A DNA stretch of 63,108 nucleotides. It comes from an uncultured Candidatus Saccharibacteria bacterium (lineage in GTDB: Bacteria; Patescibacteriota; Dojkabacteria; CAZCSM01). The translations under genes and the position numbers were made by a program. Positions 1-63,108 of this stretch are shown piece by piece. The notes under the pieces are model-generated. The model had not been told where the DNA came from. It did no database searches and was given only the letters and a program-made list of their open reading frames with translations. The stretch is from assembly GCA_964501355.1 (NCBI GenBank), contig CAZCSM010000009.1:1-63108 (forward strand), written 5' to 3'. How positions within the stretch are numbered: position 1 is the first letter of the stretch; each line of letters starts with the position of its first letter.

Positions 1-8
1 AATCTAAT

Positions 9-500
9 CTATCCAAAATTGAATATTTCGCTTGACTTAGTATAATGGGTCTCCAGTTCCGGTTTATCGGCAAAAAGAATTGACGTCCCATTCATTTCCG
101 TTATAAAAATGTATCCCCGACCATTACTAAATCTTACAGGGCGTAACGCCTCTCTTATAATATGTTCGATCTCTTCATTGGTTAGATTTCCACTATTTTC
201 ATCATAAATATTCTCTGAGATTGAATATGCCAAATTAGTCCAGTTTTTGATTAGTGCCTTCAAATCTTCGTCTTGTTTTTCGTGTAAATCATTTACATAG
301 GAAACACTTCTTTGCACCTCATACTTTATTATGTCTTTTTCGTATGACATCATTCGATCCTCAAGTTCATTCAGCGTTTCTTTGTGTCTGCTGTATTCCC
401 TCGAGATCCAAAAGAAACCAATAAGGAAAGTCGATACAAGCAGTATCACAAGTGTGGCGAAAAAGAATAGACTGGTGAGACGAATATTTCTATCTTTCAT
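9..500 (-). CDS. membrane-anchored sCache-like sensor domain protein (short, possibly truncated)
   Basis: 163-aa ORF with an N-terminal TM helix (LTSLFFFATLVILLVSTFLIGFFWI), then a Cache-type signature (EEIEHIIREALRPVRFSNGRGYIFITEMNG). It stops at TAG 9-11 before a full Cache fold or any output domain. Confidence 0.5.
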   Translation of the reverse strand: MKDRNIRLTSLFFFATLVILLVSTFLIGFFWISREYSRHKETLNELEDRMMSYEKDIIKYEVQRSVSYVNDLHEKQDEDLKALIKNWTNLAYSISENIYDENSGNLTNEEIEHIIREALRPVRFSNGRGYIFITEMNGTSILFADKPELETHYTKSSEIFNFG

Positions 501-623
501 TGGATCAAAAATAAAATGTGCTAATAAATTTATAGTACATTTATATTAAGTTTATTTAAGAGATTCATATTCTAATATATTTATGTTTAAATATAAGTAT
601 ACTAGTTTTAATATTTAAATAAA

Positions 624-1181
624 ATGTCAGACCTCACATATAAACCTGCAATTTCTGATGCGGTTCTGAAGGCACTTATGAACCTTCGTCCGGATAATAT
701 TACAGCAACAACAAAAAAGGAATTAACATCACAGGTCTTGGAAGAATGCGTGAAATTAACGAAAAGTGATGTGGGTTATTTGCATTTTTATGACGAAGAA
801 AAAAAAGATATAACATTAAATTACTGGTCAAAAAACGTTTTCCCTAATTGTGGTGTTAGTCAGAATCAGCATTACTCTCTTGATAGAGCAGGTAATTGGG
901 CAGATTGTGTTCGAGAACGACAACCGGTCATTCACAATGATTTTGCTAATTCTCCGAATCAAAAAGGATTGCCGAAGGGACACTTTCCTCTCAATAGACA
1001 TATGAGCGTTCCGATTTTCGAAGGCGAAAAGATAGTTTTAATTCTTGGTGTCGGCAATAAGAAAGAACCTTATGATGAGACGGATGTAAAAAACATAGAG
1101 ATGTTTGGGAAAGTTCTTTTGGATACGTTTATTTATTGGGAAGAAAAGAACAAACTGAAAAAGGAACTCGAAACTCTTTAA
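624..1181 (+). CDS. stand-alone GAF domain protein
   Basis: 185-aa ORF with GAF-like pattern (VGYLHFYDEEKKDITL...HMSVPIFEGEKIVLILGVGNKKEPYDETD). No transmitter or output domain. Confidence 0.7.
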   Translation: MSDLTYKPAISDAVLKALMNLRPDNITATTKKELTSQVLEECVKLTKSDVGYLHFYDEEKKDITLNYWSKNVFPNCGVSQNQHYSLDRAGNWADCVRERQPVIHNDFANSPNQKGLPKGHFPLNRHMSVPIFEGEKIVLILGVGNKKEPYDETDVKNIEMFGKVLLDTFIYWEEKNKLKKELETL

Positions 1182-1209
1182 AACTGAATGATTGAATTAT
1201 TTCCGGGAA

Positions 1210-2244
1210 TTAGAGTCGTTGTGCTTTTTTGACAAGGCTAATATCATGCAAATAAAGCATTTCTCCTAAGATGTCGCCTTCAGAGTCCTTTATCTTAATA
1301 ATCTTTGAATCAAACCACTTTCTCGATTCAAGATGATAGTATGCATTTCGCTCTCTTTCTCCTTTTAATATTTCAGGTATGAAGAAAAATTCTTCTTCAG
1401 ATGCAGTGTGTAGATTCACGCCAACAAATAGATGTTTGAAAATTAGCTTTGCAAAGGGATTGTAATCTATAACAGATCCTTCTTCATCCATAATAATAAT
1501 CACGTCCTCAATTTGAGTGAAGAACGATTCTTTTGCAATGGGAATTGCAGTCAAGGCCTGATACTTCATTATTCCAAAAATAAGAGCAATTACGGAAAGC
1601 AAAAGTGCAATTGGTGTTATTTCAACCTCAAAAAGTGTTGGAGAAATGAAGACGTAAATTATGTTTGCAATCCATGGGAAAAACATTGCCAACAAAAAGA
1701 TAATCGTCCGGATTCTATCATATCCCGTTCTCGTCAAAACGTGCCTCGCTAGAATAAAACCACCCGCCAAGATTAGTGAATATGTGTAGATAACGTGTAT
1801 CATAAAATATGAACCATGAACATAGATAACTCCATCTTCAACTTTATCGAGTATCGGGTGAAAATCGGTCCAAATTAAATTGTGATTCTCGTTAGTTAAT
1901 ACAAGAATAAGCGTGATTAATGGAATTGCCCACATTGCCCACCTGATGATTCCAAGAAGATTACCTTTTGTTTCGGAATATTTTAGTGCAAATAAAAGCC
2001 ACAGAGGACCAATGCAGATGACACCAAAGTAACTTATCTTGGACCACAAAACTCTTAGCTCAATCGTCGAAAGAGTACTCTCAACACCGATGGAGAATGC
2101 CCATATAGCAGCGGCAAGAAGAAGGAACATCATTTCCTGAGTTCCCTTGCCTTTCTTTTGAAGCGAAAGGTAATATGATAATCCCAACAAAAAAATTGTT
2201 GTTATTAATAAGACGATTGTGATTGGTGTTACTTGTAAGTACAT
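1210..2244 (-). CDS. polytopic membrane sensor module (7TM region plus PAS-like domain, no kinase/cyclase output)
   Basis: 344-aa ORF with about 7 hydrophobic helices in the first 230 aa, as in HisKA_7TM-type N-termini. The C-terminal PAS-like segment reads IEDVIIIMDEEGSVIDYNPFAKLIF...KIKDSEGDILGEMLYLHDIS. Confidence 0.6.
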   Translation of the reverse strand: MYLQVTPITIVLLITTIFLLGLSYYLSLQKKGKGTQEMMFLLLAAAIWAFSIGVESTLSTIELRVLWSKISYFGVICIGPLWLLFALKYSETKGNLLGIIRWAMWAIPLITLILVLTNENHNLIWTDFHPILDKVEDGVIYVHGSYFMIHVIYTYSLILAGGFILARHVLTRTGYDRIRTIIFLLAMFFPWIANIIYVFISPTLFEVEITPIALLLSVIALIFGIMKYQALTAIPIAKESFFTQIEDVIIIMDEEGSVIDYNPFAKLIFKHLFVGVNLHTASEEEFFFIPEILKGERERNAYYHLESRKWFDSKIIKIKDSEGDILGEMLYLHDISLVKKAQRL

Positions 2245-2246
2245 AA

Positions 2247-3203
2247 TTATTCTCCTTGGGTTAAATCACATTCACAAGATTGAACATTTACCGTCACACT
2301 TTCAGACTCTCCTCCAATATTAAGCTCTGTGAAACTATCTGGCTTGATTACACCCATAACAAATTTTACAGATCTATCACCAGTAGGATTGCTTGCAAAA
2401 GGACAGAAAATGTTTCCCTGTCCTCCCGTTCCACATAATGCATCGTCCTCTGTGCATCCGCTCTTTACATAACCTCCTCCATAAAAAGTTACATCCTTTT
2501 GCTCAGCTGGTTGAAGTGTTCCGAAATCTTCTAAGCCTAATACTTTATCGTCTTCATTATCCGAAACTGAATATCCAAAGTTTTGTGACTCACCTTCAAT
2601 TTGATATCCGAATCTCCATTTTGATTCAAAATTCACAAAGTTTGCATAGGGGATTGCAATTCGACCAACATTCTTTATTCTTAATTTAAAGTCGATATGA
2701 GAACATCCATGTGTAAATGCCTTTGGAAAATCAAGAATCTCGATTTCCATTTGAGGAAGAATGTCCATCCCTAACTGGGTATTTTCTTCCTCACTGATCT
2801 TAGTAGCTGTCTCGACATAGAAGTAATAGTCGTGATATTCACCTGTTAACAATGCAAAATCACCGTCAGCCAATGTATCTCCTGTCGAGTTTTCCAGATT
2901 TAACTGCATACTTCCTGATTCATCTGCGATAGAAAGCGTTTCTCCATACATCGCTGTAATACTCCCAAAGACTGTTACTTTTCTATTTTCATAATCAGCC
3001 TCTTGAAATAAAGCCGATGGTGAATATGTATTATCATAATCAATATCACCTATTCTTTTTTCAAGCGCAGACTTTCCAGTTCCGGACGTTCCTAAACCAA
3101 ACAATCCAAGTTTTGTTACTGCAAAATATCCACCAGCTAGAACTAAAATTAGAGCAATGACAATAATTATCGGTTTGGAGGCACATCCTTTTAGTTTATC
3201 CAT
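2247..3203 (-). CDS. membrane-anchored secreted hypothetical protein
   Basis: 318-aa ORF with an N-terminal TM/signal anchor (PIIIVIALILVLAGGYFAV) and a Cys-containing beta-rich ectodomain. It ends 2 nt upstream of the 7TM-PAS gene start, so it is probably co-transcribed. Confidence 0.5.
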   Translation of the reverse strand: MDKLKGCASKPIIIVIALILVLAGGYFAVTKLGLFGLGTSGTGKSALEKRIGDIDYDNTYSPSALFQEADYENRKVTVFGSITAMYGETLSIADESGSMQLNLENSTGDTLADGDFALLTGEYHDYYFYVETATKISEEENTQLGMDILPQMEIEILDFPKAFTHGCSHIDFKLRIKNVGRIAIPYANFVNFESKWRFGYQIEGESQNFGYSVSDNEDDKVLGLEDFGTLQPAEQKDVTFYGGGYVKSGCTEDDALCGTGGQGNIFCPFASNPTGDRSVKFVMGVIKPDSFTELNIGGESESVTVNVQSCECDLTQGE

Positions 3204-3353
3204 GTTTTATCGATTAATCGAATGATTATATTTCTAACCATATATAGAATACTTGAGAAAGTTTTTTAGAGCAAGAGGAAATATCCATAACTTTTTAATC
3301 TCCAATATGTTATAAATAATTTGTACATAAACGTAATTTATGAAAGAACTGCT

Positions 3354-4700
3354 ATGGAGGAATCTACACCAATTTCAGAAAATTCTCTTCCCCCTGTCGT
3401 GGAAACACCACAATCAGTTGCTCCTGAAGTCGCAAAGATTGATTCATCGCCTAAAAGTAAAAAGAAAGGATTAACAATTCTGCTTATATCTATCTTTCTC
3501 GTTCTCATTACTGCGGGTATTGCAAGCGCTGTCTGGTTATCTTCACGCAAAGATAAAGCAGAAGAGGAAACAGCTATAGACGATACGTTACCAGAGGAAG
3601 AAGAGGAATTGGAGAATGAAGAAGAATTGGACGCCGAAGCTTTAGATTTAGAGGAGGATGCTTCGACAGGCTCAGCAACCGAGGAAGCTACTCCACCGGC
3701 GGAGGAACCCGAAGATTTACCATCAGATGATGAACCCGAACCGGTACCTGCCGTTGTTGACGAAGATCGAATTGTGTACATAAAGGATGACAATATCTGG
3801 GTGATGAATAATGACGGAACCGGGAAAATCCAAATTACAGCAGATGCAAGCGAGATGATTCAATATAGAGTTGTTGACTGGAAAGAGCCGGGAGTTATTT
3901 CATACTCTCGATGTGGTGGAGAATGTGGCGTTTACACGTACGATTTAGCAACCTCAACAGAAGATCTGGTTTTCACTGGAATTCCCTTTACACAAAGTTT
4001 CGATGCAATTAAATGGTCACATGATGGAAATTCAATTGCATACATTTTCACAAAAGGAGATTTCAGCAAAGAAGCTTCAATTCTTACTGCTGGAACTACA
4101 ACAGTTCTGCAATCTTATGCACCTCCGCCTGGACGAGGCGGACATTATGATGATGGAATGGAAATTGAATTCAGTCCAAACGATTTGAAACTTGTTGTTT
4201 TAAACACTGCCATTGATGAAACAATTAATAAACCCGTTATGGCATTTGAAACAGATGGAACGATGCTTGTTGAACTTGAGAGTGCAACCTTTCCGACGTT
4301 CTATAGTAATAGCGGATTTTACTATAAACGTGAAGGGTTAATTAAACGATGGAATCTATTAACATCAACTTCATCAACTGTTACTTTTGTTCCAACGGCT
4401 TCTATTCATGATCTCAAAACATCACCCGATGGATATTTCATCTCTTTCTGGAGCGATGTTTCCGGAGCTGATTTACAAGTTAATTATTATGATACAGGTG
4501 GTTCATCAAGCACAGTTGCTACAGATTATGTCGAACCAAGATGGCTTGATGACGGATCGGTATATTTCGTAGCAATTAAGGTCTCCGACATCGGCGTAAT
4601 GGGAATGTATGAAAGCGGAGGGTTATCAAGGGTTCAAAGGACTAATGGATCAGCTATTGATCTCGATCTCGGTGCGATTTATACGTTTGAGGTGGAATAG
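3354..4700 (+). CDS. TM anchor - acidic linker - beta-propeller-like (TolB/PD40-style) surface protein
   Basis: ATG at 3354 (the track starts at TTG 3321). TM helix LTILLISIFLVLITAGIASAVWL, an E/D/P-rich linker, then the PD40-like motif IVYIKDDNIWVMNNDGTGKIQIT. Confidence 0.55.
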   Translation: MEESTPISENSLPPVVETPQSVAPEVAKIDSSPKSKKKGLTILLISIFLVLITAGIASAVWLSSRKDKAEEETAIDDTLPEEEEELENEEELDAEALDLEEDASTGSATEEATPPAEEPEDLPSDDEPEPVPAVVDEDRIVYIKDDNIWVMNNDGTGKIQITADASEMIQYRVVDWKEPGVISYSRCGGECGVYTYDLATSTEDLVFTGIPFTQSFDAIKWSHDGNSIAYIFTKGDFSKEASILTAGTTTVLQSYAPPPGRGGHYDDGMEIEFSPNDLKLVVLNTAIDETINKPVMAFETDGTMLVELESATFPTFYSNSGFYYKREGLIKRWNLLTSTSSTVTFVPTASIHDLKTSPDGYFISFWSDVSGADLQVNYYDTGGSSSTVATDYVEPRWLDDGSVYFVAIKVSDIGVMGMYESGGLSRVQRTNGSAIDLDLGAIYTFEVE

Positions 4701-5072
4701 AAGCAACAATATCTGTTCAACAGTCAATTGAGGTTAATTTGACAACTAGAGAATCAGCAAAGGTTGCTGAGCTAAGCACCAAATTCGAAATCTTAAATAA
4801 CAAACAAATCTCAAATTTCAAATTCAAAAGCACCAAACAAATGCTTATTATTAAGATGTTATTAAATACATTTTAGTTTTGGAATTTTGGTAATTGTAAT
4901 TTGTTTGGAGATTGAGATTTGGGAATTGATACTTAATGAAAATAACTCTAATTGTTGCTGCATAAATCCTGTTATATAAGAACAGGTAATATTTGTTGAG
5001 AATATTTTGTGACTTTTTCTCTAATTTTGGATTATTATAATATAAGCGCTTATAAATTAAATTTATAAAAGA

Positions 5073-6746
5073 ATGACTAAAAATATAAAGGAAATAATAA
5101 AAAATCAAAAATATGATTCAGAATATGAACCGGATTCCGAGTTCCTTCTGAATCTCAGAAACCAAATAATTAACATTAGCAAAGGTAATAAAATGGAAAA
5201 CATTAAAGATACAAGTATTAAGAATAAGTTCCGGTTCCCATTTCTTCGCTATGCATTTCTTACGAGTTTGGTTGTTCTTGTTGGAGCAGGACTTTATGTC
5301 CTAGTTAATCCAGAATCAAGACCAACAATGTCAGTTGCATATGCGATGGAAAAGATTAAATATTCATATGATCAATTGGTAAAAGAGGATTCAATATTCC
5401 ATCAAAAAACAGTTCTAAAGTGGTATGAGTACACCTATGATGGTTCCCTTCATGAAAAGCAGGATGATATCTCGTACGAAATCTGGGAAGATATGAGCTC
5501 GAATCGAATGAGAAACATCGCAACATACGATGATGATACTGTTTATCAAATTCATGATGGTGATAAATATTGGAATTACAGTGTAAAAGACAATAAAGTA
5601 ATTGTAGAAACCTATATCTATTCTGACGCATCAAAGAAAGACGTTAAGCTTGGCGATAGAATGTTGGGGTCATTAAGCAATTATCAAGAGCTTTTCGGAA
5701 AAAACGAAGCAGATTTGGTTCTAGGTGAAGAAACGATTGATGGCGAAAAATATATTGTTCTGACGAGTAGAACACAGGAGGATATCGATGCAACTCTTGA
5801 ATTGAAGCCTGAGACGGATGTGAATAAATATTATTTTGATGCAGAAACATTTCTTCTTCGAAGAGATAGGTACTATAAAGTTACGGCTCAAGATATGCAA
5901 TTAGCAATGGAAACTGTCATTGAAGAACTTGAATCTTTTGAACGAACACCAGAAAGAATGGCTGCATTATTCACATTCGAACTGCCATTATCTGCTGATG
6001 TAATAATTGAAGAAAGAGACGTGTTTATCGATGATGGTGGAATTGATGATTCTGTAGTAATAGATCCTGATACACAAATCGATGTTGATACAGATGACTC
6101 AAACGATCAGGATGCACAGGAAATTCCAGCACCTGATGTTACACCTGTAAATGGAAGTATGATTGATGACATTAACGCAGCAGGATTTTATGAGAATGAC
6201 GAGTTCAAAGTAGTAATTCCTGCAGGATGGACTGCCATTAATGTAAAAATGTCTGATTCAGGTGATGACGTAATAAAAGGAATTGTTATTGAGAAAGATG
6301 GTTATTACCTCGATATTATGTCTGATGTTCTTATCACAGGTGGCGGGTTTGGTTATCCTTATGATGGTGTTTGCGAAAGTAATAAAAGTTACCTACCGGG
6401 GTTATTGTTAAACGGAGATTATGAAAGAATCGATGTAACAATGTCTATGAATATTGCAGATGGTTGCACTCTTAATGATATGAATATTGTGAATACACAA
6501 GAATCACCATTCTGGGTTGGAAGCGTAATCAAGCTAGAAGGTTCAGATTACCCAATAATTTCAAGATCTGAAATGTTTGGAGAAGATTACGATTACGATG
6601 ATGACAATATTATCATAAGATATGGTTATGACTATTGGAATGATGGATTGGCAGGATTCGAGTTCCCAGAGCTAAGTTCACAAAAACTTAACTTTATGAT
6701 GGTGGAACTAGACGAAATAACTAATTCTATTGAGTTCTATAAATAA
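5073..6746 (+). CDS. single-pass membrane protein with large ectodomain (possible anti-sigma-like partner of the downstream sigma factor)
   Basis: 557-aa ORF with a short cytoplasmic N-terminus, TM helix (FLRYAFLTSLVVLVGAGLYVLV) and a large D/E-rich extracytoplasmic part. Its TAA stop is 1 nt from the sigma factor ATG. Confidence 0.45.
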   Translation: MTKNIKEIIKNQKYDSEYEPDSEFLLNLRNQIINISKGNKMENIKDTSIKNKFRFPFLRYAFLTSLVVLVGAGLYVLVNPESRPTMSVAYAMEKIKYSYDQLVKEDSIFHQKTVLKWYEYTYDGSLHEKQDDISYEIWEDMSSNRMRNIATYDDDTVYQIHDGDKYWNYSVKDNKVIVETYIYSDASKKDVKLGDRMLGSLSNYQELFGKNEADLVLGEETIDGEKYIVLTSRTQEDIDATLELKPETDVNKYYFDAETFLLRRDRYYKVTAQDMQLAMETVIEELESFERTPERMAALFTFELPLSADVIIEERDVFIDDGGIDDSVVIDPDTQIDVDTDDSNDQDAQEIPAPDVTPVNGSMIDDINAAGFYENDEFKVVIPAGWTAINVKMSDSGDDVIKGIVIEKDGYYLDIMSDVLITGGGFGYPYDGVCESNKSYLPGLLLNGDYERIDVTMSMNIADGCTLNDMNIVNTQESPFWVGSVIKLEGSDYPIISRSEMFGEDYDYDDDNIIIRYGYDYWNDGLAGFEFPELSSQKLNFMMVELDEITNSIEFYK

Positions 6747-6747
6747 G

Positions 6748-7275
6748 ATGGAATTACAACAGGAACGAGAAATAATTGAAAACTGTAAGTCTGATTTATC
6801 AAACTTCACAGCAATATATGATGCTTATGTGAGCGATGTTTATCGGTACTGTTATTCCATAACGAGAAACAAGGAGATGGCGGAAGACGCTGTCTCCTTC
6901 GCTTTCCTACAAGCTATCGAGAAGATTCAGGAATATGAATTTCAAGGAAAAAGCATCAAGGCGTGGCTATTCATAATTGCACGAAATCATATTTTCAAAA
7001 AAGCTAATAAAACCCCGGATCTGGAACTTGAGGAGGATTGGGTTGGAGAAGATGAAAGTATTCTCGATCAAATGATTGATGATGAAGACTCTGAAAACGT
7101 TAAATCTGTTCTTGAATCATTAAAGGAGGAGGAAAAGGAGATTGTTCGACTGAAGATTTGGGAGGAAATGAAATTTGAAGAGATTGCTGAAGTCACCGGT
7201 CTTGGCCTTTCCGGTGTGAAAATGAAATATTATCGCGCAGTTGAGAAGATGAAGCGATCTATAGCTCGTGATTAG
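6748..7275 (+). CDS. ECF-type RNA polymerase sigma-70 family factor
   Basis: Region 2-like DAYVSDVYRYCYSITRNKEMAEDAVSFAFLQA and region 4 HTH EKEIVRLKIWEEMKFEEIAEVTGLGLSGVKMKYYRAVEKM. ATG at 6748 (the track starts at TTG 6730). Confidence 0.8.
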   Translation: MELQQEREIIENCKSDLSNFTAIYDAYVSDVYRYCYSITRNKEMAEDAVSFAFLQAIEKIQEYEFQGKSIKAWLFIIARNHIFKKANKTPDLELEEDWVGEDESILDQMIDDEDSENVKSVLESLKEEEKEIVRLKIWEEMKFEEIAEVTGLGLSGVKMKYYRAVEKMKRSIARD

Positions 7276-7281
7276 TTTTGT

Positions 7282-8319
7282 TTATCTTTTATAAAAATTT
7301 CTTGCCATTTTTGCTACATCAAATGCTACCGGAGCATCATAATTTGATAAAACAATGGCAATGAATTTGTCATCAGGATATATGTCCAGTCTAGCACTTA
7401 CTCCATCAAATTGTCCTGCATGTCCAATTCTCTCATAATCTTTTCCTCGAAATATGGCAAAGCCATAACCGGTTGATTTGGTAATTCCATTATATGTTCC
7501 CTCTGAAACATGTGGCATAAGCATTATTTTCCGCATATTTTCACTAACCAGCTGATTATTCATAAAGGCTTGTGAAAATTTATACAAATCCAATGATGTC
7601 GAGTATGTGTTTCCGCTTGCCGAACCTTTAATTGGAAGTCTTCCCCAATTTTCAACCGTTTCTTCAAGATGTTTTCCTGTAAGATAATCGATGTTTGTAT
7701 ATCCTATTGCGACATCATCCTTTATATTATTACGATCCCTTTCACAGTTGTCTGTATTAATCATCCCAGAGATTTTAAAGATGTTATAATTAATATATTC
7801 ATCATAACTTGTCCCGTTTACTTTTTCGATTATAGAACCAAGAAGCTCAAATCCATCCGCGCTATATAGAAATTCACCCAAAGATCCGTCTGGCTTATGT
7901 TTCGAGAAAAACTTTACAATATCATCAATTGTTTTCAATTTATCTCGAATGTCTAAATACTCTTTTAAGTATTTAGTGTTAATAAAACTTCCTAATCCTG
8001 AAGTATGTGTTAGTAAATGATGAATTGTTACTGTATCCCTTATCGTTTCATTAGGGTAATTGGGGAGATATTTTGAAACAGGATCTTGGAAGGATACCTT
8101 CTTTTGTTCTACAAGTTGGCAAATTGCAATAGCTGTGAATAATTTGCTAATTGAACCAATATTGAATTTTGTATTTGCAACATTTACAATTTTTAATTTT
8201 TTATTAGAAAATCCAGCAGAGTATTCAAAAATAACTTGATCGTCTTTTGCAAGCAAAACAGCACCCGAAAACTCATCGGATTTTGATTTTTCTTGTAAAT
8301 ATGAAAGAAAATCGTTCAT
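7282..8319 (-). CDS. serine hydrolase, beta-lactamase/class C-related family
   Basis: 345 aa with the SxxK motif in NIGSISKLFTA and a downstream HAG triad-like motif. Overall class C/esterase-like pattern. Confidence 0.8.
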   Translation of the reverse strand: MNDFLSYLQEKSKSDEFSGAVLLAKDDQVIFEYSAGFSNKKLKIVNVANTKFNIGSISKLFTAIAICQLVEQKKVSFQDPVSKYLPNYPNETIRDTVTIHHLLTHTSGLGSFINTKYLKEYLDIRDKLKTIDDIVKFFSKHKPDGSLGEFLYSADGFELLGSIIEKVNGTSYDEYINYNIFKISGMINTDNCERDRNNIKDDVAIGYTNIDYLTGKHLEETVENWGRLPIKGSASGNTYSTSLDLYKFSQAFMNNQLVSENMRKIMLMPHVSEGTYNGITKSTGYGFAIFRGKDYERIGHAGQFDGVSARLDIYPDDKFIAIVLSNYDAPVAFDVAKMARNFYKR

Positions 8320-8331
8320 CGTACTTTTCTT

Positions 8332-8820
8332 CTAAATTGAATGTTCTCTCACCCACTCTACAACCCGATTCAAATCTTCCCTCTTCACTTCCTTTTGCAC
8401 AATCATTTCTTCTGGCTTCACGCCAAGGAATAATCGGAAAATAAATTTGGTAAAGGCATTCATCTCGCCAGCAGTAATCCCGGGAAGTTTCATATATCCT
8501 GCGAAACTTTCACGAATTTCTTTTGGAATCATGTTGTATGCCTTCTGACTCCACTTGCCCTCTTGCGGTACTGCACCGACTGCCATGAGAAATATCTTTT
8601 TATCTTTTATCTTGTCCCAATTAGGTTTAATAATGTTTAACGATGCAAATTGTCCTCCACGAACTGGGCTTCCGATTATTATTAAACCATAATCTTTCAC
8701 CTTCTCGAAATCGAAGTTATTAAGATCGAATAAATCACTTTCGAGAAATTCTTCGTGTAGCCATTCTGAGTATTGCTTCGTGCTTCCTGTTTCTGAGGTG
8801 TAGAGGATTAAGAGTTTCAT
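8332..8820 (-). CDS. flavodoxin-like fold protein
   Basis: 162 aa. N-terminal MKLLILYTSETGSTKQY is a typical flavodoxin phosphate-binding loop. Confidence 0.65.
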   Translation of the reverse strand: MKLLILYTSETGSTKQYSEWLHEEFLESDLFDLNNFDFEKVKDYGLIIIGSPVRGGQFASLNIIKPNWDKIKDKKIFLMAVGAVPQEGKWSQKAYNMIPKEIRESFAGYMKLPGITAGEMNAFTKFIFRLFLGVKPEEMIVQKEVKREDLNRVVEWVREHSI

Positions 8821-8844
8821 TTTTTAAGGAAATAAATTTAATAA

Positions 8845-9477
8845 TTATTCAAGAGAGGTCAATATAATCTGATCAATCTGTTGAGAGATTACCTCTCTTG
8901 AGGTTTCATCTAATGTCATGAGCCCCATTTGAGAGTGGTAATCTTCATACTGTGGATTTGCTAGAAATGCCAGATAATCATCAAAGTATTGTTTTGACCA
9001 AATTCTCATGGTCATTAATTCAACCATATCTTCAGCTGCCTGTAACATCGGTTGCCCCTTGTTATCGATACTTCCAAAAGTTGTCAATCCAACACCAGAA
9101 TGACGAGCTTCAATTAACACTGACTGTAAATCCATATAATCCTTGCATTGCCCTTCTGCAGCAATATCATATACGTGATTTATAGCTTTGTGAGAAAACT
9201 CATGAATACCTTTATATAACAAAACATCTTCTGCTGTTCTCGGAACACTGCTGCTAGGTTCATAGAAGATTTTTTTATAAACATTTTGAGGCATAGGTTT
9301 TGTCCCTATCATTATCTGAGGACCTCCTGGAATATTTTGCGAAACCCATGTGGCAGGATTTTCTATGATATTATTTCGATTTCCTCTACCATACCTTTCA
9401 TATAATCTATACCCCAAAGGATTTGCGCGCAGTCGTGATTCTATCCTTGTTGCCAAAACATTTTCTCCACTTGCCAT
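8845..9477 (-). CDS. hypothetical protein with HExxH motif (possible metallopeptidase)
   Basis: ATG at 9477 (MASGENVL). Contains IHEFSHKAINH (HExxH). No other recognisable family signature. Confidence 0.4.
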   Translation of the reverse strand: MASGENVLATRIESRLRANPLGYRLYERYGRGNRNNIIENPATWVSQNIPGGPQIMIGTKPMPQNVYKKIFYEPSSSVPRTAEDVLLYKGIHEFSHKAINHVYDIAAEGQCKDYMDLQSVLIEARHSGVGLTTFGSIDNKGQPMLQAAEDMVELMTMRIWSKQYFDDYLAFLANPQYEDYHSQMGLMTLDETSREVISQQIDQIILTSLE

Positions 9478-9613
9478 ACTATATTCAGTAATAATTATTA
9501 ATAGATATAAAATATCACAACTTTCCGATTGCAACAATGTGGACTACAGCTCTTCACAAACCTTCCATAATTAACCTATACAGTACTATCATCAAATATT
9601 TTATTTATTAAAC

Positions 9614-10303
9614 ATGAAGAAGCTAATCGAAGTAAAGAAGCTGAGAAAGGTTTACAAAGATGGTGGAGACGAAGTTGTCGCACTTGACGATGTAAGCTTT
9701 TCTCTCAAAGAGGCAGAAGATCTCGCAATTATCGGATCATCAGGATCCGGAAAGACCACCCTTCTTGAACTCGTCGGCGGGTTGAATCAGCCAACAAGCG
9801 GTGAAGTTTGGATAGATGGCGTAAATGTAGCGAAGTATTCAGATCGAGAACTCTCAACTTTTCGAAACAAGGAAATTGGATTTATTTTCCAGATGATTCA
9901 TCTCCAAGACTATTTATCAGCAACTGAGAACGTAATGATTCCGATGCTAGTTGCCGGAACTAATTTAACTGAAGCTCGAAAGAAAGCAGAAGGACTTCTT
10001 GATCTCGTCGGACTTTCACATCGACTGAATCATCGCCCAAGTCAGTTGTCTGGAGGAGAAACACAACGCGTTGCGATTGCAAGAGCTCTTGGTAACGATC
10101 CGAAGATTTTAATGGCAGATGAACCAACTGGGAAATTGGATAAAGAGAATTCAAAGATGGTTATGGATTTGATGGAGAAGATTTCTAAGGAAAAAGGTAT
10201 CAGTGTGATTGTGATTACTCATGATCCTGATATTGCAAAAAGATTTGGAAGAGTAATAACCTTGAGGCATGGAAAGGTGGAGAGTGATGTTGAGACGAAG
10301 TAG
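9614..10303 (+). CDS. ABC transporter ATP-binding protein (MacB/LolD/FtsE-like)
   Basis: Walker A GSSGSGKTT, signature LSGGETQR, Walker B ILMADEPTGKLD, H-loop ITHD. Confidence 0.9.
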   Translation: MKKLIEVKKLRKVYKDGGDEVVALDDVSFSLKEAEDLAIIGSSGSGKTTLLELVGGLNQPTSGEVWIDGVNVAKYSDRELSTFRNKEIGFIFQMIHLQDYLSATENVMIPMLVAGTNLTEARKKAEGLLDLVGLSHRLNHRPSQLSGGETQRVAIARALGNDPKILMADEPTGKLDKENSKMVMDLMEKISKEKGISVIVITHDPDIAKRFGRVITLRHGKVESDVETK

Positions 10304-10304
10304 T

Positions 10305-10391
10305 TGTCATTGCGAGTCCCGAGTATCGGGACGTGGCAATCTCAGAGATTGCTTCGTCCACTTCGAGAGCCTCAGTGTCCTCGCAATGACA
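10305..10391. repeat. head-to-head dimer of the nested-palindrome element (family B, TGTCATTGCGAG...GCAATCTC)
   Basis: TGTCATTGCGAG (10305-10316) and its exact reverse complement CTCGCAATGACA (10380-10391) bracket two inner hairpins and a central GCAATCTC/GAGATTGC palindrome. It lies between the ABC ATPase and permease genes. Confidence 0.7.
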
Positions 10392-10428
10392 TTTGTAAAT
10401 TTAATACTTTTTACTTTATAACCGGCCA

Positions 10429-12273
10429 ATGAACATTTTAAACACAATTTTTATCAATGTCAGGAAGCTGCGGATTAAGACAAAGAACGCGATGTTCTTA
10501 ATTCTGCCGATTTCAATCCTTGTTCTGTCCTCAGTAATTTTAACAAGTCAGGTGCAGAATATCAGAGATGCTTCTGCCGTAAGTATTTTCGATACGATCA
10601 AAGATCAAAGCCGCTTAATTAATCTACAAAAGGAGGTTGCTCAAACGACATTTGGTGGCGGCGGTGGAATGATGCAAATGATGGATTCTTCCGATCGAAC
10701 TTTTAATGAAGGAGATCTGTACACCATTCAATCAATTGATGGCGTTTCATCTGCACAAATTAATACGAGTATCCCAATTACAAATGTTAAGACATCCAAT
10801 TTGTTCGACGGCCTTAACGTCAAAGTAAACAATATAACCGGTTTGGATGAAGGCCTATCGACAATTTATTCCGAAGATAGTCTAAATTATACAGAAGGAC
10901 AACCAATTCCAATTATTCTTAATGCAAGCACATTTGTTGAAAACTATGAAGAATGGGGAGACAAAACTGAATTCTCAATGGACTTCCGAAGCATGAGAGA
11001 TCAAATGGGAACGGATACAGACCCAAGAGAATTAATGGAAAGCTTATCCCCTATCAAAACAAGGTCCATTGACTATGATAAAGATGAATTAATTGGTCAA
11101 ACATTTACAATCAGTTTCGGAGGGCTTGATGACATCGCTGATTATACGACAGATCACGGTGACAGTGGTCCTGTCATGCGAAAGTTAACTGATGAAGAAA
11201 TTCAAACGAAGATTGATAATCGAACAACTGCAGTTTCTGAATATTGGGATTACGAGAAAATCTCTACCCCTATTACTTACACATTCAAAGTTGTCGGAGT
11301 GATTGAAGATTCAACAGATACCAATTCGTACGTTCCGGCAGCATTCGTTGATAAAGTAATGCAGGATTATATTAGTAATCAATTGAATGCAAAAGTTATC
11401 GATGAAATTCCAACTGATGTTCTTAATTCAAGCTTCACCGGTTTAAGCTATGATGGAACTGAATTAACGGAAAGCATGAACGCTATGATATTCGGCGGTA
11501 TGAGAGGTGGAGGTTTTGGAATGCGAATGGAGGGCGGAAGACCTGGCGAAGAACAGTCTGCCGAATCACCATCATTAGCAGAGAGCTACAATATTCCAGG
11601 ACTTATTATTGAAGTATCAAGTGATGGTCAAGGAACCGTTGTTGGAGAATATACCGATGCAAATGTATTTACTGAAGCAACAAAGACGGGGACATCTATT
11701 GCGATTTTAACAGAAACAGTTGGAGATAGAGTAAATGTAATTGATACCTTGAACGACTTGGGTTATGCGTATCAGGATCTTTCCGATATGGAAGTTTTCG
11801 CAGAGCTTGAGAACACACTTGATAAATTCAGCTCAGGATTCTTAACAGTATTCGTCGTTTTAATAATCGGTCTTGTTATGATCACGATGGGTAAGTTCGT
11901 ATCGGATAGCAGAAAAGAGATTGGCATCTTTAGGGCAATCGGTGTTACAAAAGGCGGAATTGTTACGTTGTTTCTTTCTCAATCATTAATTTATGCAGGA
12001 GTCGGTTTGGCAATCGGACTTAGTGCAGGATTCTTTGGAAACCTACTTATTTCCGGAGTTGTGAATAGCTGGTTTACTGGTTTTGTGAATGATACGGTTG
12101 CAGAGAGCTTCAATGTAGTTATGCAAGCTGATGCTTCGATATTCAGAAATGTAAATTGGAGTGCTGTTGGAATGTATTCTGCAATTCTAGCTGGGATTAC
12201 ATTCTTCACGGCATTAATTCCAGCATACAAAGCTTCTTCCGTCAGTCCTGTGGAAGCGATTAGGAATGATTAA
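10429..12273 (+). CDS. ABC transporter permease, FtsX/MacB type with large extracytoplasmic domain
   Basis: 614 aa with an N-terminal TM, a roughly 430-aa loop, and a C-terminal FtsX-like 3-TM bundle (FRAIGVTKGGIVTLFLSQSLIYAGVGLAIG...). Paired with the upstream ATPase. Confidence 0.8.
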   Translation: MNILNTIFINVRKLRIKTKNAMFLILPISILVLSSVILTSQVQNIRDASAVSIFDTIKDQSRLINLQKEVAQTTFGGGGGMMQMMDSSDRTFNEGDLYTIQSIDGVSSAQINTSIPITNVKTSNLFDGLNVKVNNITGLDEGLSTIYSEDSLNYTEGQPIPIILNASTFVENYEEWGDKTEFSMDFRSMRDQMGTDTDPRELMESLSPIKTRSIDYDKDELIGQTFTISFGGLDDIADYTTDHGDSGPVMRKLTDEEIQTKIDNRTTAVSEYWDYEKISTPITYTFKVVGVIEDSTDTNSYVPAAFVDKVMQDYISNQLNAKVIDEIPTDVLNSSFTGLSYDGTELTESMNAMIFGGMRGGGFGMRMEGGRPGEEQSAESPSLAESYNIPGLIIEVSSDGQGTVVGEYTDANVFTEATKTGTSIAILTETVGDRVNVIDTLNDLGYAYQDLSDMEVFAELENTLDKFSSGFLTVFVVLIIGLVMITMGKFVSDSRKEIGIFRAIGVTKGGIVTLFLSQSLIYAGVGLAIGLSAGFFGNLLISGVVNSWFTGFVNDTVAESFNVVMQADASIFRNVNWSAVGMYSAILAGITFFTALIPAYKASSVSPVEAIRND

Positions 12274-12280
12274 CTTTTTT

Positions 12281-12308
12281 GTAGAGACGTAGCATGCTAC
12301 GTCTCTAC
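12281..12308. repeat. 28-nt perfect palindrome, family A (GTAGAGACG-N10-CGTCTCTAC)
   Basis: gtagagacgtagcatgctacgtctctac, with 14+14 perfect self-complementarity. It lies 8 nt after the permease stop and may double as a terminator. Confidence 0.85.
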
Positions 12309-12375
12309 AAGATAAAACATATTAAATTTCTTTAAACTCATGATTATTAATCGCTATGCATCGTATCAACAATAT

Positions 12376-12404
12376 TTGACATCTGGTGCGATTCATGACA
12401 TTAT
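12376..12404 (+). promoter_or_regulatory. possible sigma-70-like promoter for the cold-shock gene (long 5' UTR)
   Basis: TTGACA (12376-12381), 17-nt spacer, CATTAT (12399-12404). This would give a 5' UTR of roughly 90 nt before ATG 12500. Confidence 0.3.
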
Positions 12405-12499
12405 GTAGCAGTCAGTTCAATGTTACGAAGGTTTCAACCTCAAAAGTTTTTTCCCAAGTATCATTTCTGAGCATTATATTTTATTTTGTAAGTAACAAA

Positions 12500-12700
12500 A
12501 TGCAAACAGGAGTAATCTCTCGACTAACCGACAAAGGTTTCGGTTTCATCAAAGTCGAAGGAATGGAAAAGGACATCTTTTTCCATGCAAACTCACTTGT
12601 AGGTGTTGAGTACAGTGAACTTCGAGAAGGAGATACACTTGAATTCAATGTTGAACAAGGAGCAAAAGGTCCAAATGCTGTAGACGTAAAGAGAGTCTAA
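12500..12700 (+). CDS. csp: cold-shock protein (CspA family)
   Basis: 66 aa from the internal ATG: MQTGVISRLTDKGFGFIKVEG..DIFFHANSL. RNP1-like KGFGFI and RNP2-like DIFFH motifs are present. The upstream 38 codons of the track ORF look spurious. Confidence 0.9.
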   Translation: MQTGVISRLTDKGFGFIKVEGMEKDIFFHANSLVGVEYSELREGDTLEFNVEQGAKGPNAVDVKRV

Positions 12701-12721
12701 GTGTTTTAAGAGCTTTAAAGA

Positions 12722-12747
12722 AAGACCCGCCATTGGTGGGTCTTTTT
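12722..12747 (+). terminator. rho-independent terminator after csp
   Basis: agacccgcc-attg-ggtgggtct stem-loop (one G-U pair) followed by a T5 run. Confidence 0.6.
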
Positions 12748-13132
12748 AGTTCTCTTTATTTATCAGGTTCACTACAACTTTCGTAATTGTATCTTTCTCT
12801 GCAGGATCGCTTTCTGCGATTAACAATGTCAATGCTACCAGAGCATTATCGGCAATCCTTTTCATTCCGTTTTCATCATACTCTTCTCATTTTAACTGTT
12901 GCAAAAAATGCAAACGTTGTCTCTTCATCATATAAGTCACTTATGGTGGCTAAATCTAAAAAAGAATAGTTTTAAGTTTAATAAAGAATGATGTTTGAGA
13001 GAAGTTTATGTAATTGAAAAAGAAAGGTTTAAGTTCTGTTACTTTTGGAAACAAAAGTAACCAAAATTTTTGAAACAACAGAACGTCCTCCAAGCACGAC
13101 CTTCATGCAAATAGCAATCGACATCTGTTGTT

Positions 13133-13645
13133 TCAAACTTCGACGACTAACCAACCAAATAAAAAGGAGAACAACAATTGTGGTAAATCATGATTTAATG
13201 ACGTTAGTGTTTTTACGGCATTTTGCAAGTCGGAGAACTTTTCGCTCTGCTCCTTTAATCTCTTTTCATTTATCGTATAACCTTGCACGATATGATCTCG
13301 AAGAACATTTGTCGCCCAGATTCGGAACTGTGTACCGCGTAGAGACTTCACTCTGTATCCAACAGAAATTATTACGTCGAGATTGTAATGTTCAATATTT
13401 CTTGTAACTTCTCTGTTTCCTTCTTTTCGAACTAGCTGGAATTTCCGGCGAGTTCGATTTTCATCCAATTCGCCTTCGGAATAAACATTCCCAATATGTT
13501 CTGTTATAGTCCTTCTGTCTTTGTCAAAAAGCATGCTCATTTGTTCCTGTGTCAACCAAACAGTTTCCTTCTCGAGTTTTGTTTCGAGTTCAATCTGATT
13601 ATCTTTCGTTTTGTATATTATTATGTTTTGATTTTCTTTTTTCAT
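13133..13645 (-). pseudogene. RhuM-family protein, N-terminal fragment (likely truncated)
   Basis: The 170-aa ORF matches the RhuM-type N-terminus (IIIYKTKDNQIELETKLEKETVWLTQEQMSMLFDKDRRTITEHI...VISVGYRVKSLRGTQFRIWATNVLRDHIVQGYTINEKRLKE). It then ends in a hydrophobic junk-like tail. Full-length family members are roughly twice as long, and about 385 bp of non-coding DNA follows. Confidence 0.55.
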
Positions 13646-13810
13646 ATTCTGTAATTATTCGTGTTTTATTTCAGTCTTCTACCAGAATAGCATTTTATTT
13701 AATGGATGCAAATGAAATATGAAGATAGTGTAATCAAAATAACCTCTTGTTACTTTTTCCATTCAAATCCGTTATATTGGTTAATGTGATTTAATTTATA
13801 AATTTGCCGA

Positions 13811-15436
13811 ATGAAAAAGAATTTACTTAGCAAGAGAAACATCGCTCTATTAGTAGTTGGTATTCTCGTTTCTGCACTTGGGCTAACATACGTAAGTCTT
13901 CTTGTTCGTAATAAGAGAGCGGCTGACGATGTCATTGTTACCGAAGAGGAAGAGGTTGCCAATAAACCTGCAGTAACGACTGACGAACCTGCATTGACGG
14001 CTGATGAAATTGAAGGACTTAAAGCATCCGGTTTGAAAATTTATGAGGCTGATGAAACTGCTGTAACCGAAACAGATCCTAATGTTGATGAAGCGGAAGA
14101 AGTTGTAAGGATTGAACCTACTGAAGAAGAAATCCCTGTTCAGGAAGTTGTTGAACCTGTTGCTGAATCCTATGTTGATCAATTGAAAAACAGAACGATT
14201 GATACTTCCGCACAAACTTTTACGGATACGAGCAAGGGTGTTGTTGTCGGATATTTGGATAGATCTTATCTTGAAGGCTTCGAATTGGTAGAGGATGAAA
14301 CGGAAGCAAACGGTCTTTTCAATTTGTTCAAACCACAAGCTTGTTATGCTGCCGACATTATTCAAACTAGTGTTGCTTTCTATATTGGTGAAGAGTCCAA
14401 GAGTATTTATGCTCAGGATTTGCTTTTCGGCTTCAAATATAAGGTTTTAGAAATTGAAACAGGACAAATTGTAAATATAATGTTCTCGCGAAGTTCGCTT
14501 AGTCTTGTGTACCTTACTTTCGTACCAACTGATAACAGCTTAGTTTCCGGAACAATTATCAGTCAGTACTCAATTCTTGAAGGCGAGACAACTGTCATTG
14601 ATGGTTCTACCTACTTTGCATCCGATGTAGATAAACTTTCTGTGAATGGTAGATATTTGAGTTATTCAGATGGTTACCCTGCAAATTTAATAATTTATGA
14701 TTTGGTTGATCAAGAGGCTATTCTTAATATAGAAGCCTACTCAGGACAGTTTGTAACGTGGTCGAAAGATGAAGTGATTCTTTATTACGTAAAGAGTCCA
14801 TACAATCCTCAAACTGGGGAACTAGAAGCTAGATCTTTGGTAAAGGTCAATGTTCTCGATGGTAGCTCAGAAACTCTTGTTGAAGATTTCATTTCCGATG
14901 CCTTGGGCGTTGAAAGTTTGATGATTGATCCTTCTAATGAATCTACTATTTACTTAACGGCTTACATTGATGATATCTGGAGAGAAGATACTGTTCAACA
15001 GAGCAATTACATTCCGCATATTGTCTTTGGTAAATATTCATTGGAAACAGATACGGCAACTTATCTTAATGAGCTTGATGATGTTGAGCAGTTCTTAATT
15101 TCTCCTGACGGCTCTGTGGCTTATTTAATCGAGCGGGATTGGCCGGAGAATAATTCCGAAGACGAGCCTCAATATCAAAAGACTTACTATTCTCGTGTTG
15201 ATTTGGATACTATGGAACTTACGAGATTGGATGTATTGGAGTGGACTTATTGGAAGAATATTATTGGATGGAATGGTGATTTGGAGCATTTGATGTTTGA
15301 GAATCATGCGTACTTGGGTCAGTTCGAGAATGAAGCCGGTGAGTCTTATTCTAAGTATATGAATGAGATTTGGGAATATAATACGGTTACGCAGGAGGTT
15401 GTGAAGTTGTATGAGATTGAAGTGGGTGGTTTTTAA
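13811..15436 (+). CDS. TM anchor - acidic linker - beta-rich (propeller-like) surface protein
   Basis: 541 aa with TM helix IALLVVGILVSALGLTYVSLLV, an E/T/V-rich acidic linker and a large beta-rich C-terminal domain. Same architecture as the 3354..4700 product. Confidence 0.5.
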   Translation: MKKNLLSKRNIALLVVGILVSALGLTYVSLLVRNKRAADDVIVTEEEEVANKPAVTTDEPALTADEIEGLKASGLKIYEADETAVTETDPNVDEAEEVVRIEPTEEEIPVQEVVEPVAESYVDQLKNRTIDTSAQTFTDTSKGVVVGYLDRSYLEGFELVEDETEANGLFNLFKPQACYAADIIQTSVAFYIGEESKSIYAQDLLFGFKYKVLEIETGQIVNIMFSRSSLSLVYLTFVPTDNSLVSGTIISQYSILEGETTVIDGSTYFASDVDKLSVNGRYLSYSDGYPANLIIYDLVDQEAILNIEAYSGQFVTWSKDEVILYYVKSPYNPQTGELEARSLVKVNVLDGSSETLVEDFISDALGVESLMIDPSNESTIYLTAYIDDIWREDTVQQSNYIPHIVFGKYSLETDTATYLNELDDVEQFLISPDGSVAYLIERDWPENNSEDEPQYQKTYYSRVDLDTMELTRLDVLEWTYWKNIIGWNGDLEHLMFENHAYLGQFENEAGESYSKYMNEIWEYNTVTQEVVKLYEIEVGGF

Positions 15437-15456
15437 GGATTAATGAAGAAAAAGAA

Positions 15457-15484
15457 AGACCTCGCACAGAGCGGGGTCTTTTTG
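15457..15484. terminator. bidirectional rho-independent terminator
   Basis: gacctcgc-acaga-gcggggtc stem-loop flanked by an A-run upstream and a T-run downstream. It sits between the convergent 13811..15436 (+) gene and hsdR (-). Confidence 0.6.
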
Positions 15485-15547
15485 GTTTTGTTGTGGGAAG
15501 TGGAATCTATCCCTATTTTCTTTCGAATACAATTTCTGAGGAACTTC

Positions 15548-18500
15548 CTACAACTTCCCTCCTGATATATCGAAGAATTTCTCGAAGAAATTTGTCAATT
15601 TATCCAAAACATTTTCTCTCTTTTGTGTCCGTTCTCCAGTTGGGGAGAATCGTGAGATTGGCGGAAGAACCTTTGTAATTGCGGTTCCGGTTGTTGCGAC
15701 GTTTCCATCTCGGAAAGCATTTCTTACGAACTTGTATGTCGCTTCTCTATCAAGGTTTTCGTTTTTAATTATCTGTTCAAGCTCTTCCTCTTTTCTTTTG
15801 TTTACAAATCGTTGCCAATCTTCATCTACAACTGAATGTACATCAAGGGATGTAATAAATTGATTGATAAGGTCTTTCTTGTTTCGCAGTTCAACACTGG
15901 AATCAATTGCCTTGTTGATATCGATTAGTAGTTCTTTATTTTGAATATGATCTTCGTGATACTTCTTGATAAGCCCTAAGATGTAATCAATGTTGATCTG
16001 GACTTGCTTAATAAGTTCCATTTCGAAAACAAGATCGTCATTGATGTTTTCCTTCTCACCTTCAGCTGTTTTGCGGAATTCATTGTACAGGTCGATATAC
16101 ATGCTGTGGTAATCTTGTACATCTCGTTCAGTTAATATCTCATTGTCTATGAACTCGTCAAAGGTTGAAAGAATATTAGTAACTCGCAAAATTGCTCCAT
16201 ATAGCTTAATAAAGTCTTTTTGATCTTGCTCTCCTTCTATTCTCTTTCCAACGGGGAATTTTTCCAATAGTTCGTTGACTAAACTTTCATATCCTCGGAC
16301 CTGTTTCTCTCCATCTTTGTAGCCATGGTAATAATCCGCGTATGCTTTGAGGAGAACAATCCCGCTTGCATCTTTGTCGCCAAAGAGAGCGATGGATTCA
16401 TTGGTTTTCTCTTCTAAATTTCGGAAGCATACGATATTACCAAATGTTTTGATACTATTTAGAATGCGATTTGTTCGTGAATATGCTTGGAGTAATCCAT
16501 GCAATCTTAGTGTCTTATCTACCCAAAGAGTGTTTAGGGTTGTTGCATCAAAACCTGTTAAGAACATATTGACTACAATCAGCAAATCAATCTCTCTATT
16601 TTTCATTCGTTGAGATACATCTTTGTAGTAATTCTGGAATTTGTCGGATGAGGTATCGTAACTTGTTCCAAACATTGAATTGTAATCAGTGATTGCTTTT
16701 TCTAGAAAATCTCTTGAACTAACGTCTAGTCCACTTGTATCTTCAGAGTTTTCATCTATCATCCCATCAGCATCTTCGTCATTTACGCCAAAGCTAAATA
16801 TTGTAGCGATTTTCAATCTCTGAGCTTCGGGTAGTAATGCTTGTTGTTTTTCAAATTCTGCATAATACTTCTTCGCCATCTCGATTGATTGAACAGCAAA
16901 GATTGAATTGAATCCTGATAATCTGATCCTCTGTTTAATTTCTTCAACTTTGTTCCTATCTTTTGCGGTTACGATTTCCCCGATATTCTTTGTTACGTTA
17001 TAAATATACGATTTATCATTTCGCTTTGTTTTCTGATTGAAATGTTCGAGGATGTATTTAACGATATTCCCGAGTCTTTTCGAGTCGGTGAGAACGGCTT
17101 CTCGATCGATATCGTTCACCTTTTTATCTTCTATATCTTCGGCTTCACGAACTGTAGAGATATAATCGACTTTAAATGGTAGAACATTTTTATCGGCAAT
17201 TGCATTAACGATTGTATATGTATGCAATTTATCTCCAAATGCTTGTTCTGTAGTTTTGAAATCCGGTCGTCCGCCCGATGATGCGTTGACTGCGAAAATT
17301 GGTGTTCCTGTGAAGCCAAACAAATGGTAGTTTTTGAATGCTTTGGTAATTGCGGCGTGCATATCTCCAAACTGGGAACGATGACATTCGTCGAAAATTA
17401 GTACGATATGACCGTCAAAGATTACGTGTCCAGCATTTTTCTCAATAAACCGATCTAGTTTCTGAATGGTCGTTATTATGATATGAGCATTTGGATTTTC
17501 TAATTGTTTTTTAAGTATAGCCGTACTTGTATTGCTATTTGCCGCTCCTTTTTCAAACTTGTCGTATTCTCTCATCGTTTGGTAGTCCAAGTCCTTTCGG
17601 TCTACGACGAATAACACTTTCTCTACATATGGCAATTTGCTTGCGAGTTGTGCGGTTTTGAAACTGGTTAGTGTTTTACCCGATCCTGTTGTATGCCAGA
17701 TGTACCCACCGGCTTCTACTGTTCCTAGTTTTTTATAATTTGTACTTACTTCTATTCGGTTCAATATTCTTTCTGTTGCGACTATTTGGTATGGTCGCAT
17801 TACGAGAAGTGTTTTCTCGGATGTGAATACGCAGTATTTTGTCAGGATATTTAGTATTGCGTGCTTTGCAAAGAATGTCTTTGCAAAGTCCATCAGGTCT
17901 GTTATTGGTTTGTTTGTTGCGTCTGCCCACCAGCTCGTAAATTCAAAGCTATTGCTTGTTTTTCTTCCTTTCTTCGCTGTGCCTTCTCCTGTTTCTTTGA
18001 TGTGTCGATCTCGGGTTGTGTTGCTGTAATATTTTGTATGTGTCCCGTTTGATATTACGAATAGTTGTACGTATTCAAATAGTCCTGATGATGCCCAGAA
18101 GCTTTCTCTTTGGTATCTGTTGATTTGGTTAAATGCTTCTTGGATGGCTACTCCTCGTCGCTTTAGTTCAACATGAATCATCGGTAATCCATTAACCAAT
18201 ATTGTTACATCGTACCTATTCTCTCTTTGTCCGTCTTTTGTAGTGTACTGGTTTATGACTTGTAGAATATTGTCGTGGATATTGTCTTTTTTCAGCAAAT
18301 AGATATTTTTTACCGACCCATCATCTCGAGTCAAATTCTTGATATGATCTTCCTGAATTGTTGTGGTTTTTTCTTGGATACTTTGGTTAGGATTGGCTAG
18401 TTCTGCTTTGAAGAATCTTTCCCATTCGTTATCTGTAAATGTGTAGTCGTTAAGTTTTTCTAATTGCTTTCGGAGATTTCCTACCAGATCTTCTTCTGTT

Positions 18501-18685
18501 GTTATCCTCAAATATTCGTATGCTTGTGTTTGTAGTTGCTCGATGAATGCTTGTTCAAGTTCGGCTTCGCTTTGGTAAGAAATCCCGTCCTGTACCCTAT
18601 CAGAACGTCTGTGATATTCTGCGACGACAGTGCTCTGTGGATTCTCTACAACTAGATTGTACTTATTAGTCTGCATATTCATCAA
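15548..18685 (-). CDS. hsdR: type I restriction enzyme R subunit
   Basis: 1045 aa with an N-terminal nuclease region, SF2 helicase motifs (TGSGKT, LIFDECHRSQ) and a long helical C-terminal domain. It is the last gene of the hsd operon and overlaps the hsdS 3' end. Confidence 0.95.
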   Translation of the reverse strand: MMNMQTNKYNLVVENPQSTVVAEYHRRSDRVQDGISYQSEAELEQAFIEQLQTQAYEYLRITTEEDLVGNLRKQLEKLNDYTFTDNEWERFFKAELANPNQSIQEKTTTIQEDHIKNLTRDDGSVKNIYLLKKDNIHDNILQVINQYTTKDGQRENRYDVTILVNGLPMIHVELKRRGVAIQEAFNQINRYQRESFWASSGLFEYVQLFVISNGTHTKYYSNTTRDRHIKETGEGTAKKGRKTSNSFEFTSWWADATNKPITDLMDFAKTFFAKHAILNILTKYCVFTSEKTLLVMRPYQIVATERILNRIEVSTNYKKLGTVEAGGYIWHTTGSGKTLTSFKTAQLASKLPYVEKVLFVVDRKDLDYQTMREYDKFEKGAANSNTSTAILKKQLENPNAHIIITTIQKLDRFIEKNAGHVIFDGHIVLIFDECHRSQFGDMHAAITKAFKNYHLFGFTGTPIFAVNASSGGRPDFKTTEQAFGDKLHTYTIVNAIADKNVLPFKVDYISTVREAEDIEDKKVNDIDREAVLTDSKRLGNIVKYILEHFNQKTKRNDKSYIYNVTKNIGEIVTAKDRNKVEEIKQRIRLSGFNSIFAVQSIEMAKKYYAEFEKQQALLPEAQRLKIATIFSFGVNDEDADGMIDENSEDTSGLDVSSRDFLEKAITDYNSMFGTSYDTSSDKFQNYYKDVSQRMKNREIDLLIVVNMFLTGFDATTLNTLWVDKTLRLHGLLQAYSRTNRILNSIKTFGNIVCFRNLEEKTNESIALFGDKDASGIVLLKAYADYYHGYKDGEKQVRGYESLVNELLEKFPVGKRIEGEQDQKDFIKLYGAILRVTNILSTFDEFIDNEILTERDVQDYHSMYIDLYNEFRKTAEGEKENINDDLVFEMELIKQVQINIDYILGLIKKYHEDHIQNKELLIDINKAIDSSVELRNKKDLINQFITSLDVHSVVDEDWQRFVNKRKEEELEQIIKNENLDREATYKFVRNAFRDGNVATTGTAITKVLPPISRFSPTGERTQKRENVLDKLTNFFEKFFDISGGKL

Positions 18686-19922
18686 AGGTTAATAACTTGT
18701 TTCTATAAAACTCATATTGCTTTCTCCTCGCCTCCAGCTCAGCAGGAAGACCGATGGAAATGTCGTTAACAAGAGCATCAAATTTATCGAGAATAGCAAC
18801 AATGCGTTCTTGTTCGGCGAGTGGTGGAACTGGAATTTTGATTTTGCCTATTTCACCAAGATTAATTTTTATGGGTGTAGCATTTACAAGTGTTCTTTTA
18901 TATAATTCATTTCGCCCAGTTGAGCTTTCAATAATATATTTTAAATATTTACTAAGTATTTTTTCTTGATTTGGTCTAATTAATGTAAGAGTAACGTAAT
19001 ATGCAAGATCTTCCTCTTCTTTATCAATCACAGAACAAACACCAATAGATCCTATTCTTGTCATAAATACATCATTTAATTTTGGCTTTATCTTGTAAAG
19101 TTTATCGTAATCTTCTTTTGATATATATTTATTAGATTGATATAAGGATTTAATATTCTCAACACTTACAAATTTAACACCTTCAGCTGTATACTTTGGT
19201 GTTTGATGTGTTCCGTCGTAGATACTTGAGACATCCCTCAGCGTTTTCCACTCCAAATCATCCTCAAACGTCAACAACTCATCCCTATACCACTCATACT
19301 GCTTCTTTCTAGCTTCTAACTCAGCTTCTAACTCAGCTTCTAACTCAGCTTCTAACTCAGTAAAACTATCTAAGATTTTGACGATTTCCTCCTGAATGGG
19401 TAGAGGAGGAAGGGGAATTTGGATTTTTGCAAAGCGTTTCTTTGATATGTTGAATCTTGTTACTCCACTTGCCGTCCTCGCAATCTGCTTTCTTACGGGT
19501 TCATCTCTGAACAAATATTTCAAGAACCCGGGTAAAAACAAATCTTTGTCATGTAGACGGAAACCAAAACAAAAGCTATTTAAATACAATAGCTCATCAG
19601 TTTTTTTCGTTAAAACAGATGACATCCCACACTCATCTGGTGTTTCTGATGATCCCGTGAATAAAACATCTCCGTATTCAATCTTATTTTGTTTCTCATT
19701 AGACTTCATTTTTACAAAAACATCGACATCCGTATCAACGGCAATGTTAGAAAAAATATTCATATAGGTAATAAATTTTGCATTGCCGTTGCTAAAATCC
19801 TCTTTACTTTTTCCGGTAAGTCCACCGTAGAAGCCACCAAGTTCCCCAAGCTGTTTAAACTCCACGCCATTTGGGCAAAGTTCGGTGATTAGTTTTTCGA
19901 TTTTGGATCGGTGAGTGGTCAT
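18666..19922 (-). CDS. hsdS: type I restriction enzyme S (specificity) subunit
   Basis: 418 aa with two target-recognition domains separated by conserved helices (PLPPLPIQEEIVKILDSF...ARKKQYEWYRDELLTF and PVPPLAEQERIVAILDKF...ARRKQYEFYRNKLLTF). Confidence 0.9.
   Translation of the reverse strand: MTTHRSKIEKLITELCPNGVEFKQLGELGGFYGGLTGKSKEDFSNGNAKFITYMNIFSNIAVDTDVDVFVKMKSNEKQNKIEYGDVLFTGSSETPDECGMSSVLTKKTDELLYLNSFCFGFRLHDKDLFLPGFLKYLFRDEPVRKQIARTASGVTRFNISKKRFAKIQIPLPPLPIQEEIVKILDSFTELEAELEAELEAELEARKKQYEWYRDELLTFEDDLEWKTLRDVSSIYDGTHQTPKYTAEGVKFVSVENIKSLYQSNKYISKEDYDKLYKIKPKLNDVFMTRIGSIGVCSVIDKEEEDLAYYVTLTLIRPNQEKILSKYLKYIIESSTGRNELYKRTLVNATPIKINLGEIGKIKIPVPPLAEQERIVAILDKFDALVNDISIGLPAELEARRKQYEFYRNKLLTFDEYAD
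19311..19358. repeat. 4 perfect tandem copies of a 12-bp unit (AGCTTCTAACTC) inside hsdS
   Basis: Encodes (LEAE)x4 in the central conserved helix of HsdS. The copies were read directly at 19311-19322, 19323-19334, 19335-19346 and 19347-19358. Confidence 0.9.
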
Positions 19923-21358
19923 GTTAATAATGGGATTAAAGATTCAATTGAAGTTTTTAGTTCTAGATCTGTAAATTTTGTGTTATGCGAATTTTCGGGA
20001 TGATGAATTATATTTCTAATTCTTGTGGGTAATGTTGTATTGTATGTACTAACTGTTCCATCTTCCTTTAAGTGATTATATGTTTGATCTTTTGCGATTC
20101 CTTTGCCCACAAGGTAATCGTCAAAATCTTTAGGTTTGTAATATTTCTCATCTTCAAGAATTGCTTTCTCCTGTACAAACCCATAGAGCTCATTATGAAA
20201 TTCAACAGATAAGACGTCAAAAGCTCGATAGTTAATTTCTCCCCAAGTTGGACTTGATCCTCCAAACATATCTAATTCAAGACCCTCCTTAACCTTGTTA
20301 AAGCGATCTTCTTTTGAAAAAACATTTAGGGAATGGGTCTCTTTTTTATACTTTTTCAATAAATAAGGAGAATGTGTAATGACAAAGATTTGTGATTGTT
20401 GTGAAATCGTTTCAAGTGCATCAAGTAGTTTATTCTGTGCTTGCGGATGCAAAAATGTTTCTGGCTCATCAATGAAAAAGAGGATCGGCTTTGAAATAGG
20501 CTCCCCATTAGACGATGAAATATCTGCGTAAACCTGGATAAGAGAAAGAGCTAAGGCTCTCTGCATTCCAGTTCCCTTTTCAGAACTTCTCGTTTGGATA
20601 CCATGATCAGACATAACAATATTTCCGGATTTCAAAAAGTCTGAAATTTCAGGTAATGTAAAGTTAAATTTTACTTCAGTGTCTCCATACTGTTCTGATA
20701 ATTTACCCTGAATCTTCTCTTCAATTGGCTTCAGATGATCAGCAATTTCATCAAAGGTATCTTTGTGGGATTTTTGAAATTCTTTCCAACTATCTGCGAC
20801 ATTGTTACTAATGATTGTATTAATTATTTTTCCGCAAATCTTTGTTTTGGAAAAATCAGCAATGTCTCCTGAATCCGTATCGGCCCAAACAAACTGTGCA
20901 TCAAATAAAGCTGTTATCGTATTGTCAATTCCCGTGGGATTTTCAAATTGCGCTGTTGTGGGGTTAAAAATTCGAACATTTTTAATGGAGAGAACTTTCT
21001 CTTTCCCCTTCTGCATAATCTTTGTCTCCTCACTAGAACGCATGAGTCTCAAGCTTTTCCCACCATTATCATTGATGATATATGGTTTGTATTTCTTTAA
21101 TGCATCTATCTCAAGAATTAGTTCAAGATCATCTCCTTCAAATTCAATTTCAACTGAAACAGTATCTTCTTCACTAGCAGTTTTTATAATTACTTCATCT
21201 CTTGTTCTTTTTGTTTGTATAAAATCAATTGCTTGGAAAATAGATGATTTCCCACAGTTATTATCACCGACAAAGAAATTAACACCTTTGTCAAAGATAA
21301 GTTCATGATCGCCTTTAAAGCCTTTGAAGTTGTGTAGTTTGATCTTTGATATGTACAT
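19919..21358 (-). CDS. ABC/OLD-type (AAA_15/AAA_21-like) ATPase with a C-terminal HEPN-like module, embedded in the type I R-M operon
   Basis: 479 aa from ATG 21358 (MYISKIKLHNFKGF). Walker A GDNNCGKSS, signature-like SEKGTGMQRALALSL, Walker B ILFFIDEPETFLHP, VITHSP. The C-terminal ~140 aa carry TRIRNIIHHPEN (R-N-x3-H). The stop overlaps the hsdS ATG (ATGA). Confidence 0.8.
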   Translation of the reverse strand: MYISKIKLHNFKGFKGDHELIFDKGVNFFVGDNNCGKSSIFQAIDFIQTKRTRDEVIIKTASEEDTVSVEIEFEGDDLELILEIDALKKYKPYIINDNGGKSLRLMRSSEETKIMQKGKEKVLSIKNVRIFNPTTAQFENPTGIDNTITALFDAQFVWADTDSGDIADFSKTKICGKIINTIISNNVADSWKEFQKSHKDTFDEIADHLKPIEEKIQGKLSEQYGDTEVKFNFTLPEISDFLKSGNIVMSDHGIQTRSSEKGTGMQRALALSLIQVYADISSSNGEPISKPILFFIDEPETFLHPQAQNKLLDALETISQQSQIFVITHSPYLLKKYKKETHSLNVFSKEDRFNKVKEGLELDMFGGSSPTWGEINYRAFDVLSVEFHNELYGFVQEKAILEDEKYYKPKDFDDYLVGKGIAKDQTYNHLKEDGTVSTYNTTLPTRIRNIIHHPENSHNTKFTDLELKTSIESLIPLLT

Positions 21359-21359
21359 T

Positions 21360-22964
21360 TTATTCCTCCCCTTCAATATCCTTCACTATCTCATCAATCG
21401 CTGTCCTCAGCTCATTTTGCCTTGCAACGATTTCTTCTATTTCTGCATTAAGCTCCGTAATATCCACAACCTCGCGAGTATCCTCTGCCACTACATAACT
21501 CGAAACAGCAATATTGTAATCATTCTCAGCAATATCCTTACTATCTACAAGTTTTGCAAAGTATTCAGCATCTTCACGATCGGTAAACGCTTCCAAAATC
21601 TTCTTGCGATTTGCCTCACTCAGCTTATTCTTATTTCCACCACGAACAAATTCTGCAGAAGCATCAATAAAGAGAACTTTATTATCACTTTTACTCTTCT
21701 TCAAAACGATAATACAAGTCGCAATCGACGTTCCAAAAAATAGATCCGGTGGTAATTGAATAACAGTATCAACATAGTTGTTATCAACCAAATACTTACG
21801 AATCTTAGCTTCTGCACCGCCACGATAAAGAACACCCGGAAATTCAACAATAGCAGCAGTTCCACTTGTAGAAAGCCAAGATAGCATATGCATAGTAAAC
21901 GCCAAGTCCGCTTTACTCTTAGGAGCAAGTACTCCGGCAGGAGAAAAGCGAGGATCGTTTATGAGAAGAGGATTTGCATCACCTTCCCATTTGATAGAAT
22001 ACGGAGGATTGGAAACAATCGCATCAAAAGGTTCGTCATCCCAATGCTTTGGGTCAATTAGAGTATCTCCATGAGCAATATCAAAATTGTTGTAGTTGAT
22101 GTCGTGTAGGAACATATTAATACGACACAGGTTGTACGTTGTTAGATTAATCTCTTGACCGAAAAACCCTTGTCGAACATTTTCTCTACCAAGAACCTTT
22201 GCAAATTTAAGAAGTAGCGAACCGGAACCACAAGCCGGGTCATATACTTTATTCACTTCTTTTTTACCAACAGTAGTAATTTCTGCGAGTAGCTCACTAA
22301 CTTCTTGGGGCGTATAGAATTCACCTCCAGATTTCCCTGCACTCGAAGCGTACATCGTCATAAGAAACTCGTAAGCATCACCGAAAGCATCAATCGTATT
22401 ATCTGCGTAATCACCAAGACGAAGGTTCCCAATACTTTCCAAAAGCTTTGCTAGAGTTTGATTTCTTTTCTCTACCGTGCTTCCTAATTTGTTCGAATTT
22501 ACATCCAGATCATCAAACAGACCTTTCAGGTCGTCCTCACTACTTGAACCCTTAGCTGAGTTCTCAATATTATCAAAAACCGTAGAAAGAGTTTCGTTCA
22601 GATTAGCATCATCACGAGCACCTTTTAGAACATTTACGAAAAGTTCGCTTGGGAGAATATAGAAACCCTTTTCTTTGATAGTATCGGCTCGGCCTAACTC
22701 AGCGTCTTTGTCAGAAATTGTTGAGTAATCAAAATTCTTGTTACCAGAACGACGCTCGTCTTCATTAATGTAACTCGTTAAATTTTCACTAATGAATCGG
22801 TAAAAAAGCATACCGAGAACGTATTGCTTAAAGTCCCATCCATCAACACTTCCCCTTAAGTCATTAGCTATTTGCCAAATAGTGCGGTGTAGCTCCGCCC
22901 GTTCTTGTTCTTTAGTTGATCCACTCATGCTTATAGACAATTTCATATTAATTGACTTATACAT
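21360..22964 (-). CDS. hsdM: type I restriction enzyme M subunit (N6-adenine DNA methyltransferase)
   Basis: HsdM N-terminal domain (LHRTIWQIANDLRGSVDGWDFKQYVLGMLFYRFISE), SAM motif VYDPACGSGSLL, catalytic NPPY (VSNPPYSIKW). The start is ambiguous (ATGs at 22964, 22946 and 22928). Confidence 0.95.
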   Translation of the reverse strand: MYKSINMKLSISMSGSTKEQERAELHRTIWQIANDLRGSVDGWDFKQYVLGMLFYRFISENLTSYINEDERRSGNKNFDYSTISDKDAELGRADTIKEKGFYILPSELFVNVLKGARDDANLNETLSTVFDNIENSAKGSSSEDDLKGLFDDLDVNSNKLGSTVEKRNQTLAKLLESIGNLRLGDYADNTIDAFGDAYEFLMTMYASSAGKSGGEFYTPQEVSELLAEITTVGKKEVNKVYDPACGSGSLLLKFAKVLGRENVRQGFFGQEINLTTYNLCRINMFLHDINYNNFDIAHGDTLIDPKHWDDEPFDAIVSNPPYSIKWEGDANPLLINDPRFSPAGVLAPKSKADLAFTMHMLSWLSTSGTAAIVEFPGVLYRGGAEAKIRKYLVDNNYVDTVIQLPPDLFFGTSIATCIIVLKKSKSDNKVLFIDASAEFVRGGNKNKLSEANRKKILEAFTDREDAEYFAKLVDSKDIAENDYNIAVSSYVVAEDTREVVDITELNAEIEEIVARQNELRTAIDEIVKDIEGEE

Positions 22965-22996
22965 TCTACCACTAAATCTCTCTCTTGTTCAGACGA

Positions 22997-23875
22997 TTAT
23001 TTTTTAATAAACTCACACACCTCACCTATCGCCTTCTCCGCTTCGGGTATTGGGAAAATGCACCAATCATGTGGCATTCCTTCATACTCATAAAACCTCA
23101 TCCTCGCAGAAACATTCTCCGCCCTCGACTTCAACACCATACAATCCGGCCCAATTAGCTCATGAGAACTATAGAAAACAGCCGTTTCAGGAAGATTAAC
23201 CAGATCACCATTAATCGGAGAAAGCAGGAAATGGCTCAGATCATCACCACCCGAATACGCCTTTGCAGAAGGACGCAGCAAATCAAAAGATAACATAAGA
23301 TCCAAATGTGCAATCTCTTCCATCATCGGATTAGAAACCGTCAAATCCAGCCAAGGGGAAAGAAGAACAATCTTCTCGGGCAGAACAGCGTGATTATTAG
23401 CAAACAGACTTTGCGCAAAAGCCAACGCCAAACCACCACCCGCAGAATCACCCATTAAAACAAATCGATCATCGGGAAACTGCTCAGTCAATAAATCATA
23501 AGACTTACCAACCATAGCAAACGTATCCTTGTAGTTGTGCTCAGGAGCAAGCGGATAATCAACCACCGAAATTCGACAGGATAACTTCGAAAGGAATTTC
23601 TTCAATAAAAACCAATGAGGCATTAACATTTCAAAAACGAAAGAACCACCGTGGAAAAACACAATGTGAAATCGAGGATTATCATTACGATTCTCAATAG
23701 TCGCAAGAGATTTCGAATCAACAATCTGAGTTCTTGTTTTACACGAATTAAGAATCCATTTGGGGACAAAGTCTTTTGTAGTTCGAGACGGCTTCATAAA
23801 CATACTAACGTTTAACTTCCGAGCTCGAATCAATTGAATTGAGTGTCGCAGAATCTTTGCTTGCTTACTAATCAT
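22997..23875 (-). CDS. alpha/beta hydrolase (esterase/lipase, hormone-sensitive-lipase-like fold-3 family)
   Basis: Oxyanion-hole motif HGGSF, nucleophile elbow GDSAGG and a C-terminal His context (MPHDW). Confidence 0.75.
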   Translation of the reverse strand: MISKQAKILRHSIQLIRARKLNVSMFMKPSRTTKDFVPKWILNSCKTRTQIVDSKSLATIENRNDNPRFHIVFFHGGSFVFEMLMPHWFLLKKFLSKLSCRISVVDYPLAPEHNYKDTFAMVGKSYDLLTEQFPDDRFVLMGDSAGGGLALAFAQSLFANNHAVLPEKIVLLSPWLDLTVSNPMMEEIAHLDLMLSFDLLRPSAKAYSGGDDLSHFLLSPINGDLVNLPETAVFYSSHELIGPDCMVLKSRAENVSARMRFYEYEGMPHDWCIFPIPEAEKAIGEVCEFIKK

Positions 23876-23966
23876 GAGTACATGATACAGGCTTTTGGAG
23901 TAAATTCCAGAGGAATGAACCCAGTTTATGAACTAGTGTTCAGATTAAGAAGGAACAGTCAATAAC

Positions 23967-24152
23967 TTATCCTCGAATATAACTTCTTGCTTGTTCAGAA
24001 GATTTCAAGAAATATTCAATCTGTTCGAAAACTTCCATCCCGTTATCGACAACGTATTCCTTGCTGCCTGCAGATTTTCCATCAACCTGAAGAGCCAACT
24101 TGTACTTGCCGGATCTGTTCTTACTAATTGATAAATTGACCATGATTACCAC
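23967..24152 (-). CDS. small hypothetical protein
   Basis: 61-aa ORF with non-repetitive, protein-like composition. No recognisable motif. Confidence 0.3.
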   Translation of the reverse strand: MVIMVNLSISKNRSGKYKLALQVDGKSAGSKEYVVDNGMEVFEQIEYFLKSSEQARSYIRG

Positions 24153-24421
24153 CTTTATGCTAAATCACATTTACCAAACGGTATTTGTGGCAAAGAAGAA
24201 ATTTCTTTGCTAAAATAAAAGCCGAGGGAAGGAATCCAAAAGGAAACCAACCTTCACCTATCAAACTAGTCAGTCGGTCGTCGAAAATCAGCTGGCTAGT
24301 TTTGTTTATTGTAAGTAAATTATAGTCTTTTAATAAAATGCCCGTCTAGGGGTGACAGTTAATATTCTCCATAATTAATAAATGTTAATTATGTTGACTA
24401 TATAGCATACTATATTCTATA

Positions 24422-25258
24422 ATGAATGTGTCCGATACATATGACACCAATATTATGGCTAGAAAAAAGGACCTGACAGACGTTACAAGTTACCTATTAA
24501 ACCTTGGAATCTCACATACCGAGTCTGAGTTATACATCAAGCTTTTGGAGCTTGGGGCCGTAACAATTTCCGGACTTTCTAAAATAGCACAGATTCCACG
24601 AACCACCGTATATGCAAACATAGACAAGCTTATTAACCGAGGTTTGGTCTATCAAAGCACGAAAAATAATCGAAAGTATTTGGTTGCAGAGTCTCCTCAT
24701 AAGTTGAAATTGATAATAGAGTCCATGAAACTTGAGGTGGAGGAAGAGAAAAGAAATGTCAGTTATCTAGATGAAAATTTTGGCGACTTCTTACAAAACG
24801 TAGAAAGCAGACTTCCTGTAGCTGCAAATGACTCAAAGGTTTGCGTAAAATATTACGAAGGGAAAAATGGTGCTCAACTTATCTATCGAGAGGCATTTGA
24901 ATCAAAAGAGGTAAGATCGTATGTTAACCTGTCATCCGTATATAAATTTTTGCCACAAAACGAATCGATTTATTTAGATTCGCAGAGAACAGTCAGGTCA
25001 ACAATCGTTAAGGAGATTATTGATGACTCACAGGAATCATTCGAGATAGCCACAAAGTTTGCAAAGAAAACAAATTTCAAGTTTAAGAGGACAAATTCCG
25101 GAATTATCGTTCCGAGGATTGATATTCTAATCTATGACGGCTGCGTTGCCATGATTAACTTTAGTGACACTATCACTGGAAGCGTCATGATCAATGATGA
25201 ATATTATCAACACCAGAAGGAGCACTTTGATATGACCTGGGAACAGCTAGAGAAATAA
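24422..25258 (+). CDS. TrmB-family transcriptional regulator
   Basis: N-terminal winged HTH typical of TrmB (LLNLGISHTESELYIKLLELGAVTISGLSKIAQIPRTTVYANIDKLINRGLV). Alternative start at 24455. Confidence 0.7.
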   Translation: MNVSDTYDTNIMARKKDLTDVTSYLLNLGISHTESELYIKLLELGAVTISGLSKIAQIPRTTVYANIDKLINRGLVYQSTKNNRKYLVAESPHKLKLIIESMKLEVEEEKRNVSYLDENFGDFLQNVESRLPVAANDSKVCVKYYEGKNGAQLIYREAFESKEVRSYVNLSSVYKFLPQNESIYLDSQRTVRSTIVKEIIDDSQESFEIATKFAKKTNFKFKRTNSGIIVPRIDILIYDGCVAMINFSDTITGSVMINDEYYQHQKEHFDMTWEQLEK

Positions 25259-25262
25259 TTAT

Positions 25263-26045
25263 CTATTTCTCACCGTAGTAGAGTTGGTGAAGAGGTGACT
25301 TGAGTTCATCTATCAACTCAACACCTCGATTTAATTTCAACGCAGAAGAAGATCTTCGCAAGACATCACCGACAATACCGGGCAAATTGTCTTTGAGATC
25401 AATTGCCGCAATATTCTTAAAGCCTGCATTTGCCATATATGATGCCAAGGTTTTTTCAGTTCTAGCATAATCTTCTAGCAACACTTCGTCCCCGGTATTC
25501 GTGACGAGAATATTCTCAAAAGGTGCACCATCAACGTACCCACTCTCGCCAAGCTTCAACCGATAACTTACGAAATGATTTTTTGGATTAAATGCATTTG
25601 GATGTAGGCCCAGAAGAATAATCTTACCGCCTTCTTCAAGAACCCTATAAGACTTCTGAATCAAAGCTTCAACTATTTCGGCATCTTGAATCACAGGATG
25701 AACAAAGGGAACAAGAACGGCGTGATATTTCTGACCGTTCGGGGTCAAAGGATACTCATCACCGTTGTTTACTTCGTAGAATGACAATCCTTCAACATTT
25801 CCATATCTTTCCTTTGCGGATTGAACAAATTGTGGATTAATATCTATACCGACGACCTCTTTCGCCCAGTGTTTTAGTTCTCTTGCTCGATCACCAAGAA
25901 AAGAGCCTACTTCAAGAACACGCTTTCCTTGAACATTCGCAAGCGCAAACATTGCTGCATATGCAGGTAAATCACTATGCAAAATATCTCTTGTAATTTT
26001 TAAGTATTCAAGAGCCTTTTCGGTTTGCCAGTACTTGGTATTCAA
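25263..26045 (-). CDS. class I SAM-dependent methyltransferase
   Basis: Motif I VLEVGSFLGDRA and post-I VVGIDIN. TTG start in the track. Confidence 0.7.
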   Translation of the reverse strand: MNTKYWQTEKALEYLKITRDILHSDLPAYAAMFALANVQGKRVLEVGSFLGDRARELKHWAKEVVGIDINPQFVQSAKERYGNVEGLSFYEVNNGDEYPLTPNGQKYHAVLVPFVHPVIQDAEIVEALIQKSYRVLEEGGKIILLGLHPNAFNPKNHFVSYRLKLGESGYVDGAPFENILVTNTGDEVLLEDYARTEKTLASYMANAGFKNIAAIDLKDNLPGIVGDVLRRSSSALKLNRGVELIDELKSPLHQLYYGEK

Positions 26046-26283
26046 AGGTGTGCAAGGTTTTTATTAATTAGTAGGCAGCATTGTACCACAATATGCGGGA
26101 AAAGCATATATTACCTAGATATTGCCTCCGAGCAAAAGTGTATCAAGAATCTCTGACTACATCTATCTTATCCTAGATAAATGAATAAGTCACACCTAAT
26201 TGAACATTCTGTTCTATAAAACAAATAATCTTGTTAGGAATTCTATTCATCTATAAGTCTTTTACTCGATCAGCTAGAGATTT

Positions 26284-26311
26284 TTGAATAATCTCACAAC
26301 AGATGTATAAT
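26284..26311 (+). promoter_or_regulatory. possible sigma-70-like promoter upstream of the M20-like peptidase gene
   Basis: TTGAAT (26284-26289), 16-nt spacer, TATAAT (26306-26311), about 35 nt before ATG 26346. Confidence 0.3.
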
Positions 26312-26345
26312 GACATTTCTAGAATAATTTATAAATTCTTAATGA

Positions 26346-27992
26346 ATGGGCACCACTGGTGTTGGAAGAGATTCCTATGCAAGAGCAATAGGTCAATTTA
26401 TCGAAATGAATTTAGAGCTCGGTGATCAAGAAAAAGAAACCCTACAAATTCTCGTTGATTTGCATTCTATACAAAATGATCCTAGTACAAGAATGGTTGA
26501 AGGTAGTGAGATCTCGGGATCTTTGATGAAGGCACGATATATCGAGGAAAAAGCAAAGTCGATACTGAACGATCGTGAAGATTGCAAAGATATCTCCATA
26601 GAACTTGTTGAAGCAGTCGATCCTATTACGGGGTCAACAACTTACAATGTTGTTATCACACTATCAAGCAACACTCTTGGTCCAGTTGTCGATGTAATGG
26701 CTCATCATGATACCATTGATGCAAGAGATTATAGTTTATCAATATTAGATGAGAATGATGAATATGTATTATTTGGAAGAACACTGCAGGACGACACTAT
26801 TCATGCGGCAGCATTGCTCGCAGCACTAAAATATCTTAGTGTTCCTGACTCCGGCGCGATTAGGCTGGTATTTACCGATTATGAAGAGAATGGATGTCGC
26901 GGAAGTTCAGCTTTGATAGAGAAACTTTTAACAGGGATACCTGAAAGTGGTCAATATGCGGTAGTAGCCTTGGAATCAACAATGGGGAATTTGGCGTATG
27001 GACACCGTGGCAAATTCAGCGCATTTGCAGAATCCATATTTAGCATGAATCCGCAATCAGCATACATAGATTGGTATGAGAGATTAGCTTGGATTCAACG
27101 TGAATTAAACAGAAATAGCGGAACTAGCAAACTAGGAAAAACCGTTGGCACATCAACATTTGGAACAATTGGAAACGGGAAACTTTTTGCCAGATTGGAT
27201 TTTCGAACTAACTCAGTAATGACTCCGAAACTCGTTGAAGAAAAATGGAAGATTGCAATATCGGAAGAACGAAATTTCGATCCAGACATTCTGATTCATG
27301 CAAAAAGATCAATTAAAAATCATGAGTATGATATTAAAATATCTGACGATACAATAACCATCAAATCCGGAAATATTCCTACACATCCATCCGCATTCAA
27401 TCCAGAGGATGATGGAACCGTTATGCCAGTAATTTACCTGTTACTGCACTGCATGTGTGGTGAAATCGACACAATTACATGGGGAGATCGGAAGAGGCAA
27501 AATTCAAATCCGATGATAGGCACAGTTAAGTTCAAACAAACGCTACCTGCTGACTTAACTTCAGAAAATTTAATGAAGAAAATGAAATCTGCTGTCGGAT
27601 TTGGTGAATCAGCACAACAATCATCATTACAAATTGGTTTGAATCACGTGGATAAAAGTGCTTGTGTAGAAACCAACCTGATTGATGGTGTTTTCAATAA
27701 TATTCATAATGAATTTAATCGTTCGTTAGATTTGCCGTTTAATCACATTGCCAAACCAGTAACCGTTAATTATATGACGGACGCGGCAAGAATTTTCAAT
27801 TGTGCATTGAAAAAAGGTATCCGAACATACGGTATGGTTTTTGGCGTTGGTGATCCAAAATATCTTCACAAAACTGAAAATGATGTGAGGCAAAATGAAA
27901 GATTGTCATCGAAGGATGTTATTCTAGCGACAAAAGGTTTGATACTTTTACCGCAAATCATTCACAGAGAACTTATAAATAGGAAGTCCTAG
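26346..27992 (+). CDS. divergent M20/M28-like metallopeptidase family protein
   Basis: 548 aa with metal-ligand-like strings VMAHHDTID and FTDYEENGCRGS (HxD ... EE). Otherwise divergent. Confidence 0.45.
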   Translation: MGTTGVGRDSYARAIGQFIEMNLELGDQEKETLQILVDLHSIQNDPSTRMVEGSEISGSLMKARYIEEKAKSILNDREDCKDISIELVEAVDPITGSTTYNVVITLSSNTLGPVVDVMAHHDTIDARDYSLSILDENDEYVLFGRTLQDDTIHAAALLAALKYLSVPDSGAIRLVFTDYEENGCRGSSALIEKLLTGIPESGQYAVVALESTMGNLAYGHRGKFSAFAESIFSMNPQSAYIDWYERLAWIQRELNRNSGTSKLGKTVGTSTFGTIGNGKLFARLDFRTNSVMTPKLVEEKWKIAISEERNFDPDILIHAKRSIKNHEYDIKISDDTITIKSGNIPTHPSAFNPEDDGTVMPVIYLLLHCMCGEIDTITWGDRKRQNSNPMIGTVKFKQTLPADLTSENLMKKMKSAVGFGESAQQSSLQIGLNHVDKSACVETNLIDGVFNNIHNEFNRSLDLPFNHIAKPVTVNYMTDAARIFNCALKKGIRTYGMVFGVGDPKYLHKTENDVRQNERLSSKDVILATKGLILLPQIIHRELINRKS

Positions 27993-28005
27993 AATATCAG
28001 TTTTT

Positions 28006-28079
28006 TGGTTGGGGAACTAGGATTCGAACCTAGATTGAAGGCTTCAAAGGCCTCTGTCCTACCATTAGACGATTCCCCA
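28006..28079 (-). tRNA. tRNA-Gln (anticodon UUG), CCA encoded
   Basis: Reverse complement: TGGGGAATCGTCTAATGGTAGGACAGAGGCCTTTGAAGCCTTCAATCTAGGTTCGAATCCTAGTTCCCCAACCA. It folds into a cloverleaf with a 7-bp acceptor stem, anticodon loop CUUUGAA, T-loop TTCGAAT and a UGGGG 5' end typical of bacterial tRNA-Gln. Confidence 0.9.
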
Positions 28080-28130
28080 TTTAATTGTATGAAGCGAATG
28101 TATTATACTGATTAATTAACTTTTCTTCAA

Positions 28131-28697
28131 CTATCTTTTTACATTAACATCTAGACCTTTACGAGTATTAGGTAAGTAGATGACTTCGCAGAAATCATAA
28201 TCTTTATAAAAAAGATAATCTTCCCGCGAGATATTTATTCTTTCACTACCGTTTATCACTACATATCTTGCGACGGAATGACGACCCCTTGTGTATGTAA
28301 ATTCACAAGTACCGGAATATTCCTCATATCCGGCAATTTCGTCTTTTATCAGATTAAGTGTATTATAAACCCCAAAAGCTGCAAACAATCCAAACGCAAA
28401 TAGCGCAAAGACGAACTCCACAAACTTTATTTTTTTAGCATTTCTCTTCTTCCTTTTTTCCGAAAAAACACTAAAGGGAAAGATTGAACAAGCTATCACT
28501 ACGATTGTCCAATAAACAATTTCTAAGAAAAGAAGAATTCTCCAATTTTTGATGCTCAAAACTTCAATTACCCAGAACGGATATAAAAACGTTACCACGA
28601 TGATTCCAGTTATTAACAAAGTAAAACACAACCAAAAAATCATCTGGACGATGGGTTTTTGTTTTTGTATGTCTTTAAAAATTGGAAATATTTTCAT
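28131..28697 (-). CDS. polytopic membrane protein, last gene of the surface-protein cluster
   Basis: 188 aa with about 4 TM helices, then a ~70-aa soluble C-terminal domain. It starts 23 nt after the 1458-aa gene stop. Confidence 0.5.
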   Translation of the reverse strand: MKIFPIFKDIQKQKPIVQMIFWLCFTLLITGIIVVTFLYPFWVIEVLSIKNWRILLFLEIVYWTIVVIACSIFPFSVFSEKRKKRNAKKIKFVEFVFALFAFGLFAAFGVYNTLNLIKDEIAGYEEYSGTCEFTYTRGRHSVARYVVINGSERINISREDYLFYKDYDFCEVIYLPNTRKGLDVNVKR

Positions 28698-28720
28698 TTG
28701 AATAAATAATCAATTATTCG

Positions 28721-31700
28721 TTATTCATCCGGAATTGCAGTAACAATGCTAATGCCCGAATGTGTAAAAGCGGTTACCCCGCTTGGGATTGCAATTCCCC
28801 ATTCCAAATCAAGTGTCGCATTCGAAGGGTGTGAAGTCGGCTTTGTCAGGTTGGTATCAACAGAACTTGTAGTTGCAGATAAGACACTTCCAGAACCATA
28901 TGTAAATGGTGTTGTGGAATACTGCTGATTTTCGACTGGAATTACAGAAGCACTACACGTCGGGTAATCTGTACACAAATTCGAGCCTGATAAACTTAAA
29001 TCAATTGTTCCGTTTCCGGTATTTGTAATCGTTGTCGCATAGTTAGTAGAACCGGTATTTGTTCCTTTATCCAAGGTTTCATAATAAAGGGTGTCTTGTG
29101 CTGACATAGCAATAAGTGTTGCCATCTCGATTGTATCTGTATCTGCTGTTCCTGCACCAACTGTATCAGTTGGTGTCACTTGACACGTCCAGTCATCTGC
29201 TACATATGTCCCTGCATCTGTCGGATCTGCGTGATACCAGACGTTAAATGTGCAAGTGTAATCTTGTGTTAATCCACTACCGTTTGATGGAACACAGTTT
29301 GTGTTCCCACTTACTGTGTAGTGATTGTTATTATCATCTGTTGCTGAATATCCTACTCCTGTTCTGTATAAGTGTGCTCTTGCATATTGTATATTTCCAT
29401 ATCCATCTTCATCAGTTATTGTTGCTGTACAAGTCACTTCTGTTGTTGTTCCCTCGGTTAGATTAATAGCTAATGCATCTGCGTTAATTGAGACATTACT
29501 CGTGACAGGTAGTACGTTACCACCTGTGGTTGTGAATGAAACTATATCTCCATAAAATATCTTGTTATCTCCTCTTTTGAAAAAGGCTCTTGTGTAGTAA
29601 GTTGTTGCGATATCTAAACCAGTTAAAGCTGTTGTGAATGTTCCTGTTGTTGTTTTTGCCCCATTATCGTAAAATAGTTCATACCCAACCCCCTCTCGTC
29701 CCGAACCAGAGCTATAGAGATAGTCAATTTCGTCCTGATTTAAAGCTCTATCAAATATTCTGAAATCATCTATTTCACCAGAAAACCTTCCTGCACCACC
29801 GTTATTAATATTTCCAATATTAAAGGTGGTCCATGCGAATGCACTCGAAGTTGAGCCTACAGCAGTTTCAATATGCACTCCGTTTCTATAGTAAGTTATT
29901 CTTCGATTACCCATAACAAAATCAAAAGTAAAAACTAAGTGATACCACTGATTAGCGGTAAGTCCTAAAGATACAGAAGGGCTTGCATTGTGCCATTCAA
30001 CTGAACCCGTGTTGTAATTTCTTAAGACATTAGTAGCCACAGGTGCCGAGTCAAACATTCCAACAGGTGTTGCTGAATCTGAATTTACCCAGAAGGCAAT
30101 TGTTATTGGCAATGTAGGCTTGGGAATAGTTGCGGAAATAACATCATTCACTCCGTCAAGCGTAAGCGCGGAATTAATAACGCCTGTAACAGAGTGTGAA
30201 CTTGTGTAGTTGTCTGTTCCTCCTCCGCCAGTAAAGGTCGCATTGTAATTACCCATAAAGTCTTCAACGATTGAATTGTCTTCATTATCATTCATCTTCC
30301 ATTCAACAATAGGATCTAGGTATGCAGCTGTTGTATCTGTTGTAACTAATTGTCCGTGTTCTTGAGCGTAGTAATATCCAAATGATGATAGATTTGCATT
30401 CCCTACTCCTGAGTTTTCATTAATGTCTGTTACGGCACTCGTCGAAATTGTTGGAATTCTAAATTCTGTTGTTGCAAATGGACAATAATCTATTGGTCTG
30501 GTTGCGGTATCATTGACAGGGTTATTTAAAGTTAGATTTTGCCCACATTGCCCTCCTGCATCTGTATCATTAGGTCCGTCCAATCCTCCCCACCATAAGT
30601 TTTCGGCTAAGATTATAGTTGTCGTATTGTTGAAAAGACCATACGTTTTATTTTCAATATTTAAAGATGTGAGAGTTGGTGATACTGTTCCAGCCTGATG
30701 GTATATACCGTGTGTGTTGTATCTAAAGTTAGAATTAGTTATGGAAACATTGGTAGAACCGTTGTTGTAGATTCCATACCTTCCATATGACAAATCAAGA
30801 TAGTTTATAGTGTGAGTACCTGTTCCAGATAATGAAATATCCCGCCAGTTGCTAGTAGTGGGCATGGTTGCATTACCATCATTGTTAGTATCGCCTCCGA
30901 TAAAATCATTGAAGGTTGATGTTATATATACCATGTTATTTTGCTCTCCGTTTATATTAAGACTTGCACCATTGCTTATCGTAAGTGTCGACAAACTTAC
31001 ATTAAGAACTTTTATTACGACTCCTCCTTCTAGATTTAATTGGTTCGGGGCTCCGCTTACAGTGTAGTTGCCATATTGCAAATATGAAATGTTCTCTATC
31101 CCAGCAAAATTCCGCTGTGTTATTGCACAAATGTTTGATGGACAGGATGAGGTGGAACCTGAAGCCAATCCGTACATAATTGCGTTGTAGCTATTTGAGT
31201 TAGATCCAAATCCTAGCACATCTACATTGACACCTGAACCAAGCAGAGCAGAACCTGAATTGGGAGCCACTTCTATGATTGCAGTATTTTTAATGAAGTT
31301 ATTTCTTGCCGTTGTTAAATTTCCAAGATCTACTACGGATGCTCCTACTATATTACTTTCAAGATGTGAGTCTGTTATTGTTAAAGAGCTACCTAAACCA
31401 TCGGCTCTAGCGCCATGTTTTGTATATAGGATTTTTGTGTAGGTAATTGTTCCCGTCCCTCCACCATAAACACGAATATTATCCAAGTATCCAACCGCAG
31501 GAGTTGTAGAGCTACCATCATTATTTGTATCCCCACCATGAACATCATCTCTGTGGTCGGTAAATATAATTGGTTGCGATGCTGTCCCATTCATTTCTAA
31601 AGTAGAACCATTTACAGCAAGTGTTACAGCACTCCATACTAAACCCTTAATTATAACCCCTTCATCAACTATTAGACGGTTAGAACTTCCACTAACTGTA

Positions 31701-33097
31701 TATCCTGTGTATTGCAGATAGGGTATATTGCTAATTCCAGCAAATGTTCTCTGTGGTATACGACAAATATTTGACGGACAAACGGAAGCTGCACTAGACA
31801 GTGTTCCATAACCAATAGCATTGTACGCATTAAGGTCAGTTCCTGTACCCAAAATATCTGCATTGGCTCCTGTTCCTAAGCTTACGGTTCCTGAATCCAA
31901 AGATATTTCTATTGGAACTCTAGTATTTTTAATGAAGTTATTTCTTGCTGTTGTTAAATTCGCAAGGTTATCCACTGTAACGCCCAGCAGATTACTTTCA
32001 AGATGTGAGTCTGTTATTGTTAAAGAGCTACCTAAACCATCTGCCCTAGCGCCATGTTTTGTATATAGGATTTTTGTGTAGGTAATTGTTCCCGTCCCTC
32101 CACCATAAACACGAATATTATCCAAGTATCCAACCGCAGGAGTTGTAGAGCTACCATCATTATTTGTATCCCCACCATGAACATCATCTCTGTGGTCGGT
32201 AAATATAATTGGTTGCGATGCTGTCCCATTCATTTCTAAAGTAGAACCATTTACAGCAAGTGTTACAGCACTCCATACTAAACCCTTAATTATAACCCCT
32301 TCATCAACTATTAGACGGTTAGAACTTCCACTAACTGTATATCCTGTGTATTGCAGATAGGGTATATTGCTAATTCCAGCAAATGTTCTCTGTGGTATAC
32401 GACAAATATTTGACGGACAAACGGAAGCTGCACTAGACAGTGTTCCATAACCAATAGCATTGTACGCATTAAGGTCAGTTCCTGTACCCAAAATATCTGC
32501 ATTGGCTCCTGTTCCTAAGCTTACGGTTCCTGAATCTGGTGCGATCTCAATCGGTGTCCTATCATTCTTGTTAAACACATTTCTATTTGTTGTGAAAGAT
32601 CCTATTGCATAAGATGCTATGCCTAAACGGTTGCTTTCAAAAAGCGAATCATTTATTGTGGCTGTTGATCCATTATCAAAAACCCTTACTCCCGAATTGG
32701 CATAACGAAATATTCCGTAATTAATTGTTCCCGTGCCTCCAGCGTAGAGGTATACTCCCTGCCAAGCTGCGACTGCCGTTGATGTGTGATGAGTAAATAA
32801 AACTTCATTTCCACTGGTGCCATTTACATTTAAGGTTCCCGCAACTCTTAAATAAAAGTTTCCATTAGATCTTACTTCAACACCGGGTTGTATTGTTAAG
32901 GTAACACCACTATTTACAGTGAGATTATTTGTTAATATATATCTATTTCCAGTAGTCCATGTTGTGTTAGTACTTATCGTCCCGCTCACATCATAATCAA
33001 GTGCATCTGCCTTCCATGAAAACACAAACAACCCCAGCGTAAAGATGGGAATTGTCATCAAAATTATTTGTAGTAGTCTTTTAACAGCCGATCTCAT
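28721..33097 (-). CDS. giant secreted surface protein: signal peptide, 3 beta-helix-like modules, LamG-like domain, Ig-like domains, shared C-terminal module
   Basis: 1458 aa. Signal/anchor LLQIILMTIPIFTLGLFVFSWKADA. Three modules each contain C-P-S-N-I-C..QRTFAGISNIPY and GGDTNNDG strings. LamG-like segment LTLDGVNDVISATIPKPTLPITIAFWVNSD...GEIDDFRIFDRALNQDEIDYLY. The C-terminal 139 aa are shared with three neighbours. Confidence 0.85.
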   Translation of the reverse strand: MRSAVKRLLQIILMTIPIFTLGLFVFSWKADALDYDVSGTISTNTTWTTGNRYILTNNLTVNSGVTLTIQPGVEVRSNGNFYLRVAGTLNVNGTSGNEVLFTHHTSTAVAAWQGVYLYAGGTGTINYGIFRYANSGVRVFDNGSTATINDSLFESNRLGIASYAIGSFTTNRNVFNKNDRTPIEIAPDSGTVSLGTGANADILGTGTDLNAYNAIGYGTLSSAASVCPSNICRIPQRTFAGISNIPYLQYTGYTVSGSSNRLIVDEGVIIKGLVWSAVTLAVNGSTLEMNGTASQPIIFTDHRDDVHGGDTNNDGSSTTPAVGYLDNIRVYGGGTGTITYTKILYTKHGARADGLGSSLTITDSHLESNLLGVTVDNLANLTTARNNFIKNTRVPIEISLDSGTVSLGTGANADILGTGTDLNAYNAIGYGTLSSAASVCPSNICRIPQRTFAGISNIPYLQYTGYTVSGSSNRLIVDEGVIIKGLVWSAVTLAVNGSTLEMNGTASQPIIFTDHRDDVHGGDTNNDGSSTTPAVGYLDNIRVYGGGTGTITYTKILYTKHGARADGLGSSLTITDSHLESNIVGASVVDLGNLTTARNNFIKNTAIIEVAPNSGSALLGSGVNVDVLGFGSNSNSYNAIMYGLASGSTSSCPSNICAITQRNFAGIENISYLQYGNYTVSGAPNQLNLEGGVVIKVLNVSLSTLTISNGASLNINGEQNNMVYITSTFNDFIGGDTNNDGNATMPTTSNWRDISLSGTGTHTINYLDLSYGRYGIYNNGSTNVSITNSNFRYNTHGIYHQAGTVSPTLTSLNIENKTYGLFNNTTTIILAENLWWGGLDGPNDTDAGGQCGQNLTLNNPVNDTATRPIDYCPFATTEFRIPTISTSAVTDINENSGVGNANLSSFGYYYAQEHGQLVTTDTTAAYLDPIVEWKMNDNEDNSIVEDFMGNYNATFTGGGGTDNYTSSHSVTGVINSALTLDGVNDVISATIPKPTLPITIAFWVNSDSATPVGMFDSAPVATNVLRNYNTGSVEWHNASPSVSLGLTANQWYHLVFTFDFVMGNRRITYYRNGVHIETAVGSTSSAFAWTTFNIGNINNGGAGRFSGEIDDFRIFDRALNQDEIDYLYSSGSGREGVGYELFYDNGAKTTTGTFTTALTGLDIATTYYTRAFFKRGDNKIFYGDIVSFTTTGGNVLPVTSNVSINADALAINLTEGTTTEVTCTATITDEDGYGNIQYARAHLYRTGVGYSATDDNNNHYTVSGNTNCVPSNGSGLTQDYTCTFNVWYHADPTDAGTYVADDWTCQVTPTDTVGAGTADTDTIEMATLIAMSAQDTLYYETLDKGTNTGSTNYATTITNTGNGTIDLSLSGSNLCTDYPTCSASVIPVENQQYSTTPFTYGSGSVLSATTSSVDTNLTKPTSHPSNATLDLEWGIAIPSGVTAFTHSGISIVTAIPDE
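31352..31897. repeat. 546-bp direct repeat, copy A (intragenic)
   Basis: Identical to 31991..32536 except at two positions (31403 and 31406). The offset is exactly 639 bp (213 codons). Confidence 0.9.
31991..32536. repeat. 546-bp direct repeat, copy B (intragenic)
   Basis: See copy A. The shadow ORFs 31393..31590/32032..32229 and 31672..31863/32311..32502 in the track are duplicates at the same 639-bp offset. Confidence 0.9.
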
Positions 33098-33156
33098 TAA
33101 GTTCCCATCCTAAACTCGTTGTTATTTATTAATATAATTGTACACGTTTTCAGTAA

Positions 33157-36100
33157 TTAATCAGTAGGAATTGCAGTGAAAATATTCTCTCCGTGATGAA
33201 CATATCCCAATGCGTATGATGGAACACTGATTCCCCATTCCAGATCAAAGGTTGCATTCGAAGGATTCGCAGTAGGTTTTGTTAAATTAATATCAACAGG
33301 AGTTGAGCTTGCTGACAGAACACTACCGGAACCATAGGTGAATGGTGTTGTAGAGTATTGTTGATTATTGACTGTGATTATTGATCCGCTGCATGTCGGA
33401 TAATCTGTGCACATATCAGATCCTGATACTTGAATATCTATTTCACCGTTTCCGGTATTTGTAATTGTGGTTTCAAAATTTGTAGAACCGGTGTTGTTCC
33501 CCCTATCCAAGCTATCATAATCCAATGAATCGGCTGCTGACATCGCGATAAGTGTTGCCATCTCAATTGTATCTGTATCTGATGTTCCCGCTCCAACAGT
33601 ATCAGTTGGTGTTACCTGACACGTCCAATCATCTGTTTCGTATGTCCCTGCATCTGTTGGATCTGCATGATAATATACATTAAATGTACACGTGTAATAT
33701 TCTACTGATCCTGATCCTCCTGATGGTACACACTCTGAATCTCCGGACACAGTGTAATGATTATTGTCATCGTCTGCTGATGATTCGCCTACTCCTGTTC
33801 TGAATAGCTTTGCTTCAACTGATGTAATATTCCCGTATCCATCTACATCTGCTACTGTTGCTGTACAAACGACTTCAGTCGTTGTTGATTCAGTGAGTGT
33901 TATTTCCGTTGCATCTGCATCGATTGAAACATTGCTTGCTACAGGAAGACTATTTCCTCCAGTTGTTGTAAAGTTTACAACATCTCCATACATATGGAGT
34001 CCATCGGTTCTATTTACAAATGCTCGCGTATAGTATGTTGTCGCTTCTTCTAGACTCGTAAGACTAGTTGTGTAGACTCCCGTTGTTAGCTTCTGTCCGT
34101 TATCATAAAAGACTTCGTAACCGAGGCCCTCATGTCCATCTCCAGAGTTGTATAAATAATCGATCTCAGCTTGATTTAGCGAGTAATCAAATATTCGGAA
34201 ATCATCTATTTCTCCTGCAAACCTACCAGCACTTCCGTTGTTTATGTTTCCAATATTAAAAGTTGTCCATCCAAACGACGTAGTATCTGAACCCACTGCA
34301 ATTTGCTGTAATGTGCCATTTCTATAATATGTAAGTCGGCGTTTTCCACCATAAATCTCATATACAAAAGTTAAGTGATACCAAGTATCTGCCGTCAAAT
34401 TTAAAGTTACTTCAGGATCATTACTGTGCCATTCAACTTTTCCAGCTTCATAGTTTCTGAATACGTATCCAACGTTAGGGCCAGAGTCAAACATTCCAAC
34501 AGGATCATCTACATCTGAATTGACCCAAAATGCTATCGTTATCGGAAGACTTGGTTTTGGTATTGTTGCTGATACTACATCGTTTACTCCATCAAATGTT
34601 AATGCTGAATCTATTACCCCTGTTACGCTATGTGAGCTTGTATAGTTATCTGTTCCTCCTCCTCCTGTAAACGTTGCATTGTAGTTACCCATGAAATCTG
34701 TAACCACTGAATCGTCTGCATTATCGTCCATTTGCCATTCTACAATAGGATCAAGATAAACGATTTGATTGCTAGTTGAAAGCAGTTGTCCATGATTCAA
34801 TGCATGATAATATCCATATGATGAAATATTGGCATTTCCAACACCCGAATTTTCATTCACATCTGTTACTGAATTTGTTGTAAGAGTCGGGATTCTGAAT
34901 TCGGTGGTTGCAAATGGACAATAGTCTATAGGGTGTGATGCATCGTCATTAACGCTATTATTAAGTGTTGAATTAATACTGCATTGCCCACCAGCATCTG
35001 CATCATTCGGACCATCGGCCGCCCCCCACCATAGATTTTCCATGGTAAGAACAGTGGAAGTGTTATTATAATAACCGTAACTATAATTGTTGACTATATT
35101 TAAGGCGCTAAATGTGGGAGCAGAACCACTGTTAAAATAGCCGCCGTATGTATTAATTCTAGAATTTGAATTGCTTATTGTTACATTAGTTGCGGTATTG
35201 TTGAAGTAAGCAGTATGACCATAAGAAATATCAACATAATCTAATGAGTGAGTCCCCGCCCCCCTTAAATCGAGACTATTCCAATCAGCTCGAGAAGGCA
35301 ATGTTGCAGTACCATCGTTATTGGTATCACCTCCGATATAATCGTTCTTGAGTGATGTAAAATAAACCATATTATTCAAAGTTCCATTAACATCTAAAGA
35401 AGCACCGCTAGTTACTACTAGATCTACATTAGAGGTTGATTTCATGATAACACCGGGATCGAAAACAACAGTATCATCACTTCCATTAAACGTATAATCA
35501 CTATTCATATGATATGGCCAGTTTGTAATACCTGCAAAAGTTTTTTGATCAAATGTGCAGATGTTAGAAATACAATCATCAGTGCCTGTATCAGTCCAAC
35601 CTGTCAAGATCACATTATTTGAATTTGCGTTAGCGTCGGTACCAACGATATCCGTACTTGCGCCTGAACCTAAAGACAATGATACGTAATCGGGGTTTAA
35701 CTCAATAGGAGCGATTGACTGTTTGTTGAATGTGTTTCTTGCCGTCGTCAATGAAGCATGTTCATAAATAGATATTCCCGTCTGACAACTTTCAAAGAGA
35801 GAGTCCTGAACGGTCGCAGAAGAGTAGTCATAAACTCTTAACCCCCTATCCGCATAGTAGATTTTTGAATAATCGACCGTAGCCGATGAACTGTTTGCCG
35901 CCATTATACTATCCCATTCTCCAATTGATGGGGTTGTAGCGGACCCATCATTGTTGGTATCACCACCAAAAGTATCATCATACTCAGAAGTAAATATGAC
36001 CTCATTCCCTTCTGAACCATTTACGTCCAAAGATGTTCCTGCTCTAACACGCAAGTAACCGTTAGTAAAAGATATTCTCCTGAATTTTATAATAACGCCA

Positions 36101-38205
36101 GGGTCTATTTCCAGTTTCGCTCCGGCGGTAGAATCAGATATTTCATAATTATCGTAGATGACGTATGGAATATTACTTATTCCAGCAAATGTTCTCTGCG
36201 GAAATTCGCAAATATCCAATGGACACGAAGAGGATCCGGAATCACTATACCCAACCAGGATTCCATTGTAACCATTTATATCAGAACCCGTACCGATTAT
36301 ATCTACATTGGTACCGCTACCGAAGATTACAGTTAATACGTCCGGATTTAGGTCTATAGGGGCAAAAGTCAACTTTTTAAAGGTATTACGAGAGGTGGTC
36401 AATGAGGCCTGTTCAGATACTGAAATTCCGACACGCCCTAATTCGAAAAGTGTATCGTTAATAACAGCGCTAGATCCGGCACCGGTAACAATAAATCTGT
36501 CATGGTAAAATATCTTTGCATAGTCAACAGTAGCAGAACAATTTGCTGCAATACTAAAGCCAGTCCAATTACTGACAGAAGGAGATGTTGCTGAGGAGTC
36601 GTTATTTGTGTCTCCCGCAATAGTGTCATCATATTCAGATGTAAATATCACCTCATTACCTGAAGACCCATTTATGTCAAGATCGCAACCATTTTGTATT
36701 TGTAGAATAGCATTAGATAAAGGTAATTTTCGAACCTTGATGATAACACCTGCATCTATCTCTAATTTTGCACCTGCAGTAGGATCGTTTACGGTATACG
36801 AATCTATCATAACATAAGGGATGTTGCTTATTCCGGCAAATGTTCTCTGTGGAATATCGCAAATATTAGAAGGACAATCAGACGCGCCGCTATCATATAA
36901 GCTAATACCTATTGCGTTATAGCCATTAACATTTGCACCCGTACCCAAGACATCTGCATCAGATCCGGTGCCCAATGATATAGATAAAACATCAGGATTT
37001 AAAACAATTGGCGTATACGTCATTTTATTAAAGGTATTACGGGCAGTTGTTAGTGATGCGCGTTCATAAACATCAATACCCGTTTCGTTAAGCTCAAATA
37101 AACTGTCGTATATAGTAGCAGAAGTATTTGTTCCATTAACCTTTATAGATCTCTGATAATAAAATTTTCCGTAGTCAATTGTTGCCGTACAACCAGAATC
37201 AACAAAAATACCATACCAGTTTGTTGTACTTGGAGACGTTGCGGTTCCATCATTATTAGTATCACCACCCTGTGAATCATCGTATTCAGAGGTAAAGATT
37301 ACCTCGTTACCAGAAGATCCATTTATATCAAGGTCACAGCCACTTTGCACACTTAAATATCCATTTGACAAAGATAACTTTCTGCCCTTAACCAAAACGC
37401 CTCCGTCAATCTGAAGCTTTGCTCCAGAAGTTGAGTCATTAACCGTATATTGGTTAAGTATAATATATGAAATGTTACTTATACCGGCGAAAGTCCGCTG
37501 CGGAATTGAACAAATATCCGAGGGACAATTGTTTGAACCACTATCTGTAAGACCAATCCCAATTGCATTATACCCATTAACATCTGTGCCTGTGCCCAGA
37601 ACATCAGCATCGGTCCCTGCTCCTAGTGTTACAGAATACACATCCGTATTTAACTCTATCGGTGTATACAACTGCTTGTTAAAAGTATTTCTTGCTGTCG
37701 TCAATGACCCTCGTTCAAATACGGATATACCTAACTCACAGCTATTGAATAAAGAATCATTAACAGTTGCCGTTGCATTATCTTCGTAAATACGCAGCCC
37801 TGTATCTGCATAATAAAACTTCGCATAATCAATATACGCAGTACCGTTGTTTCTTATATACACACCGTACCAGGCACCAACGGTCGTTGATGTATGATGA
37901 GTAAATAGGACTTCACTGCCAATAGTTCCATTTACATCTAGTGTTCCATAAACTTGAAAATAATAATTCCCATTTGCACGAACTTCAACTCCGGGCTCTA
38001 CCGTAAGAGTAACTCCGCTTGCTACAGTAACATGTCCTGTCATAATATAGCGATTACCTGTTGTCCAGGTAGTATTTGTAGAAATAGTCCCTGTGACGTT
38101 GTAATCTGTCGCATCTGCCTTCCAAGAAAACACAAACAACCCAATTGCAAAGATTGGAATTGTCATCAATGTTATTTGTAGCAGTCTTTTACCGATCGTA
38201 CTCAT
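33157..38205 (-). CDS. giant secreted surface protein, paralogue of the 1458-aa protein with 4 beta-helix-like modules
   Basis: 1682 aa. The N-terminal ~110 aa and C-terminal ~650 aa are closely similar to the neighbour. There are four C-P-x-x-I-C...QRTFAGISNI modules, the same LamG-like segment and the same 139-aa C-terminal module. Confidence 0.85.
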   Translation of the reverse strand: MSTIGKRLLQITLMTIPIFAIGLFVFSWKADATDYNVTGTISTNTTWTTGNRYIMTGHVTVASGVTLTVEPGVEVRANGNYYFQVYGTLDVNGTIGSEVLFTHHTSTTVGAWYGVYIRNNGTAYIDYAKFYYADTGLRIYEDNATATVNDSLFNSCELGISVFERGSLTTARNTFNKQLYTPIELNTDVYSVTLGAGTDADVLGTGTDVNGYNAIGIGLTDSGSNNCPSDICSIPQRTFAGISNISYIILNQYTVNDSTSGAKLQIDGGVLVKGRKLSLSNGYLSVQSGCDLDINGSSGNEVIFTSEYDDSQGGDTNNDGTATSPSTTNWYGIFVDSGCTATIDYGKFYYQRSIKVNGTNTSATIYDSLFELNETGIDVYERASLTTARNTFNKMTYTPIVLNPDVLSISLGTGSDADVLGTGANVNGYNAIGISLYDSGASDCPSNICDIPQRTFAGISNIPYVMIDSYTVNDPTAGAKLEIDAGVIIKVRKLPLSNAILQIQNGCDLDINGSSGNEVIFTSEYDDTIAGDTNNDSSATSPSVSNWTGFSIAANCSATVDYAKIFYHDRFIVTGAGSSAVINDTLFELGRVGISVSEQASLTTSRNTFKKLTFAPIDLNPDVLTVIFGSGTNVDIIGTGSDINGYNGILVGYSDSGSSSCPLDICEFPQRTFAGISNIPYVIYDNYEISDSTAGAKLEIDPGVIIKFRRISFTNGYLRVRAGTSLDVNGSEGNEVIFTSEYDDTFGGDTNNDGSATTPSIGEWDSIMAANSSSATVDYSKIYYADRGLRVYDYSSATVQDSLFESCQTGISIYEHASLTTARNTFNKQSIAPIELNPDYVSLSLGSGASTDIVGTDANANSNNVILTGWTDTGTDDCISNICTFDQKTFAGITNWPYHMNSDYTFNGSDDTVVFDPGVIMKSTSNVDLVVTSGASLDVNGTLNNMVYFTSLKNDYIGGDTNNDGTATLPSRADWNSLDLRGAGTHSLDYVDISYGHTAYFNNTATNVTISNSNSRINTYGGYFNSGSAPTFSALNIVNNYSYGYYNNTSTVLTMENLWWGAADGPNDADAGGQCSINSTLNNSVNDDASHPIDYCPFATTEFRIPTLTTNSVTDVNENSGVGNANISSYGYYHALNHGQLLSTSNQIVYLDPIVEWQMDDNADDSVVTDFMGNYNATFTGGGGTDNYTSSHSVTGVIDSALTFDGVNDVVSATIPKPSLPITIAFWVNSDVDDPVGMFDSGPNVGYVFRNYEAGKVEWHSNDPEVTLNLTADTWYHLTFVYEIYGGKRRLTYYRNGTLQQIAVGSDTTSFGWTTFNIGNINNGSAGRFAGEIDDFRIFDYSLNQAEIDYLYNSGDGHEGLGYEVFYDNGQKLTTGVYTTSLTSLEEATTYYTRAFVNRTDGLHMYGDVVNFTTTGGNSLPVASNVSIDADATEITLTESTTTEVVCTATVADVDGYGNITSVEAKLFRTGVGESSADDDNNHYTVSGDSECVPSGGSGSVEYYTCTFNVYYHADPTDAGTYETDDWTCQVTPTDTVGAGTSDTDTIEMATLIAMSAADSLDYDSLDRGNNTGSTNFETTITNTGNGEIDIQVSGSDMCTDYPTCSGSIITVNNQQYSTTPFTYGSGSVLSASSTPVDINLTKPTANPSNATFDLEWGISVPSYALGYVHHGENIFTAIPTD

Positions 38206-38216
38206 GGAGTAACGAC

Positions 38217-39242
38217 TTATGTTTCTTTACCCTCGTCGTTCTTATCTTCGTCTTTGTCCCGATCGACGAGCAGTAAAATGAATATTATTAAGAATGATGT
38301 GAATAAGAAGCCGCCGATCAGATAATATTTATATTTACCTATCATGGCACTCAAATGGGCCAGATTTTCGGATAGCGAATTCTTTAGCAATTCTTTAATT
38401 CTGTTAATCAGACCGCCTTCACCGGTCTCCGGCAGATTATTCAAATCTTCAACTGCCGAACCTTCATAAACATTAAAAATTGATCGATCTTTCAACAGTT
38501 CGACATTGAGATCTTTTACGACAATTTCACCAACGTAAGTTCCGGGTTTCAATCCGTGTTTCTCAAAAAGAACCTCTACACTATCCGTTGTAAATGGTGA
38601 AATATCGGGAATTTCATTTGATGAAAAAGTATCAACCAATTTCTCGTCTAGTGAATAGACTTCAACTTGTACAAAATCAGGAGCACCCGTAACATTTCCA
38701 TTATTTCTAATTTTCAACTCGACAATCATTGGGGATGATTCATTCGTATCTTGAATTATCGCATTTTGCGCATCAAATAATCGAACATCTTTTTCCGTTA
38801 AAATGAAATCTAAATCAAGTCGAACAGCAGGTTGAATTGAAACTTGTCCTTGATCTTCATTCTTCAAAATGACGCGAATATATCCTTCATATTTCCCATA
38901 TTCAGAATCTTCGGGAATTGTTAATGTGACGGTGAATGGAACACGCTGTGTGCCAGCCGGCAGAATCATATCCGTTCCCGGAGTAATAGTTATCCAATCA
39001 CGAAAATCTTCTGCATCAATCTGAATTTCCGCAGCAACTGTTTTATCCGGATTTCCACGGGATATGATAAATTCCTGGACAAATGTAGATCCGGGCTTCA
39101 AGCTTTCATTATATATTCCACCGGGAGACACACCGATACTTGCCGCAAAGACAGGATTAAAGAGAACTGCTCCTAACCAGATACCCATAAAAATTAATAT
39201 TGAACGAACAAACTTGTTTGTTTTTATTTGCATTAATACCAT
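38217..39242 (-). CDS. surface protein with two Ig/CARDB-like domains, LPETG motif, C-terminal TM helix and charged tail
   Basis: 341 aa. Signal peptide ...LFNPVFAAS, beta-sandwich-like repeats (IGVSPGGIYNESLKPGSTF..., ELKIRNNGNVTGAPDFVQVEV...), LPETG encoded at 38421-38435, TM YYLIGGFLFTSFLIIFILLLV, tail DRDKDEDKNDEGKET. Confidence 0.7.
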   Translation of the reverse strand: MVLMQIKTNKFVRSILIFMGIWLGAVLFNPVFAASIGVSPGGIYNESLKPGSTFVQEFIISRGNPDKTVAAEIQIDAEDFRDWITITPGTDMILPAGTQRVPFTVTLTIPEDSEYGKYEGYIRVILKNEDQGQVSIQPAVRLDLDFILTEKDVRLFDAQNAIIQDTNESSPMIVELKIRNNGNVTGAPDFVQVEVYSLDEKLVDTFSSNEIPDISPFTTDSVEVLFEKHGLKPGTYVGEIVVKDLNVELLKDRSIFNVYEGSAVEDLNNLPETGEGGLINRIKELLKNSLSENLAHLSAMIGKYKYYLIGGFLFTSFLIIFILLLVDRDKDEDKNDEGKET

Positions 39243-39315
39243 TTTTTCAAATTAATTCACTACAATAAATCTACCATAAAATGGGCATGCTTTACCATCT
39301 GATTATTATGAAAAC

Positions 39316-41103
39316 CTACCACTCACCCTGTACAGCGATTAGCGTGTTTGATCCTGAATATTCTCCGGAAGGTGTCCCCGCGGGAACTTCTGAAGACCAG
39401 TATATTGGTTCCTCACCAACTAAATCAGACGTCGTCTTTAATACGTTAAGTTCAAGTTCCAATGGATAATCCACATCTCTTCGGTCTCGCAAAATCTCCC
39501 CTGTTCCATGTGTAAACGAAGAAGTTGCATATTCCTGATTATTTGTTTCGAAATGATTTCCGGAACATGTTGGATAATTTGTACATACGGAATAGTCGGC
39601 AGTGACATCACCAGTCTGGTTTGTTGCACCTACCTCAGTATCGATATTAGTATTTCCTGTACAGGTTACCGGTAATTGTATATTTGCACTTACCTCACCG
39701 GCATCAACTGCGCCATAGTTGATCGATCCACTCGTAGAAAAAGCAATCAATGGACTTACTTGAAGTGTACCATCTGAGTCGGTAACTTCTGTTACTTCAT
39801 CTGCCGCCATTACAAATGCGGTCCAAGAAGACTCCTCATGTTGAGCCATGGAGCCAAGCGCTCCAGTCGATTCTGCATAATATTGAACAGGCGCGGTACA
39901 ATTATATCGAACACTATCATCACTTGAACCCGCACAACCGTTTGTTCCTGAATCGACAGTACAAGTGATAACAGGATAACACACATCACCATCTGAATCT
40001 CCAGCCGCATCACAATCAGTATGTCCTCCGGGTAACCATGTTCCCCAAAAATCCATTCTGACGTAATCTATATCTTGACATGAATTAGAATCTTGAACAT
40101 CAACATAAGCTATAAGCGGAGTTGTTAAACTTTCTGTTAAGGTCAATGTGTCAAAGTTAAAACTATGTATTGTCATAACTGGATCAATATTATTAACGAT
40201 CCAGTTGGTATTTACCGATGTTGCCTGCTGAGTTGTAGCTCTACCTACATGAAGCAGATTGTGCTCGTCATAGACAAATGCATGTGCTGTAAAAGTCCCA
40301 TCGAGGTATACACTAGGAATTGAGAACTCTGCGGATGGGTTATCTGTAGCCGGAACGGCAGTAGTTGCTAATGTTGTAGCAACGCAGGTCGGTGCTGTAT
40401 ATGGGGTAGTTTGAATAGCATTTGGCGAACTACAAATAAGTAATGTCAATTCATCGTCTGTCGTATCATAGGTATCTGTATCGGATCCGTCCGATGTAAA
40501 AGTTACTAAGGTGCCGGGATTTACACCTGCGCCCGTATCATTATTTACCGTAGTTAATGACGGTACATGATTAACTACAAAAGGACTATCCGAATCTCCT
40601 GGTACGGCCGGATTATAAACAGCAGAACACTTGCTATCTGAACTATAATCACATACAAATGCATACCAAGGACTATTCTCAGCATCGCCAGTCTGCACTG
40701 TATATTGACAGGAGGTGGAAACTTCGTCTGCCGTAGACGATGAAACACACCATGTCCCGACATCGCAAGTTGGGACAGCATTATTATGCGGTGTTACCGC
40801 AGCAGTTTTACAAACTGCTAAATAATAATTATTTCCATCCTGATCATCGCCGGTTGCACGAAAAGTTATCGCACTTCCAACGTTGGTAGGAGTTGATGAA
40901 GTAGACGCAGTGAACGTGAAGTTGCTTTCCTCGTATGGATCTACGCTAAATGATGGAGCAGCATTATTTACACTAATTACAGTAGGAACGTTCTCAGGAT
41001 CATCCGCGTAGGCATTGTAAGACAAGAGAATTAAACCGAATATAAAAACGGCTACAAAGGAAAACTGTTGTAAGATTTTACTACCGAGAACCTTGAATTG
41101 CAT
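39316..41103 (-). CDS. secreted Cys-rich surface protein (paralogue A) with shared C-terminal module
   Basis: ATG at 41103 (MQFKVLGSK). Signal ...LLSYNAYA. Conserved block TFRATGDDQDGNNYYLAVCK...WYAFVCD...SPFVVNH. The C-terminal 150 aa are homologous to the C-termini of the giant proteins. Confidence 0.7.
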   Translation of the reverse strand: MQFKVLGSKILQQFSFVAVFIFGLILLSYNAYADDPENVPTVISVNNAAPSFSVDPYEESNFTFTASTSSTPTNVGSAITFRATGDDQDGNNYYLAVCKTAAVTPHNNAVPTCDVGTWCVSSSTADEVSTSCQYTVQTGDAENSPWYAFVCDYSSDSKCSAVYNPAVPGDSDSPFVVNHVPSLTTVNNDTGAGVNPGTLVTFTSDGSDTDTYDTTDDELTLLICSSPNAIQTTPYTAPTCVATTLATTAVPATDNPSAEFSIPSVYLDGTFTAHAFVYDEHNLLHVGRATTQQATSVNTNWIVNNIDPVMTIHSFNFDTLTLTESLTTPLIAYVDVQDSNSCQDIDYVRMDFWGTWLPGGHTDCDAAGDSDGDVCYPVITCTVDSGTNGCAGSSDDSVRYNCTAPVQYYAESTGALGSMAQHEESSWTAFVMAADEVTEVTDSDGTLQVSPLIAFSTSGSINYGAVDAGEVSANIQLPVTCTGNTNIDTEVGATNQTGDVTADYSVCTNYPTCSGNHFETNNQEYATSSFTHGTGEILRDRRDVDYPLELELNVLKTTSDLVGEEPIYWSSEVPAGTPSGEYSGSNTLIAVQGEW

Positions 41104-41161
41104 AACACTACATTTAACCAATCAAGTGAAGAGTACGCTAACCAATTTCACACCAAGTTTC

Positions 41162-42898
41162 TTACCAAGCCCCTTGTATTGCGGTAAGTGTATTCGTACC
41201 TGTATAACTACCTGAAATTGTCGTTAATGGAACAAATAATGACCAGTATGTCGGTGCAGTACCAATCTGTAGCGATGTTGTCCAATTAGTCTTTGGAACT
41301 CCTAGATACAATGTCGTCGGTGACCCACTATAAGGCAGAGGATTTCCAGTCAAATGTGTAAATGGAGCAAGATCAAATTCCTGATTATTTGCTAAAATTG
41401 AATTCCCGCCAGACGTCATATCTGTTCCATAAACCTCTGTATCAATTATTGTATTTCCAGTTCCTGTAACTGTTACACTTTGGTTTGTACTAGTATCTCC
41501 GACATCAAGTGCTCCATAATATATGCTGTCACCTGCGGAGAAAGCAACTAGAAGATCAACATTTAGATTTGTCGCTGAATCTTCATCCGAAACAGCATCA
41601 TCATCTGTTGCTGTAACATATGCATGCCAATTATCCGAAACATGTTCTGAGCCAGTTCCTGTTGCTTCGGCGTAATATTGAACGGGAACAGTGCAATCAT
41701 ATGCCACACTATTATCACTTGTTCCCGCACATGCATTGGTACCGCTATCTACGGTGCAAGTTACAACAGGATAACAATCATCTGGATCAGAATCTCCTGA
41801 TACACCGCAATCTCCATGCCCTCCTGCCAACCAACCTCCAAAAAAATCAATTACTACGCTTCCTCCTGAAGTAATGTCCTGACATGAGTTGTTATCAGTT
41901 ACCGTAACATTTGCTAAGAGATTCGTAGTTGTACTTTCAGTCAATACTAAAGTTGTTGTATTAAAACTATCTATTCCAACTGTAGGTGCTGTATTATTTA
42001 CTTCCCAAGTATCCGTCTGTGGGGCAGAAGCTAATAAATTGTGCTGGTCATAGACATAGCCGTATGCAGTATATGTGCCATCAGGATAAGAAATTCCAGC
42101 ACCTGCATCTAAATCAGCAAGATAAGTTGTAGTTGGATCTGTTAAAGCTCCGGCACTTAAATTTAACTGAGTTCCGTTACATGTTGGGGCAGTATAGGTT
42201 GTAGCTTGAGTAACACCGGATGATGAACATACCAAAAGATACAAGTTATCATCTGTGGTTCCATAGGTATCGGTATCCGAGGCCGTTGCGTTATATGTGA
42301 AAGTGGAACCCGGATCTTGTGGCGAAACTGGAACGGCAAGAGCTGTATATGTAGCTCTATGATTAACAACAAACGGACTTCCGGAATCTCCAGTTCCCTG
42401 AGAAGATGCTGAACATTTACTATCACCGCTATTATCACAAACAAATGCATACCAAACAGATTCTTCCGCATCTCCAACTAGTGCGGTATATTGACACGAA
42501 GTTGCGACTTCATCTGCCGTAGATGTTGAAACACACCAGGCGCCACCATCACATGTTGGAGGTGTGTTAATACCACCACCTGCCGTAATGGCATCAGACT
42601 TACAAACTGCAAGATAGTAGGCGTTACCGTCCTGATCATCGCCGGTTGCCCTAAAGGTAATAGAACTCCCGACATTTATTGGAGTCGTGGGAGTCGAAGC
42701 CGTAAGTGTAACCGTATTTTCTTCATATGGGTCAACGTCAAACGCAGGAGCAGTATTATTTATATCTACACTAGCCGTAATTTCCTCTGGAGTATCTGCA
42801 GCATCAGCGGTATATGAAAGGAACACCGTTCCCATAACAAATACTGCCATTAATATCAGCAGCTCCAGTTTATTATTTTTAAGTTTTTTTGTCTGCAT
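41162..42898 (-). CDS. secreted Cys-rich surface protein (paralogue B) with shared C-terminal module
   Basis: ATG at 42898 (MQTKKLK). Signal ...FLSYTADA. Same conserved blocks as paralogue A (TFRATGDDQDGNAYYLAVCK, WYAFVCDNSGDSKC, SPFVVNH). C-terminal 135-aa module. Confidence 0.7.
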   Translation of the reverse strand: MQTKKLKNNKLELLILMAVFVMGTVFLSYTADAADTPEEITASVDINNTAPAFDVDPYEENTVTLTASTPTTPINVGSSITFRATGDDQDGNAYYLAVCKSDAITAGGGINTPPTCDGGAWCVSTSTADEVATSCQYTALVGDAEESVWYAFVCDNSGDSKCSASSQGTGDSGSPFVVNHRATYTALAVPVSPQDPGSTFTYNATASDTDTYGTTDDNLYLLVCSSSGVTQATTYTAPTCNGTQLNLSAGALTDPTTTYLADLDAGAGISYPDGTYTAYGYVYDQHNLLASAPQTDTWEVNNTAPTVGIDSFNTTTLVLTESTTTNLLANVTVTDNNSCQDITSGGSVVIDFFGGWLAGGHGDCGVSGDSDPDDCYPVVTCTVDSGTNACAGTSDNSVAYDCTVPVQYYAEATGTGSEHVSDNWHAYVTATDDDAVSDEDSATNLNVDLLVAFSAGDSIYYGALDVGDTSTNQSVTVTGTGNTIIDTEVYGTDMTSGGNSILANNQEFDLAPFTHLTGNPLPYSGSPTTLYLGVPKTNWTTSLQIGTAPTYWSLFVPLTTISGSYTGTNTLTAIQGAW

Positions 42899-42954
42899 TA
42901 ACAAATGATAATAACTCACTTATCCAGAATAAAGTTTAATCAGAATTTAGTCAA

Positions 42955-43932
42955 TCAAAATAATAATCTTTTTTCCAAATCCGTTTTTTCATCATTGCTT
43001 AGAAAACTAAGCTTTATGGCATTCTTAGTCATTTGTGCGATATCATATTCTGTAAAGAAAAGTTTTGTTCTCATATTTTGCTCTTCTGTCAAATATGTAA
43101 TATCAGAAGTAATTGGATCATCTGTGTTAAATGTAGCCAGTAGTCCATTTTCAAAATACTTTTTTAGTGGATGGTGTCCGAGGTCTTCTATTGCCCGTGT
43201 ATGTAAATTACTAGTCAGACAGCATTCCAGACCGACTTCCCGTTTGCGAATCTCCTCAATTAAATCTTCATCCTGAAACAAATTAGTTGCATGCCCTATT
43301 CTTTTTGCCCCAAGATCTAAGGCTTCCCAAATACTTTGCGATGTAGCGGCTTCTCCGGCATGAATTGTGATTGGAATCTCTTTATGGGCTAATTTATCAA
43401 ACAAGCACTGGTAATCTCTCGTTGGGTATGCGGGTTCATTACCGCACAAATCCGCACCGCAAACCAAACCGTCTTTATATGCATCTATTATTTCTTCGAC
43501 CAGAGAATCGTTCTCTGTGGGAGAGTCCTCTCTCTTAACAGAAATGATCAAATTTGTTTTAATATCAAAGTCTTGCTCTGCATTGAGCATACCTTCTCTG
43601 ACCGCTTTTATATAATCACGAGTTGAAATATCTGTAACCGTCTGATGTATTGGTAACGGACAGGCACGAAGTTCCAAGTACCCAACGTTTTCAGCAAAGG
43701 CATCTTCCACTGCCTCATATCCGAAGCGTTCAAGTTCAGTTTTTGATTGAACAACTTGTTTCATATATTTTGTCCCAAGCTTGAGAATGAAATCCATAAG
43801 GGTCTTCTCTGTACCATCAACCTGCATGGTTCGTTTGAAAGAATTGTAGTCGATATCGGGGTTTAATAATTCAAAAATTGTCTGAGGACGAACGGCACCT
43901 TCAAGATGTCTATGCAAATCAATATACTTCAT
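42955..43932 (-). CDS. add: adenosine deaminase
   Basis: MKYIDLHRHLEGAVRP (metal-binding HxH context), HAGE and NTDDP motifs. ATG at 43932 (the track starts at TTG 43947). Confidence 0.85.
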   Translation of the reverse strand: MKYIDLHRHLEGAVRPQTIFELLNPDIDYNSFKRTMQVDGTEKTLMDFILKLGTKYMKQVVQSKTELERFGYEAVEDAFAENVGYLELRACPLPIHQTVTDISTRDYIKAVREGMLNAEQDFDIKTNLIISVKREDSPTENDSLVEEIIDAYKDGLVCGADLCGNEPAYPTRDYQCLFDKLAHKEIPITIHAGEAATSQSIWEALDLGAKRIGHATNLFQDEDLIEEIRKREVGLECCLTSNLHTRAIEDLGHHPLKKYFENGLLATFNTDDPITSDITYLTEEQNMRTKLFFTEYDIAQMTKNAIKLSFLSNDEKTDLEKRLLF

Positions 43933-44155
43933 TTTATCAAAATTCAAATATTCCTTTAATAAATATATTATAAAATTTATACTTGTGCAATCACTTCTAT
44001 AAAGAGTGTCATATCACCAATTAATGCGTATCAACAGTGCGTCTTATGCACACTTGTTTTTAATTAAGAATTAATATATTCTGAATAATAGATTGTTTAA
44101 GTGGTATATATTGAAGTTCATATTTATTATATTATCTTTCTGACAATTACTTTCA

Positions 44156-44667
44156 ATGAAGAGACTTTACATCCTGTTCTCAGATATTCGCGGACATACA
44201 GAATGGTCCGAGAGACATTCTCCTCAACAGCTTATCGATCTACTTAGCAATTATTACGCTTCTCCCAAAAATAACTGCGTTCATATGAATACATCTTCCG
44301 ATGAAATTCTGATGTTCTTTGATAATGTGGAATATGCCATGCGTGCTGCAAAAAGATTGTATATGTACAGTCAGGAATTGAAGGAGAAAGAAAAACTTTC
44401 AATCGGTATTGCTTTACATGTTGGAGAAGTGGAAAAGCTGGTTTATCAGAAGAGTCATGTTAAATACAAAACATACGTCGGCCATTCAATAAGCGTAGGA
44501 AAAAGATTGGAGAATCTATGTGCAGGAAGTGAGATAATTATCTCTGAGGATGTTTATAATGATTTACCGGAAGAAGAAAAAAACAACTTCAAATCGACAA
44601 TAGAGGTTTCAGTAAAGGGGAAAAGAGATCCAATCAAAATTTATCTACTTGAAGGTAAACTTCGAGT

Positions 44668-44671
<4 letters not shown>
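44156..44671 (+). CDS. minimal class III nucleotidyl cyclase catalytic domain protein
   Basis: 171 aa. ILFSDIRGHTEW (metal Asp), SDEILMFF, GIALHVGEV and VGKRLENLCAGSEIIISEDVY fit the adenylate/guanylate cyclase catalytic domain pattern. No sensor or effector domain. Confidence 0.6.
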
Positions 44672-46677
<2,006 letters not shown>

Positions 46678-46683
46678 TATTTT

Positions 46684-46710
46684 TGTGTCATCCCGCATTT
46701 ATTGCGGGAC
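46684..46710. repeat. partial family B element (TGTGTCAT + hairpin tcccgca-tttat-tgcggga)
   Basis: tgtgtcatcccgcatttattgcgggac, immediately upstream of the uvrB ATG. It lacks the distal GACACA arm. Confidence 0.4.
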
Positions 46711-46938
46711 CTCGGTATTTATTCATATCATTATACCAAAAAGAAATGAATATGTGTGCAAATATAAAAGAAGAATTCAATAATTCTTGACACCTTCTCT
46801 ATATATAATCTATTATTGAATGGAGTCAATGCTTTATAAAGTCTTAATGATGAGTTTATTGTTAAAAAATATTTCGAATTCAAAAGAGGTCAACAGCCTC
46901 TTTTTGTTTTCTTATAATTTAGATAACTTTTGATAACA

Positions 46939-47514
46939 ATGCCAAATCGTCAAATCGAACAGAGAATCTACAAATACCCGGATGGAGAAGAAGCAAAAGT
47001 AACATATGAAACCGCAGGCAGATCAAGAAAATCTCAAATAAAGAGTATTTATGTAAGAGATGGTGACTGGAGAAGGGTTTTCCAAGGGGTAATGTTAACC
47101 TCAGACAAATATCTCTCTCCTCAAGAGTTTCAAAAAACAACCGGATCTGAAACATATCGACTACGACAGGGACCACCAATTATCGCAGATAGATTCCACC
47201 CGAGAGAATTAACTCCCGGAATTACAAAGGTTTATGGAGAAAGGGCGAATGCCCCCGGTACGGAAAGCTTTGATATTTATCTGCCATTGACAGATGAGAT
47301 GAGGCGGGCAGAAGAAGAGTTTGGATGGGATAGTGACTATGGCGAAGATGAATACAGATACCCAACTGGAAACGAAAATCATGCTCATTGTTCCATCGTA
47401 TCCATAGAAGGTCGAACCTATTTATTGTATGACAGACCTTTTGCAAATGAAGATCAAAAGGAAATAGTTGAGTATAGACCCTTCAACCGACAGGACATAT
47501 CAGCTGAACCGTAG
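46939..47514 (+). CDS. hypothetical protein
   Basis: 191 aa from ATG 46939, charged, with no recognisable family. It shares a weak H-x-H...LLYDR string with the next ORF. Confidence 0.4.
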   Translation: MPNRQIEQRIYKYPDGEEAKVTYETAGRSRKSQIKSIYVRDGDWRRVFQGVMLTSDKYLSPQEFQKTTGSETYRLRQGPPIIADRFHPRELTPGITKVYGERANAPGTESFDIYLPLTDEMRRAEEEFGWDSDYGEDEYRYPTGNENHAHCSIVSIEGRTYLLYDRPFANEDQKEIVEYRPFNRQDISAEP

Positions 47515-47551
47515 CAATAACTCTTTCCATAATTACTTTAGCAAAATACAA

Positions 47552-48376
47552 ATGGGAAAAGACAAGATCAAACCGAAGAATAAAAGAAGAAGCACGTGGC
47601 AAGGACTCGAAGACTTATTCGGTAGAAAAACCGTGGAACTTGTCGTAAAAGGAAAACTTATCCAACTTCTCGGAAGAAAGGAGAAACACAGAGATACAGT
47701 AGGAATGGAACGCCGACATAGAGTTGTAAAAAGATCTAAACCGAACCCTCTTCAACGAATCTTCAGGCGGGGAAGACCTCCATTGCCAGAAGGAATTATG
47801 GTTAGGGAAAAACACAAAAGAGATATTGGTGTCGGCAGACAATTATTACCCGGCACTCAGATAGACATCTTTTTCAGTCATCAGGAAAACAGAGAGCAGT
47901 ATTGTCACACACATACGATAATTTATGATGATGAAAGCACAGAACCAAAGAATTTATTGATTTATGACAGGGGACTAGATAAGAACAGATTTCTCATTGC
48001 ACCCGGGAAGAAATGTAAAGCATTACAAAAGGGGGAAGATGCAGAGGTTGGGGTCTTTGTAATTCCGGATCCGCAAGCCTTTATGGATAGTGTAATTAAA
48101 AAGCACGGAGGTAAGATTCCAATGAGAGACCATCCTGATTGGACACCTAAAATTGAAGAGGATAAATCGAACCAAGCACAAGAACTTCGAGAGGTTATTC
48201 AATTCGAGGCAGATCAAGAATGGGTGGATTGGAGAGGAGATGAAAATCCATTCCCGGAATATGAAAAAGATACTTGGGAAAGTCTCAAACGGGCAGAAGA
48301 CGAATTGATGCTGGAAGCCAATGTGGACTATAAGTTCGAAGGAATGCGACCAAATCCGGATTTTCATGAACCCTAA
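47552..48376 (+). CDS. hypothetical basic protein
   Basis: 274 aa from ATG 47552 (MGKDKIKPKNKRR). Very K/R-rich N-terminal third, acidic C-terminal part, no recognisable family. Confidence 0.4.
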   Translation: MGKDKIKPKNKRRSTWQGLEDLFGRKTVELVVKGKLIQLLGRKEKHRDTVGMERRHRVVKRSKPNPLQRIFRRGRPPLPEGIMVREKHKRDIGVGRQLLPGTQIDIFFSHQENREQYCHTHTIIYDDESTEPKNLLIYDRGLDKNRFLIAPGKKCKALQKGEDAEVGVFVIPDPQAFMDSVIKKHGGKIPMRDHPDWTPKIEEDKSNQAQELREVIQFEADQEWVDWRGDENPFPEYEKDTWESLKRAEDELMLEANVDYKFEGMRPNPDFHEP

Positions 48377-48445
48377 TTTCTTGCTGACATGTCACCCACA
48401 CACGTGTTACACTTTCATATGTAATAATTTTTTGTTTTTTGATAC

Positions 48446-49498
48446 ATGAAAGAGTATTTCACGAAAGATCTAAAAGACGGGTTGGTAATTGATGGAGAAG
48501 TTTTTGCCATACAGAATTTCGCCGTTCATAAAGATAAAAACGGGAATCCGTATTATAGAATCGAACTTCAGGACAAAACCGGCGATGTTGCAGGAAAGGT
48601 TTGGAGCGATAGTTTGCAGTATTGCAATTTGACAGAACAAAATATCGGAGATGTCGCAAAGGTAACCGGAATTGTAAGTGCATACCAAGGTAAACTACAA
48701 CTTACAATTAAGAAATGCGAATTGACGACAGATTACCAACTCGAAGATTTAATCCAGGTAACAGATAAAGGAATCGAGACATTGTTTGAGCAGATTCAAA
48801 AACATGTTGCAACAATTGAAGATATTTATCTTCAAAAATTATTTGCAAATATGTTTGCAGATAAAGAGTTCACACAGAAATTTAAAGAAGCACCAGCGGC
48901 GGAAAAGGTACATCATGATTTTGTTGGAGGATTAATGGAACATGTGGTTGAATTGCTTGATCTTGCAGACACCATCAAATCTCAATATCCGGAAGCCAAC
49001 TATGACTTAGTGAAAGCAGGATTACTTCTCCACGACATCGGAAAAACTATTGAACTGGAAAGAGTTGGAACGACATTCATCCGAACAAAAATGGGAAAAG
49101 TCATTGGACACTTACCAATGAGTGTAGAAATCGCACGGAAATATTTACCGGAAGGTTTTCCAGAAGAACTCTGGATGCATATCTGGCATATTATTTTATC
49201 TCACCACGGTACATTAGAATTCGGAAGTCCTGTTGTTCCCAAGACCTTGGAGGCAGGAATTGTGCATCAGCTTGATTATATTTCTTCACACATTCGACAG
49301 TACTCAAAAGCACTCAGCGTAGCAGAGGGTGATAATGAATTTACTGATTACGAAAGATTGTTGGGAACAGATTTATACGCAGTGCCATATATTTCGAAAA
49401 CTGAAGTTTCAAAGGACGAAGAATTTAAATCGGAAAACTTCGCGGAAGCTGGCGGAAAACTACCAAATGTAGATCCCGATCAAGTAGCATTGATATAA
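48446..49498 (+). CDS. OB-fold + HD-domain 3'-5' exoribonuclease (YhaM-like)
   Basis: N-terminal OB fold (GDVAGKVWSDS...GKLQLTIKK), followed by HD-domain strings HHDFVGGLMEHV and LLHDIGK. Confidence 0.75.
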   Translation: MKEYFTKDLKDGLVIDGEVFAIQNFAVHKDKNGNPYYRIELQDKTGDVAGKVWSDSLQYCNLTEQNIGDVAKVTGIVSAYQGKLQLTIKKCELTTDYQLEDLIQVTDKGIETLFEQIQKHVATIEDIYLQKLFANMFADKEFTQKFKEAPAAEKVHHDFVGGLMEHVVELLDLADTIKSQYPEANYDLVKAGLLLHDIGKTIELERVGTTFIRTKMGKVIGHLPMSVEIARKYLPEGFPEELWMHIWHIILSHHGTLEFGSPVVPKTLEAGIVHQLDYISSHIRQYSKALSVAEGDNEFTDYERLLGTDLYAVPYISKTEVSKDEEFKSENFAEAGGKLPNVDPDQVALI

Positions 49499-49512
49499 GT
49501 GATCCAATATTT

Positions 49513-49544
49513 TGTGTCCGATCCTCGCAAGCAAGGATGACACA
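49513..49544. repeat. family B nested palindrome (32 nt)
   Basis: tgtgtccgatcctcgcaagcaaggatgacaca. Its reverse complement aligns with the 54094..54125 copy (TGTGTCAT-hairpin-CGGACACA). Confidence 0.6.
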
Positions 49545-49581
49545 AAACAATGGTAATAAAATTTTGTCATTCTTCTGTGCC

Positions 49582-49606
49582 GGTTCAAGAGTTATTCTCT
49601 TGAACC
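49582..49606. repeat. REP-like hairpin upstream of RAYT gene
   Basis: ggttcaagag-ttatt-ctcttgaacc, a perfect 10-bp stem. Confidence 0.8.
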
Positions 49607-49627
49607 ATTAGTTCTAAAAAATCCTTA

Positions 49628-50137
49628 ATGCCAAGCAAACGAATAAATAAAGAGGAAAGCAATAACTATTATTTTTTAACATTTACTATCAAAAACTGGT
49701 ATTACATTTTAGATAGATACGAACGTTGGAATATTCTGGCAGAATCCTTAAATTATTGTGTAGAAAATAAAGGACTTAAGATATATGCATACGTTTTTAT
49801 GATAAATCATCTGCATTTATTGGTTTATTCTCCAGATGTTCAAGGATTTGTTAGAGATTTTAAAAAATATACTTCATTTAGAATTTTCAAAAACATTAAT
49901 GAAACTGAACCAAGCATAATAAAACTATTTCGGAATGAACCCCCTAATAATTTTCAATTATGGGCAAAAACTAACATGCCTAAGCTTGTAACTAGTAATG
50001 AATTTATGAATCAAAAGATTGATTATATACATAACAATCCTGTTAAAAGAAGTTATGTTATAAAACCAGAATATTGGTACTGGTCATCTGCGAATCCAGA
50101 ATCTGGGATTAAAACGACACAACCTGATATAATTTAA
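49628..50137 (+). CDS. IS200/IS605-like HUH tyrosine transposase (REP-associated tyrosine transposase-like)
   Basis: 169 aa with the HUH motif in FMINHLHLLVYS and a C-terminal Tyr region IDYIHNNPVKRSYV. Confidence 0.75.
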   Translation: MPSKRINKEESNNYYFLTFTIKNWYYILDRYERWNILAESLNYCVENKGLKIYAYVFMINHLHLLVYSPDVQGFVRDFKKYTSFRIFKNINETEPSIIKLFRNEPPNNFQLWAKTNMPKLVTSNEFMNQKIDYIHNNPVKRSYVIKPEYWYWSSANPESGIKTTQPDII

Positions 50138-50150
50138 AAAGAACAATTTT

Positions 50151-50175
50151 GGAGCAAGAGAATAACTCTTGCTCC
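50151..50175. repeat. REP-like hairpin downstream of RAYT gene
   Basis: ggagcaagag-aataa-ctcttgctcc, a perfect 10-bp stem. The loop is the reverse complement of the upstream hairpin loop, and the outer stem pairs carry compensatory changes. Confidence 0.8.
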
Positions 50176-50200
50176 CGCAAAAGAATCGAATCTTACGAAT

Positions 50201-50229
50201 TGTCTGATTCTCGCTTCGCAAGAATGACA
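50201..50229. repeat. family B nested palindrome (29 nt)
   Basis: tgtctgattctcgcttcgcaagaatgaca. The reverse complement tgtcattcttgcgaagcgagaatcagaca closely matches the 54094 copy. Confidence 0.6.
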
Positions 50230-50253
50230 ATTCTATAACATAAATTCAAAATA

Positions 50254-53200
50254 ATGAATAATAAGAAATTCACAACTGCCTACTCTCGTCTCAACGATGA
50301 ACAGAAACTTGCCGTTGATACTATTGAAGGTCCTGTTATGGTTATTGCTGGACCGGGGACAGGGAAAACGCAAATCCTAACACTTCGTATTGCTAATATT
50401 CTAGAAAAAACACAAACTGAAGCCAAGTCAGTTCTTGCATTAACGTTCACTGATTCCGGAGTTAAAGCAATGAAAGAGCGACTTGTGGAATTTATTGGCC
50501 CAACCGGATATCAAGTTGATGTTTTCACGTTTCACTCCTTCTGCAAGAAAATAATTGAAGATAATCCCGAAAGTTTTCCTATTACAGGCGATGCACAGGT
50601 TCTTGGGGATCTTGAACGCGTGCAAATATTCAAGGAAATAATAGATACGATTGATCTCAATTTATTAAAACCAAAGAATTCTCCATATTATTTTATCCAG
50701 GCAATTGTTTCAAAACTTTCCGATTTGAAACGGGAAGGAATTACACCTGAAAAGTTTGAGAAAATAATCGAAGAGGAAGAATCTTTATTAAATCCTGACA
50801 ATTTCCTGAATAAGAAAACGGGAAAACCAACGCAAAAATATTTTGCAAAAGTTAAGGCTGTTAATAAATGGAAGGAGCTTTTGACAACTTATGAAGAATA
50901 TCAGAAAGTCTTGATTAAGCGTAATCGATATGATTACGATGATATGATTACATACGTAATCGAAGCGTTTACGAAAGACGACGAGATTTTGGCGAAATAT
51001 CAGGAACAATATCAGTACATTCTCGGCGACGAATATCAGGATACTAATAGTGCGCAAAATGAAGTTATCCGATTATTGACATCTTTTGAATATATTGAAA
51101 ATCCAAATGTTTTCGTAGTTGGTGACGATGAACAGTCCATTTACCGTTTTCAGGGAGCTTCAATGGAAAACTTCAATTTCTTTGAACAGAATTACCCTAC
51201 TCTAACGAAAATTACGCTCGTAACGAATTATCGATCTACACAAAAAATTCTCGATGCGTCGAGATCGATGATTGAAAATAACGAGAACCGATTGGAAAAT
51301 ATTAATCGACTGCTCCAGGCTTATCAAGAATATGAAGATAAGAAGATTAATGTCGTGAAAACTTCTCACGAATATGTTGAGAAGATTTTCCTTGCGGAGA
51401 AAATTAATGAATTAATTAAAAGTGGCGTAACGCCGAGTGAGATCGCTGTGCTTTACCGAACGAATGCAGATGGCGCAGAACTTGCAAATTCATTAGGAAA
51501 GTTTGGAGTGAAGACGCAGTCTGTAAAAGGAGAGAATGTGCTTGATGATTTAGAAATAAAAAAGCTAATTAAAATTCTCCAGGTTATTCTCGAGGCACAA
51601 GATGAACTGCGAAGCAAGGTTAATGATGACTTCTTCTGGACTGGTGAGAAATCTGATAAAGATGTGCATTTGTTCACTGTCATGCATTATTCCGTTTTTG
51701 GAATTAATACAACGGATATTTTGAAATTGTTAAAATTTGCATCGACTGAGAAGAAACATCTTTCGGAAGTTCTTGATGAAAAATCATATTTAATGCAGCT
51801 AGATCTGGAAACTGGCGATAAAGTCACAGAGTTTTGGGATAAGATCGGAAAGTGGAGAACCGATTCGGCAAATGAACCTTTTTCGAAATTTCTGGAAAAC
51901 GTAATTCGTGAAAGCGGATTGATTCAGAAATTTATGGAGGCCGAAGACAAAATAGATAGATTTAACAAACTGAACAAATTCTTCGGAGAGTTGAAGGAGT
52001 TCAATTATTCCAAACCCAATTTAGGTCTAGTAGATTTCTTCAACGCATTATCACTTCGACAGGAAAATAAGATTTCAATTCCTGTCAATGACATTAAAAG
52101 AGATGAAAACTCCGTTCAATTAATGACAGCGCATAGTGCGAAAGGGCTTGAATATGAGTACGTGTTCATTTACAGATGTGTTGATGGAGTTTGGGGAAAT
52201 AGAAGAAAACCGGAATTATTAAGTTTGCCGGAAGGTGTTATCAAATTCTCCGATATTACAAAGTTAGAAAAGAATGAAGATGAAAGAAGACTTTTCTATG
52301 TTGCAATGACTCGTGCAAAGAAGGAATTATTCTTATCTTTTGCAAATAACTATGTTGAATATAATTCGGAAAAAACACGGCTTCCCAGTACATTTGTTAA
52401 CGAAATAAAGGAAGATTTTATCGACTACATTAATGTTGATAAATATGAAGAGAAGATTGGTGATGCCTTGGAAATTTTGACGACGGGAGAACTACAAGTT
52501 GATAAGGTTTCCGCATCAGAAGAAGAATTTCTAAAGGAAATGGTGAAATACATCACCGTCAGCCCTTCAAGTTTGAATACATATTTAAAGTGTCCGTATA
52601 AATATAAACTCGATAGGTTATTCTCAATTCCAAAAGTTAAGGAAATTCCCCTAGCCTTTGGAACCGCAGTTCATAAAGGTCTAGAGGATTATTACAGAAA
52701 TTATGCTAACTCCGGAAAATACCCGGATATTCAGCTTGCAATTGATTCGTTTCAAAATGAGCTCGACAGACAGCTATTATCGAAGATGGATCACGATGAA
52801 CTGGCTAAACGAGGGGTGGATATTTTGCGTGAATATTTGGAAGAAACAAAAGATGATAATTTAGAAGTAATTGGTGCCGAATATAACTTCAGTTCAAGAA
52901 ATGTTTATCTGGAAAATATTAAATTAACTGGTAAAGTTGACCGAATTGATTATGTAAATAAAGATAGAAAAGAGGTTCGGGTTGTTGATTATAAAACAGG
53001 AAAACCTAAGAGCTTGAATCAGATTTTAGGAAAAACTGCTGATGGTGATGAAAGTTATAAGCGTCAATTGATTTTCTACAAATTGCTGTCACAACTGGAT
53101 CGAAGCTTCAATAAAATTGTTGTTTCCACAAGACTTGAGTTCGTAGAGAAAGGATACAATGGGAAATATCAACCTGTTGAATACCAGGTTACAGATGAGG

Positions 53201-53340
53201 ATCTGAAAGTTCTGAGACAAATAATTCGAGAAACGGCAGAAAAGATAAAGAAACTGGAATTTGCAAGAACTACAGAAATTAAGAATTGTGAACATTGCCA
53301 ATATAAAGATCACTGCTGGCCGGAAGGTTTGAACGTATGA
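50254..53340 (+). CDS. UvrD/PcrA-type SF1 helicase fused to a C-terminal PD-(D/E)XK nuclease with Cys4 cluster (AddB/Cas4-like)
   Basis: 1028 aa. Walker A AGPGTGKT, motif II-like GDEYQD with VVGDDEQSIYRFQGA downstream, late motifs LMTAHSAKGLEYEYVF and YVAMTRAKKEL. Nuclease part: LKCPYKYKL ... GKVDRIDY ... VVDYKTGK ... CEHCQYKDHC. Confidence 0.85.
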   Translation: MNNKKFTTAYSRLNDEQKLAVDTIEGPVMVIAGPGTGKTQILTLRIANILEKTQTEAKSVLALTFTDSGVKAMKERLVEFIGPTGYQVDVFTFHSFCKKIIEDNPESFPITGDAQVLGDLERVQIFKEIIDTIDLNLLKPKNSPYYFIQAIVSKLSDLKREGITPEKFEKIIEEEESLLNPDNFLNKKTGKPTQKYFAKVKAVNKWKELLTTYEEYQKVLIKRNRYDYDDMITYVIEAFTKDDEILAKYQEQYQYILGDEYQDTNSAQNEVIRLLTSFEYIENPNVFVVGDDEQSIYRFQGASMENFNFFEQNYPTLTKITLVTNYRSTQKILDASRSMIENNENRLENINRLLQAYQEYEDKKINVVKTSHEYVEKIFLAEKINELIKSGVTPSEIAVLYRTNADGAELANSLGKFGVKTQSVKGENVLDDLEIKKLIKILQVILEAQDELRSKVNDDFFWTGEKSDKDVHLFTVMHYSVFGINTTDILKLLKFASTEKKHLSEVLDEKSYLMQLDLETGDKVTEFWDKIGKWRTDSANEPFSKFLENVIRESGLIQKFMEAEDKIDRFNKLNKFFGELKEFNYSKPNLGLVDFFNALSLRQENKISIPVNDIKRDENSVQLMTAHSAKGLEYEYVFIYRCVDGVWGNRRKPELLSLPEGVIKFSDITKLEKNEDERRLFYVAMTRAKKELFLSFANNYVEYNSEKTRLPSTFVNEIKEDFIDYINVDKYEEKIGDALEILTTGELQVDKVSASEEEFLKEMVKYITVSPSSLNTYLKCPYKYKLDRLFSIPKVKEIPLAFGTAVHKGLEDYYRNYANSGKYPDIQLAIDSFQNELDRQLLSKMDHDELAKRGVDILREYLEETKDDNLEVIGAEYNFSSRNVYLENIKLTGKVDRIDYVNKDRKEVRVVDYKTGKPKSLNQILGKTADGDESYKRQLIFYKLLSQLDRSFNKIVVSTRLEFVEKGYNGKYQPVEYQVTDEDLKVLRQIIRETAEKIKKLEFARTTEIKNCEHCQYKDHCWPEGLNV

Positions 53341-53570
53341 TGACTAATTATAAATGCGAATCTTTAAAAGAAACTCCTGTAAAGGATTTTCCTATCTGTG
53401 ATTTCGCTCATTTAAGTGTAGGAGAAATGGCTGAGATGAATTATGCTTGGCGAAGGCGAAACACACCATATAGTGTTGGAGCTCTTCCAATCCGAGAAGG
53501 GAGAAGTTGTCCTCCACGTGAATTACTGGCAAAATCTTTGGGAAAGGAATATTTTGAAAAAGAAAATTAA
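53337..53570 (+). CDS. small hypothetical protein, start overlaps the helicase stop
   Basis: 77-aa ORF. ATG 53337 overlaps the TGA at 53338-53340 (ATGA). No recognisable motif. Confidence 0.3.
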   Translation: MMTNYKCESLKETPVKDFPICDFAHLSVGEMAEMNYAWRRRNTPYSVGALPIREGRSCPPRELLAKSLGKEYFEKEN

Positions 53571-53591
53571 TAACTAAAGGAAAGTATTGTT

Positions 53592-53780
53592 ATGGAAATA
53601 ACTAATGCAACTTGTGACGGAACGAGAGATACTTCTTCACATATTGTTTGGGTTTTGACTCGTTTGCAAGAAGAAAGAAGCGCCGGTTTACTACTTATCC
53701 AAGGTCCGACTTATAGCAGACTTGAAACAAGAATGATTAATCAATCAGTTTTGAATGCATTAACATTTCAAGAGGTGTAA
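53592..53780 (+). CDS. small hypothetical protein
   Basis: 62-aa ORF preceded by aaggaaag, an SD-like string. No motif. Confidence 0.25.
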   Translation: MEITNATCDGTRDTSSHIVWVLTRLQEERSAGLLLIQGPTYSRLETRMINQSVLNALTFQEV

Positions 53781-53855
53781 ATTCGAGAAATTTGCACTTT
53801 TTTCTATTTTCCCGCATAATACCAATTAATAATTACTACTTAATATTCATCTGAC

Positions 53856-54038
53856 ATGGACAGAGACATTACAGACATCAAGCGACTGATTGAAAAGATG
53901 CAAGCAAACATGGATAGACTTGTAAATCAAACAGATCAGGTAGAAAGAGAGCTTCTTTTGATTAGAACAGCATTAGATAAGATGAATGAAAGAGAGGAAC
54001 AACGCGATAAAAGATCCGAAGATGCAACAAAGTGGTAA
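53856..54038 (+). CDS. small coiled-coil hypothetical protein
   Basis: 60-aa ORF with heptad-like charged sequence (IKRLIEKMQANMDRLVNQTDQVERELLLIRTALDKMNEREEQRDK). A strong terminator follows. Confidence 0.3.
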   Translation: MDRDITDIKRLIEKMQANMDRLVNQTDQVERELLLIRTALDKMNEREEQRDKRSEDATKW

Positions 54039-54044
54039 ATGTAG

Positions 54045-54069
54045 GAACGCACAATTGTGCGTTCTTTTG
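54045..54069 (+). terminator. rho-independent terminator
   Basis: Perfect 20-nt palindrome gaacgcacaattgtgcgttc followed by TTTTG. Confidence 0.65.
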
Positions 54070-54093
54070 TATATATGAAAGATGAAATATTAC

Positions 54094-54125
54094 TGTGTCA
54101 TTCTCGGAATCGAGAATCGGACACA
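54094..54125. repeat. family B nested palindrome (32 nt)
   Basis: tgtgtcattctcggaatcgagaatcggacaca. The outer arms tgtgtc/gacaca enclose the inner hairpin attctcg-gaat-cgagaat. Confidence 0.65.
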
Positions 54126-54204
54126 ATAATCAAAAGTGTTCTATTTTCGTTTCTGATTCTTCATATGGAGAAACACACGAAAAATTATCTGAATTAAGCA
54201 GTTT

Positions 54205-54792
54205 ATGATTCTATCTCAACAATTTTACCAACAGAACACGCTGGACGTTGCAAGGCAATTGCTTGGTAAAATAGTTGTGCGGGAAATCGGGAATCATTTA
54301 TTAACAGGTCGAATTGTTGAGACAGAAGCGTATGCAGGATTCGACGACAAAGCTTCTCATGCACACAGCGGAAAAACCCCAAGATGCAACGTGATGTTTG
54401 GCCCAGCCGGATTTGCATATGTATATTTCACCTACGGAATGCACTACCTTTTCAACGTCGTAACCGAAGATGTAAATTATCCATCAGCCGTATTAATTCG
54501 TGCAGTTGAGCCTCTTTCAGGTCTTGAGATTATTAAAGAAAATAGAATTGATAGAGCCTACCACGAATTAACCAGTGGTCCTGCAAAATTTACAAAAGCA
54601 TTTGCAATTGATAAAAATTTCAATGGACTGGATATCACACTTGGAAGAGAACTCTGGATTGAAGATGGAGAAGAAATATCAGAGTCAGAAATCAAGAACA
54701 CACCAAGAATCGGCGTTGCATATTCAGAAGAATGCAAAGACTGGTTGAGGCGATTTTACGTTAAAGGAAGTAAGTTTGTGTCGAGAACATAG
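54205..54792 (+). CDS. DNA-3-methyladenine glycosylase (MPG/AAG family)
   Basis: FYQQNTLDVARQLLGKIVVRE...GRIVETEAYAGFDDKASHAHSGKTPRCNVMFGPAGFAYVYFTYGMHYLFNVV matches the MPG family signature along its whole length. Confidence 0.85.
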   Translation: MILSQQFYQQNTLDVARQLLGKIVVREIGNHLLTGRIVETEAYAGFDDKASHAHSGKTPRCNVMFGPAGFAYVYFTYGMHYLFNVVTEDVNYPSAVLIRAVEPLSGLEIIKENRIDRAYHELTSGPAKFTKAFAIDKNFNGLDITLGRELWIEDGEEISESEIKNTPRIGVAYSEECKDWLRRFYVKGSKFVSRT

Positions 54793-54891
54793 TGCAACAT
54801 TGTGTAAAATTGTACTATATAGAGAAAAATTGTAATTGTTCGAGGTGACATCGTGACAAAGTAGATACAAAATCGATACAAAATAGTTGAA

Positions 54892-54924
54892 ATTGTTCAA
54901 ACATTGTTAAATCATTGTTCAAAC
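54892..54924 (+). repeat. three back-to-back 11-bp direct repeats (ATTGTTCAAAC / ATTGTTAAATC / ATTGTTCAAAC)
   Basis: Read directly. They form part of a denser set of 7 ATTGT motifs between 54797 and 54920, together with a GATACAAAAT x2 direct repeat at 54864-54884. Confidence 0.6.
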
Positions 54925-55043
54925 GTAGTTAAAACATAAAATTTTTCCACTTTTAATTTCCTGTTTTTACTGATATTCTATATTTGCAGCAGAAAATTCT
55001 AATAACTGCGTTACTGTTAACGGATTTATCGTATTACTGAAAA

Positions 55044-55874
55044 ATGACACAAACGGTCCCTACCTCACTATACATAGTCAATCAACTTGGCCAAGAAGTC
55101 CAAGACTGGATGGTTAAAGTTATCCTGTATCTCCCGAAGATCTTTTGGGGAGGAGCAATTATGCTCATAACTTTTGTTGTAGCAAATCAAATTGTAAAGT
55201 TCGCAAAGAAACTTCTTGGGAAAACGAAACTAGAAAAGACATTCATTCAAATAATCTGTTTGGTAATTAGATGGATTGTAATAATCACCGGTTCACTCTT
55301 TGCACTTAATGCGCTTGGACTCAACGGAATCGTCGCCAGTGTAATCGCTGGAGCAGGATTCACCTCAGTCATTATTGCATTTGGAACACAGGATATTTCG
55401 AAAAATCTGATTTCCGGTGTTTTTATAATAATGGGACGCCAATTCAAAGTTGGAGATAACATTATTGTCTTCGGGGGATTCGAAGGAATTGTGAGACAGA
55501 TCTCGCTGCGAGCTATAACTCTTGAATCAACAGACGGAAGGATTATTTCAGTACCAAATAGTACGATTTTTACAAATGTTGTAACCAACATGACCTCACG
55601 TGGAAAACGGCGAATCTACATTGACTTAAAATTGAAGAATGACATTGAATTGGAAGTTATCGAAGAAACAATTTTACAAATATTGATGAAACAGCCAAGC
55701 GTGTTCAAGAAACCAACTCCTGAAATTCTTGTTGATAAATTTGATTCGAAAAACTTGGATATAAAGGTTAGTTACTGGTCAGATTCGTCTCCGATGATGC
55801 AGAGGAAGTCCCTTTCTGAGGTGAATTATGCGTTAGTAAAATTATTAAGAGAGAAAAGTTGGCTTGCAGAATAA
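55044..55874 (+). CDS. mscS: small-conductance mechanosensitive channel (MscS family)
   Basis: 3 TM helices, followed by the MscS beta-domain signature KVGDNIIVFGGFEGIVRQISLRAITLESTDGRIISVPNSTIFTNVVTNMT. Confidence 0.85.
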   Translation: MTQTVPTSLYIVNQLGQEVQDWMVKVILYLPKIFWGGAIMLITFVVANQIVKFAKKLLGKTKLEKTFIQIICLVIRWIVIITGSLFALNALGLNGIVASVIAGAGFTSVIIAFGTQDISKNLISGVFIIMGRQFKVGDNIIVFGGFEGIVRQISLRAITLESTDGRIISVPNSTIFTNVVTNMTSRGKRRIYIDLKLKNDIELEVIEETILQILMKQPSVFKKPTPEILVDKFDSKNLDIKVSYWSDSSPMMQRKSLSEVNYALVKLLREKSWLAE

Positions 55875-55875
55875 T

Positions 55876-56298
55876 CTACATTGCACGAATTAACACACCT
55901 TCCGGGGTCAACTCCACAAAATGCTCTTTTTTTCCATGAACGTAGTCCTTGCATTGATTAGTGAATTCATTATCAATGTCTTCTCGAGGATCGTGCGCAA
56001 TATCAAGAACCCAATTATCTAATAACTCATTTGTTAAACAAGGCCCTTTCTCCATATTCAAACCCGCTTGCTTATATTCATCATAAACCTCATAGGCGCG
56101 CTGGATCGCAGCATTTCGCTCATCTGTAGTCGCGGCACCTTTTACTTCCGCTGTGCTCCTCGAGTAAAAAATATACCAAATTCCAAACATCAAACTAACT
56201 CCCAACAAGACAACAATTACCGTAATAATGAATACAAGCCTTTGTTTATTCGGATCATCAATTGAAATATCATCTTGCGGCAATTTTTCCTCTGTCAT
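55876..56298 (-). CDS. membrane-anchored hypothetical protein
   Basis: ATG 56298 (MTEEKLPQ). One TM helix (LVFIITVIVVLLGVSLMFGIWYIF) and a small extracytoplasmic domain. Confidence 0.4.
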   Translation of the reverse strand: MTEEKLPQDDISIDDPNKQRLVFIITVIVVLLGVSLMFGIWYIFYSRSTAEVKGAATTDERNAAIQRAYEVYDEYKQAGLNMEKGPCLTNELLDNWVLDIAHDPREDIDNEFTNQCKDYVHGKKEHFVELTPEGVLIRAM

Positions 56299-56352
56299 AA
56301 TTAACAATTTTTAATTATTTCTGTAATAGTATACTTCGAAGTTTAAAAATAT

Positions 56353-57483
56353 TTAAACAAGTAATTCTTCGATAATCATATCTAACAATAAGACTTTCTT
56401 TTCTGGAATCATAATTGCACCATCAACTTGAACAAGTGAGCCATCGAGCTTAAGCCTTTGCAACCGCTGATTAAAGGACTTATGGTAATCCTCAGGGAGC
56501 CGTTTTAATTCATTCTCAATATTCACCCCTTCTCGAAGCCGAAGCCCAAGAAGAATCTTTGTTTCGAAATTTGAAATAGCATCCATCTCCTGTAGAGACG
56601 TTGCATGCAACGTCTCTACGTCTAAATAAATATATTCTTTCAGATCCTTTGTATTCTCAAATCTTTTACCATTAATAAAATTCCCTGCCGACAAACCACA
56701 ACCTATGTATTGACCATTTCGCCATGTATTCAAGTTATATTTACATTCAAAACCAGGTTTAGCAAAGTTAGAAATTTCATATTGCTTGTAACCAAAAGAT
56801 TCTAGTTTATCAACTGCAGAGAAATACATGTCTTCAAGAAAGGCATCTTCAGGAAGTTTTAACAAACCTTTTTTATAAAGATTTTCAAAATGAGTTCCCT
56901 GATCAATAGAAAGTAAATATGCAGAAAGATGAGTTGGCTCGAAACTTGCCGCCGTTTCAATATTTTTTAAAACACTATCAATCGATAGATTTGGTAACCC
57001 CATCATCAAATCTATATTGAAATTTGCAAAATCGGAGTTCTTTACGGCAGAGAGAAAGTTCTTTGCAGCTTCCGAATCGTGGATTCTGCCTAACAGTCTC
57101 AATTCATCATCATTGAAACTTTGGACTCCGATGCTTAGGCGATTAAAACCCATTTCCTGTAGAGACGCAAAATCTTGCGTCTCTACGGACGAAACACCGG
57201 GATTCAATTCAATTGAAAGTTCTTCATACCCATCTGGCAAGACATCAACAATCTTTTTAATTTGTTCAACGGATAATGTATTTGGAGTTCCACCACCAAA
57301 ATAAATCCATTTTACATTTCTCTCACCTAAATCTTTTGTGCGAAAAATAATTCCTTCAACAAGTTTATTAACATATTTTTCTTTTAGATCTGCCGAGATA
57401 TCCGCAAAAGAAGAGAATGCACAATAATTACATTTCTGTATACAAAAAGGGATGTGGATATAGAGACCAATGTCAGTTGTCAT
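56353..57483 (-). CDS. hemW: radical SAM family heme chaperone / oxygen-independent coproporphyrinogen oxidase-like (HemW/HemN family)
   Basis: YIHIPFCIQKCNYCAF (CxxxCxxC), GGGTPN, NRLSIGVQSF. Contains two family A palindromes in frame. Confidence 0.85.
   Translation of the reverse strand: MTTDIGLYIHIPFCIQKCNYCAFSSFADISADLKEKYVNKLVEGIIFRTKDLGERNVKWIYFGGGTPNTLSVEQIKKIVDVLPDGYEELSIELNPGVSSVETQDFASLQEMGFNRLSIGVQSFNDDELRLLGRIHDSEAAKNFLSAVKNSDFANFNIDLMMGLPNLSIDSVLKNIETAASFEPTHLSAYLLSIDQGTHFENLYKKGLLKLPEDAFLEDMYFSAVDKLESFGYKQYEISNFAKPGFECKYNLNTWRNGQYIGCGLSAGNFINGKRFENTKDLKEYIYLDVETLHATSLQEMDAISNFETKILLGLRLREGVNIENELKRLPEDYHKSFNQRLQRLKLDGSLVQVDGAIMIPEKKVLLLDMIIEELLV
56592..56619. repeat. family A 28-nt perfect palindrome inside hemW
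   Basis: gtagagacgttgcatgcaacgtctctac. Translated in hemW as VETLHATSL(Q). Confidence 0.9.
57159..57186. repeat. family A 28-nt palindrome inside hemW
   Basis: gtagagacgcaaaatcttgcgtctctac (12-bp stem, 4-nt loop). Translated in hemW as VETQDFASL(Q). Confidence 0.9.
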
Positions 57484-57498
57484 AGTTAAAAGTTCATA

Positions 57499-58080
57499 TT
57501 ACAAATAATAGTCGTCATAAATCCATTTTGAAATATTATTATCTATGTAACTGCGAATCTTCGTAAGTGATTTATCGTTTTGAATTACGTGATCATAAAA
57601 GCGTGGTTGCCAGGAGAAGTTAAGATTCATCTCATGTACTAATTTTGAAACCGCAGATTTATACGAACGAACAATTGATGATAATGAACCAATGGAGGGT
57701 GAGATACCAGATAGTTGTTGAAATTCTTTTTTCGTAGAGACGTTGCATGCAACGTCTCTACCTGCGTTTCCAGTATTTCCAAACATCCCTTTATCAATAT
57801 ACAAAATCACATGTACATGATTCGGCATTACAATATGCGAATCAACAGTAACAAAAGGAAAATGATTAGGAATTTCTTTTATATATTTCTCCGCAACTTT
57901 TCCAATCTCAGACAAAACCATTTTCTCTTCTACAACCTCACCAAAATATTTGTGCATTCCTCTCGTACAGATTGTCACATAATAATACCCAGTTTGTGAA
58001 TAATCCCAACCGGGAAGTCTTGATGACTTCACGCGAAATCTGTTTTTAAACTTATTCGATTCTATCGGAACACCATTCAA
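57499..58080 (-). CDS. IS200-like HUH tyrosine transposase (RAYT-like), embedded in an operon
   Basis: 193 aa. RLPGWDYSQTGYYYVTICT, HUH motif MPNHVHVILY, C-terminal WQPRFYDHVIQND...IRSYIDNNISKW. The TTG start overlaps the upstream gene's TGA. Contains a family A palindrome. Confidence 0.7.
   Translation of the reverse strand: MNGVPIESNKFKNRFRVKSSRLPGWDYSQTGYYYVTICTRGMHKYFGEVVEEKMVLSEIGKVAEKYIKEIPNHFPFVTVDSHIVMPNHVHVILYIDKGMFGNTGNAGRDVACNVSTKKEFQQLSGISPSIGSLSSIVRSYKSAVSKLVHEMNLNFSWQPRFYDHVIQNDKSLTKIRSYIDNNISKWIYDDYYL
57734..57761. repeat. family A 28-nt perfect palindrome inside the RAYT-like gene
   Basis: gtagagacgttgcatgcaacgtctctac, identical to the 56592 copy. It is read in the other open frame as (G)RDVACNVST. 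Confidence 0.9.
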
Positions 58081-58757
58081 CCTCTCTTATAATTCAAATA
58101 CATATAACGAACCGGCTTCGTATTTAATAAAAAGAACGCCACCGCCGCACCACTAAGGTCAAACAAATTATCTGTTATAGCATCTTCCACACCGCCAACC
58201 ATATACGTATTTAAATACATATCAGAATAATATTCATAAATTCCGAACATCGTTCCCATAGCAAAACTCGTTAAACAAGCCAATGCACTTATTAAAAAAA
58301 TGTTATCAGAAGAATTCAACTTGATCTTTACTGAATAATTGTAATAAATGAAAAACAGTGAAATAGAAACAATTATTGCACAGGAGAAATGTACGAAATC
58401 ATCATACCAAACAATAGAATAAGGTTTATCAACTGAAAACCAGCCAAAAAGGTTTCCAGCATTATCAATAAGCGAACCAAGAAATCCAAGAAATATAAAG
58501 ATATAAATTGAAAAAGACATCTTTTCGACTTTCTTCAATCCGTACAAAACATAGACAAAAAGACTTTCGATAATCGATACTAATAAAACTCTTCCTGAAA
58601 AGTTGGTGATGTAACGATGGCAGGGACCGAAATCGTCTGGTAAAAATCCGTTTTCCATGATTAGGCAAATCCCAAGACTTATCAGTGTAAATATCCAACT
58701 TACAATTATAAAGATTTTCAAGAAAGACCTAATCTTTTTGATTTGTTTTTCCATCAA
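58077..58757 (-). CDS. polytopic membrane protein of unknown function
   Basis: 226 aa with about 6 TM helices. It overlaps the lgt 3' end and the RAYT-like start. Confidence 0.45.
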   Translation of the reverse strand: MMEKQIKKIRSFLKIFIIVSWIFTLISLGICLIMENGFLPDDFGPCHRYITNFSGRVLLVSIIESLFVYVLYGLKKVEKMSFSIYIFIFLGFLGSLIDNAGNLFGWFSVDKPYSIVWYDDFVHFSCAIIVSISLFFIYYNYSVKIKLNSSDNIFLISALACLTSFAMGTMFGIYEYYSDMYLNTYMVGGVEDAITDNLFDLSGAAVAFFLLNTKPVRYMYLNYKRG

Positions 58758-59520
58758 TGGAATTTCTACTTTTTATTAATAGTATAGTAAAGCCCACGAT
58801 AATTAAGATAATTGATAATATTTGTCCATCATTAAAAATCCATAAATCGTTTGGCTCTATTCTTATAAAACCTATTATTAAACGACCAATTCCATACCAG
58901 ATAAGATATAAAGCAAAAATCCGTCCCTTCTGTAGAGACGCAGCGTTTTGCGTCTCTACCTTCAAAAGAATCATCAACCCTATTAAATTCCAAATTGACT
59001 CGTAAAAAAAAGTTGGATGAAAGTATTCATACCCTTCGTAACCAACGACTCTATTTTCAAGCGGGATATAGACCTTCCAGGGTAAATTCGTCGGATTACC
59101 ATATAGTTCCTTATTAAAGAAGTTTCCAAATCGTCCGGCAATCTGTCCGACTAATAAACCTAAAGAGCCCAAATCCAGAAGCTTCCAGATGTTTAGTTTC
59201 TTTATCTTTGCGTAAATTGTAAATACCAAAAGCCCTCCTATCAAAGCGCCAAAAATCCCCAAACCCGACATCTGAAGGGAAAGGACTTTATCCAAATTAT
59301 CTTTGTAATATCCCCACTCCGCAAAAACGTGATATAAGCGAGCGCCTAGAATTGATACGGGGAGAGTAAATAACAAAAGATTATCAATGTGGTCTGTTGA
59401 AACACCATATTTCTTCGCGCGGACAGAAACCAGAACATAACCCAAGATAATTCCGGTTAAAATTGATAGTGAGTAATATGAAATTGTTAGTCCGGCAAAA
59501 TTTAAGTACAATGTAGACAC
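58729..59520 (-). CDS. lgt: prolipoprotein diacylglyceryl transferase
   Basis: Polytopic protein with Lgt signatures (GARLYHV, GQIAGRFGNFFNKELYGNPTNLPW, GIGRLIIGFIR). GTG start. Contains one family A palindrome in frame. Confidence 0.85.
   Translation of the reverse strand: MSTLYLNFAGLTISYYSLSILTGIILGYVLVSVRAKKYGVSTDHIDNLLLFTLPVSILGARLYHVFAEWGYYKDNLDKVLSLQMSGLGIFGALIGGLLVFTIYAKIKKLNIWKLLDLGSLGLLVGQIAGRFGNFFNKELYGNPTNLPWKVYIPLENRVVGYEGYEYFHPTFFYESIWNLIGLMILLKVETQNAASLQKGRIFALYLIWYGIGRLIIGFIRIEPNDLWIFNDGQILSIILIIVGFTILLIKSRNSIDGKTNQKD
58932..58959. repeat. family A 28-nt palindrome inside lgt
   Basis: gtagagacgcagcgttttgcgtctctac (11-bp stem, 6-nt loop). Translated in lgt as VETQNAASL(Q). Confidence 0.9.
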
Positions 59521-59546
59521 ATATTAATTTCTACAATAATAACATA

Positions 59547-60152
59547 ATGAGGATTGGAATTGTTTTACTTTATGGTCTTTATACTGAGGAGCGAGAAGAT
59601 TACAGAGAGTATCTCGATTATATTTCAGATGAAATTCAACGTGAAAATCTTGATAAAGTGATGCTCTGTGGCGGTCATACAAATCCAAACAGACCAGATG
59701 ATTCTGAAGCATCAACTGTACAGGATTATTTATTAACTAAAAGTACTTTCAATCAATACCTCCTAGAGGATAGCTCTATTACAACAAATCAAAATCTGAT
59801 GTATGCTGCCGAAAAGCTTACCGAGATGAATATTAATGAAGAAGATGAAATCTTCGTCTATGGCGATTTAACGAGAAAATCAAAAATTGCATGGATTGCA
59901 ATTCATGAGATTCTTAATTTATCGCAAAAAGAAATCTTTGAATTCATGCTGGAATACGTTCACGAACAAAATATTTACAAAGACATTAGGTGTAGAAACC
60001 TCATTGTTAAAGGTTTCGATTTCGCAGGAAAAAGCAGAGAAGAAACAATAGCAATGTCGTTTACTGCCATTCTTGATGTTTTAGCACTTTACAACCCTGA
60101 TTTAGAAAAAGCAGATACAGCACGAAGAAAACAGCTTTTCGGGATTAGTTAA
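59547..60152 (+). CDS. DUF218/YdcF-like protein
   Basis: 201 aa. LCGGHTN...SEASTVQDYLL...LEDSSITTNQNLMYAAEKL fits the YdcF/ElyC (DUF218) pattern loosely. Confidence 0.45.
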   Translation: MRIGIVLLYGLYTEEREDYREYLDYISDEIQRENLDKVMLCGGHTNPNRPDDSEASTVQDYLLTKSTFNQYLLEDSSITTNQNLMYAAEKLTEMNINEEDEIFVYGDLTRKSKIAWIAIHEILNLSQKEIFEFMLEYVHEQNIYKDIRCRNLIVKGFDFAGKSREETIAMSFTAILDVLALYNPDLEKADTARRKQLFGIS

Positions 60153-60153
60153 T

Positions 60154-60966
60154 TCACTTAAGGTTAGAATTAACGGCCGTAATATCGTATACGAAGTCAC
60201 TTAATGGATGATAAATCATTCTTTTATGACGTACTTCAAATCCCAGATCTTTTAGATATTTAATATTTTTTAATGGATCGTTCTCAAGAAATTCATGCCC
60301 TTCCATAGAGATATATTTAACTTTATCTCTTATTATATCCGCATTCTCTTCGCATAATATAAATTTCTCGGCGCCCTCAATGTCCATTTTTAACCAATCG
60401 ATTTGTTGAATTTTATTTTGCTCAATAAAAGTTCTAAAAGTTATACTTGGAGTATCACCCGAAGAGTCGTCCAAGCCCAACATGAAATTGTCGAGAAAAT
60501 GACCTTTGCCAGTTGTTCCGACTTGTTTATCATCTTCATTATAAATTCCAACATTGAAAGCAGTAATGACCTTCTGCATTTTATTAATCTTAATATTTTC
60601 AAGAATTTTCTTATAGTTGGCCTCATCAAGCTCAATCGCATAAACTTTTTCTGCATTATATTCACCTGCAGCCCATATCGAGAAATCACCAATAAATCCA
60701 CCAATATCAACAATAACTTTTGGTTTCAAAATTACATCTGTAAAGCTAGGCTTATATGCATCATGGAAGAAGATTTCCCAAATTGGAATGATATCACCTG
60801 TTCGAGGACGAACCATAAGTTTGTACTTCTGCGGAGTTTCGAATAAGAAATCATTTCCCGAGAATAACCAATTTAGGATAAACATAGGATTTTTGAACAA
60901 GAAACCAATGAACTGGATTGAATTATGAATCATATCCTGCCACTCGGCCGAGGTTATTCCACGCAT
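60154..60966 (-). CDS. FkbM-family SAM-dependent methyltransferase
   Basis: VIVDIGGFIGDFSIWAA (motif I), VYAIELDEANY, IDWLKMDIEGAE. These are typical FkbM family strings. Confidence 0.65.
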   Translation of the reverse strand: MRGITSAEWQDMIHNSIQFIGFLFKNPMFILNWLFSGNDFLFETPQKYKLMVRPRTGDIIPIWEIFFHDAYKPSFTDVILKPKVIVDIGGFIGDFSIWAAGEYNAEKVYAIELDEANYKKILENIKINKMQKVITAFNVGIYNEDDKQVGTTGKGHFLDNFMLGLDDSSGDTPSITFRTFIEQNKIQQIDWLKMDIEGAEKFILCEENADIIRDKVKYISMEGHEFLENDPLKNIKYLKDLGFEVRHKRMIYHPLSDFVYDITAVNSNLK

Positions 60967-61030
60967 GAAGCTAGCGATAAATTAATACCGAATTATTATA
61001 CAGTAATTAATTGTAGAAAAGGGGAAAATC

Positions 61031-61312
61031 TTATTCCATCTTTAGAGATTCATTCCGCAGAAAGTATAGGAATGTTTGTACTTTCTTTCGTAAGGATTTT
61101 TTCACAGGAGGGTCCTCAATGAGTGGTGCACCAAGAGAATCAAGAAGCAGTTCTAGTTCATCTGCATCAAACTGAATTGCAACACGTGGATTGTTAATTT
61201 CAACTGCAGATTTGAACTTAAAGTATAACGGTGCATTTCGCGATGATTCCGGAAGACAGCCTATCGCCTCAACAATTTCTCCTTGAAGTAGTTGCATAAC
61301 ACCTCTGCGCAT
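61031..61312 (-). CDS. small hypothetical protein
   Basis: 93-aa ORF with non-repetitive composition and no motif. Confidence 0.3.
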   Translation of the reverse strand: MRRGVMQLLQGEIVEAIGCLPESSRNAPLYFKFKSAVEINNPRVAIQFDADELELLLDSLGAPLIEDPPVKKSLRKKVQTFLYFLRNESLKME

Positions 61313-61390
61313 TATTGTTAGTATTTAAATGATTAAATTATCTAACGAAGCTATCTTACTTATATTACACTTTATATCGAAAATCTACCG

Positions 61391-61738
61391 CTATCTTTTA
61401 AACAGGAAATATATTCCACACATTATTAGTGCAACACCAAAGAAATTCCAAGCATTTACCTGTTCGCCCAAGAATTTCCAGGAAATGAAAAGAACGAGGA
61501 CATAACCAAAACTTAATGATGGATAAGCAACGGACAGATCAAATTTAGAAAGCACAAGAAACCACGTAAGCATGCCAAGGCCATAACAGAACACTCCACC
61601 AATTACCATTGGGTTGAAAACAGCCTTCATTATTAAATCTTTTCCAGCCAATTCACCGAGACTCTTAATTCCAGATTTCAGCAGGAATTGACCTCCGACA
61701 GAGAGGAGAATGTTTATTATTAAAATGACGTATTTCAT
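61391..61738 (-). CDS. SMR/EamA-like 4-TM small transporter (ArnE/ArnF-type flippase-like)
   Basis: 115 aa with 4 TM helices, and a GT2 gene in the same direction upstream. Confidence 0.65.
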   Translation of the reverse strand: MKYVILIINILLSVGGQFLLKSGIKSLGELAGKDLIMKAVFNPMVIGGVFCYGLGMLTWFLVLSKFDLSVAYPSLSFGYVLVLFISWKFLGEQVNAWNFFGVALIMCGIYFLFKR

Positions 61739-61769
61739 GAACGTATTATAAAATATAAATTATTGTATC

Positions 61770-62225
61770 ATCTCCCCTCTTGAGAGGGGAAGAATCAAAA
61801 TTTATTTTGATTCAGGGGTGTGTTTTAGAATCCACCCTTCAATAGTGAAAAGAACCTTTTTAATATCTCTTATGACTTCCTTTTCTTCAAATCTTAAAAA
61901 TGTAACACCAATAGTTTCCAATTCTTTTTGTCTTTTTATGTCATTTTCATATCGATCGTCGTCATCATGAGACAATCCATCAATTTCAATAGCCAACATC
62001 AATTCATTACAGAAAAAGTCCACGATGTAATTATAGATCGGTTTTTGTCTATGAAAATCAAATCCTAACATCTGCCTTCCCTGTAACTTTTTCCAGAGAT
62101 TTCTCTCTCCATCTGTCATTTTATTGCGCAGTTGTCTTGCTAGCTCTTTTAAGTTAGGATTGTACGTAATAATTTTTCTTTTCATTAAATTACACACCCC
62201 TTAATCCCCTCTCAAGAGGGGAGAT
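61770..62225 (-). mobile_element. candidate DUF559 endonuclease cassette bounded by 21-nt inverted hairpin repeats
   Basis: atctcccctcttgagagggga (61770-61790) is the exact reverse complement of tcccctctcaagaggggagat (62205-62225). Each arm is itself a hairpin (tcccctc..gagggga). Only the DUF559 ORF lies between them. Confidence 0.45.
61802..62185 (-). CDS. DUF559 endonuclease-domain protein (Vsr-like fold family)
   Basis: LARQLRNKMTDGERNLWKKLQGRQMLGFDFHRQKPIYNYIVDFFCNELMLAIEIDGLSHD...TFLRFEEKEV is the canonical DUF559 pattern. ATG at 62185. Confidence 0.85.
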   Translation of the reverse strand: MKRKIITYNPNLKELARQLRNKMTDGERNLWKKLQGRQMLGFDFHRQKPIYNYIVDFFCNELMLAIEIDGLSHDDDDRYENDIKRQKELETIGVTFLRFEEKEVIRDIKKVLFTIEGWILKHTPESK

Positions 62226-62228
62226 TCG

Positions 62229-62915
62229 TTAATTCACTAATCTATATTTAATCAATGCCCAGATTGCGGCAAAACCATCTTTCCAACTAATCTTCTTTCC
62301 CTCATCCCAATCTCTTCCGTAATATTTAATTGGAACTTCAAAAATCTTGTAACCCTTCTTCAAGATCTTTGCAGTGATCTCCGGCTCGAAATTAAAACGG
62401 TTTGAATGATATTCAATTGATTGAATTACCTCTCTTGGAAACAGCTTGTAACAAGTTTCCATGTCTGTAATTGAAGTATTGTACAAAACATTTGTCAAAG
62501 TCGTTAAAGCTTTATTTCCAAGAGTATGAGTTAGCGACATGCTTTTTCGCTCAGCTCCGAGAAATCGAGATCCATAAATTACAGCGTTCTTATTCCTCTC
62601 GATTAACGTTAAAAGTGAATGATAGTCCTCAGGATCATATTCCAAATCAGCATCTTGAACAATTACATATTCTCCTGTGGCATTTTGAAAACCGGTTCGA
62701 AGTGCCGCTCCTTTTCCTTCATTTTGATCCTTCTTAAAAACTTTAAGATTCTTGTATTTCTTTACTAATTTATCTTCAATTTCACGAGTTCCATCTGTCG
62801 AAAAATCATCAATAAGCAAAAGTTCCTTTTCTATATCGACAGTCTGAACTTTCTCAACAATTTCCTCTAAAGTATCTTTCTCATTATAAACAGGAATAAC
62901 GACGGAGAGTTTCAT
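62229..62915 (-). CDS. family 2 glycosyltransferase (polyprenyl-phosphate sugar transferase-like)
   Basis: MKLSVVIPVYNE, DDFSTDGT, VQDADLEYDP (DxD). About 228 aa, typical of DPM1/ArnC-like GT2 enzymes. Confidence 0.85.
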   Translation of the reverse strand: MKLSVVIPVYNEKDTLEEIVEKVQTVDIEKELLLIDDFSTDGTREIEDKLVKKYKNLKVFKKDQNEGKGAALRTGFQNATGEYVIVQDADLEYDPEDYHSLLTLIERNKNAVIYGSRFLGAERKSMSLTHTLGNKALTTLTNVLYNTSITDMETCYKLFPREVIQSIEYHSNRFNFEPEITAKILKKGYKIFEVPIKYYGRDWDEGKKISWKDGFAAIWALIKYRLVN

Positions 62916-63108
62916 TCTAAATTCGATTTAAATAAATATGAATCAGAAACTTTATAATATTCTAACAAAGTAACATACTTGTCTTCCAGTAAACTTCTAT
63001 CTTCTGCAGTTACGTAATAATAGTCGTATTCTTTTGAAACACCTGAACGATCAACCCCTAATATACTGAACCAGTTGACCAAAGGTAGTAGAATATCTTT
63101 GGAAGCGA
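62912..63108 (-). CDS. 3' end of an upstream gene (partial, unknown function)
   Basis: Open frame from the window edge: ...ASKDILLPLVNWFSILGVDRSGVSKEYDYYYVTAEDRSLLEDKYVTLLEYYKVSDSYLFKSNLE. Its TGA overlaps the GT2 ATG (ATGA). Not in the supplied track; hand-translated. Confidence 0.45.
   Translation of the reverse strand, partial: ASKDILLPLVNWFSILGVDRSGVSKEYDYYYVTAEDRSLLEDKYVTLLEYYKVSDSYLFKSNLE

Follow-up and report, generated by a model that had tools for sequence, protein, structure and literature searches.

The window analysed here, a stretch of 63,108 nucleotides, carries a type I restriction-modification (R-M) operon in which the genes are arranged in the order hsdM, ATPase open reading frame (ORF), hsdS and hsdR (Table 1). 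Translation of the ATPase ORF yielded 479 amino acids followed by a stop codon, and profile searches identified the genes on both sides as hsdM and hsdS, in agreement with the original prediction, which had placed an ORF of this length between these two genes of a type I R-M operon. A GGAGG motif was found 8 nt 5' of the ATG of the ORF, the ATG itself begins 1 nt past the hsdM stop codon, and the stop codon of the ORF overlaps the hsdS start codon as ATGA. This layout of the junctions indicates a single operon, with the ATPase ORF translationally coupled to hsdM and hsdS. HsdR has an EcoR124_C domain, as is usual in the type IC family, which includes EcoprrI, the host system of PrrC. A scan of the hsd operon for promoters and terminators gave chance-level matches only, and base composition did not set the operon apart as an island. 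A RhuM fragment is also present in the window.

Table 1. Features of the hsd operon and of the protein encoded by the ATPase ORF (positions refer to the window)
Feature	Position	Strand	Basis
hsdM, type I methyltransferase, immediately upstream of the ATPase ORF	21360..22964	-	TIGR00497 (771 bits), N6_Mtase, HsdM_N
Whole ORF, OLD-type ABC ATPase with a fused, putatively HEPN-like C-terminal domain	19919..21358	-	Translation, profile searches
ABC ATPase module, residues 1 to ~350, OLD/GajA/AriA clade	20309..21358	-	Pfam, PADLOC, similarity to P2 Old
Walker A/P-loop, G31-DNNCGK-S38	21245..21268	-	Sequence; G31, G36 and K37 invariant in 29 homologues
ABC signature-like motif, S258-EKGTGMQ-R266	20561..20587	-	Sequence; S258, E260, K261, T263, M265, Q266 and R267 invariant in 29 homologues
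Walker B/D-loop, I292-LFFIDEP-E300	20459..20485	-	Sequence; D297, E298, P299 and E300 invariant in 29 homologues
H-loop, T328-HSP331	20366..20377	-	Sequence; T328, H329, S330 and P331 invariant in 29 homologues
C-terminal domain, residues ~366 to 479 (~115 aa), alpha plus one beta-hairpin; predicted RNase-like effector	19922..20263	-	AF2 model; no curated family
H388-N-E390, His/Glu pair conserved where the long helix 385-402 begins; candidate for the "helix-2 acidic residue"	20189..20197	-	Conservation; helix prediction
R448-N-I-I-H-H453, R-[N/H]-x3-H (Rx4H), at the junction of helix 443-452 with the loop that precedes the last helix	20000..20017	-	Conservation; AF2 model
hsdS, specificity subunit	18666..19922	-	Methylase_S (7.9e-35), two stretches
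hsdR, type I restriction subunit	15548..18685	-	HSDR_N, ResIII, T1R_D3-like, EcoR124_C; TIGR00348

All the strings of residues quoted in the original prediction were located in the translated ORF, namely GDNNCGKSS (residues 31 to 39), SEKGTGMQRALALSL (residues 258 to 272), ILFFIDEPETFLHP (residues 292 to 305), VITHSP (residues 326 to 331) and TRIRNIIHHPEN (residues 445 to 456). The proposal that the protein contains an ATPase of the kind found in OLD, Gabija and PARIS, with no Toprim domain, was borne out by Pfam, PADLOC and the similarity to P2 Old. At an E value of ≤0.01, Pfam matched AAA_15 (5.5e-31), AAA_21 (8.7e-24), SMC_N, AAA_23, AAA_29 and DUF2813 to the ATPase. The PADLOC model Old (1.7e-55) aligned residues 1 to 356 with model positions 2 to 350 of 578, thus covering the ATPase part only, and AriA models (2.5e-33) and many GajA models matched the ATPase as well. 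P2 Old was 27% identical over residues 1 to 334, with a tblastn value of 7e-20 for P2 old, and the OLD-family endonuclease of PDB entry 6p74 was found with a value of 9e-5 in a single-sequence search of the PDB, which returned ATPase relatives only. No Toprim match was obtained with Pfam anywhere in the ORF, including the C-terminal 135 aa at E ≤ 10. By its sequence, the ATPase is of the OLD/GajA/AriA type, with every motif intact. Pfam AAA_13, which covers PrrC and RloC, gave no match in the ORF at E ≤ 0.01, the ATPase being of the OLD/AAA_15 kind here and of the AAA_13 kind in PrrC; similarly, PrrC and RloC models were absent among the PADLOC matches listed for the ORF, and none was found for the C-terminus alone. 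PADLOC is able to detect PrrC systems (10.1101/2024.01.29.577857).

The C-terminal domain was present in 511 clusters at 50% identity. An OLD-type ABC ATPase preceded it in 74 of the 77 representatives of at least 400 aa, and among the other three, P0258 at least carried a more divergent ABC ATPase in the same position. The domain lies outside every curated family searched (Pfam, PADLOC and PHROGs). Even with the threshold relaxed to E ≤ 10, Pfam assigned no family to the last 135 aa, PADLOC returned only noise for the same segment (PDC-S09, E value of 0.029), and the PHROGs scan gave nothing for the domain. A profile of the domain retrieved only noise from PDB sequences, and none of the 50 alignment members matched any HEPN family in Pfam. 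The public names of the homologues were generic, either "AAA family ATPase" or "ATP-dependent nuclease."

Within this domain, the R-N-x3-H string singled out by the original prediction was located exactly where it had been placed (R448 to H453). Conservation was counted over 78 sequences, each representing a cluster at 50% identity. Both of the residues proposed as catalytic, R448 and H453, were present in all 78, an invariance that argues against a chance feature, and they were also invariant in alignment A2. Position 449 was occupied by N in 61 representatives and by H in 15 (N or H in 76/78), whereas H452 was found in 76/78 and P454, E455 and N456 in 74/78 each. Upstream, H388 (76/78) and E390 (74/78) were conserved to similar levels. 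In a divergent subfamily showing the pattern RNxIDHPG, D or Y takes the place of H452, but R448, N449 and H453 are kept, thus pointing to Rx4H as the constrained spacing.

The AF2 model of the domain (pLDDT of 96.9 and pTM of 0.89) suggests a discrete, confidently folded unit, with a helix at residues 385 to 402, a variable insert (404 to 441), a helix at 443 to 452, a loop (453 to 463) and a helix at 464 to 478. In HEPN domains, core helix 3 ends with an Rx4-6H motif that runs into the first part of the loop before helix 4, and an insert separates helices 2 and 3 (PMC3710099). In accordance with this, the motif found here is a conserved Rx4-6H followed, after the R, by one of the expected polar residues (N/H/D), and both its position and the insert agree with those of HEPN domains, as judged from the AF2 secondary structure alone. 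E390, the candidate helix-2 acidic residue, lies within helix 385-402, and no Ex3[KR] pattern was observed. The structural comparison suggested with the original prediction gave a different result: Foldseek returned a best E value of 0.46 (TM of ~0.16) against the PDB, with no HEPN among the top 50 matches, and a best E value of 0.15 against BFVD, with nothing significant in either database, although, since Foldseek has little sensitivity for small helical domains, this denotes a similarity that went undetected rather than a different fold. The alignment of the domain by hhalign with one HepT sequence, the sole HepT in the fetched loci, had a probability of 0.6%, and the helices flanking the motif were short (9 to 10 residues) compared to those typical of HEPN domains. 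Thus, the R/H motif and its placement fit the HEPN assignment, and neither fold nor profile evidence (Foldseek, Pfam and PDB profile) connected the domain with HEPN or with a nuclease of any kind; HEPN membership is unproven, with the motif and its predicted position as the only features in agreement. Other nuclease folds were rejected: the His-Me/HNH finger (a hairpin before a helix) because the hairpin has no conserved His, the HD domain because there is no HD doublet, and PD-(D/E)xK and Toprim because the AF2 secondary structure is unsuitable.

The census of gene neighbourhoods revealed the expected linkage with R-M. An R-M gene was found within 3 kb in 48 of the 79 genome loci and within 300 bp in 42 of these, nearly always on the same strand. 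The linked systems were of type I, type IIS/II, type III and ISP-like, and the identities of the partners were confirmed by Pfam. Only about 25 of the 79 loci had a type I context. The order M-ATPase-S-R with the ATGA overlap recurred in many loci, and in thirteen loci the homologue was preceded by type III mod-res. For their part, the closest homologues, with 72 to 77% identity, were found in type II/IIS cassettes or alone: their neighbours were an EcoRI-like methylase and GmrSD-HNH (L004 and L011), a D12 methylase and AlwI (L005), a DpnII cassette (L043) or only a serine recombinase (P0029). Solitary homologues were located on plasmids (pLH1, a Weissella plasmid and, between IS elements, a Klebsiella IncFIB plasmid). 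An E. coli prophage homologue, found in 10 of 5426 genomes, adjoins the integrase, and in two Streptococcus species the homologue lies inside the his operon. Approximately 40% of the loci had no recognised defence neighbour, and for this reason a non-defence role may also be considered. The hsdM-hsdS gap elsewhere holds other cargo, such as Fic, RhuM and Bro-N genes. Identity of ~70% was maintained across distant phyla, with the ATPase and C-terminal motifs all intact, which implies strong purifying selection.

We lean slightly towards the view that the protein is a single-polypeptide defence module, in which an OLD-clade ABC ATPase would act as sensor and switch and a C-terminal RNase-type effector would replace the Toprim domain, the whole being autonomous and mobile and serving as a second-line guard of R-M. 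It is judged autonomous because it occurs alone on plasmids, in a prophage, in the his operon and beside a recombinase. The effector would be the ~115-aa R-[N/H]-x3-H domain with its conserved His and Glu, most likely a metal-independent RNase of the HEPN type or with HEPN-like chemistry. The protein would be synthesized constitutively alongside HsdM and HsdS in an auto-inhibited state, until a phage cue (probably an anti-restriction protein, a DNA mimic or aberrant DNA) altered the nucleotide or oligomeric state of the ATPase heads. Two C-terminal domains would then be brought together to form the active site, which would abort the infection by cutting an essential RNA, most obviously tRNA. 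The recurrence in type I, II/IIS, III and ISP-like cassettes would reflect a second-line "guard of restriction" role, and the embedding in R-M cassettes would not derive from obligatory masking by one R-M complex. A literature search yielded no member with a reported activity, trigger or phenotype. If the prediction is true, this would be a very widespread single-gene R-M-associated abortive-infection module, in a family to which defence-finding resources now give no label more specific than "AAA ATPase" or "ATP-dependent nuclease." The OLD family would gain a swap of Toprim for an HEPN-like effector, a new small domain would become available for structural and RNase-specificity work, and the restriction guarding known from PrrC and PARIS could be probed across R-M types, with WP_233618192.1 as a tractable E. 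coli representative.

PrrC and RloC combine an ABC ATPase with a HEPN tRNase, and PrrC is thought to provide a second line of defence once restriction is disabled (PMC3710099). The present protein resembles PrrC in having an N-terminal ABC ATPase, in the small C-terminal domain with an Arg and a His, both essential in PrrC (PMC3710099) and invariant here, and in its type I hsd operon. The differences from PrrC that had been pointed out at the outset were all corroborated, since the insertion lies between M and S instead of between S and R, the length is 479 aa versus about 396 aa, and the C-terminal 135 aa showed no PrrC match in the Pfam and PADLOC scans, with no detectable sequence similarity between the C-terminal domains. 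In addition, the loci of this family go beyond type I, whereas PrrC is hardly ever found outside type I R-M loci (10.1101/2024.01.29.577857). A PrrC-like latency had also been proposed; PrrC itself cuts the anticodon loop of tRNA and is kept masked by its R-M complex until Stp releases it. In its strict form, the protein would be a latent anticodon nuclease bound by HsdM and HsdS (or also HsdR) and freed when a phage anti-restriction factor disables the complex. This we regard as unlikely, even though the ATPase gene is embedded in a type I operon and translationally coupled to it, the M-ATPase-S-R order and ATGA overlap recur in many loci, the EcoR124_C domain of HsdR is a type IC trait like that of EcoprrI, and the Arg and His are invariant, as in PrrC. 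The 72 to 77% identical homologues reside in non-type-I settings, thirteen loci lie behind type III mod-res, and neither AAA_13 nor, among the PADLOC matches listed, PrrC or RloC was recovered. Many loci are also solitary, unlike those of PrrC (10.1101/2024.01.29.577857). Masking by one Hsd complex is therefore disfavoured by the type II/IIS, type III and solitary homologues; the same contexts favour an autonomous ATPase-gated effector of the RloC, PARIS or OLD kind riding with R-M. RloC likewise joins an ABC ATPase and a C-terminal domain (a HEPN tRNase in its case) in one polypeptide, but it is much larger, with a long Rad50-like coiled coil bearing a zinc hook, compared to the short OLD-type insert observed here. 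RloC regulates itself, and its linkage to R-M or Fic/DOC genes is occasional (PMC3710099).

The protein might instead be an ABC ATPase with an accessory function, for instance in sensing or clamping DNA or DNA ends, that has a C-terminal binding or regulatory module and acts via adjacent nucleases such as HsdR, Res, REases or GmrSD-HNH. The C-terminal domain shows no structural or profile likeness to known nucleases, most loci encode a restriction nuclease no more than 3 kb away, and ABC ATPases often pair with trans effectors, as in PARIS, Septu and HEC-01 to HEC-03 (10.1101/2024.01.29.577857); such a role is nevertheless improbable, given that the solitary plasmid, prophage and his-operon copies have no partner nuclease and that the invariant residues are catalytic in type (Arg, His, His, Glu and Asn), with the canonical RNxxxH spacing. 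Moreover, the partner nucleases belong to unrelated families, so that a specific interaction with them is hard to picture. Even more doubtful is a selfish passenger or addiction module, that is, a mobile toxin-like gene lodged in tolerant, co-transferred sinks with no contribution to defence. The purifying selection noted above, the conserved translational coupling with hsdS and an integrase-proximal prophage site like that of P2 old and other established defence genes all argue against it, despite the recombinases, integrases and IS elements that adjoin homologues, the Fic, RhuM and Bro-N cargo that the hsdM-hsdS gap also takes, and the "genomic sink" idea discussed in 10.1101/2024.01.29.577857. 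Finally, rather than being a diverged HEPN, the C-terminal domain could have a novel effector fold in which an Arg/His/Glu site like that of RNases arose by convergence, the protein then being a new single-gene branch of OLD-type ATPases and a general anti-restriction-triggered guard beside type I, II, III or ISP systems, a reading that we hold as possible and entertain only tentatively.

The preferred single-polypeptide module has counterparts among known systems. P2 Old, class 2 OLD and GajA belong to the same ABC ATPase clade, and the integrase-proximal prophage position of P2 Old resembles that of the E. coli homologue, but these proteins carry a Toprim domain where the ~115-aa alpha plus beta-hairpin domain with RNxxxH is found here. 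P2 Old has been reported to be an abortive tRNase (bioRxiv 10.64898/2026.07.10.737580), and both PARIS and P2 Old are OLD-type ATPase systems whose activation leads to tRNA cleavage (10.1101/2024.01.29.577857; 10.64898/2026.07.10.737580). PARIS, with an ATPase, AriA, similar to the present one, senses anti-restriction proteins (Ocr) and cuts tRNA (10.1101/2024.01.29.577857), a trigger and an output of the kind proposed here; however, it uses a separate AriB, whereas the candidate effector of this protein is fused and non-Toprim. PARIS itself was rejected as an assignment, as there is no AriB/DUF4435 gene and the flanking genes are hsdM and hsdS. MADS was also rejected, with scores for the NCBIfam models MADS3, MADS2 and MADS5 of 41.9, 44.9 and 61.6 bits (cut-offs of 420, 720 and 400, respectively).

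The suggestion of an undescribed family has to be set against the ABC-ATPase-HEPN fusions other than PrrC and RloC listed in 2013, the APECO1_4465 and ERFG_01251 types (Anantharaman et al. 2013, PMC3710099), which occur in R-M operons with RhuM/Fic and in prophages (PMC3710099). The presence of RhuM and Fic in hsd loci, the RhuM fragment of the window and the occurrence in E. coli prophages recall these fusions, in a comparison made by description only. The HEPN of ERFG_01251 is described as "classical" and as close to those associated with MNT (PMC3710099), whereas the present C-terminal domain matches no HEPN model, and APEC O1 contained no close copy, at the DNA level, of the E. coli homologue of the ATPase gene. 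The suggestion holds insofar as the C-terminal domain is in no curated family. The protein is widespread, unnamed and kin to known ABC/OLD defence ATPases, and its homologues were spread among candidate-phyla bacteria, oral streptococci, prophages and plasmids of Enterobacteriaceae, bifidobacteria and Bacteroidota.

The 479-amino-acid (aa) open reading frame (ORF) described in the original prediction was recovered in translation together with every string quoted for it. All three hsd genes that flank it lie on its own strand. A GGAGG motif stands 8 nt ahead of its ATG, which lies 1 base past the hsdM stop codon, and its TGA shares bases with the hsdS ATG in an ATGA overlap; thus, hsdM, the ORF, hsdS, and hsdR form one translationally coupled operon. 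Scans for consensus promoters and terminators within the operon gave only chance-level results, and its base composition was that of its surroundings. A G+C-rich stem-loop with T runs, situated between the end of hsdR and a convergent 541-aa ORF, has the look of a bidirectional terminator that closes the operon.

Coordinates of the window ORF, its neighbors, features of related loci, and predicted structural elements
Feature	Location	Strand	Basis or remark
Window ORF, 479 aa	19919-21358	-	Translation
R448-N-I-I-H-H453	20000-20017	-	Encoded in the window ORF
hsdM	21360-22964	-	TIGR00497, 771 bits
hsdS	18666-19922	-	Methylase_S, two target-recognition stretches
hsdR	15548-18685	-	HSDR_N, ResIII, T1R_D3-like, EcoR124_C
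Stem-loop, 13 bp	15453-15483		Terminator-like
541-aa ORF	13811-15436	+	No Pfam match
170-aa ORF	13133-13645	-	RhuM model positions 2-84 of 252, 1.3e-27
1,458-aa ORF	28721-33097	-	Giant ORF
1,682-aa ORF	33157-38205	-	Giant ORF
DUF2130 gene	L004, 9451-10887		Related locus
DUF2130 gene	L012, 9466-10749		Related locus
548-aa ORF	L024, 4424-6070		Related locus, Saccharibacteria
E. coli prophage copies	L086/L087 (SCU-316, 90-1), 7998-9446		Homologue
his operon copies	L053, L056, 8001-9497		Homologue
1,835-aa ORF	L049, 3945-9452		Candidatus Enterococcus wittei
Helix	Residues 372-380		AF2
Long helix, carries H388/E390	Residues 385-402		AF2
Short helices	Residues 404-407 and 409-418		AF2
Beta-hairpin	Residues 425-430/436-441		AF2
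Helix	Residues 443-452		AF2
Loop	Residues 453-463		AF2
Helix	Residues 464-478		AF2

The N-terminal part of the protein (residues 1 to ∼350) matched the Pfam families AAA_15 (5.5e-31), AAA_21, SMC_N, AAA_23, and DUF2813, and the top PADLOC model was Old (1.7e-55), with AriA and numerous models of GajA and PtuA behind it. The Old model aligned at positions 2 to 350 of 578 only, which cover its ATPase but not its Toprim part, and the predicted ABC/OLD-type ATPase lacking Toprim proved correct. P2 Old itself is 27% identical to the protein over residues 1 to 334. Solved relatives in the PDB (Rad50, PtuA, retron ATPases, and one OLD-family endonuclease) gave matches confined to the P-loop and Walker B/H-loop regions, and no NCBIfam model came near its cutoff. 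Since the Walker A (G31..K37-S38), signature-like (SEKGTGMQR), Walker B/D-loop (DEPE, 297 to 300), and H-loop (THSP) motifs were invariant in 29 homologues, the ATPase is presumably active.

For the last 135 aa, Pfam rendered no family even at an E value of ≤10; for the C-terminal domain, PADLOC gave no model beyond noise, and PHROGs and PDB sequences gave no match. With this domain as the query, phmmer was run exhaustively against 1.84 billion cluster representatives and retrieved 511 proteins at an E value of ≤1e-3, 141 of them at ≤1e-10. Among the matches listed, 77 were at least 400 aa long, 74 of which have the domain behind an OLD-type ATPase that the N terminus of the window protein detects; in P0258, one of the three remaining proteins, the ABC ATPase is more divergent and has a Walker A, a Walker B, and an H-loop. 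Public names of the homologues go no further than "AAA family ATPase," "ATP-binding protein," "ATP-dependent nuclease," or "GajA/Old/RecF-like AAA domain protein."

Conservation was counted in 78 representatives of 50%-identity clusters. The arginine and the second histidine of the motif, on which the predicted RNase depended, were retained throughout (R448 and H453, 78/78), followed by H452, H388, and S470 (76 each), P454, E455, N456, and E390 (74 each), and E374 (70), while position 449 was N in 61 and H in 15. In a subfamily from Actinomycetota and Bacillota the string is YIRNxIDHPG, and in one streptococcal copy it is IRNIIYHPEN, so that the first histidine (H452) is dispensable whereas R, N, and the second histidine are fixed. 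Sequence comparison thus singles out R-[N/H]-x3-H, with canonical HEPN spacing, as the constrained element. In locus L049, a complete ATPase plus IRNIIHHPEN module occupies residues 1354 to 1835 of a single ORF, behind an HTH_3 domain (residues 17 to 69) and ∼1,280 residues without a Pfam match; this ORF may be a genuine fusion or else the product of read-through.

A full-length AF2 model was confident at the C terminus and poor in the ATPase part, owing to a shallow alignment. A second model of residues 360 to 479, built from 50 diverse sequences, reached a pLDDT of 96.9 and a pTM of 0.89. In it, the Rx4H motif runs from the tail of the penultimate helix into the beginning of the loop that leads to the last one, and a variable insert separates the motif helix from the long helix bearing H388 and E390, as a 2013 survey describes for HEPN domains (PMC3710099). 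Foldseek searches with the model found no HEPN entry among the top 50 in the PDB (best E value, 0.46, to actin, with a TM score of 0.16), and the best E value against BFVD was 0.15. The domain is therefore called HEPN-like: motif and predicted topology fit, but Foldseek gave the model no significant match in the PDB or BFVD. Membership in the superfamily is unproven, and a new small fold of similar chemistry is just as possible.

To place the family in its genomic context, one genome per species was scanned, yielding 79 loci in which ORFs were called, clustered, and searched with restriction-modification (R-M) queries, partners being checked by Pfam. The linkage to R-M genes was borne out, 48 of the 79 loci having such a gene no more than 3 kb from the homologue; in 42 of these the gap was at most 300 bp, and the strand was almost always shared. 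R-M genes make up, by a rough estimate, ∼1% of genes or fewer, and the association is far above that of a random gene. Some 25 loci are of type I, mostly hsdM-ATPase-hsdS-hsdR with the same 4-nt overlap (in Patescibacteria and in one MAG each of Coxiellaceae, Gammaproteobacteria, and Bacilli), and distant copies in Bacteroidota and Ignavibacteria show hsdM..hsdS-ATPase..hsdR. In 11 species of the Streptococcus mitis, S. oralis, and S. suis groups, the ATPase follows a type III mod-res pair after a 28-nt gap, and two more loci (L073 and L078) are also of type III. Further arrangements are a DpnII cassette with Dam, DpnII, and an N6_N4 methylase (L030, L031, and L043), EcoRI-like methylase-ATPase-(DUF2130)-GmrSD_N/HNH (L004 and L011), ATPase-D12 methylase-AlwI (L005), N6_N4 methylase-ATPase (L076), and an ISP-like ResIII+Eco57I enzyme followed by the ATPase (L050 and L052). 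The association concerns R-M systems as a class and not one complex.

Other copies are solitary, as on Lactobacillus helveticus pLH1, on a Weissella plasmid, and on a Klebsiella IncFIB plasmid, where two ISNCY copies flank the gene. The Escherichia coli homologue, WP_233618192.1 (482 aa, 37% identity over the full length, with IRNHIHHPEN), is a prophage gene neighboring the integrase at the rcnR locus. It was present in 10 of 5,426 complete genomes, and its 90%-identity cluster also spans Enterobacter, Citrobacter, Pantoea, and Atlantibacter. In Streptococcus caprae and S. tangpeifui, a copy of the RNxIDHPG subfamily, inserted as a single gene, separates hisD/HAD hydrolase from hisB in the histidine biosynthesis operon.

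We lean towards an autonomous, OLD-type ATPase-gated RNase-like effector that is functionally linked to R-M, an autoinhibited sensor-effector of the RloC, PARIS, or P2 Old sort in which the RNxxxH domain would stand in for the Toprim effector of the OLD clade. In those systems, the ABC ATPase senses a cue (anti-restriction protein, DNA mimic, or DNA lesion) and the nuclease then cuts tRNA; by analogy, the ATPase would here sense an infection cue and the C-terminal domain would cut RNA. ABC heads are known to dimerize on ATP, and the sites of HEPN RNases are composite and require a dimer; a natural gating mechanism would therefore be for the C-terminal domains to pair according to the ATP state.

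The original prediction instead had a PrrC-like latent RNase or abortive-infection module guarding the R-M system, PrrC being kept latent by its type I complex. Such masking by the Hsd complex now appears unlikely. None of five copies among those closest to the window protein (72 to 77% identity; L004, L005, L011, L043, and P0029) lies in a type I operon, P0029 having only a serine recombinase as its neighbor. It is implausible that near-identical proteins should have HsdM2S1 as their masker in one genome, a type IIS pair in the next, and none in a third, and latency imposed by the host R-M system is therefore a weaker reading than an autonomous sensor-effector; PrrC itself, in contrast, occurs almost only within type I systems (10.1101/2024.01.29.577857). 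That the protein is a noncatalytic adaptor ATPase working through neighboring nucleases is just as doubtful, and we regard a purely selfish passenger as improbable, even more so than these two. As a defense candidate, the family is good, testable, and represented in E. coli, but conceptually it is no surprise.

Systems in which an ABC ATPase carries an HEPN RNase at its C terminus, often as passengers of R-M operons, are of an established kind, PrrC and RloC being the studied cases. A 2013 HEPN survey (PMC3710099) listed further ABC-HEPN groups, typified by APECO1_4465 (gi 117623091) and ERFG_01251 (gi 422781011), within prophages and alongside RhuM and Fic/Doc genes in R-M operons. Judged by described context only, RhuM and Fic companions are common to these groups and the present family. 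The proposal that the family may be undescribed calls for caution: the domain lacks a curated model, but groups with the same companions have been on record since 2013, and the present family may be one of them. In the curated resources and literature searched, neither an OLD-clade ATPase with this domain replacing Toprim, nor a family model or structural neighbor for the domain, nor cross-type R-M linkage of the family was found.

Several loci carry Fic, RhuM, or Bro-N genes between hsdM and the ATPase. The gap from hsdM to the ATPase or hsdS is a cargo hot spot, holding RhuM (L010 and L016), Fic/DOC (L015; also L071), or Bro-N (L027), and in L048 genes of all three families surround an hsdM-ATPase-hsdR core. 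Intact RhuM is cargo inside hsd operons of related loci; in the window, the 170-aa ORF looks like a truncated RhuM gene ∼1.9 kb beyond hsdR, with the 541-aa ORF standing between it and the operon. Five Patescibacteria loci (L004, L007, L009, L012, and L020) contain, right behind the ATPase homologue or hsdR, a DUF2130 protein of ∼430 to 480 aa with a coiled-coil N terminus, which could be one more partner or just one more passenger. In three Saccharibacteria loci (L026, L028, and L029), a type IV toxin-antitoxin/Abi module, the DUF6088/AbiEii pair, stands immediately ahead of the homologue, and in L029 an hsdM-hsdR pair on the opposite strand adjoins the homologue. The 548-aa ORF of L024, ∼2 kb upstream of the homologue, has an AAA_15/AAA_23 P-loop region at its N terminus and, in the same chain, an Eco57I/N6_Mtase methylase domain. 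Unrelated to the ATPase, two adjacent giant ORFs in the window, whose sole recognizable Pfam family is a Laminin_G_3/concanavalin-like domain, probably encode surface proteins.

What the first reader, a model, noticed from the sequence alone, without database searches (positions are those of the whole stretch)
28131..42919. Co-oriented six-gene cluster of giant and Cys-rich secreted proteins: candidate undescribed cell-surface/adhesion system
Seen in sequence: six same-strand genes are separated by only 11-73 nt. (1) and (2) are two ~580-600-aa paralogues with signal peptides and conserved Cys-containing blocks (TFRATGDDQDGN.YYLAVCK, WYAFVCD, SPFVVNH). (3) is a 341-aa two-Ig-domain protein with LPETG, a TM helix and a charged tail. 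(4) and (5) are 1682- and 1458-aa paralogues built from 4 or 3 modules of ~200 aa each. Each module has a C-P-x-N/D-I-C...QRTFAGISNI.Y string and a GGDTNNDG acidic loop. These are followed by a LamG-like lectin domain, Ig-like domains and a shared C-terminal module. (6) is a 188-aa polytopic membrane protein. No secretion ATPase, usher, sortase or pilin-like gene is present in the window. Inference: the layout recalls the WxL/Csc cell-surface-complex loci of Firmicutes, which combine a membrane-anchored Ig-like CscA-type protein with several proteins sharing a C-terminal attachment domain. No sequence identity to those families can be asserted by eye. In an organism with a reduced genome, such a large investment (about 14.8 kb) points to host or partner attachment.
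Basis: partly seen in the sequence, partly recalled or inferred. Interest (0 to 1): 0.8.

Follow-up and report, generated by a model that had tools for sequence, protein, structure and literature searches.

The report
Patescibacterial WxL-like surface-protein display cluster
Six same-strand genes of an ultra-small (Patescibacteria-type) bacterium encode four exported proteins that share an unannotated 270-residue tail, plus a membrane-anchored partner protein that lay beside such genes in all 12 loci examined; the layout mirrors the WxL surface-display clusters of gut Firmicutes and probably holds adhesins on the cell surface.

Summary
Six minus-strand ORFs lie exactly as described, 11-73 nt apart. 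There is one addition: all four large proteins, not only the two giants, share a ~270-aa C-terminal module (E 1e-25 to 1e-31).

The module has no Pfam or NCBIfam model. It defines a large family (1,855 clusters at 50% identity). All named members are Patescibacteria. It sits at the extreme C-terminus in 240 of 245 proteins, which range from 173 to 4,157 aa. AlphaFold2 (pLDDT 95) shows two tandem beta-sandwiches.

The 341-aa protein is signal peptide, two Ig-like domains and a TM helix. Its best match among solved structures is the Enterococcus WxL-interacting protein (WxLIP, 9i1y/9i25, E 9e-11). Its homologues lay next to module genes in all 12 loci examined.

So the cluster has the architecture of Firmicute WxL/Csc loci: large and small proteins with a shared C-terminal domain, plus an Ig-Ig-TM partner. 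It fails the sequence tests for WxL, DUF916 and DUF3324.

The LPETG is not a sortase signal. The 188-aa membrane protein is not conserved with the system.

Best reading: a Patescibacteria-specific, WxL-like surface display and adhesin system that I found described in no paper. The docking mechanism is inferred, not shown.

The parts
41162..42919 (-). g1, 585 aa. Signal peptide, then a Cys-containing N-terminal region (~aa 41-300), then the shared C-terminal module (aa ~305-585, nt 41162-41998).
   Evidence: ORF. 51% identical to g2, and shares the module with g4/g5 at E 1e-25 to 1e-31. Matches the module HMM at E 2.8e-81. AF2 model of the module has pLDDT 95.1.
39316..41121 (-). g2, 601 aa. 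Paralogue of g1 with the same architecture. Module at nt 39316-40194.
   Evidence: Matches the module HMM at E 3e-73.
38217..39242 (-). g3, 341 aa. Signal peptide; conserved mature N-terminus (A)SIGVSP; two beta-sandwich domains (aa ~35-148 and 156-259); a linker holding the non-conserved LPETG; a helix; a C-terminal TM helix (aa ~305-332); a short charged tail. Proposed membrane-anchored partner of the module.
   Evidence: AF2 model. Foldseek top hits are 9i1y and 9i25_C (WxLIP), E 9e-11. Family alignments. Adjacent to module genes in all 12 loci examined.
33157..38205 (-). g4, 1682 aa. Signal peptide; 4 repeats of 217 aa (nt ~35206-38118); LamG domain (aa 1218-1348, nt 34162-34554); Ig-like linker region; C-terminal module (nt 33157-33945).
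   Evidence: Matches the module HMM at E 2.1e-96.
28721..33097 (-). g5, 1458 aa. Paralogue of g4 with 3 repeats of ~213 aa (nt ~30728-33010); LamG domain (aa 994-1124, nt 29726-30118); C-terminal module (nt 28721-29521). It contains a recent internal 639-nt tandem duplication (31335-31915 vs 31974-32554).
   Evidence: Matches the module HMM at E 9.1e-93.
28131..28697 (-). g6, 188 aa. Three TM-like segments and a ~70-aa C-terminal soluble part with Cys residues. Co-oriented, 23 nt after g5. Its membership in the system is unsupported.
   Evidence: No homologue in any of the related loci tested. The metagenome scan found none.

Best explanation
The cluster is a cell-surface protein display system specific to Patescibacteria. 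It is built like the WxL/Csc clusters of Firmicutes.

Shown:
- Four Sec-exported proteins (g1, g2, g4, g5) carry different N-terminal payloads. g1/g2 have Cys-containing Ig-like regions. g4/g5 have 3-4 repeats of ~215 aa with Ca-loop-like GDTNND motifs, plus a LamG lectin-type domain.
- All four end in the same ~270-aa module of two tandem beta-sandwiches.
- g3 is an Ig-Ig-TM protein whose closest solved structure is the WxL-interacting protein.
- g3 homologues and module genes are neighbours in every locus examined.

Inferred:
- After export, the module docks non-covalently onto the ectodomain of membrane-anchored g3, and possibly also onto the cell wall.
- The payloads are therefore held on the outside of the cell. 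There they bind a host, a partner cell or a polysaccharide.
- Payload turnover (protein lengths of 173-4,157 aa across the family, and a fresh repeat duplication in g5) tunes what is bound.

g6 is probably only a neighbouring gene.
For: 1. Shared module: E 1e-25 to 1e-31 among the four proteins.
2. Family size: 1,855 representative clusters at E<=1e-3 and 1,429 at E<=1e-10.
3. Position: the module ends within 15 residues of the C-terminus in 240 of 245 proteins. 98 of the 245 are at most 350 aa, i.e. signal peptide plus module only.
4. Taxonomy: every member that carries a name is from Patescibacteria (Paceibacterota, Staskawiczbacteria, Nomurabacteria).
5. Module structure: AF2 pLDDT 95, two beta-sandwiches.
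6. g3 structure: signal peptide, two Ig-like domains, TM helix. The best PDB matches are WxLIP 9i1y and 9i25_C at E 9e-11 and 15-18% identity, aligned over 260-263 columns against WxLIP chains of 251-267 residues.
7. Synteny: a g3-like gene is adjacent to module genes in L001, L003, L004, L006, L007, L009, L010 and L011 (found starting from module proteins or close g3 relatives) and in L012, L013 and L014 (found starting from distant g3 relatives). The usual order is large, small, g3-like.
8. This order reproduces the published WxL cluster anatomy: small WxL, large WxL with a C-terminal WxL domain, and WxLIP of 337-365 aa (PMC10599100 and PMC9772566).
9. Export signals are present on all five proteins. 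The module holds conserved Cys residues. DsbA and VKOR genes lie next to one related cluster.
10. Many related clusters also encode a dockerin-ended protein (above the Pfam cutoff) and weakly cohesin-like membrane proteins. This fits a surface-assembly operon.
11. LamG domain in g4 and g5.
Against: - No physical interaction between g3 and the module was tested. No multimer prediction was available.
- The g3 to WxLIP link is structural only. Other tandem-Ig proteins (CEP192 SPD-2, ASH-domain ciliary proteins, RbmA, PapD-like chaperones) score only 10- to 10,000-fold worse. TM-scores are low (0.27-0.34).
- The g3 model is of moderate quality (pLDDT 75, from 5 sequences).
- No sequence or profile link exists from the g3 family to DUF916 or DUF3324.
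- No WxL match is among the listed families for the module. No WxL chain appears in the top 50 Foldseek hits of the module.
- The window's own cluster has no small module-only protein.
- The window's cluster lacks the dockerin and cohesin-like genes of the typical clusters.
- The adhesin role of the payloads is inferred from domain types alone.
Confidence: 0.5

Rival explanations
1. The module is a self-assembling unit of a surface layer, sheath or fibre. The abundant small module-only proteins would be the main building block. Proteins such as g1, g2, g4 and g5 would be adhesin variants that co-assemble through the same module, as proposed for archaeal sheath adhesins. g3 would be the membrane anchor, or a PapD-like assembly chaperone.
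For: - 98 of 245 family members are signal peptide plus module only.
- A small member sits in nearly every cluster.
- The module's Foldseek hits include pilin subunits: CfaB, AggA and the 3bwu_F pilus subunit.
- g3's hits include the two-domain chaperones DraB, FimC and CfaA.
- There is a conceptual precedent in archaeal sheath proteins with Ig-like caps (PMC11576556).
Against: - Both module domains are predicted as complete sandwiches at pLDDT 95, with no missing strand.
- The pilin and chaperone matches are weaker than the generic tandem-Ig matches.
- No small subunit gene is present in this window.
- Patescibacteria are not expected to have an outer membrane or usher (general knowledge), and no usher gene was found in the window.
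- g3 is membrane-anchored and is encoded once per cluster.
Confidence: 0.25
2. The proteins are released, not displayed. The C-terminal module would itself be the target-binding domain, or an export or quality-control domain, for secreted enzymes or effectors. g3 would be an unrelated co-regulated surface protein or an immunity-like factor.
For: - The N-terminal regions are highly variable, including beta-helix and LamG/DUF2341 types that are also common in glycan-active enzymes.
- No anchoring enzyme gene is present in the window.
Against: - The strict adjacency of g3 homologues to module genes in all 12 loci argues for a functional pair.
- No catalytic domain was detected in g1, g2, g4 or g5.
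- Module-only proteins would have no payload to deliver.
Confidence: 0.1
3. This is sortase-dependent anchoring. g3 would be covalently linked to peptidoglycan through LPETG and would nucleate the complex, like the LPxTG protein found in many WxL clusters.
For: LPETG is present at g3 residue 270. It is kept in 3 of 5 close homologues.
Against: - The motif lies about 35 residues before the TM helix.
- It reads SPETG in P0005 and SPE-G in the L003 member, and is absent in P0003 and the L004 member.
- The tail after the TM helix is acidic or mixed in charge in this protein.
- No sortase gene is present in the window.
Confidence: 0.03

Closest known systems
WxL / Csc cell-surface complex clusters of Lactobacillales and Bacillales (small WxL, large WxL, WxLIP = CscA = DUF916-DUF3324-TM)
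   Same: - The gene-cluster logic is the same: several exported proteins share one C-terminal domain, which is always the last domain.
- They come as 'small' (domain only) and 'large' (N-terminal adhesin-type domains, including beta-helical ones) forms.
- One protein of ~290-470 aa (most 290-340) with signal peptide, two Ig-like domains and a C-terminal TM helix is encoded beside them.
- g3's best solved structural match is WxLIP itself.
- g3 is 341 aa; WxLIP is 337-365 aa.
   Different: - The phylum differs (Patescibacteria).
- The shared domain is ~270 aa and two beta-sandwiches, with one conserved Trp in each. It is not a 160-190-aa domain with two WxL motifs on adjacent strands.
- No Pfam WxL, DUF916 or DUF3324 match was found for the relevant proteins.
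- The conserved WxLIP motif NQIDKxxxYFDLK is absent. The g3 family has GFGVSP instead.
- There is no LPxTG partner protein or sortase.
- Many related clusters add dockerin and cohesin-like genes.
Cohesin-dockerin surface scaffolds (cellulosome-type)
   Same: The principle is non-covalent docking of modular exported proteins onto a membrane- or wall-anchored partner. Related Patescibacteria clusters do encode a dockerin-ended protein and weakly cohesin-like membrane proteins next to the g3-like gene.
   Different: The window's proteins have no dockerin or cohesin match. The shared module is an unrelated two-Ig unit.
Chaperone-usher pilus components (PapD-like two-domain chaperones, Ig-like pilins)
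   Same: A two-Ig-domain protein is encoded next to Ig-like exported subunits. There are weak fold matches on both sides.
   Different: There is no usher and, as expected for this phylum, no outer membrane. g3 is membrane-anchored. The module domains are predicted complete, so there is no sign of donor-strand exchange.
Large LamG / DUF2341 surface proteins noted in Parcubacteria genomes (my own recollection of the CPR genomics literature, not checked here)
   Same: These are giant exported proteins with concanavalin/LamG domains, assumed to mediate attachment.
   Different: I found no description of the shared C-terminal module or of its obligate Ig-Ig-TM neighbour in the papers searched.

Membership tests
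WxL cluster (Hassan & Williamson definition) | At least two proteins ending in a WxL domain (Pfam PF13731; 160-190 aa; two Trp-x-Leu motifs on adjacent strands) | tested here: not met
   - No WxL hit at E<=1 for g1, g2, g4 or g5.
- WxL is not among the 25 families listed (of 48 matched) for the 85 family members scanned at E<=10.
- The module is ~270 aa and two domains. Its conserved Trp residues (W124 and W252 of the g1 module) lie in different domains.
- Only g1 has a literal W-x-L; g4 and g5 have W-G-I.
WxL cluster | A WxLIP protein: DUF916 (PF06030) + DUF3324 (PF11797) + C-terminal TM helix, 337-365 aa, with the motif NQIDKxxxYFDLK | tested here: inconclusive
   - Topology and size are met (signal peptide, Ig, Ig, TM; 341 aa).
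- The best solved-structure match is WxLIP, E 9e-11.
- No Pfam hit in 12 family members at E<=10.
- No PDB sequence or profile hit.
- The motif is absent.
- The result is a fold-level resemblance. Homology is unproven.
WxL cluster | One WxLIP-type gene and at least two shared-domain genes within a few genes of each other | tested here: met
   The window has four module genes flanking g3. Module and g3-like genes are adjacent in all 11 other loci. This holds with the new module standing in for WxL.
WxL cluster | Small (domain-only) and large forms of the shared-domain protein | tested here: met
   Met across the family: 98 of 245 members are at most 350 aa and the rest reach 4,157 aa. In this window only medium (585/601 aa) and large forms occur.
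WxL cluster | The shared domain and WxLIP bind peptidoglycan, and WxLIP binds the shared domain | not testable with these tools
   This needs binding assays or multimer prediction. The only hint is that 4 of 85 module proteins weakly match PF06030 WxLIP_PGBD (best E 0.0074).
Sortase-anchored LPXTG surface protein | LPXTG directly followed by a hydrophobic segment and a positively charged tail; a sortase gene | tested here: not met
   LPETG lies ~35 aa before the TM helix. It is not conserved. The tail is acidic or mixed in charge. No sortase gene is in the window.
Laminin_G_3 (PF13385) domain proteins | Pfam match above the gathering score | tested here: met
   g4 scores 68.5 bits and g5 70.3 bits against a cutoff of 27.6.
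Chaperone-usher pili | An outer-membrane usher, a periplasmic chaperone, and subunits lacking a strand | tested here: not met
   No usher gene. g3 is membrane-anchored. The module is predicted as complete sandwiches.

The most novel reading that the evidence does not exclude
The ~270-aa module and the g3-type Ig-Ig-TM protein form a previously undescribed, phylum-wide anchoring pair. Through it, Patescibacteria would mount interchangeable adhesins, lectins and enzymes on their surface. The pair would be either an independent invention of the WxL/WxLIP principle or a homologue too distant for sequence methods. If so, it would be a main genetic determinant of which host these epibionts attach to.
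Probability: 0.45. Interest if true: 0.8.

Novelty: new variant of a known kind. Interest (0 to 1): 0.7.

Why it matters
Patescibacteria (the CPR) make up a large share of bacterial diversity. All cultivated members live attached to other microbes. Apart from type IV pili and a few adhesins in Saccharibacteria, how they hold on to and recognise hosts is largely unknown.

A conserved two-part system would help here. A common C-terminal docking module sits on hundreds of different payloads, beside a dedicated membrane partner. That gives a way to list the surface adhesin repertoire of any Patescibacteria genome by searching for one domain.

It also makes host specificity testable, by swapping payloads or deleting the partner. 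It would show that the WxL/WxLIP display principle, so far described almost only in Lactobacillales and Bacillales, has a counterpart in a very distant phylum. Both families are absent from Pfam and NCBIfam, so these genes are currently annotated only as 'hypothetical protein'.

Tried and rejected
- **Sequence links for g3.** I looked for links to DUF916/DUF3324 with Pfam at E up to 10 on single proteins and on 5 and 12 family members, with NCBIfam, and with PDB phmmer and profile searches. The only results were generic weak Ig-type hits: GH123_N_2, BACON, CARDB, NEW3, and choice_anch_T at 24.5 bits against a cutoff of 70.
- **Sequence links for the module.** Pfam gave no WxL match for the window proteins, and none among the listed families for 85 members. 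PDB searches gave nothing.
- **hhalign of the g3 family against the module family.** No relationship.
- **Foldseek of the module.** Against the PDB and the viral BFVD library it returned only generic tandem-Ig matches with TM-scores below 0.4.
- **Collection scans.** The genome-contig scan with the g3 alignment found nothing (after one search failed on too diverse an alignment). The scan with the module gave only 3 loci. Metagenome scans for g6 and for the g4/g5 LamG-to-C-terminus region found nothing. The viral contig scan found nothing.
- **Promoter and terminator scan.** Fewer sites than in shuffled sequence, so uninformative.
- **Tandem Repeats Finder.** It missed the 639-nt repeat because the period exceeds its limit. 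The repeat finder and a script found it.
- **Cluster look-up for an organism name.** The window is a whole NCBI contig of singleton proteins with no names.
- **Rejected ideas.** Sortase anchoring via LPETG; chaperone-usher pili; g6 as a conserved component; the GDTNND loops as dockerins (no Pfam match, and only one loop per repeat).

Full report
**1. The observation**

- g1: 41162-42919, 585 aa.
- g2: 39316-41121, 601 aa.
- g3: 38217-39242, 341 aa.
- g4: 33157-38205, 1682 aa.
- g5: 28721-33097, 1458 aa.
- g6: 28131-28697, 188 aa.

The gaps between them are 40, 73, 11, 59 and 23 nt. g1/g2 are 51% identical and g4/g5 56% identical.

All five large or medium proteins begin with a hydrophobic segment followed by an AxA-like site. 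g3 also has a C-terminal TM segment. g6 has three TM-like segments.

g4 has four repeats at a 217-aa period and g5 has three at about 213 aa. Each repeat carries C-x-x-[ND]-I-C, Q[RK][TN]FAGI and GDTNND. Each giant has a Laminin_G_3 domain well above the Pfam cutoff.

A Pfam pass over the window's other ORFs of at least 120 aa found signalling proteins, a type I restriction-modification system, UvrB, a UvrD/PD-(D/E)XK helicase-nuclease, Lgt and others. It found no sortase, pilin, usher or secretion ATPase. No terminator-like site lies in the intergenic gaps, but that scan was no better than shuffled sequence.

**2.

The C-terminal ~270 residues are shared by all four proteins, g1 and g2 included (blastp E 1e-25 to 1e-31; alignment A1). 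An HMM of the family finds exactly these four copies in the window and no others.

**3. The module is a large, unannotated family**

An exhaustive HMMER search of 1.84 billion representative proteins found 1,855 clusters at E<=1e-3, 1,429 at E<=1e-10 and 428 at E<=1e-30.

In 245 retrieved members, the module ends within 15 residues of the C-terminus in 240. Protein lengths run from 173 to 4,157 aa. 98 members are at most 350 aa, which is a signal peptide plus the module and nothing else.

Every member that carries a source name comes from Patescibacteria: Paceibacterota, Staskawiczbacteria, Nomurabacteria, UBA1370.

Neither Pfam nor NCBIfam has a model for the module. The larger members carry Laminin_G_3, DUF2341 or Beta_helix domains upstream of it.

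AlphaFold2 on an 85-sequence alignment gives a confident model (pLDDT 95.1, pTM 0.88) of two tandem beta-sandwich domains. Foldseek against the PDB and against viral models returns only generic tandem-Ig proteins with TM-scores below 0.4. These include AgI/II C-terminal domains, RbmA, CfaB and arrestin-like folds. The second domain resembles the N-terminal domain of GH123 enzymes.

**4. g3**

Word-indexed searches found few relatives. HMMs then detected clear homologues (E 1e-23 to 1e-140) in every related locus, so the family is much wider than the word index shows.

The family shares these features:
- a signal peptide;
- a strongly conserved mature N-terminus (G/S)(F/I)GVSP;
- two Ig-like domains;
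- a C-terminal TM helix;
- a charged tail.

The AF2 model has pLDDT 75 and was built from only 5 sequences. It shows two beta-sandwiches (aa ~35-148 and 156-259), a low-confidence linker that holds LPETG, a long helix and the TM helix.

Its top three PDB matches are 'WxLIP from Enterococcus faecium' (9i1y chains A and B) and 'WxLIP ... bound to long WxL' (9i25 chain C). They score E 9e-11 at 15-18% identity, aligned over 260-263 columns against chains of 251-267 residues. Next come CEP192 SPD-2, ASH-domain ciliary proteins, RbmA and PapD-like chaperones at 1e-9 to 1e-6.

WxLIP is therefore the best match, but inside a common fold class. TM-scores are low (0.27-0.34), and no sequence method connects the two families.

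LPETG lies about 35 residues before the TM helix. It reads SPETG in P0005 and SPE-G in the L003 member, and is absent in P0003 and the L004 member. It is not a sortase signal.

**5. Synteny**

*Starting from module proteins or close g3 relatives.* Eight loci were examined: L001, L003, L004, L006, L007, L009, L010 and L011. In each, a g3-like gene lies directly beside module genes on the same strand. The usual order is [large or medium module protein] - [small module-only protein of ~305-320 aa] - [g3-like].

*Starting from distant g3 relatives.* L012, L013 and L014 show the same pairing.

*Totals.* With the window, that is 12 of 12 loci. One further hit lay on a 3.8-kb contig too short to judge (L008).

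*Closest relative.* L001 repeats the window's order: g1-like (58% identical), then g3-like (41%), then the N-terminus of a g4-like giant (52%).

*g6.* It has no homologue in any of these loci or in a metagenome scan. I treat it as a neighbour, not a component.

**6. Comparison with the known system**

The WxL clusters of Lactobacillales and Bacillales are defined by three parts (PMC10599100 and PMC9772566):
- a small WxL protein, which is the WxL domain only;
- WxLIP, which is DUF916-DUF3324-TM and 337-365 aa long.

WxLIP is proposed to bind and stabilise WxL on peptidoglycan by inserting a strand.

The Patescibacteria clusters reproduce this anatomy part for part, with a different shared domain. 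Membership fails where it can be tested:
- no WxL, DUF916 or DUF3324 match for the relevant proteins;
- the module is larger, has two domains and has one conserved Trp per domain;
- the conserved WxLIP motif NQIDKxxxYFDLK is absent.

One weak lead remains. Four of 85 module proteins match PF06030 (WxLIP_PGBD) at best E 0.0074. That is not significant after multiple testing.

**7. Mechanism**

*Shown:*
- the export signals;
- the shared terminal module;
- the Ig-Ig-TM neighbour with WxLIP-like fold and topology;
- strict gene adjacency across distant Patescibacteria;
- very variable payloads.

*Inferred:*
- the module docks on membrane-anchored g3, and possibly on the wall, so that payloads are displayed;
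- the LamG and repeat regions bind a host or a glycan.

*Supporting context.* Typical related clusters continue with a protein ending in a type I dockerin (23.8-24.1 bits against a cutoff of 22.9, in 3 of 3 tested). After it come two membrane-anchored paralogues whose N-terminal domain weakly matches cohesin (E 0.0017 and 0.061). One cluster is preceded by DsbA and VKOR genes.

*Main rival.* The module may polymerise into a layer or fibre, with the small proteins as bulk subunit and g3 as anchor or chaperone. I cannot exclude this without oligomer predictions.

**8. Novelty**

Full-text searches found no paper linking Patescibacteria to WxL-type clusters or describing this module. The Tn-seq study of Southlakia mentions adhesins, but a term search of it found no mention of WxL, sortase or Ig-like proteins. 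The library is incomplete, so prior description cannot be ruled out.

I rate this a new variant of a known kind: the WxL-like display principle, with new domain families, in a new phylum.

**9. Limits**
- Organism identity rests on the names attached to homologues. The window is a whole 63,108-bp NCBI contig whose proteins are singletons.
- The folds of the ~215-aa repeats and of the g1/g2 N-terminal halves were not determined.
- The number of loci examined is small (12) compared with the size of the family.

Noticed in passing
window 31335-32554 (inside g5): There is a recent tandem duplication at a 639-nt offset. 31335-31915 and 31974-32554 are 96.6% identical, including a 491-nt exact run. 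This makes repeats 1 and 2 of g5 nearly identical (98% at protein level over aa 182-372). It could be real repeat expansion or an assembly effect.
   Followed up: partly
L003 12190-16332; L010 11868-14927; L012 10857-14423; L013 10864-14493: In typical related clusters the g3-like gene is followed by a secreted protein ending in a type I dockerin (above the Pfam cutoff). After it come two membrane-anchored paralogues with a weakly cohesin-like N-terminal domain. This trio is absent from the window.
   Followed up: partly
L004 4001-4939; L012 2843-3814; L010 5883-6869: A Beta-lactamase2 (PF13354) gene recurs just upstream of the large module gene in three unrelated loci. This may point to a link with cell-wall chemistry.
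   Followed up: no
L013 4027-5140; L014 2809-3342: DsbA-like and VKOR genes sit next to one cluster, which fits the conserved Cys residues of the module. An S26 signal peptidase gene sits inside the most divergent cluster, which also has a g3 paralogue and a three-Ig g3-like protein.
   Followed up: no
L006 881-2290; protein P0274: Some g3-family members are longer (443-469 aa). They have extra TM helices and a C-terminal SH3_3-type domain (PF08239 precomputed for P0274).
   Followed up: no
module family (alignment A3): 4 of 85 module proteins weakly match Pfam PF06030 (WxLIP_PGBD, best E 0.0074), and 11 of 85 match fn3_5. This may hint that module domain 2 belongs to the same Ig subclass as DUF916.
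   Followed up: no
window 15548-22964: A complete type I restriction-modification system is present: HsdR (1045 aa), HsdS (418 aa), a 485-aa ORF and HsdM (534 aa).
   Followed up: partly
window 49628-50137 and 57499-58080: Two ORFs carry IS200-like Y1 transposase domains. A similar weakly matching gene occurs in L003.
   Followed up: no
window 9-3203, 6730-7275 and 44156-44671: The window holds a cluster of signalling genes: dCache, GAF, a 7TM histidine-kinase N-terminal region, an ECF-type sigma factor and an adenylate/guanylate cyclase domain ORF. ECF sigma genes also lie near the clusters in L010 and L011.
   Followed up: no
window 42919 (g1) and 41121 (g2) start codons: g1 (GTG) and g2 (TTG) start at the first possible codon of the ORF. 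In-frame ATG codons 7 and 6 residues downstream (MQTKK..., MQFKV...) would give more conventional signal peptides, so the true lengths may be ~578 and ~595 aa.
   Followed up: no

Follow-up and report, generated by a model that had tools for sequence, protein, structure and literature searches.

In the window, that is the whole 63-kb stretch of DNA that was analysed, the region of interest consists of closely packed genes lying on the minus strand. The gene lgt (58729..59520), which carries one copy of a short palindrome, encodes the prolipoprotein diacylglyceryl transferase; its product matches PF01790 (E = 3e-61) and TIGR00544 (178 bits for a cutoff of 119) and aligns to E. coli Lgt (5azb). 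It is followed by a 226-aa membrane ORF (58077..58757) devoid of palindrome, then by a RAYT/TnpAREP-like gene of 193 aa (57499..58080) and by hemW (56353..57483). The latter contains two copies and belongs to the radical SAM heme chaperone family (Pfam Radical_SAM; TIGR00539, 292 bits for a cutoff of 205), and the AF2 model of HemW displays a mean pLDDT of 90. The spacers between the RAYT gene and its neighbours measure 0 and 15 nt. The 226-aa ORF is DUF2238-like in relatives: its orthologue also follows lgt in L123, where it is annotated DUF2238, and in L125. The RAYT gene is missing at this position in L121 and L125, two relatives that conserve the synteny. The 226-aa ORF is thus a native neighbour, and the RAYT gene alone is an extra gene in the window.

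We searched the window with the pattern GTAGAGACG-N(4-16)-CGTCTCTAC and obtained five exact copies, starting at 12281, 56592, 57159, 57734 and 58932, every match having a 10-nt centre (GTAGAGACG-N10-CGTCTCTAC). None was expected by chance, and zero matches were obtained in 100 dinucleotide-preserving shuffles of the window. The exact 9-mer is restricted to the ten arms of these five copies, each arm contains GAGACG/CGTCTC and all five copies have GTAG…CTAC ends. The initial annotation had counted five copies, one intergenic and four within 2.4 kb, and this count stands. The clustered copies (two in hemW, one in the RAYT/TnpAREP gene and one in lgt) occupy 2,368 bp of the window, which has a probability of about 0.001 under uniform placement. 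With respect to the RAYT gene, they are found 313 nt and 880 nt downstream, 851 nt upstream and, for one more, inside it; the nearest neighbouring copies are spaced by at least 540 bp. All had been presented as perfect 28-nt palindromes, which is true of the copies at 12281, 56592 and 57734 only, since copy 57159 has a stem of 12 bp with a centre of 4 nt and copy 58932 a stem of 11 bp with a centre of 6 nt. Folded as hairpins with stems of 11-14 bp, the copies have free energies of -11.5 to -15.5 kcal/mol (z from -5.4 to -9.2). A 28-nt palindrome able to form a stem-loop lies within the 20-40 nt size range of REPs. An extragenic location is the usual criterion for REPs, and four of the five copies are located in ORFs; published work, however, counts intragenic REPs among them too.

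No strand is assigned to the palindromes themselves, and we give their readings on the strand of the host gene. In hemW, the copy at 57159..57186 (site 1, GTAGAGACGCAAGATTTTGCGTCTCTAC on the gene strand) encodes VETQDFASLQ, residues 100-109, and that at 56592..56619 (site 2) encodes VETLHATSLQ, residues 289-298. The lgt copy at 58932..58959 (GTAGAGACGCAAAACGCTGCGTCTCTAC on the gene strand) is read as VETQNAASLQ, residues 188-197. The RAYT-internal copy, GTAGAGACGTTGCATGCAACGTCTCTAC at 57734..57761, uses another frame to encode GRDVACNVST (residues 107-116), between the HUH and Tyr motifs. The fifth copy, GTAGAGACGTAGCATGCTACGTCTCTAC at 12281..12308, lies 8 nt past the stop codon of an FtsX-like permease ORF (-13.7 kcal/mol, z = -7.6). 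The hemW site 2 copy and the RAYT-internal copy are identical in sequence; the copies at 57159 and 58932 differ from the latter by their centres. These ORFs and frames agree with those first proposed. The third frame, which had been described as never used, does contain a TAG stop, and its absence is a survivorship effect.

The 193-aa protein fits TnpAREP subclass 2.4 (RAYT group 4), as judged from its sequence motifs. Its HUH motif NHVH (residues 87-90) conforms to the NH[IFV]H of this subclass, the segment WQPRFYDH (residues 157-164) provides the 'WQ' W motif, and the Tyr motif is YIDNN (residues 178-182; YIDNNI, 178-183), the final P of YIxNNP being replaced by I. The Pfam model PF01797 (Y1_Tnp) scores 25.5 bits on this ORF for a cutoff of 23, and the NCBIfam model NF047646 (REP_Tyr_transpos) scores 44.3 bits, under its cutoff of 80. 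Comparison with PDB sequences gave one match below E = 0.01, to 4er8, the TnpAREP of E. coli. This match is weak (E = 0.003), and the HUH and W/Y regions are aligned in it. Y178 pairs with the tyrosine of the VDYIY segment of 4er8, which we take to be the catalytic Y115 (numbering from the alignment coordinates). Among the 1099 RAYT homologues found, many carry the source-given name 'REP element-mobilizing transposase RayT'.

Both the REP and the RAYT enzyme fall within a class that was already known. According to Quentin et al. 2018 (PMC6006769) and Bertels et al. 2017 (PMC5581495), subclass 2.4, equivalent to RAYT group 4, has a median length of 194 aa, is scattered over phyla, and possesses the motifs NH[IFV]H, WQ and YIxNN as well as a variable insert between beta3 (HuH) and alphaC that holds an in-frame REP, as residues 107-116 do in the window. 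The presence of in-frame REPs inside tnpAREP, between the HuH and Tyr motifs, is therefore known for this subclass (PMC6006769). Its REPs are defined there as double-foot elements, with GT[AG]G at the 5' foot and its complement, C[TC]AC, at the 3' end. Compared with these descriptions, the system of the window differs by its host lineage, which is sparsely sampled, low-GC and uncultivated, by the I that ends its Tyr motif instead of P, and by flanking REPs lodged inside the neighbouring host genes, with no intergenic space. The other striking feature, intragenic GTAG REPs in unrelated genes, was likewise published before (Di Nocera et al. 2013, PMC3733652). The REPs of the latter study are short GTAG-tagged palindromes associated with RAYT genes (REPtrons) and found inside ORFs of known function, as here. 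However, they are mostly located downstream of genes, and their intragenic cases are mostly dimers coding for 20-30 aa, whereas the window copies are mostly intragenic and are single units of 28 nt that have a foot at either end. The string 'GTAGAGAC' was not found in the main text of that paper, which covers 24 families.

The comparison of RAYT homologues is informative regarding the internal copy. The palindrome is encoded right after the HUH motif in 92 of the 120 homologues compared, where it is read as VET..SL, as RD..VST or as frame-switch hybrids (VETLQCNVST and RD..RLY, for instance). Of the three possible frames, two are thus used on the 5' arm, and the 3' arm is read in all of them. 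Since the palindrome is kept in differing frames, selection bears on the DNA and not on the peptide. On the basis of these sequences, the RAYT-internal copy is a family-wide feature maintained at the DNA level and not one more random insertion. One could have assumed from the V-E-T…S-L-Q common to the three host-gene copies that VETxxxxSLQ was selected as a protein motif, palindromy being a by-product. The frame data effectively refute this idea: the RAYT gene of the window itself reads the same DNA in another frame, intergenic copies exist, and orthologues display unrelated residues at these positions.

The motif is repeated well beyond the window: at least 120 stretches from other genomes contain it, and its 9-bp foot and stem recur over many phyla and in unrelated genes. 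In other phyla, the palindrome flanks RAYT homologues (L013, L035 and L071) or lies inside them (L012, L054, L078 and L001). Together with the NHVH, WQ and YIDNN motifs and the 4er8 match, these cases support the link to a RAYT drawn in the initial annotation. Residence in frame within host genes is also real and recurs in other genomes. Across other genomes, copies are rarer in long ORFs than random positions are (35% vs 80%). It had also been proposed that only the stems are conserved while the loops differ. This description is incomplete: in 128 copies from other genomes, the inner 10 bases, which the search pattern leaves free, are Watson-Crick paired at 84-97% vs 29-45% expected, and the inner stem positions show several pair types each. 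The inner stem thus varies by compensatory change and stays complementary. Even the central dinucleotide (positions 14-15) is complementary in 84% of the copies vs 44% expected, so that hairpin stability alone is not a sufficient explanation.

Such a dyad running through the centre, which a hairpin does not need, would be expected of a double-stranded DNA site bound by a symmetric, dimeric protein, either a regulator or a protein related to restriction-modification. The GAGACG/CGTCTC present in each arm and the type I R-M system encoded in the window would suit this reading. We nevertheless consider it very improbable: inner base pairs that vary freely while remaining complementary are typical of a structure and not of base-specific duplex recognition, the GTAG foot is a REP hallmark, and the element is linked both physically and phylogenetically to an HUH enzyme acting on single strands.

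The REPs located in host genes deserve particular attention because the surrounding codons constitute a precise ruler of gain or loss. Alignment with REP-free orthologues indicates that the REP-bearing HemW and Lgt segments of the window exceed theirs by just 0 to 2 residues. The HemW segment P95-N114 comprises 18 aa in the window, and 116 of 120 homologues have 16 aa there; the Lgt segment E174-G199 comprises 24 aa, the modal length. When placed on structures, HemW site 1 forms a turn and the start of helix 105-110 (pLDDT of about 80 in the AF2 model), HemW site 2 falls in a domain linker that has the lowest pLDDT of this model (69 for the block 291-300), and the Lgt copy encodes the end of the transmembrane helix 170-191 together with the turn leading into helix 200-220. 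Short selfish hairpins can thus supply working pieces of proteins, in this case a helix start within a radical-SAM barrel and a turn between membrane helices.

Relatives display different REPs at these very sites. At hemW site 1, L122 has a GTAGGGGC-type REP, in a segment 20 aa longer, and L121 a decayed remnant. At hemW site 2, L122 carries GTAGGGGCACAAGATTTTGTGCCCCTAC, a REP of GGGGCA type at the same codon, in the same frame and of the same 28-nt length as the AGACG type of the window, and L121 a decayed version of this GGGGCA type. REPs persist at the hemW sites between lineages whose HemW proteins share about 60% identity, and they do so in relatives that have no RAYT nearby. Given also the differing centres of the copies at 57159 and 58932, at least some copies pre-date the arrival of the RAYT gene or come from another source. 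In Lgt, independent REPs occupy the same loop in the relatives P0245/L126 and P0246/L125, and this loop contains no REP in P0242-P0244.

One would also wonder whether the host itself selects these elements as nucleic-acid signals, for mRNA stabilisation, RNase processing in the lgt-hemW operon, pausing or the binding of gyrase or a nucleoid protein, the RAYT gene being incidental. E. coli REPs have such roles, the copy at 12281, 8 nt past a stop codon, resembles a REP of a 3'-UTR, and the persistence at the hemW sites just mentioned would be in line with conservation of a signal. However, these sites are free of the element in orthologues (116 of 120 for HemW and most for Lgt), L121 has let the copies decay, the sequence is shared by unrelated genes and phyla, and no T-run was seen after the copies of the window. 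We thus hold a host-selected signal to be improbable.

Altogether, we propose with good confidence that the 56.6-59.0 kb region is a REPtron, made of a single tnpAREP/RAYT gene of subclass 2.4 / group 4, coding for an HUH-Y1 enzyme, and of its cognate REP copies. The REP is a double-foot element of 28 nt, 5'-GTAG-AGACG-(inner stem and centre)-CGTCT-CTAC-3', able to adopt an 11-14 bp hairpin as single-stranded DNA. By analogy with the TnpAREP of E. coli, Marinomonas and Stenotrophomonas (groups 2 and 3), the enzyme could bind the hairpin and its GTAG foot when the DNA is single-stranded, the replication fork being the most plausible place, cut beside the foot via a 5'-phosphotyrosine intermediate and rejoin the strands, so that copies would be seeded or renewed preferentially near its own gene. 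Cleavage and strand transfer on single-stranded DNA are features of the E. coli system (group 2) and of the Marinomonas and Stenotrophomonas systems (group 3; Corneloup et al. 2021, PMC8266576); the enzymology found in the TnpAREP literature covers these two groups. In a compact genome where the RAYT gene is embedded in an operon, flanking REPs fall inside the neighbouring genes. Their survival in a coding sequence would require one of the two frames free of the TAG stop, and also a site where about 10 encoded residues can stand in for native ones. The RAYT-internal copy probably serves as a resident template, maintaining the link between REP and enzyme. A REPtron can thereby persist in a very compact genome, its hairpins being housed within ordinary genes.

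How REPs disseminate 'remains to be elucidated' (Corneloup et al. 2021, PMC8266576). The almost unchanged segment lengths and the differing REP types at a same codon point to renewal or replacement in place and not to a one-off insertion. Neither net-zero length nor REP-type switching at orthologous sites was found in the parts of the subclass 2.4 / group 4 literature available to us. What this locus adds lies mainly in the apparent replacement and in-place turnover, the classification being unchanged; the many-phyla distribution of the 9-bp foot and stem, the compensatory inner stem and the frames used by the 92 RAYT homologues are new as well.

The initial annotation had already considered that native sequence could be replaced and not simply interrupted, and the lengths of the HemW and Lgt segments give this quantitative support. 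In its direct form, by cassette exchange or by a templated patch, a new copy would overwrite a stretch of similar length. Either the hairpin would be swapped between the two GTAG/CTAC feet of a pre-existing REP, or the RAYT-internal master would be copied into a target bounded by foot-like microhomology. Supporting this idea, an element of 9.3 codons causes a net change of 0 to +2 aa at each of the three sites in host genes, one of the segments concerned keeps a constant length in 116 of 120 homologues, hemW site 2 holds the type of the RAYT-internal copy (AGACG) in the window but the GGGGCA type in L122, decayed in L121, and the VE…SL encoded by the REP coincides with E and L codons of native Lgt and HemW. 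On the other hand, three sites and three relatives are involved, with no filled and empty pair of near-identical genomes, and the E/L matches could reflect tolerated insertions. Moreover, REP-bearing segments exceed their PDB homologues by 7 aa in an RND pump and by 4-6 aa in a beta-galactosidase of other genomes, and with the longer segment of L122 at hemW site 1 they fit insertion followed by trimming under selection equally well. Direct replacement at these sites thus appears to us rather unlikely. A general hypothesis, which we also find doubtful, would be that REPs of this family spread by overwriting, the enzyme using the gene-internal copy as a master template and a 28-30-nt stretch being exchanged or re-templated between GTAG/CTAC feet or foot-like microhomology. 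If true, it would explain together the unchanged protein lengths, the switching of REP type with a resident RAYT, the dyads that are perfect through the centre in young copies and the internal copy shared across phyla.

A parallel can be drawn between the REPtron and other systems of mobile hairpins. Rickettsia palindromic elements (RPE), which Ogata and colleagues are said to have described in 2000, are also palindromic selfish DNA residing in frame within protein genes, typically in tolerant surface regions. RPE-1 measures about 100-150 bp. The term RPE-like, used initially, is valid for this in-frame residence, as an analogy; the 28-nt size, the GTAG feet and the dedicated, cognate RAYT next door set the window elements apart from RPE. 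The short RPE-4/6 are CGTC-tagged, not GTAG-tagged, and RPE have no known dedicated transposase (Di Nocera et al. 2013, PMC3733652). The E. coli TnpAREP of group 2 (4er8) shares the HUH/Tyr enzyme and the GTAG guide at the hairpin foot. However, the similarity of the enzymes is marginal, and E. coli REPs are bulged-stem, single-foot, extragenic and arranged in BIMEs. IS200/IS605 elements consist of a TnpA gene bounded by subterminal hairpins, moving as a unit and usually multicopy. In the window, the gene is single, its ends are not bounded by hairpins and its Tyr motif is YIxNN instead of Y[IV]ENQ, so that this assignment was rejected. REPINs (Bertels & Rainey 2011) are, like the window copies, symmetric and non-autonomous, with a single-copy RAYT as their presumed mobiliser. 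A REPIN contains two inverted REPs and a spacer, and the window copy is one short 28-nt hairpin. According to Quentin et al. 2018 (PMC6006769), the two feet of a double-foot hairpin could derive from a collapsed dimer.

Searching the window with the pattern GTAGAGACG-N(4-16)-CGTCTCTAC gave five matches, starting at 12281, 56592, 57159, 57734 and 58932 and all with a 10-nt centre, and the same arm-spacer-arm pattern gave none in 100 dinucleotide-preserving shuffles. This bears out the five copies claimed in the initial annotation, which had also called them perfect 28-nt palindromes; this description holds for three of them but not for the other two. These diverged copies, at 57159 and 58932, have lost their symmetry in the centre only. 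Within the window, the exact 9-mer is confined to the ten arms of these five REPs (small GTAG-footed hairpin elements). Folded as single strands, the copies form hairpins of 11-14 bp (-11.5 to -15.5 kcal/mol, z -5.4 to -9.2), and four of the five are clustered inside 2.4 kb (P ~0.001 under uniform placement). The copies at 56592 and 57159 lie in a 376-aa ORF (hemW, 56353-57483, minus strand), where they are read as VETLHATSLQ and VETQDFASLQ. Those at 57734 and 58932 are read as GRDVACNVST in a 193-aa ORF (57499-58080, minus strand) and as VETQNAASLQ in a 263-aa ORF (lgt, 58729-59520, minus strand), and the copy at 12281 begins 8 nt past the stop codon of an FtsX-like permease gene. This ORF map and the translations agree with the earlier reading for all copies, and curated models support the HemW and Lgt identities as well as a transposase domain of Y1 type. 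Coding copies use only the two stop-free frames, and all three copies in hemW and lgt end with CTACAG on the gene strand, hence their shared final Q. Another GTAG/ATAG-footed palindrome, at 56985-57015, was rejected as a REP since it is a by-product of conserved NIDL…PNLS codons.

The 193-aa protein displays the motifs NHVH (residues 87-90), WQPRFYDH (157-164) and YIDNN (178-182). Its sole PDB sequence match at E < 0.01 is a weak one (E = 0.003), with the TnpAREP of Escherichia coli (4er8), and the alignment covers both the HUH motif and the Tyr-bearing segment. About 1,100 homologues were retrieved, which several sources label 'REP element-mobilizing transposase RayT'. Quentin et al. 2018 (PMC6006769) define TnpAREP subclass 2.4, which corresponds to group 4 in the RAYT classification of Bertels et al. 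2017 (PMC5581495), by a median length of 194 aa, the motifs NH[IFV]H, WQ and YIxNNP, and REPs with a 'double foot', 5' GT[AG]G and 3' C[TC]AC. The distribution of group 4 is scattered over 17 bacterial classes (PMC5581495). By its motifs, the window RAYT is a member of subclass 2.4, and its catalytic motifs are intact. The cluster is thus a REPtron, namely a RAYT gene with its REPs, of an already described class. A literature search on REPs in Patescibacteria returned nothing relevant, and one on the raw 9-mer only primer sequences.

In relatives, the order lgt-(DUF2238)-hemW-orf-mscS is conserved and the RAYT gene is absent: lgt is adjacent to hemW in L121, lgt, a DUF2238-like gene and hemW are contiguous in L125, and lgt is followed by a DUF2238 gene in L123. 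In the window, the RAYT ORF sits tightly inside the lgt-DUF2238-hemW operon, after the DUF2238-like ORF and before hemW: its TTG start overlaps the upstream stop (GTTGA; 58077-58080), leaving a spacer of 0 nt, and 15 nt (57484-57498) lie between it and the hemW ATG. No hairpins flanking the RAYT gene to mark its own arrival were found at the locus. There is no intergenic DNA that could hold flanking REPs; those next to the gene are located in lgt on one side and in hemW on the other. The best named relative of Lgt is a Curtissbacteria (CPR) protein with 45% identity.

The palindrome is encoded directly after the HUH motif in 92 of the best 120 of the ~1,100 RAYT homologues. It is read as RD....VST in 41 of them, as VET....SL in 18 and in both ways in 2, and frame-switching hybrids account for the others (VET...VST in 28, RD...RLY in 3); most of the remaining 28 contain degenerate versions. 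Across these homologues, translation of the 5' arm uses two of the three frames and that of the 3' arm uses all of them. Since one DNA is read in several frames, it is the nucleic acid and not the peptide that is conserved, and the explanation by a peptide motif was rejected on these data. The commonest internal form, TTGCATGCAA (RDVACNVS), occurs in 40 of the best 120 homologues, and dispersed copies, too, have this centre most often. Some RAYT genes (homologues P0118, P0054, P0011 and P0049) carry tandem partial REP arms, e.g. CRDVARETCRDVARET…RDVACNVSS, which points to slippage, or to partial copying that recurred, at the internal site.

We then scanned one genome per species with exact outer arms and a free 10-nt centre. 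At least 120 stretches (L001-L120) were found, from Bacteroidota, Cyanobacteria, Chloroflexota, Acidobacteriota, Planctomycetota, Spirochaetota, Zixibacteria and others. Among the matches listed, a RAYT homologue adjoins the palindrome in seven 8-kb stretches, with a palindrome on both sides of it (L013), just upstream (L035, L071) or within its ORF (L012, L054, L078, L001). In the window, the cognate hairpins cluster around the RAYT gene and inside it. The link between palindromes and RAYT that had been proposed at first reading is supported by these neighbours as well as by the RAYT motifs and the 4er8 alignment.

The search pattern left the central ten bases unconstrained. Nevertheless, among the matches listed, Watson-Crick complementarity holds for these bases in 84-97% of 128 copies, versus 29-45% expected from column composition, with three or four pair types per position. 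The stem is therefore kept by compensatory change. Positions 13-16 pair in 91% of the 128 copies from L001-L120 and the adjacent positions 14-15 in 84%, versus 44% expected. Neighbouring bases cannot pair in a hairpin; since the central dinucleotide is complementary all the same, the data suggest that REP copies are born as perfect dyads. In 53% of 266 flanks (133 copies, L001-L120 and the window), a T stands immediately outside the foot (A at the opposite end), so that the palindrome often measures 30 nt (TGTAG…CTACA). The CT dinucleotide beside the foot, as at the cleavage sites of groups 2 and 3, is only about 2-fold enriched (10% versus 5%). The exact motif is also present in 116 stretches of viral-classified contigs (L127-L242, IMG/VR), where the commonest centres are CGATTAATCG and CAAAATCTTG/CAAGATTTTG, the latter identical to the window copy at 57159. 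None of these 116 stretches encodes a RAYT homologue detectable by tblastn, and carriage of the enzyme by phages is therefore unsupported.

The initial annotation had suspected replacement of native sequence in hemW. We compared HemW and Lgt with their orthologues, as it had proposed, by counting residues between invariant anchors in 120 homologues per protein, which avoids alignment ambiguity. Between P95 and N114 of HemW (site 1, the copy at 57159), the window has 18 aa and 116 of 120 homologues have 16. Between Y284 and G313 (site 2, the copy at 56592), it has 28 aa for a mode of 29. Between E174 and G199 of Lgt, its 24 aa equal the mode (64/120), and the nearest REP-free relatives have 23. 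Since a 28-nt element amounts to 9.3 codons, each of the three sites has lost native sequence of near-equal length, which confirms the suspicion of replacement and extends it to every host-gene copy. In predicted structures, HemW 100-109 forms a turn and the start of helix 105-110 (pLDDT ~80), HemW 289-298 lies in the lowest-confidence linker, and Lgt 188-197 covers the last part of a TM helix plus the turn that leads into the following one. The coding copies are limited to structurally tolerant places. On the other hand, a near-zero length change is rejected as a general rule by two PDB-aligned cases from other genomes, in which the REP-bearing segment is longer than in solved homologues, by 7 aa in an RND pump (L093) and by 4-6 aa in a beta-galactosidase (L057).

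Comparison of the orthologous sites rests on three relatives; an exhaustive HMMER search found no further hemW relative of the lineage closer than the 50%-identical P0124. At hemW site 2, the window copy is GTAGAGACGTTGCATGCAACGTCTCTAC, the very sequence found inside the RAYT gene 1.1 kb away; GTAGGGGCACAAGATTTTGTGCCCCTAC occupies the same codon in L122, with frame and length unchanged, and L121 has a decayed form, GTAGGAACACAAGATCGTGTGCCACTAG. At site 1, GTAGAGACGCAAGATTTTGCGTCTCTAC in the window corresponds to aTAGGGGCGCAAG-(26 nt)-CTTGCGCCtCTAC in L122 and to a mere remnant (tctGAGAGGTATGAT) in L121. In the Lgt loop, L125 (GTAGAGACGCATTGCAATGCGTCTtTAC) and L126 carry independent REPs that are shifted by a few codons, and the closest relatives, P0242-P0244, carry none. 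As the HemW proteins are only ~60% identical, these sites have long been occupied. The occupant of a site changes REP type between relatives, and the outer stem is AGACG in the window (5/5) and GGGGC in L122 (2/2). Such a change could be produced by re-templating, by exchange at the common GTAG/CTAC feet, or by stepwise compensatory mutation; an uncompensated position is present at hemW site 1 of L122.

Other small elements were observed at the same places. In L126:41-862 (Lgt P0245), the loop of window 58932 holds the REP GTAGAGACGCA…TGCGCGTCTCTAC, whose centre contains a ~50-nt GC-rich second hairpin (CCTGCCT…AGGCAGG); this small element is nested in the REP, and reading through it adds 33 residues. 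At hemW site 1, L122:109-1350 and L125:4215-4859 carry a second GC-rich intragenic repeat, CTTCGCCAAGGCTTCGGC[CG]GGCA[AG]GC, which encodes LRQGFG[RG]QAG at the position of the window's REP. HemW site 1 is a hotspot for different small elements.

By analogy with groups 2 and 3 (Corneloup et al. 2021, PMC8266576), RAYT would recognise the hairpin and GTAG foot on single-stranded DNA and cleave beside the foot via a phosphotyrosine intermediate, and strand transfer would seed or renew copies, preferentially nearby. One could speculate that the internal copy links enzyme and substrate in horizontal transfer and acts as a template. The likeness to Rickettsia palindromic elements (RPEs), put forward at first reading, stands as far as palindromes in frame inside genes are concerned, but the size, tag and enzyme all differ, so that the comparison is an analogy. 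Di Nocera et al. 2013 (PMC3733652) related short RPEs to a CGTC-tagged superfamily, and their catalogue already included REPs with a GTAG tag that reside in ORFs of known function. What remains of interest is that the length hardly changes and that REP types switch in place; both observations bear on how REPs spread.

Elsewhere in the window, a further GTAG…CTAC palindrome, perfect and with arms of 9 nt (GTAGTTAATGACGGTACATGATTAACTAC), occurs in a single copy at 40550-40578, in a 601-aa ORF (39316-41121, minus strand) with no Pfam match; it may be due to chance or represent a different REP type. Context genes in the intervals 15548-23875, 28721-38205 and 50254-53340 encode the R subunit of a type I restriction enzyme (15548-18685), after which come further large ORFs; two giant proteins with LamG domains (1458 and 1682 aa); and a helicase-nuclease resembling AddA. 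Finally, each REP arm contains GAGACG/CGTCTC, the BsmBI/Esp3I site.
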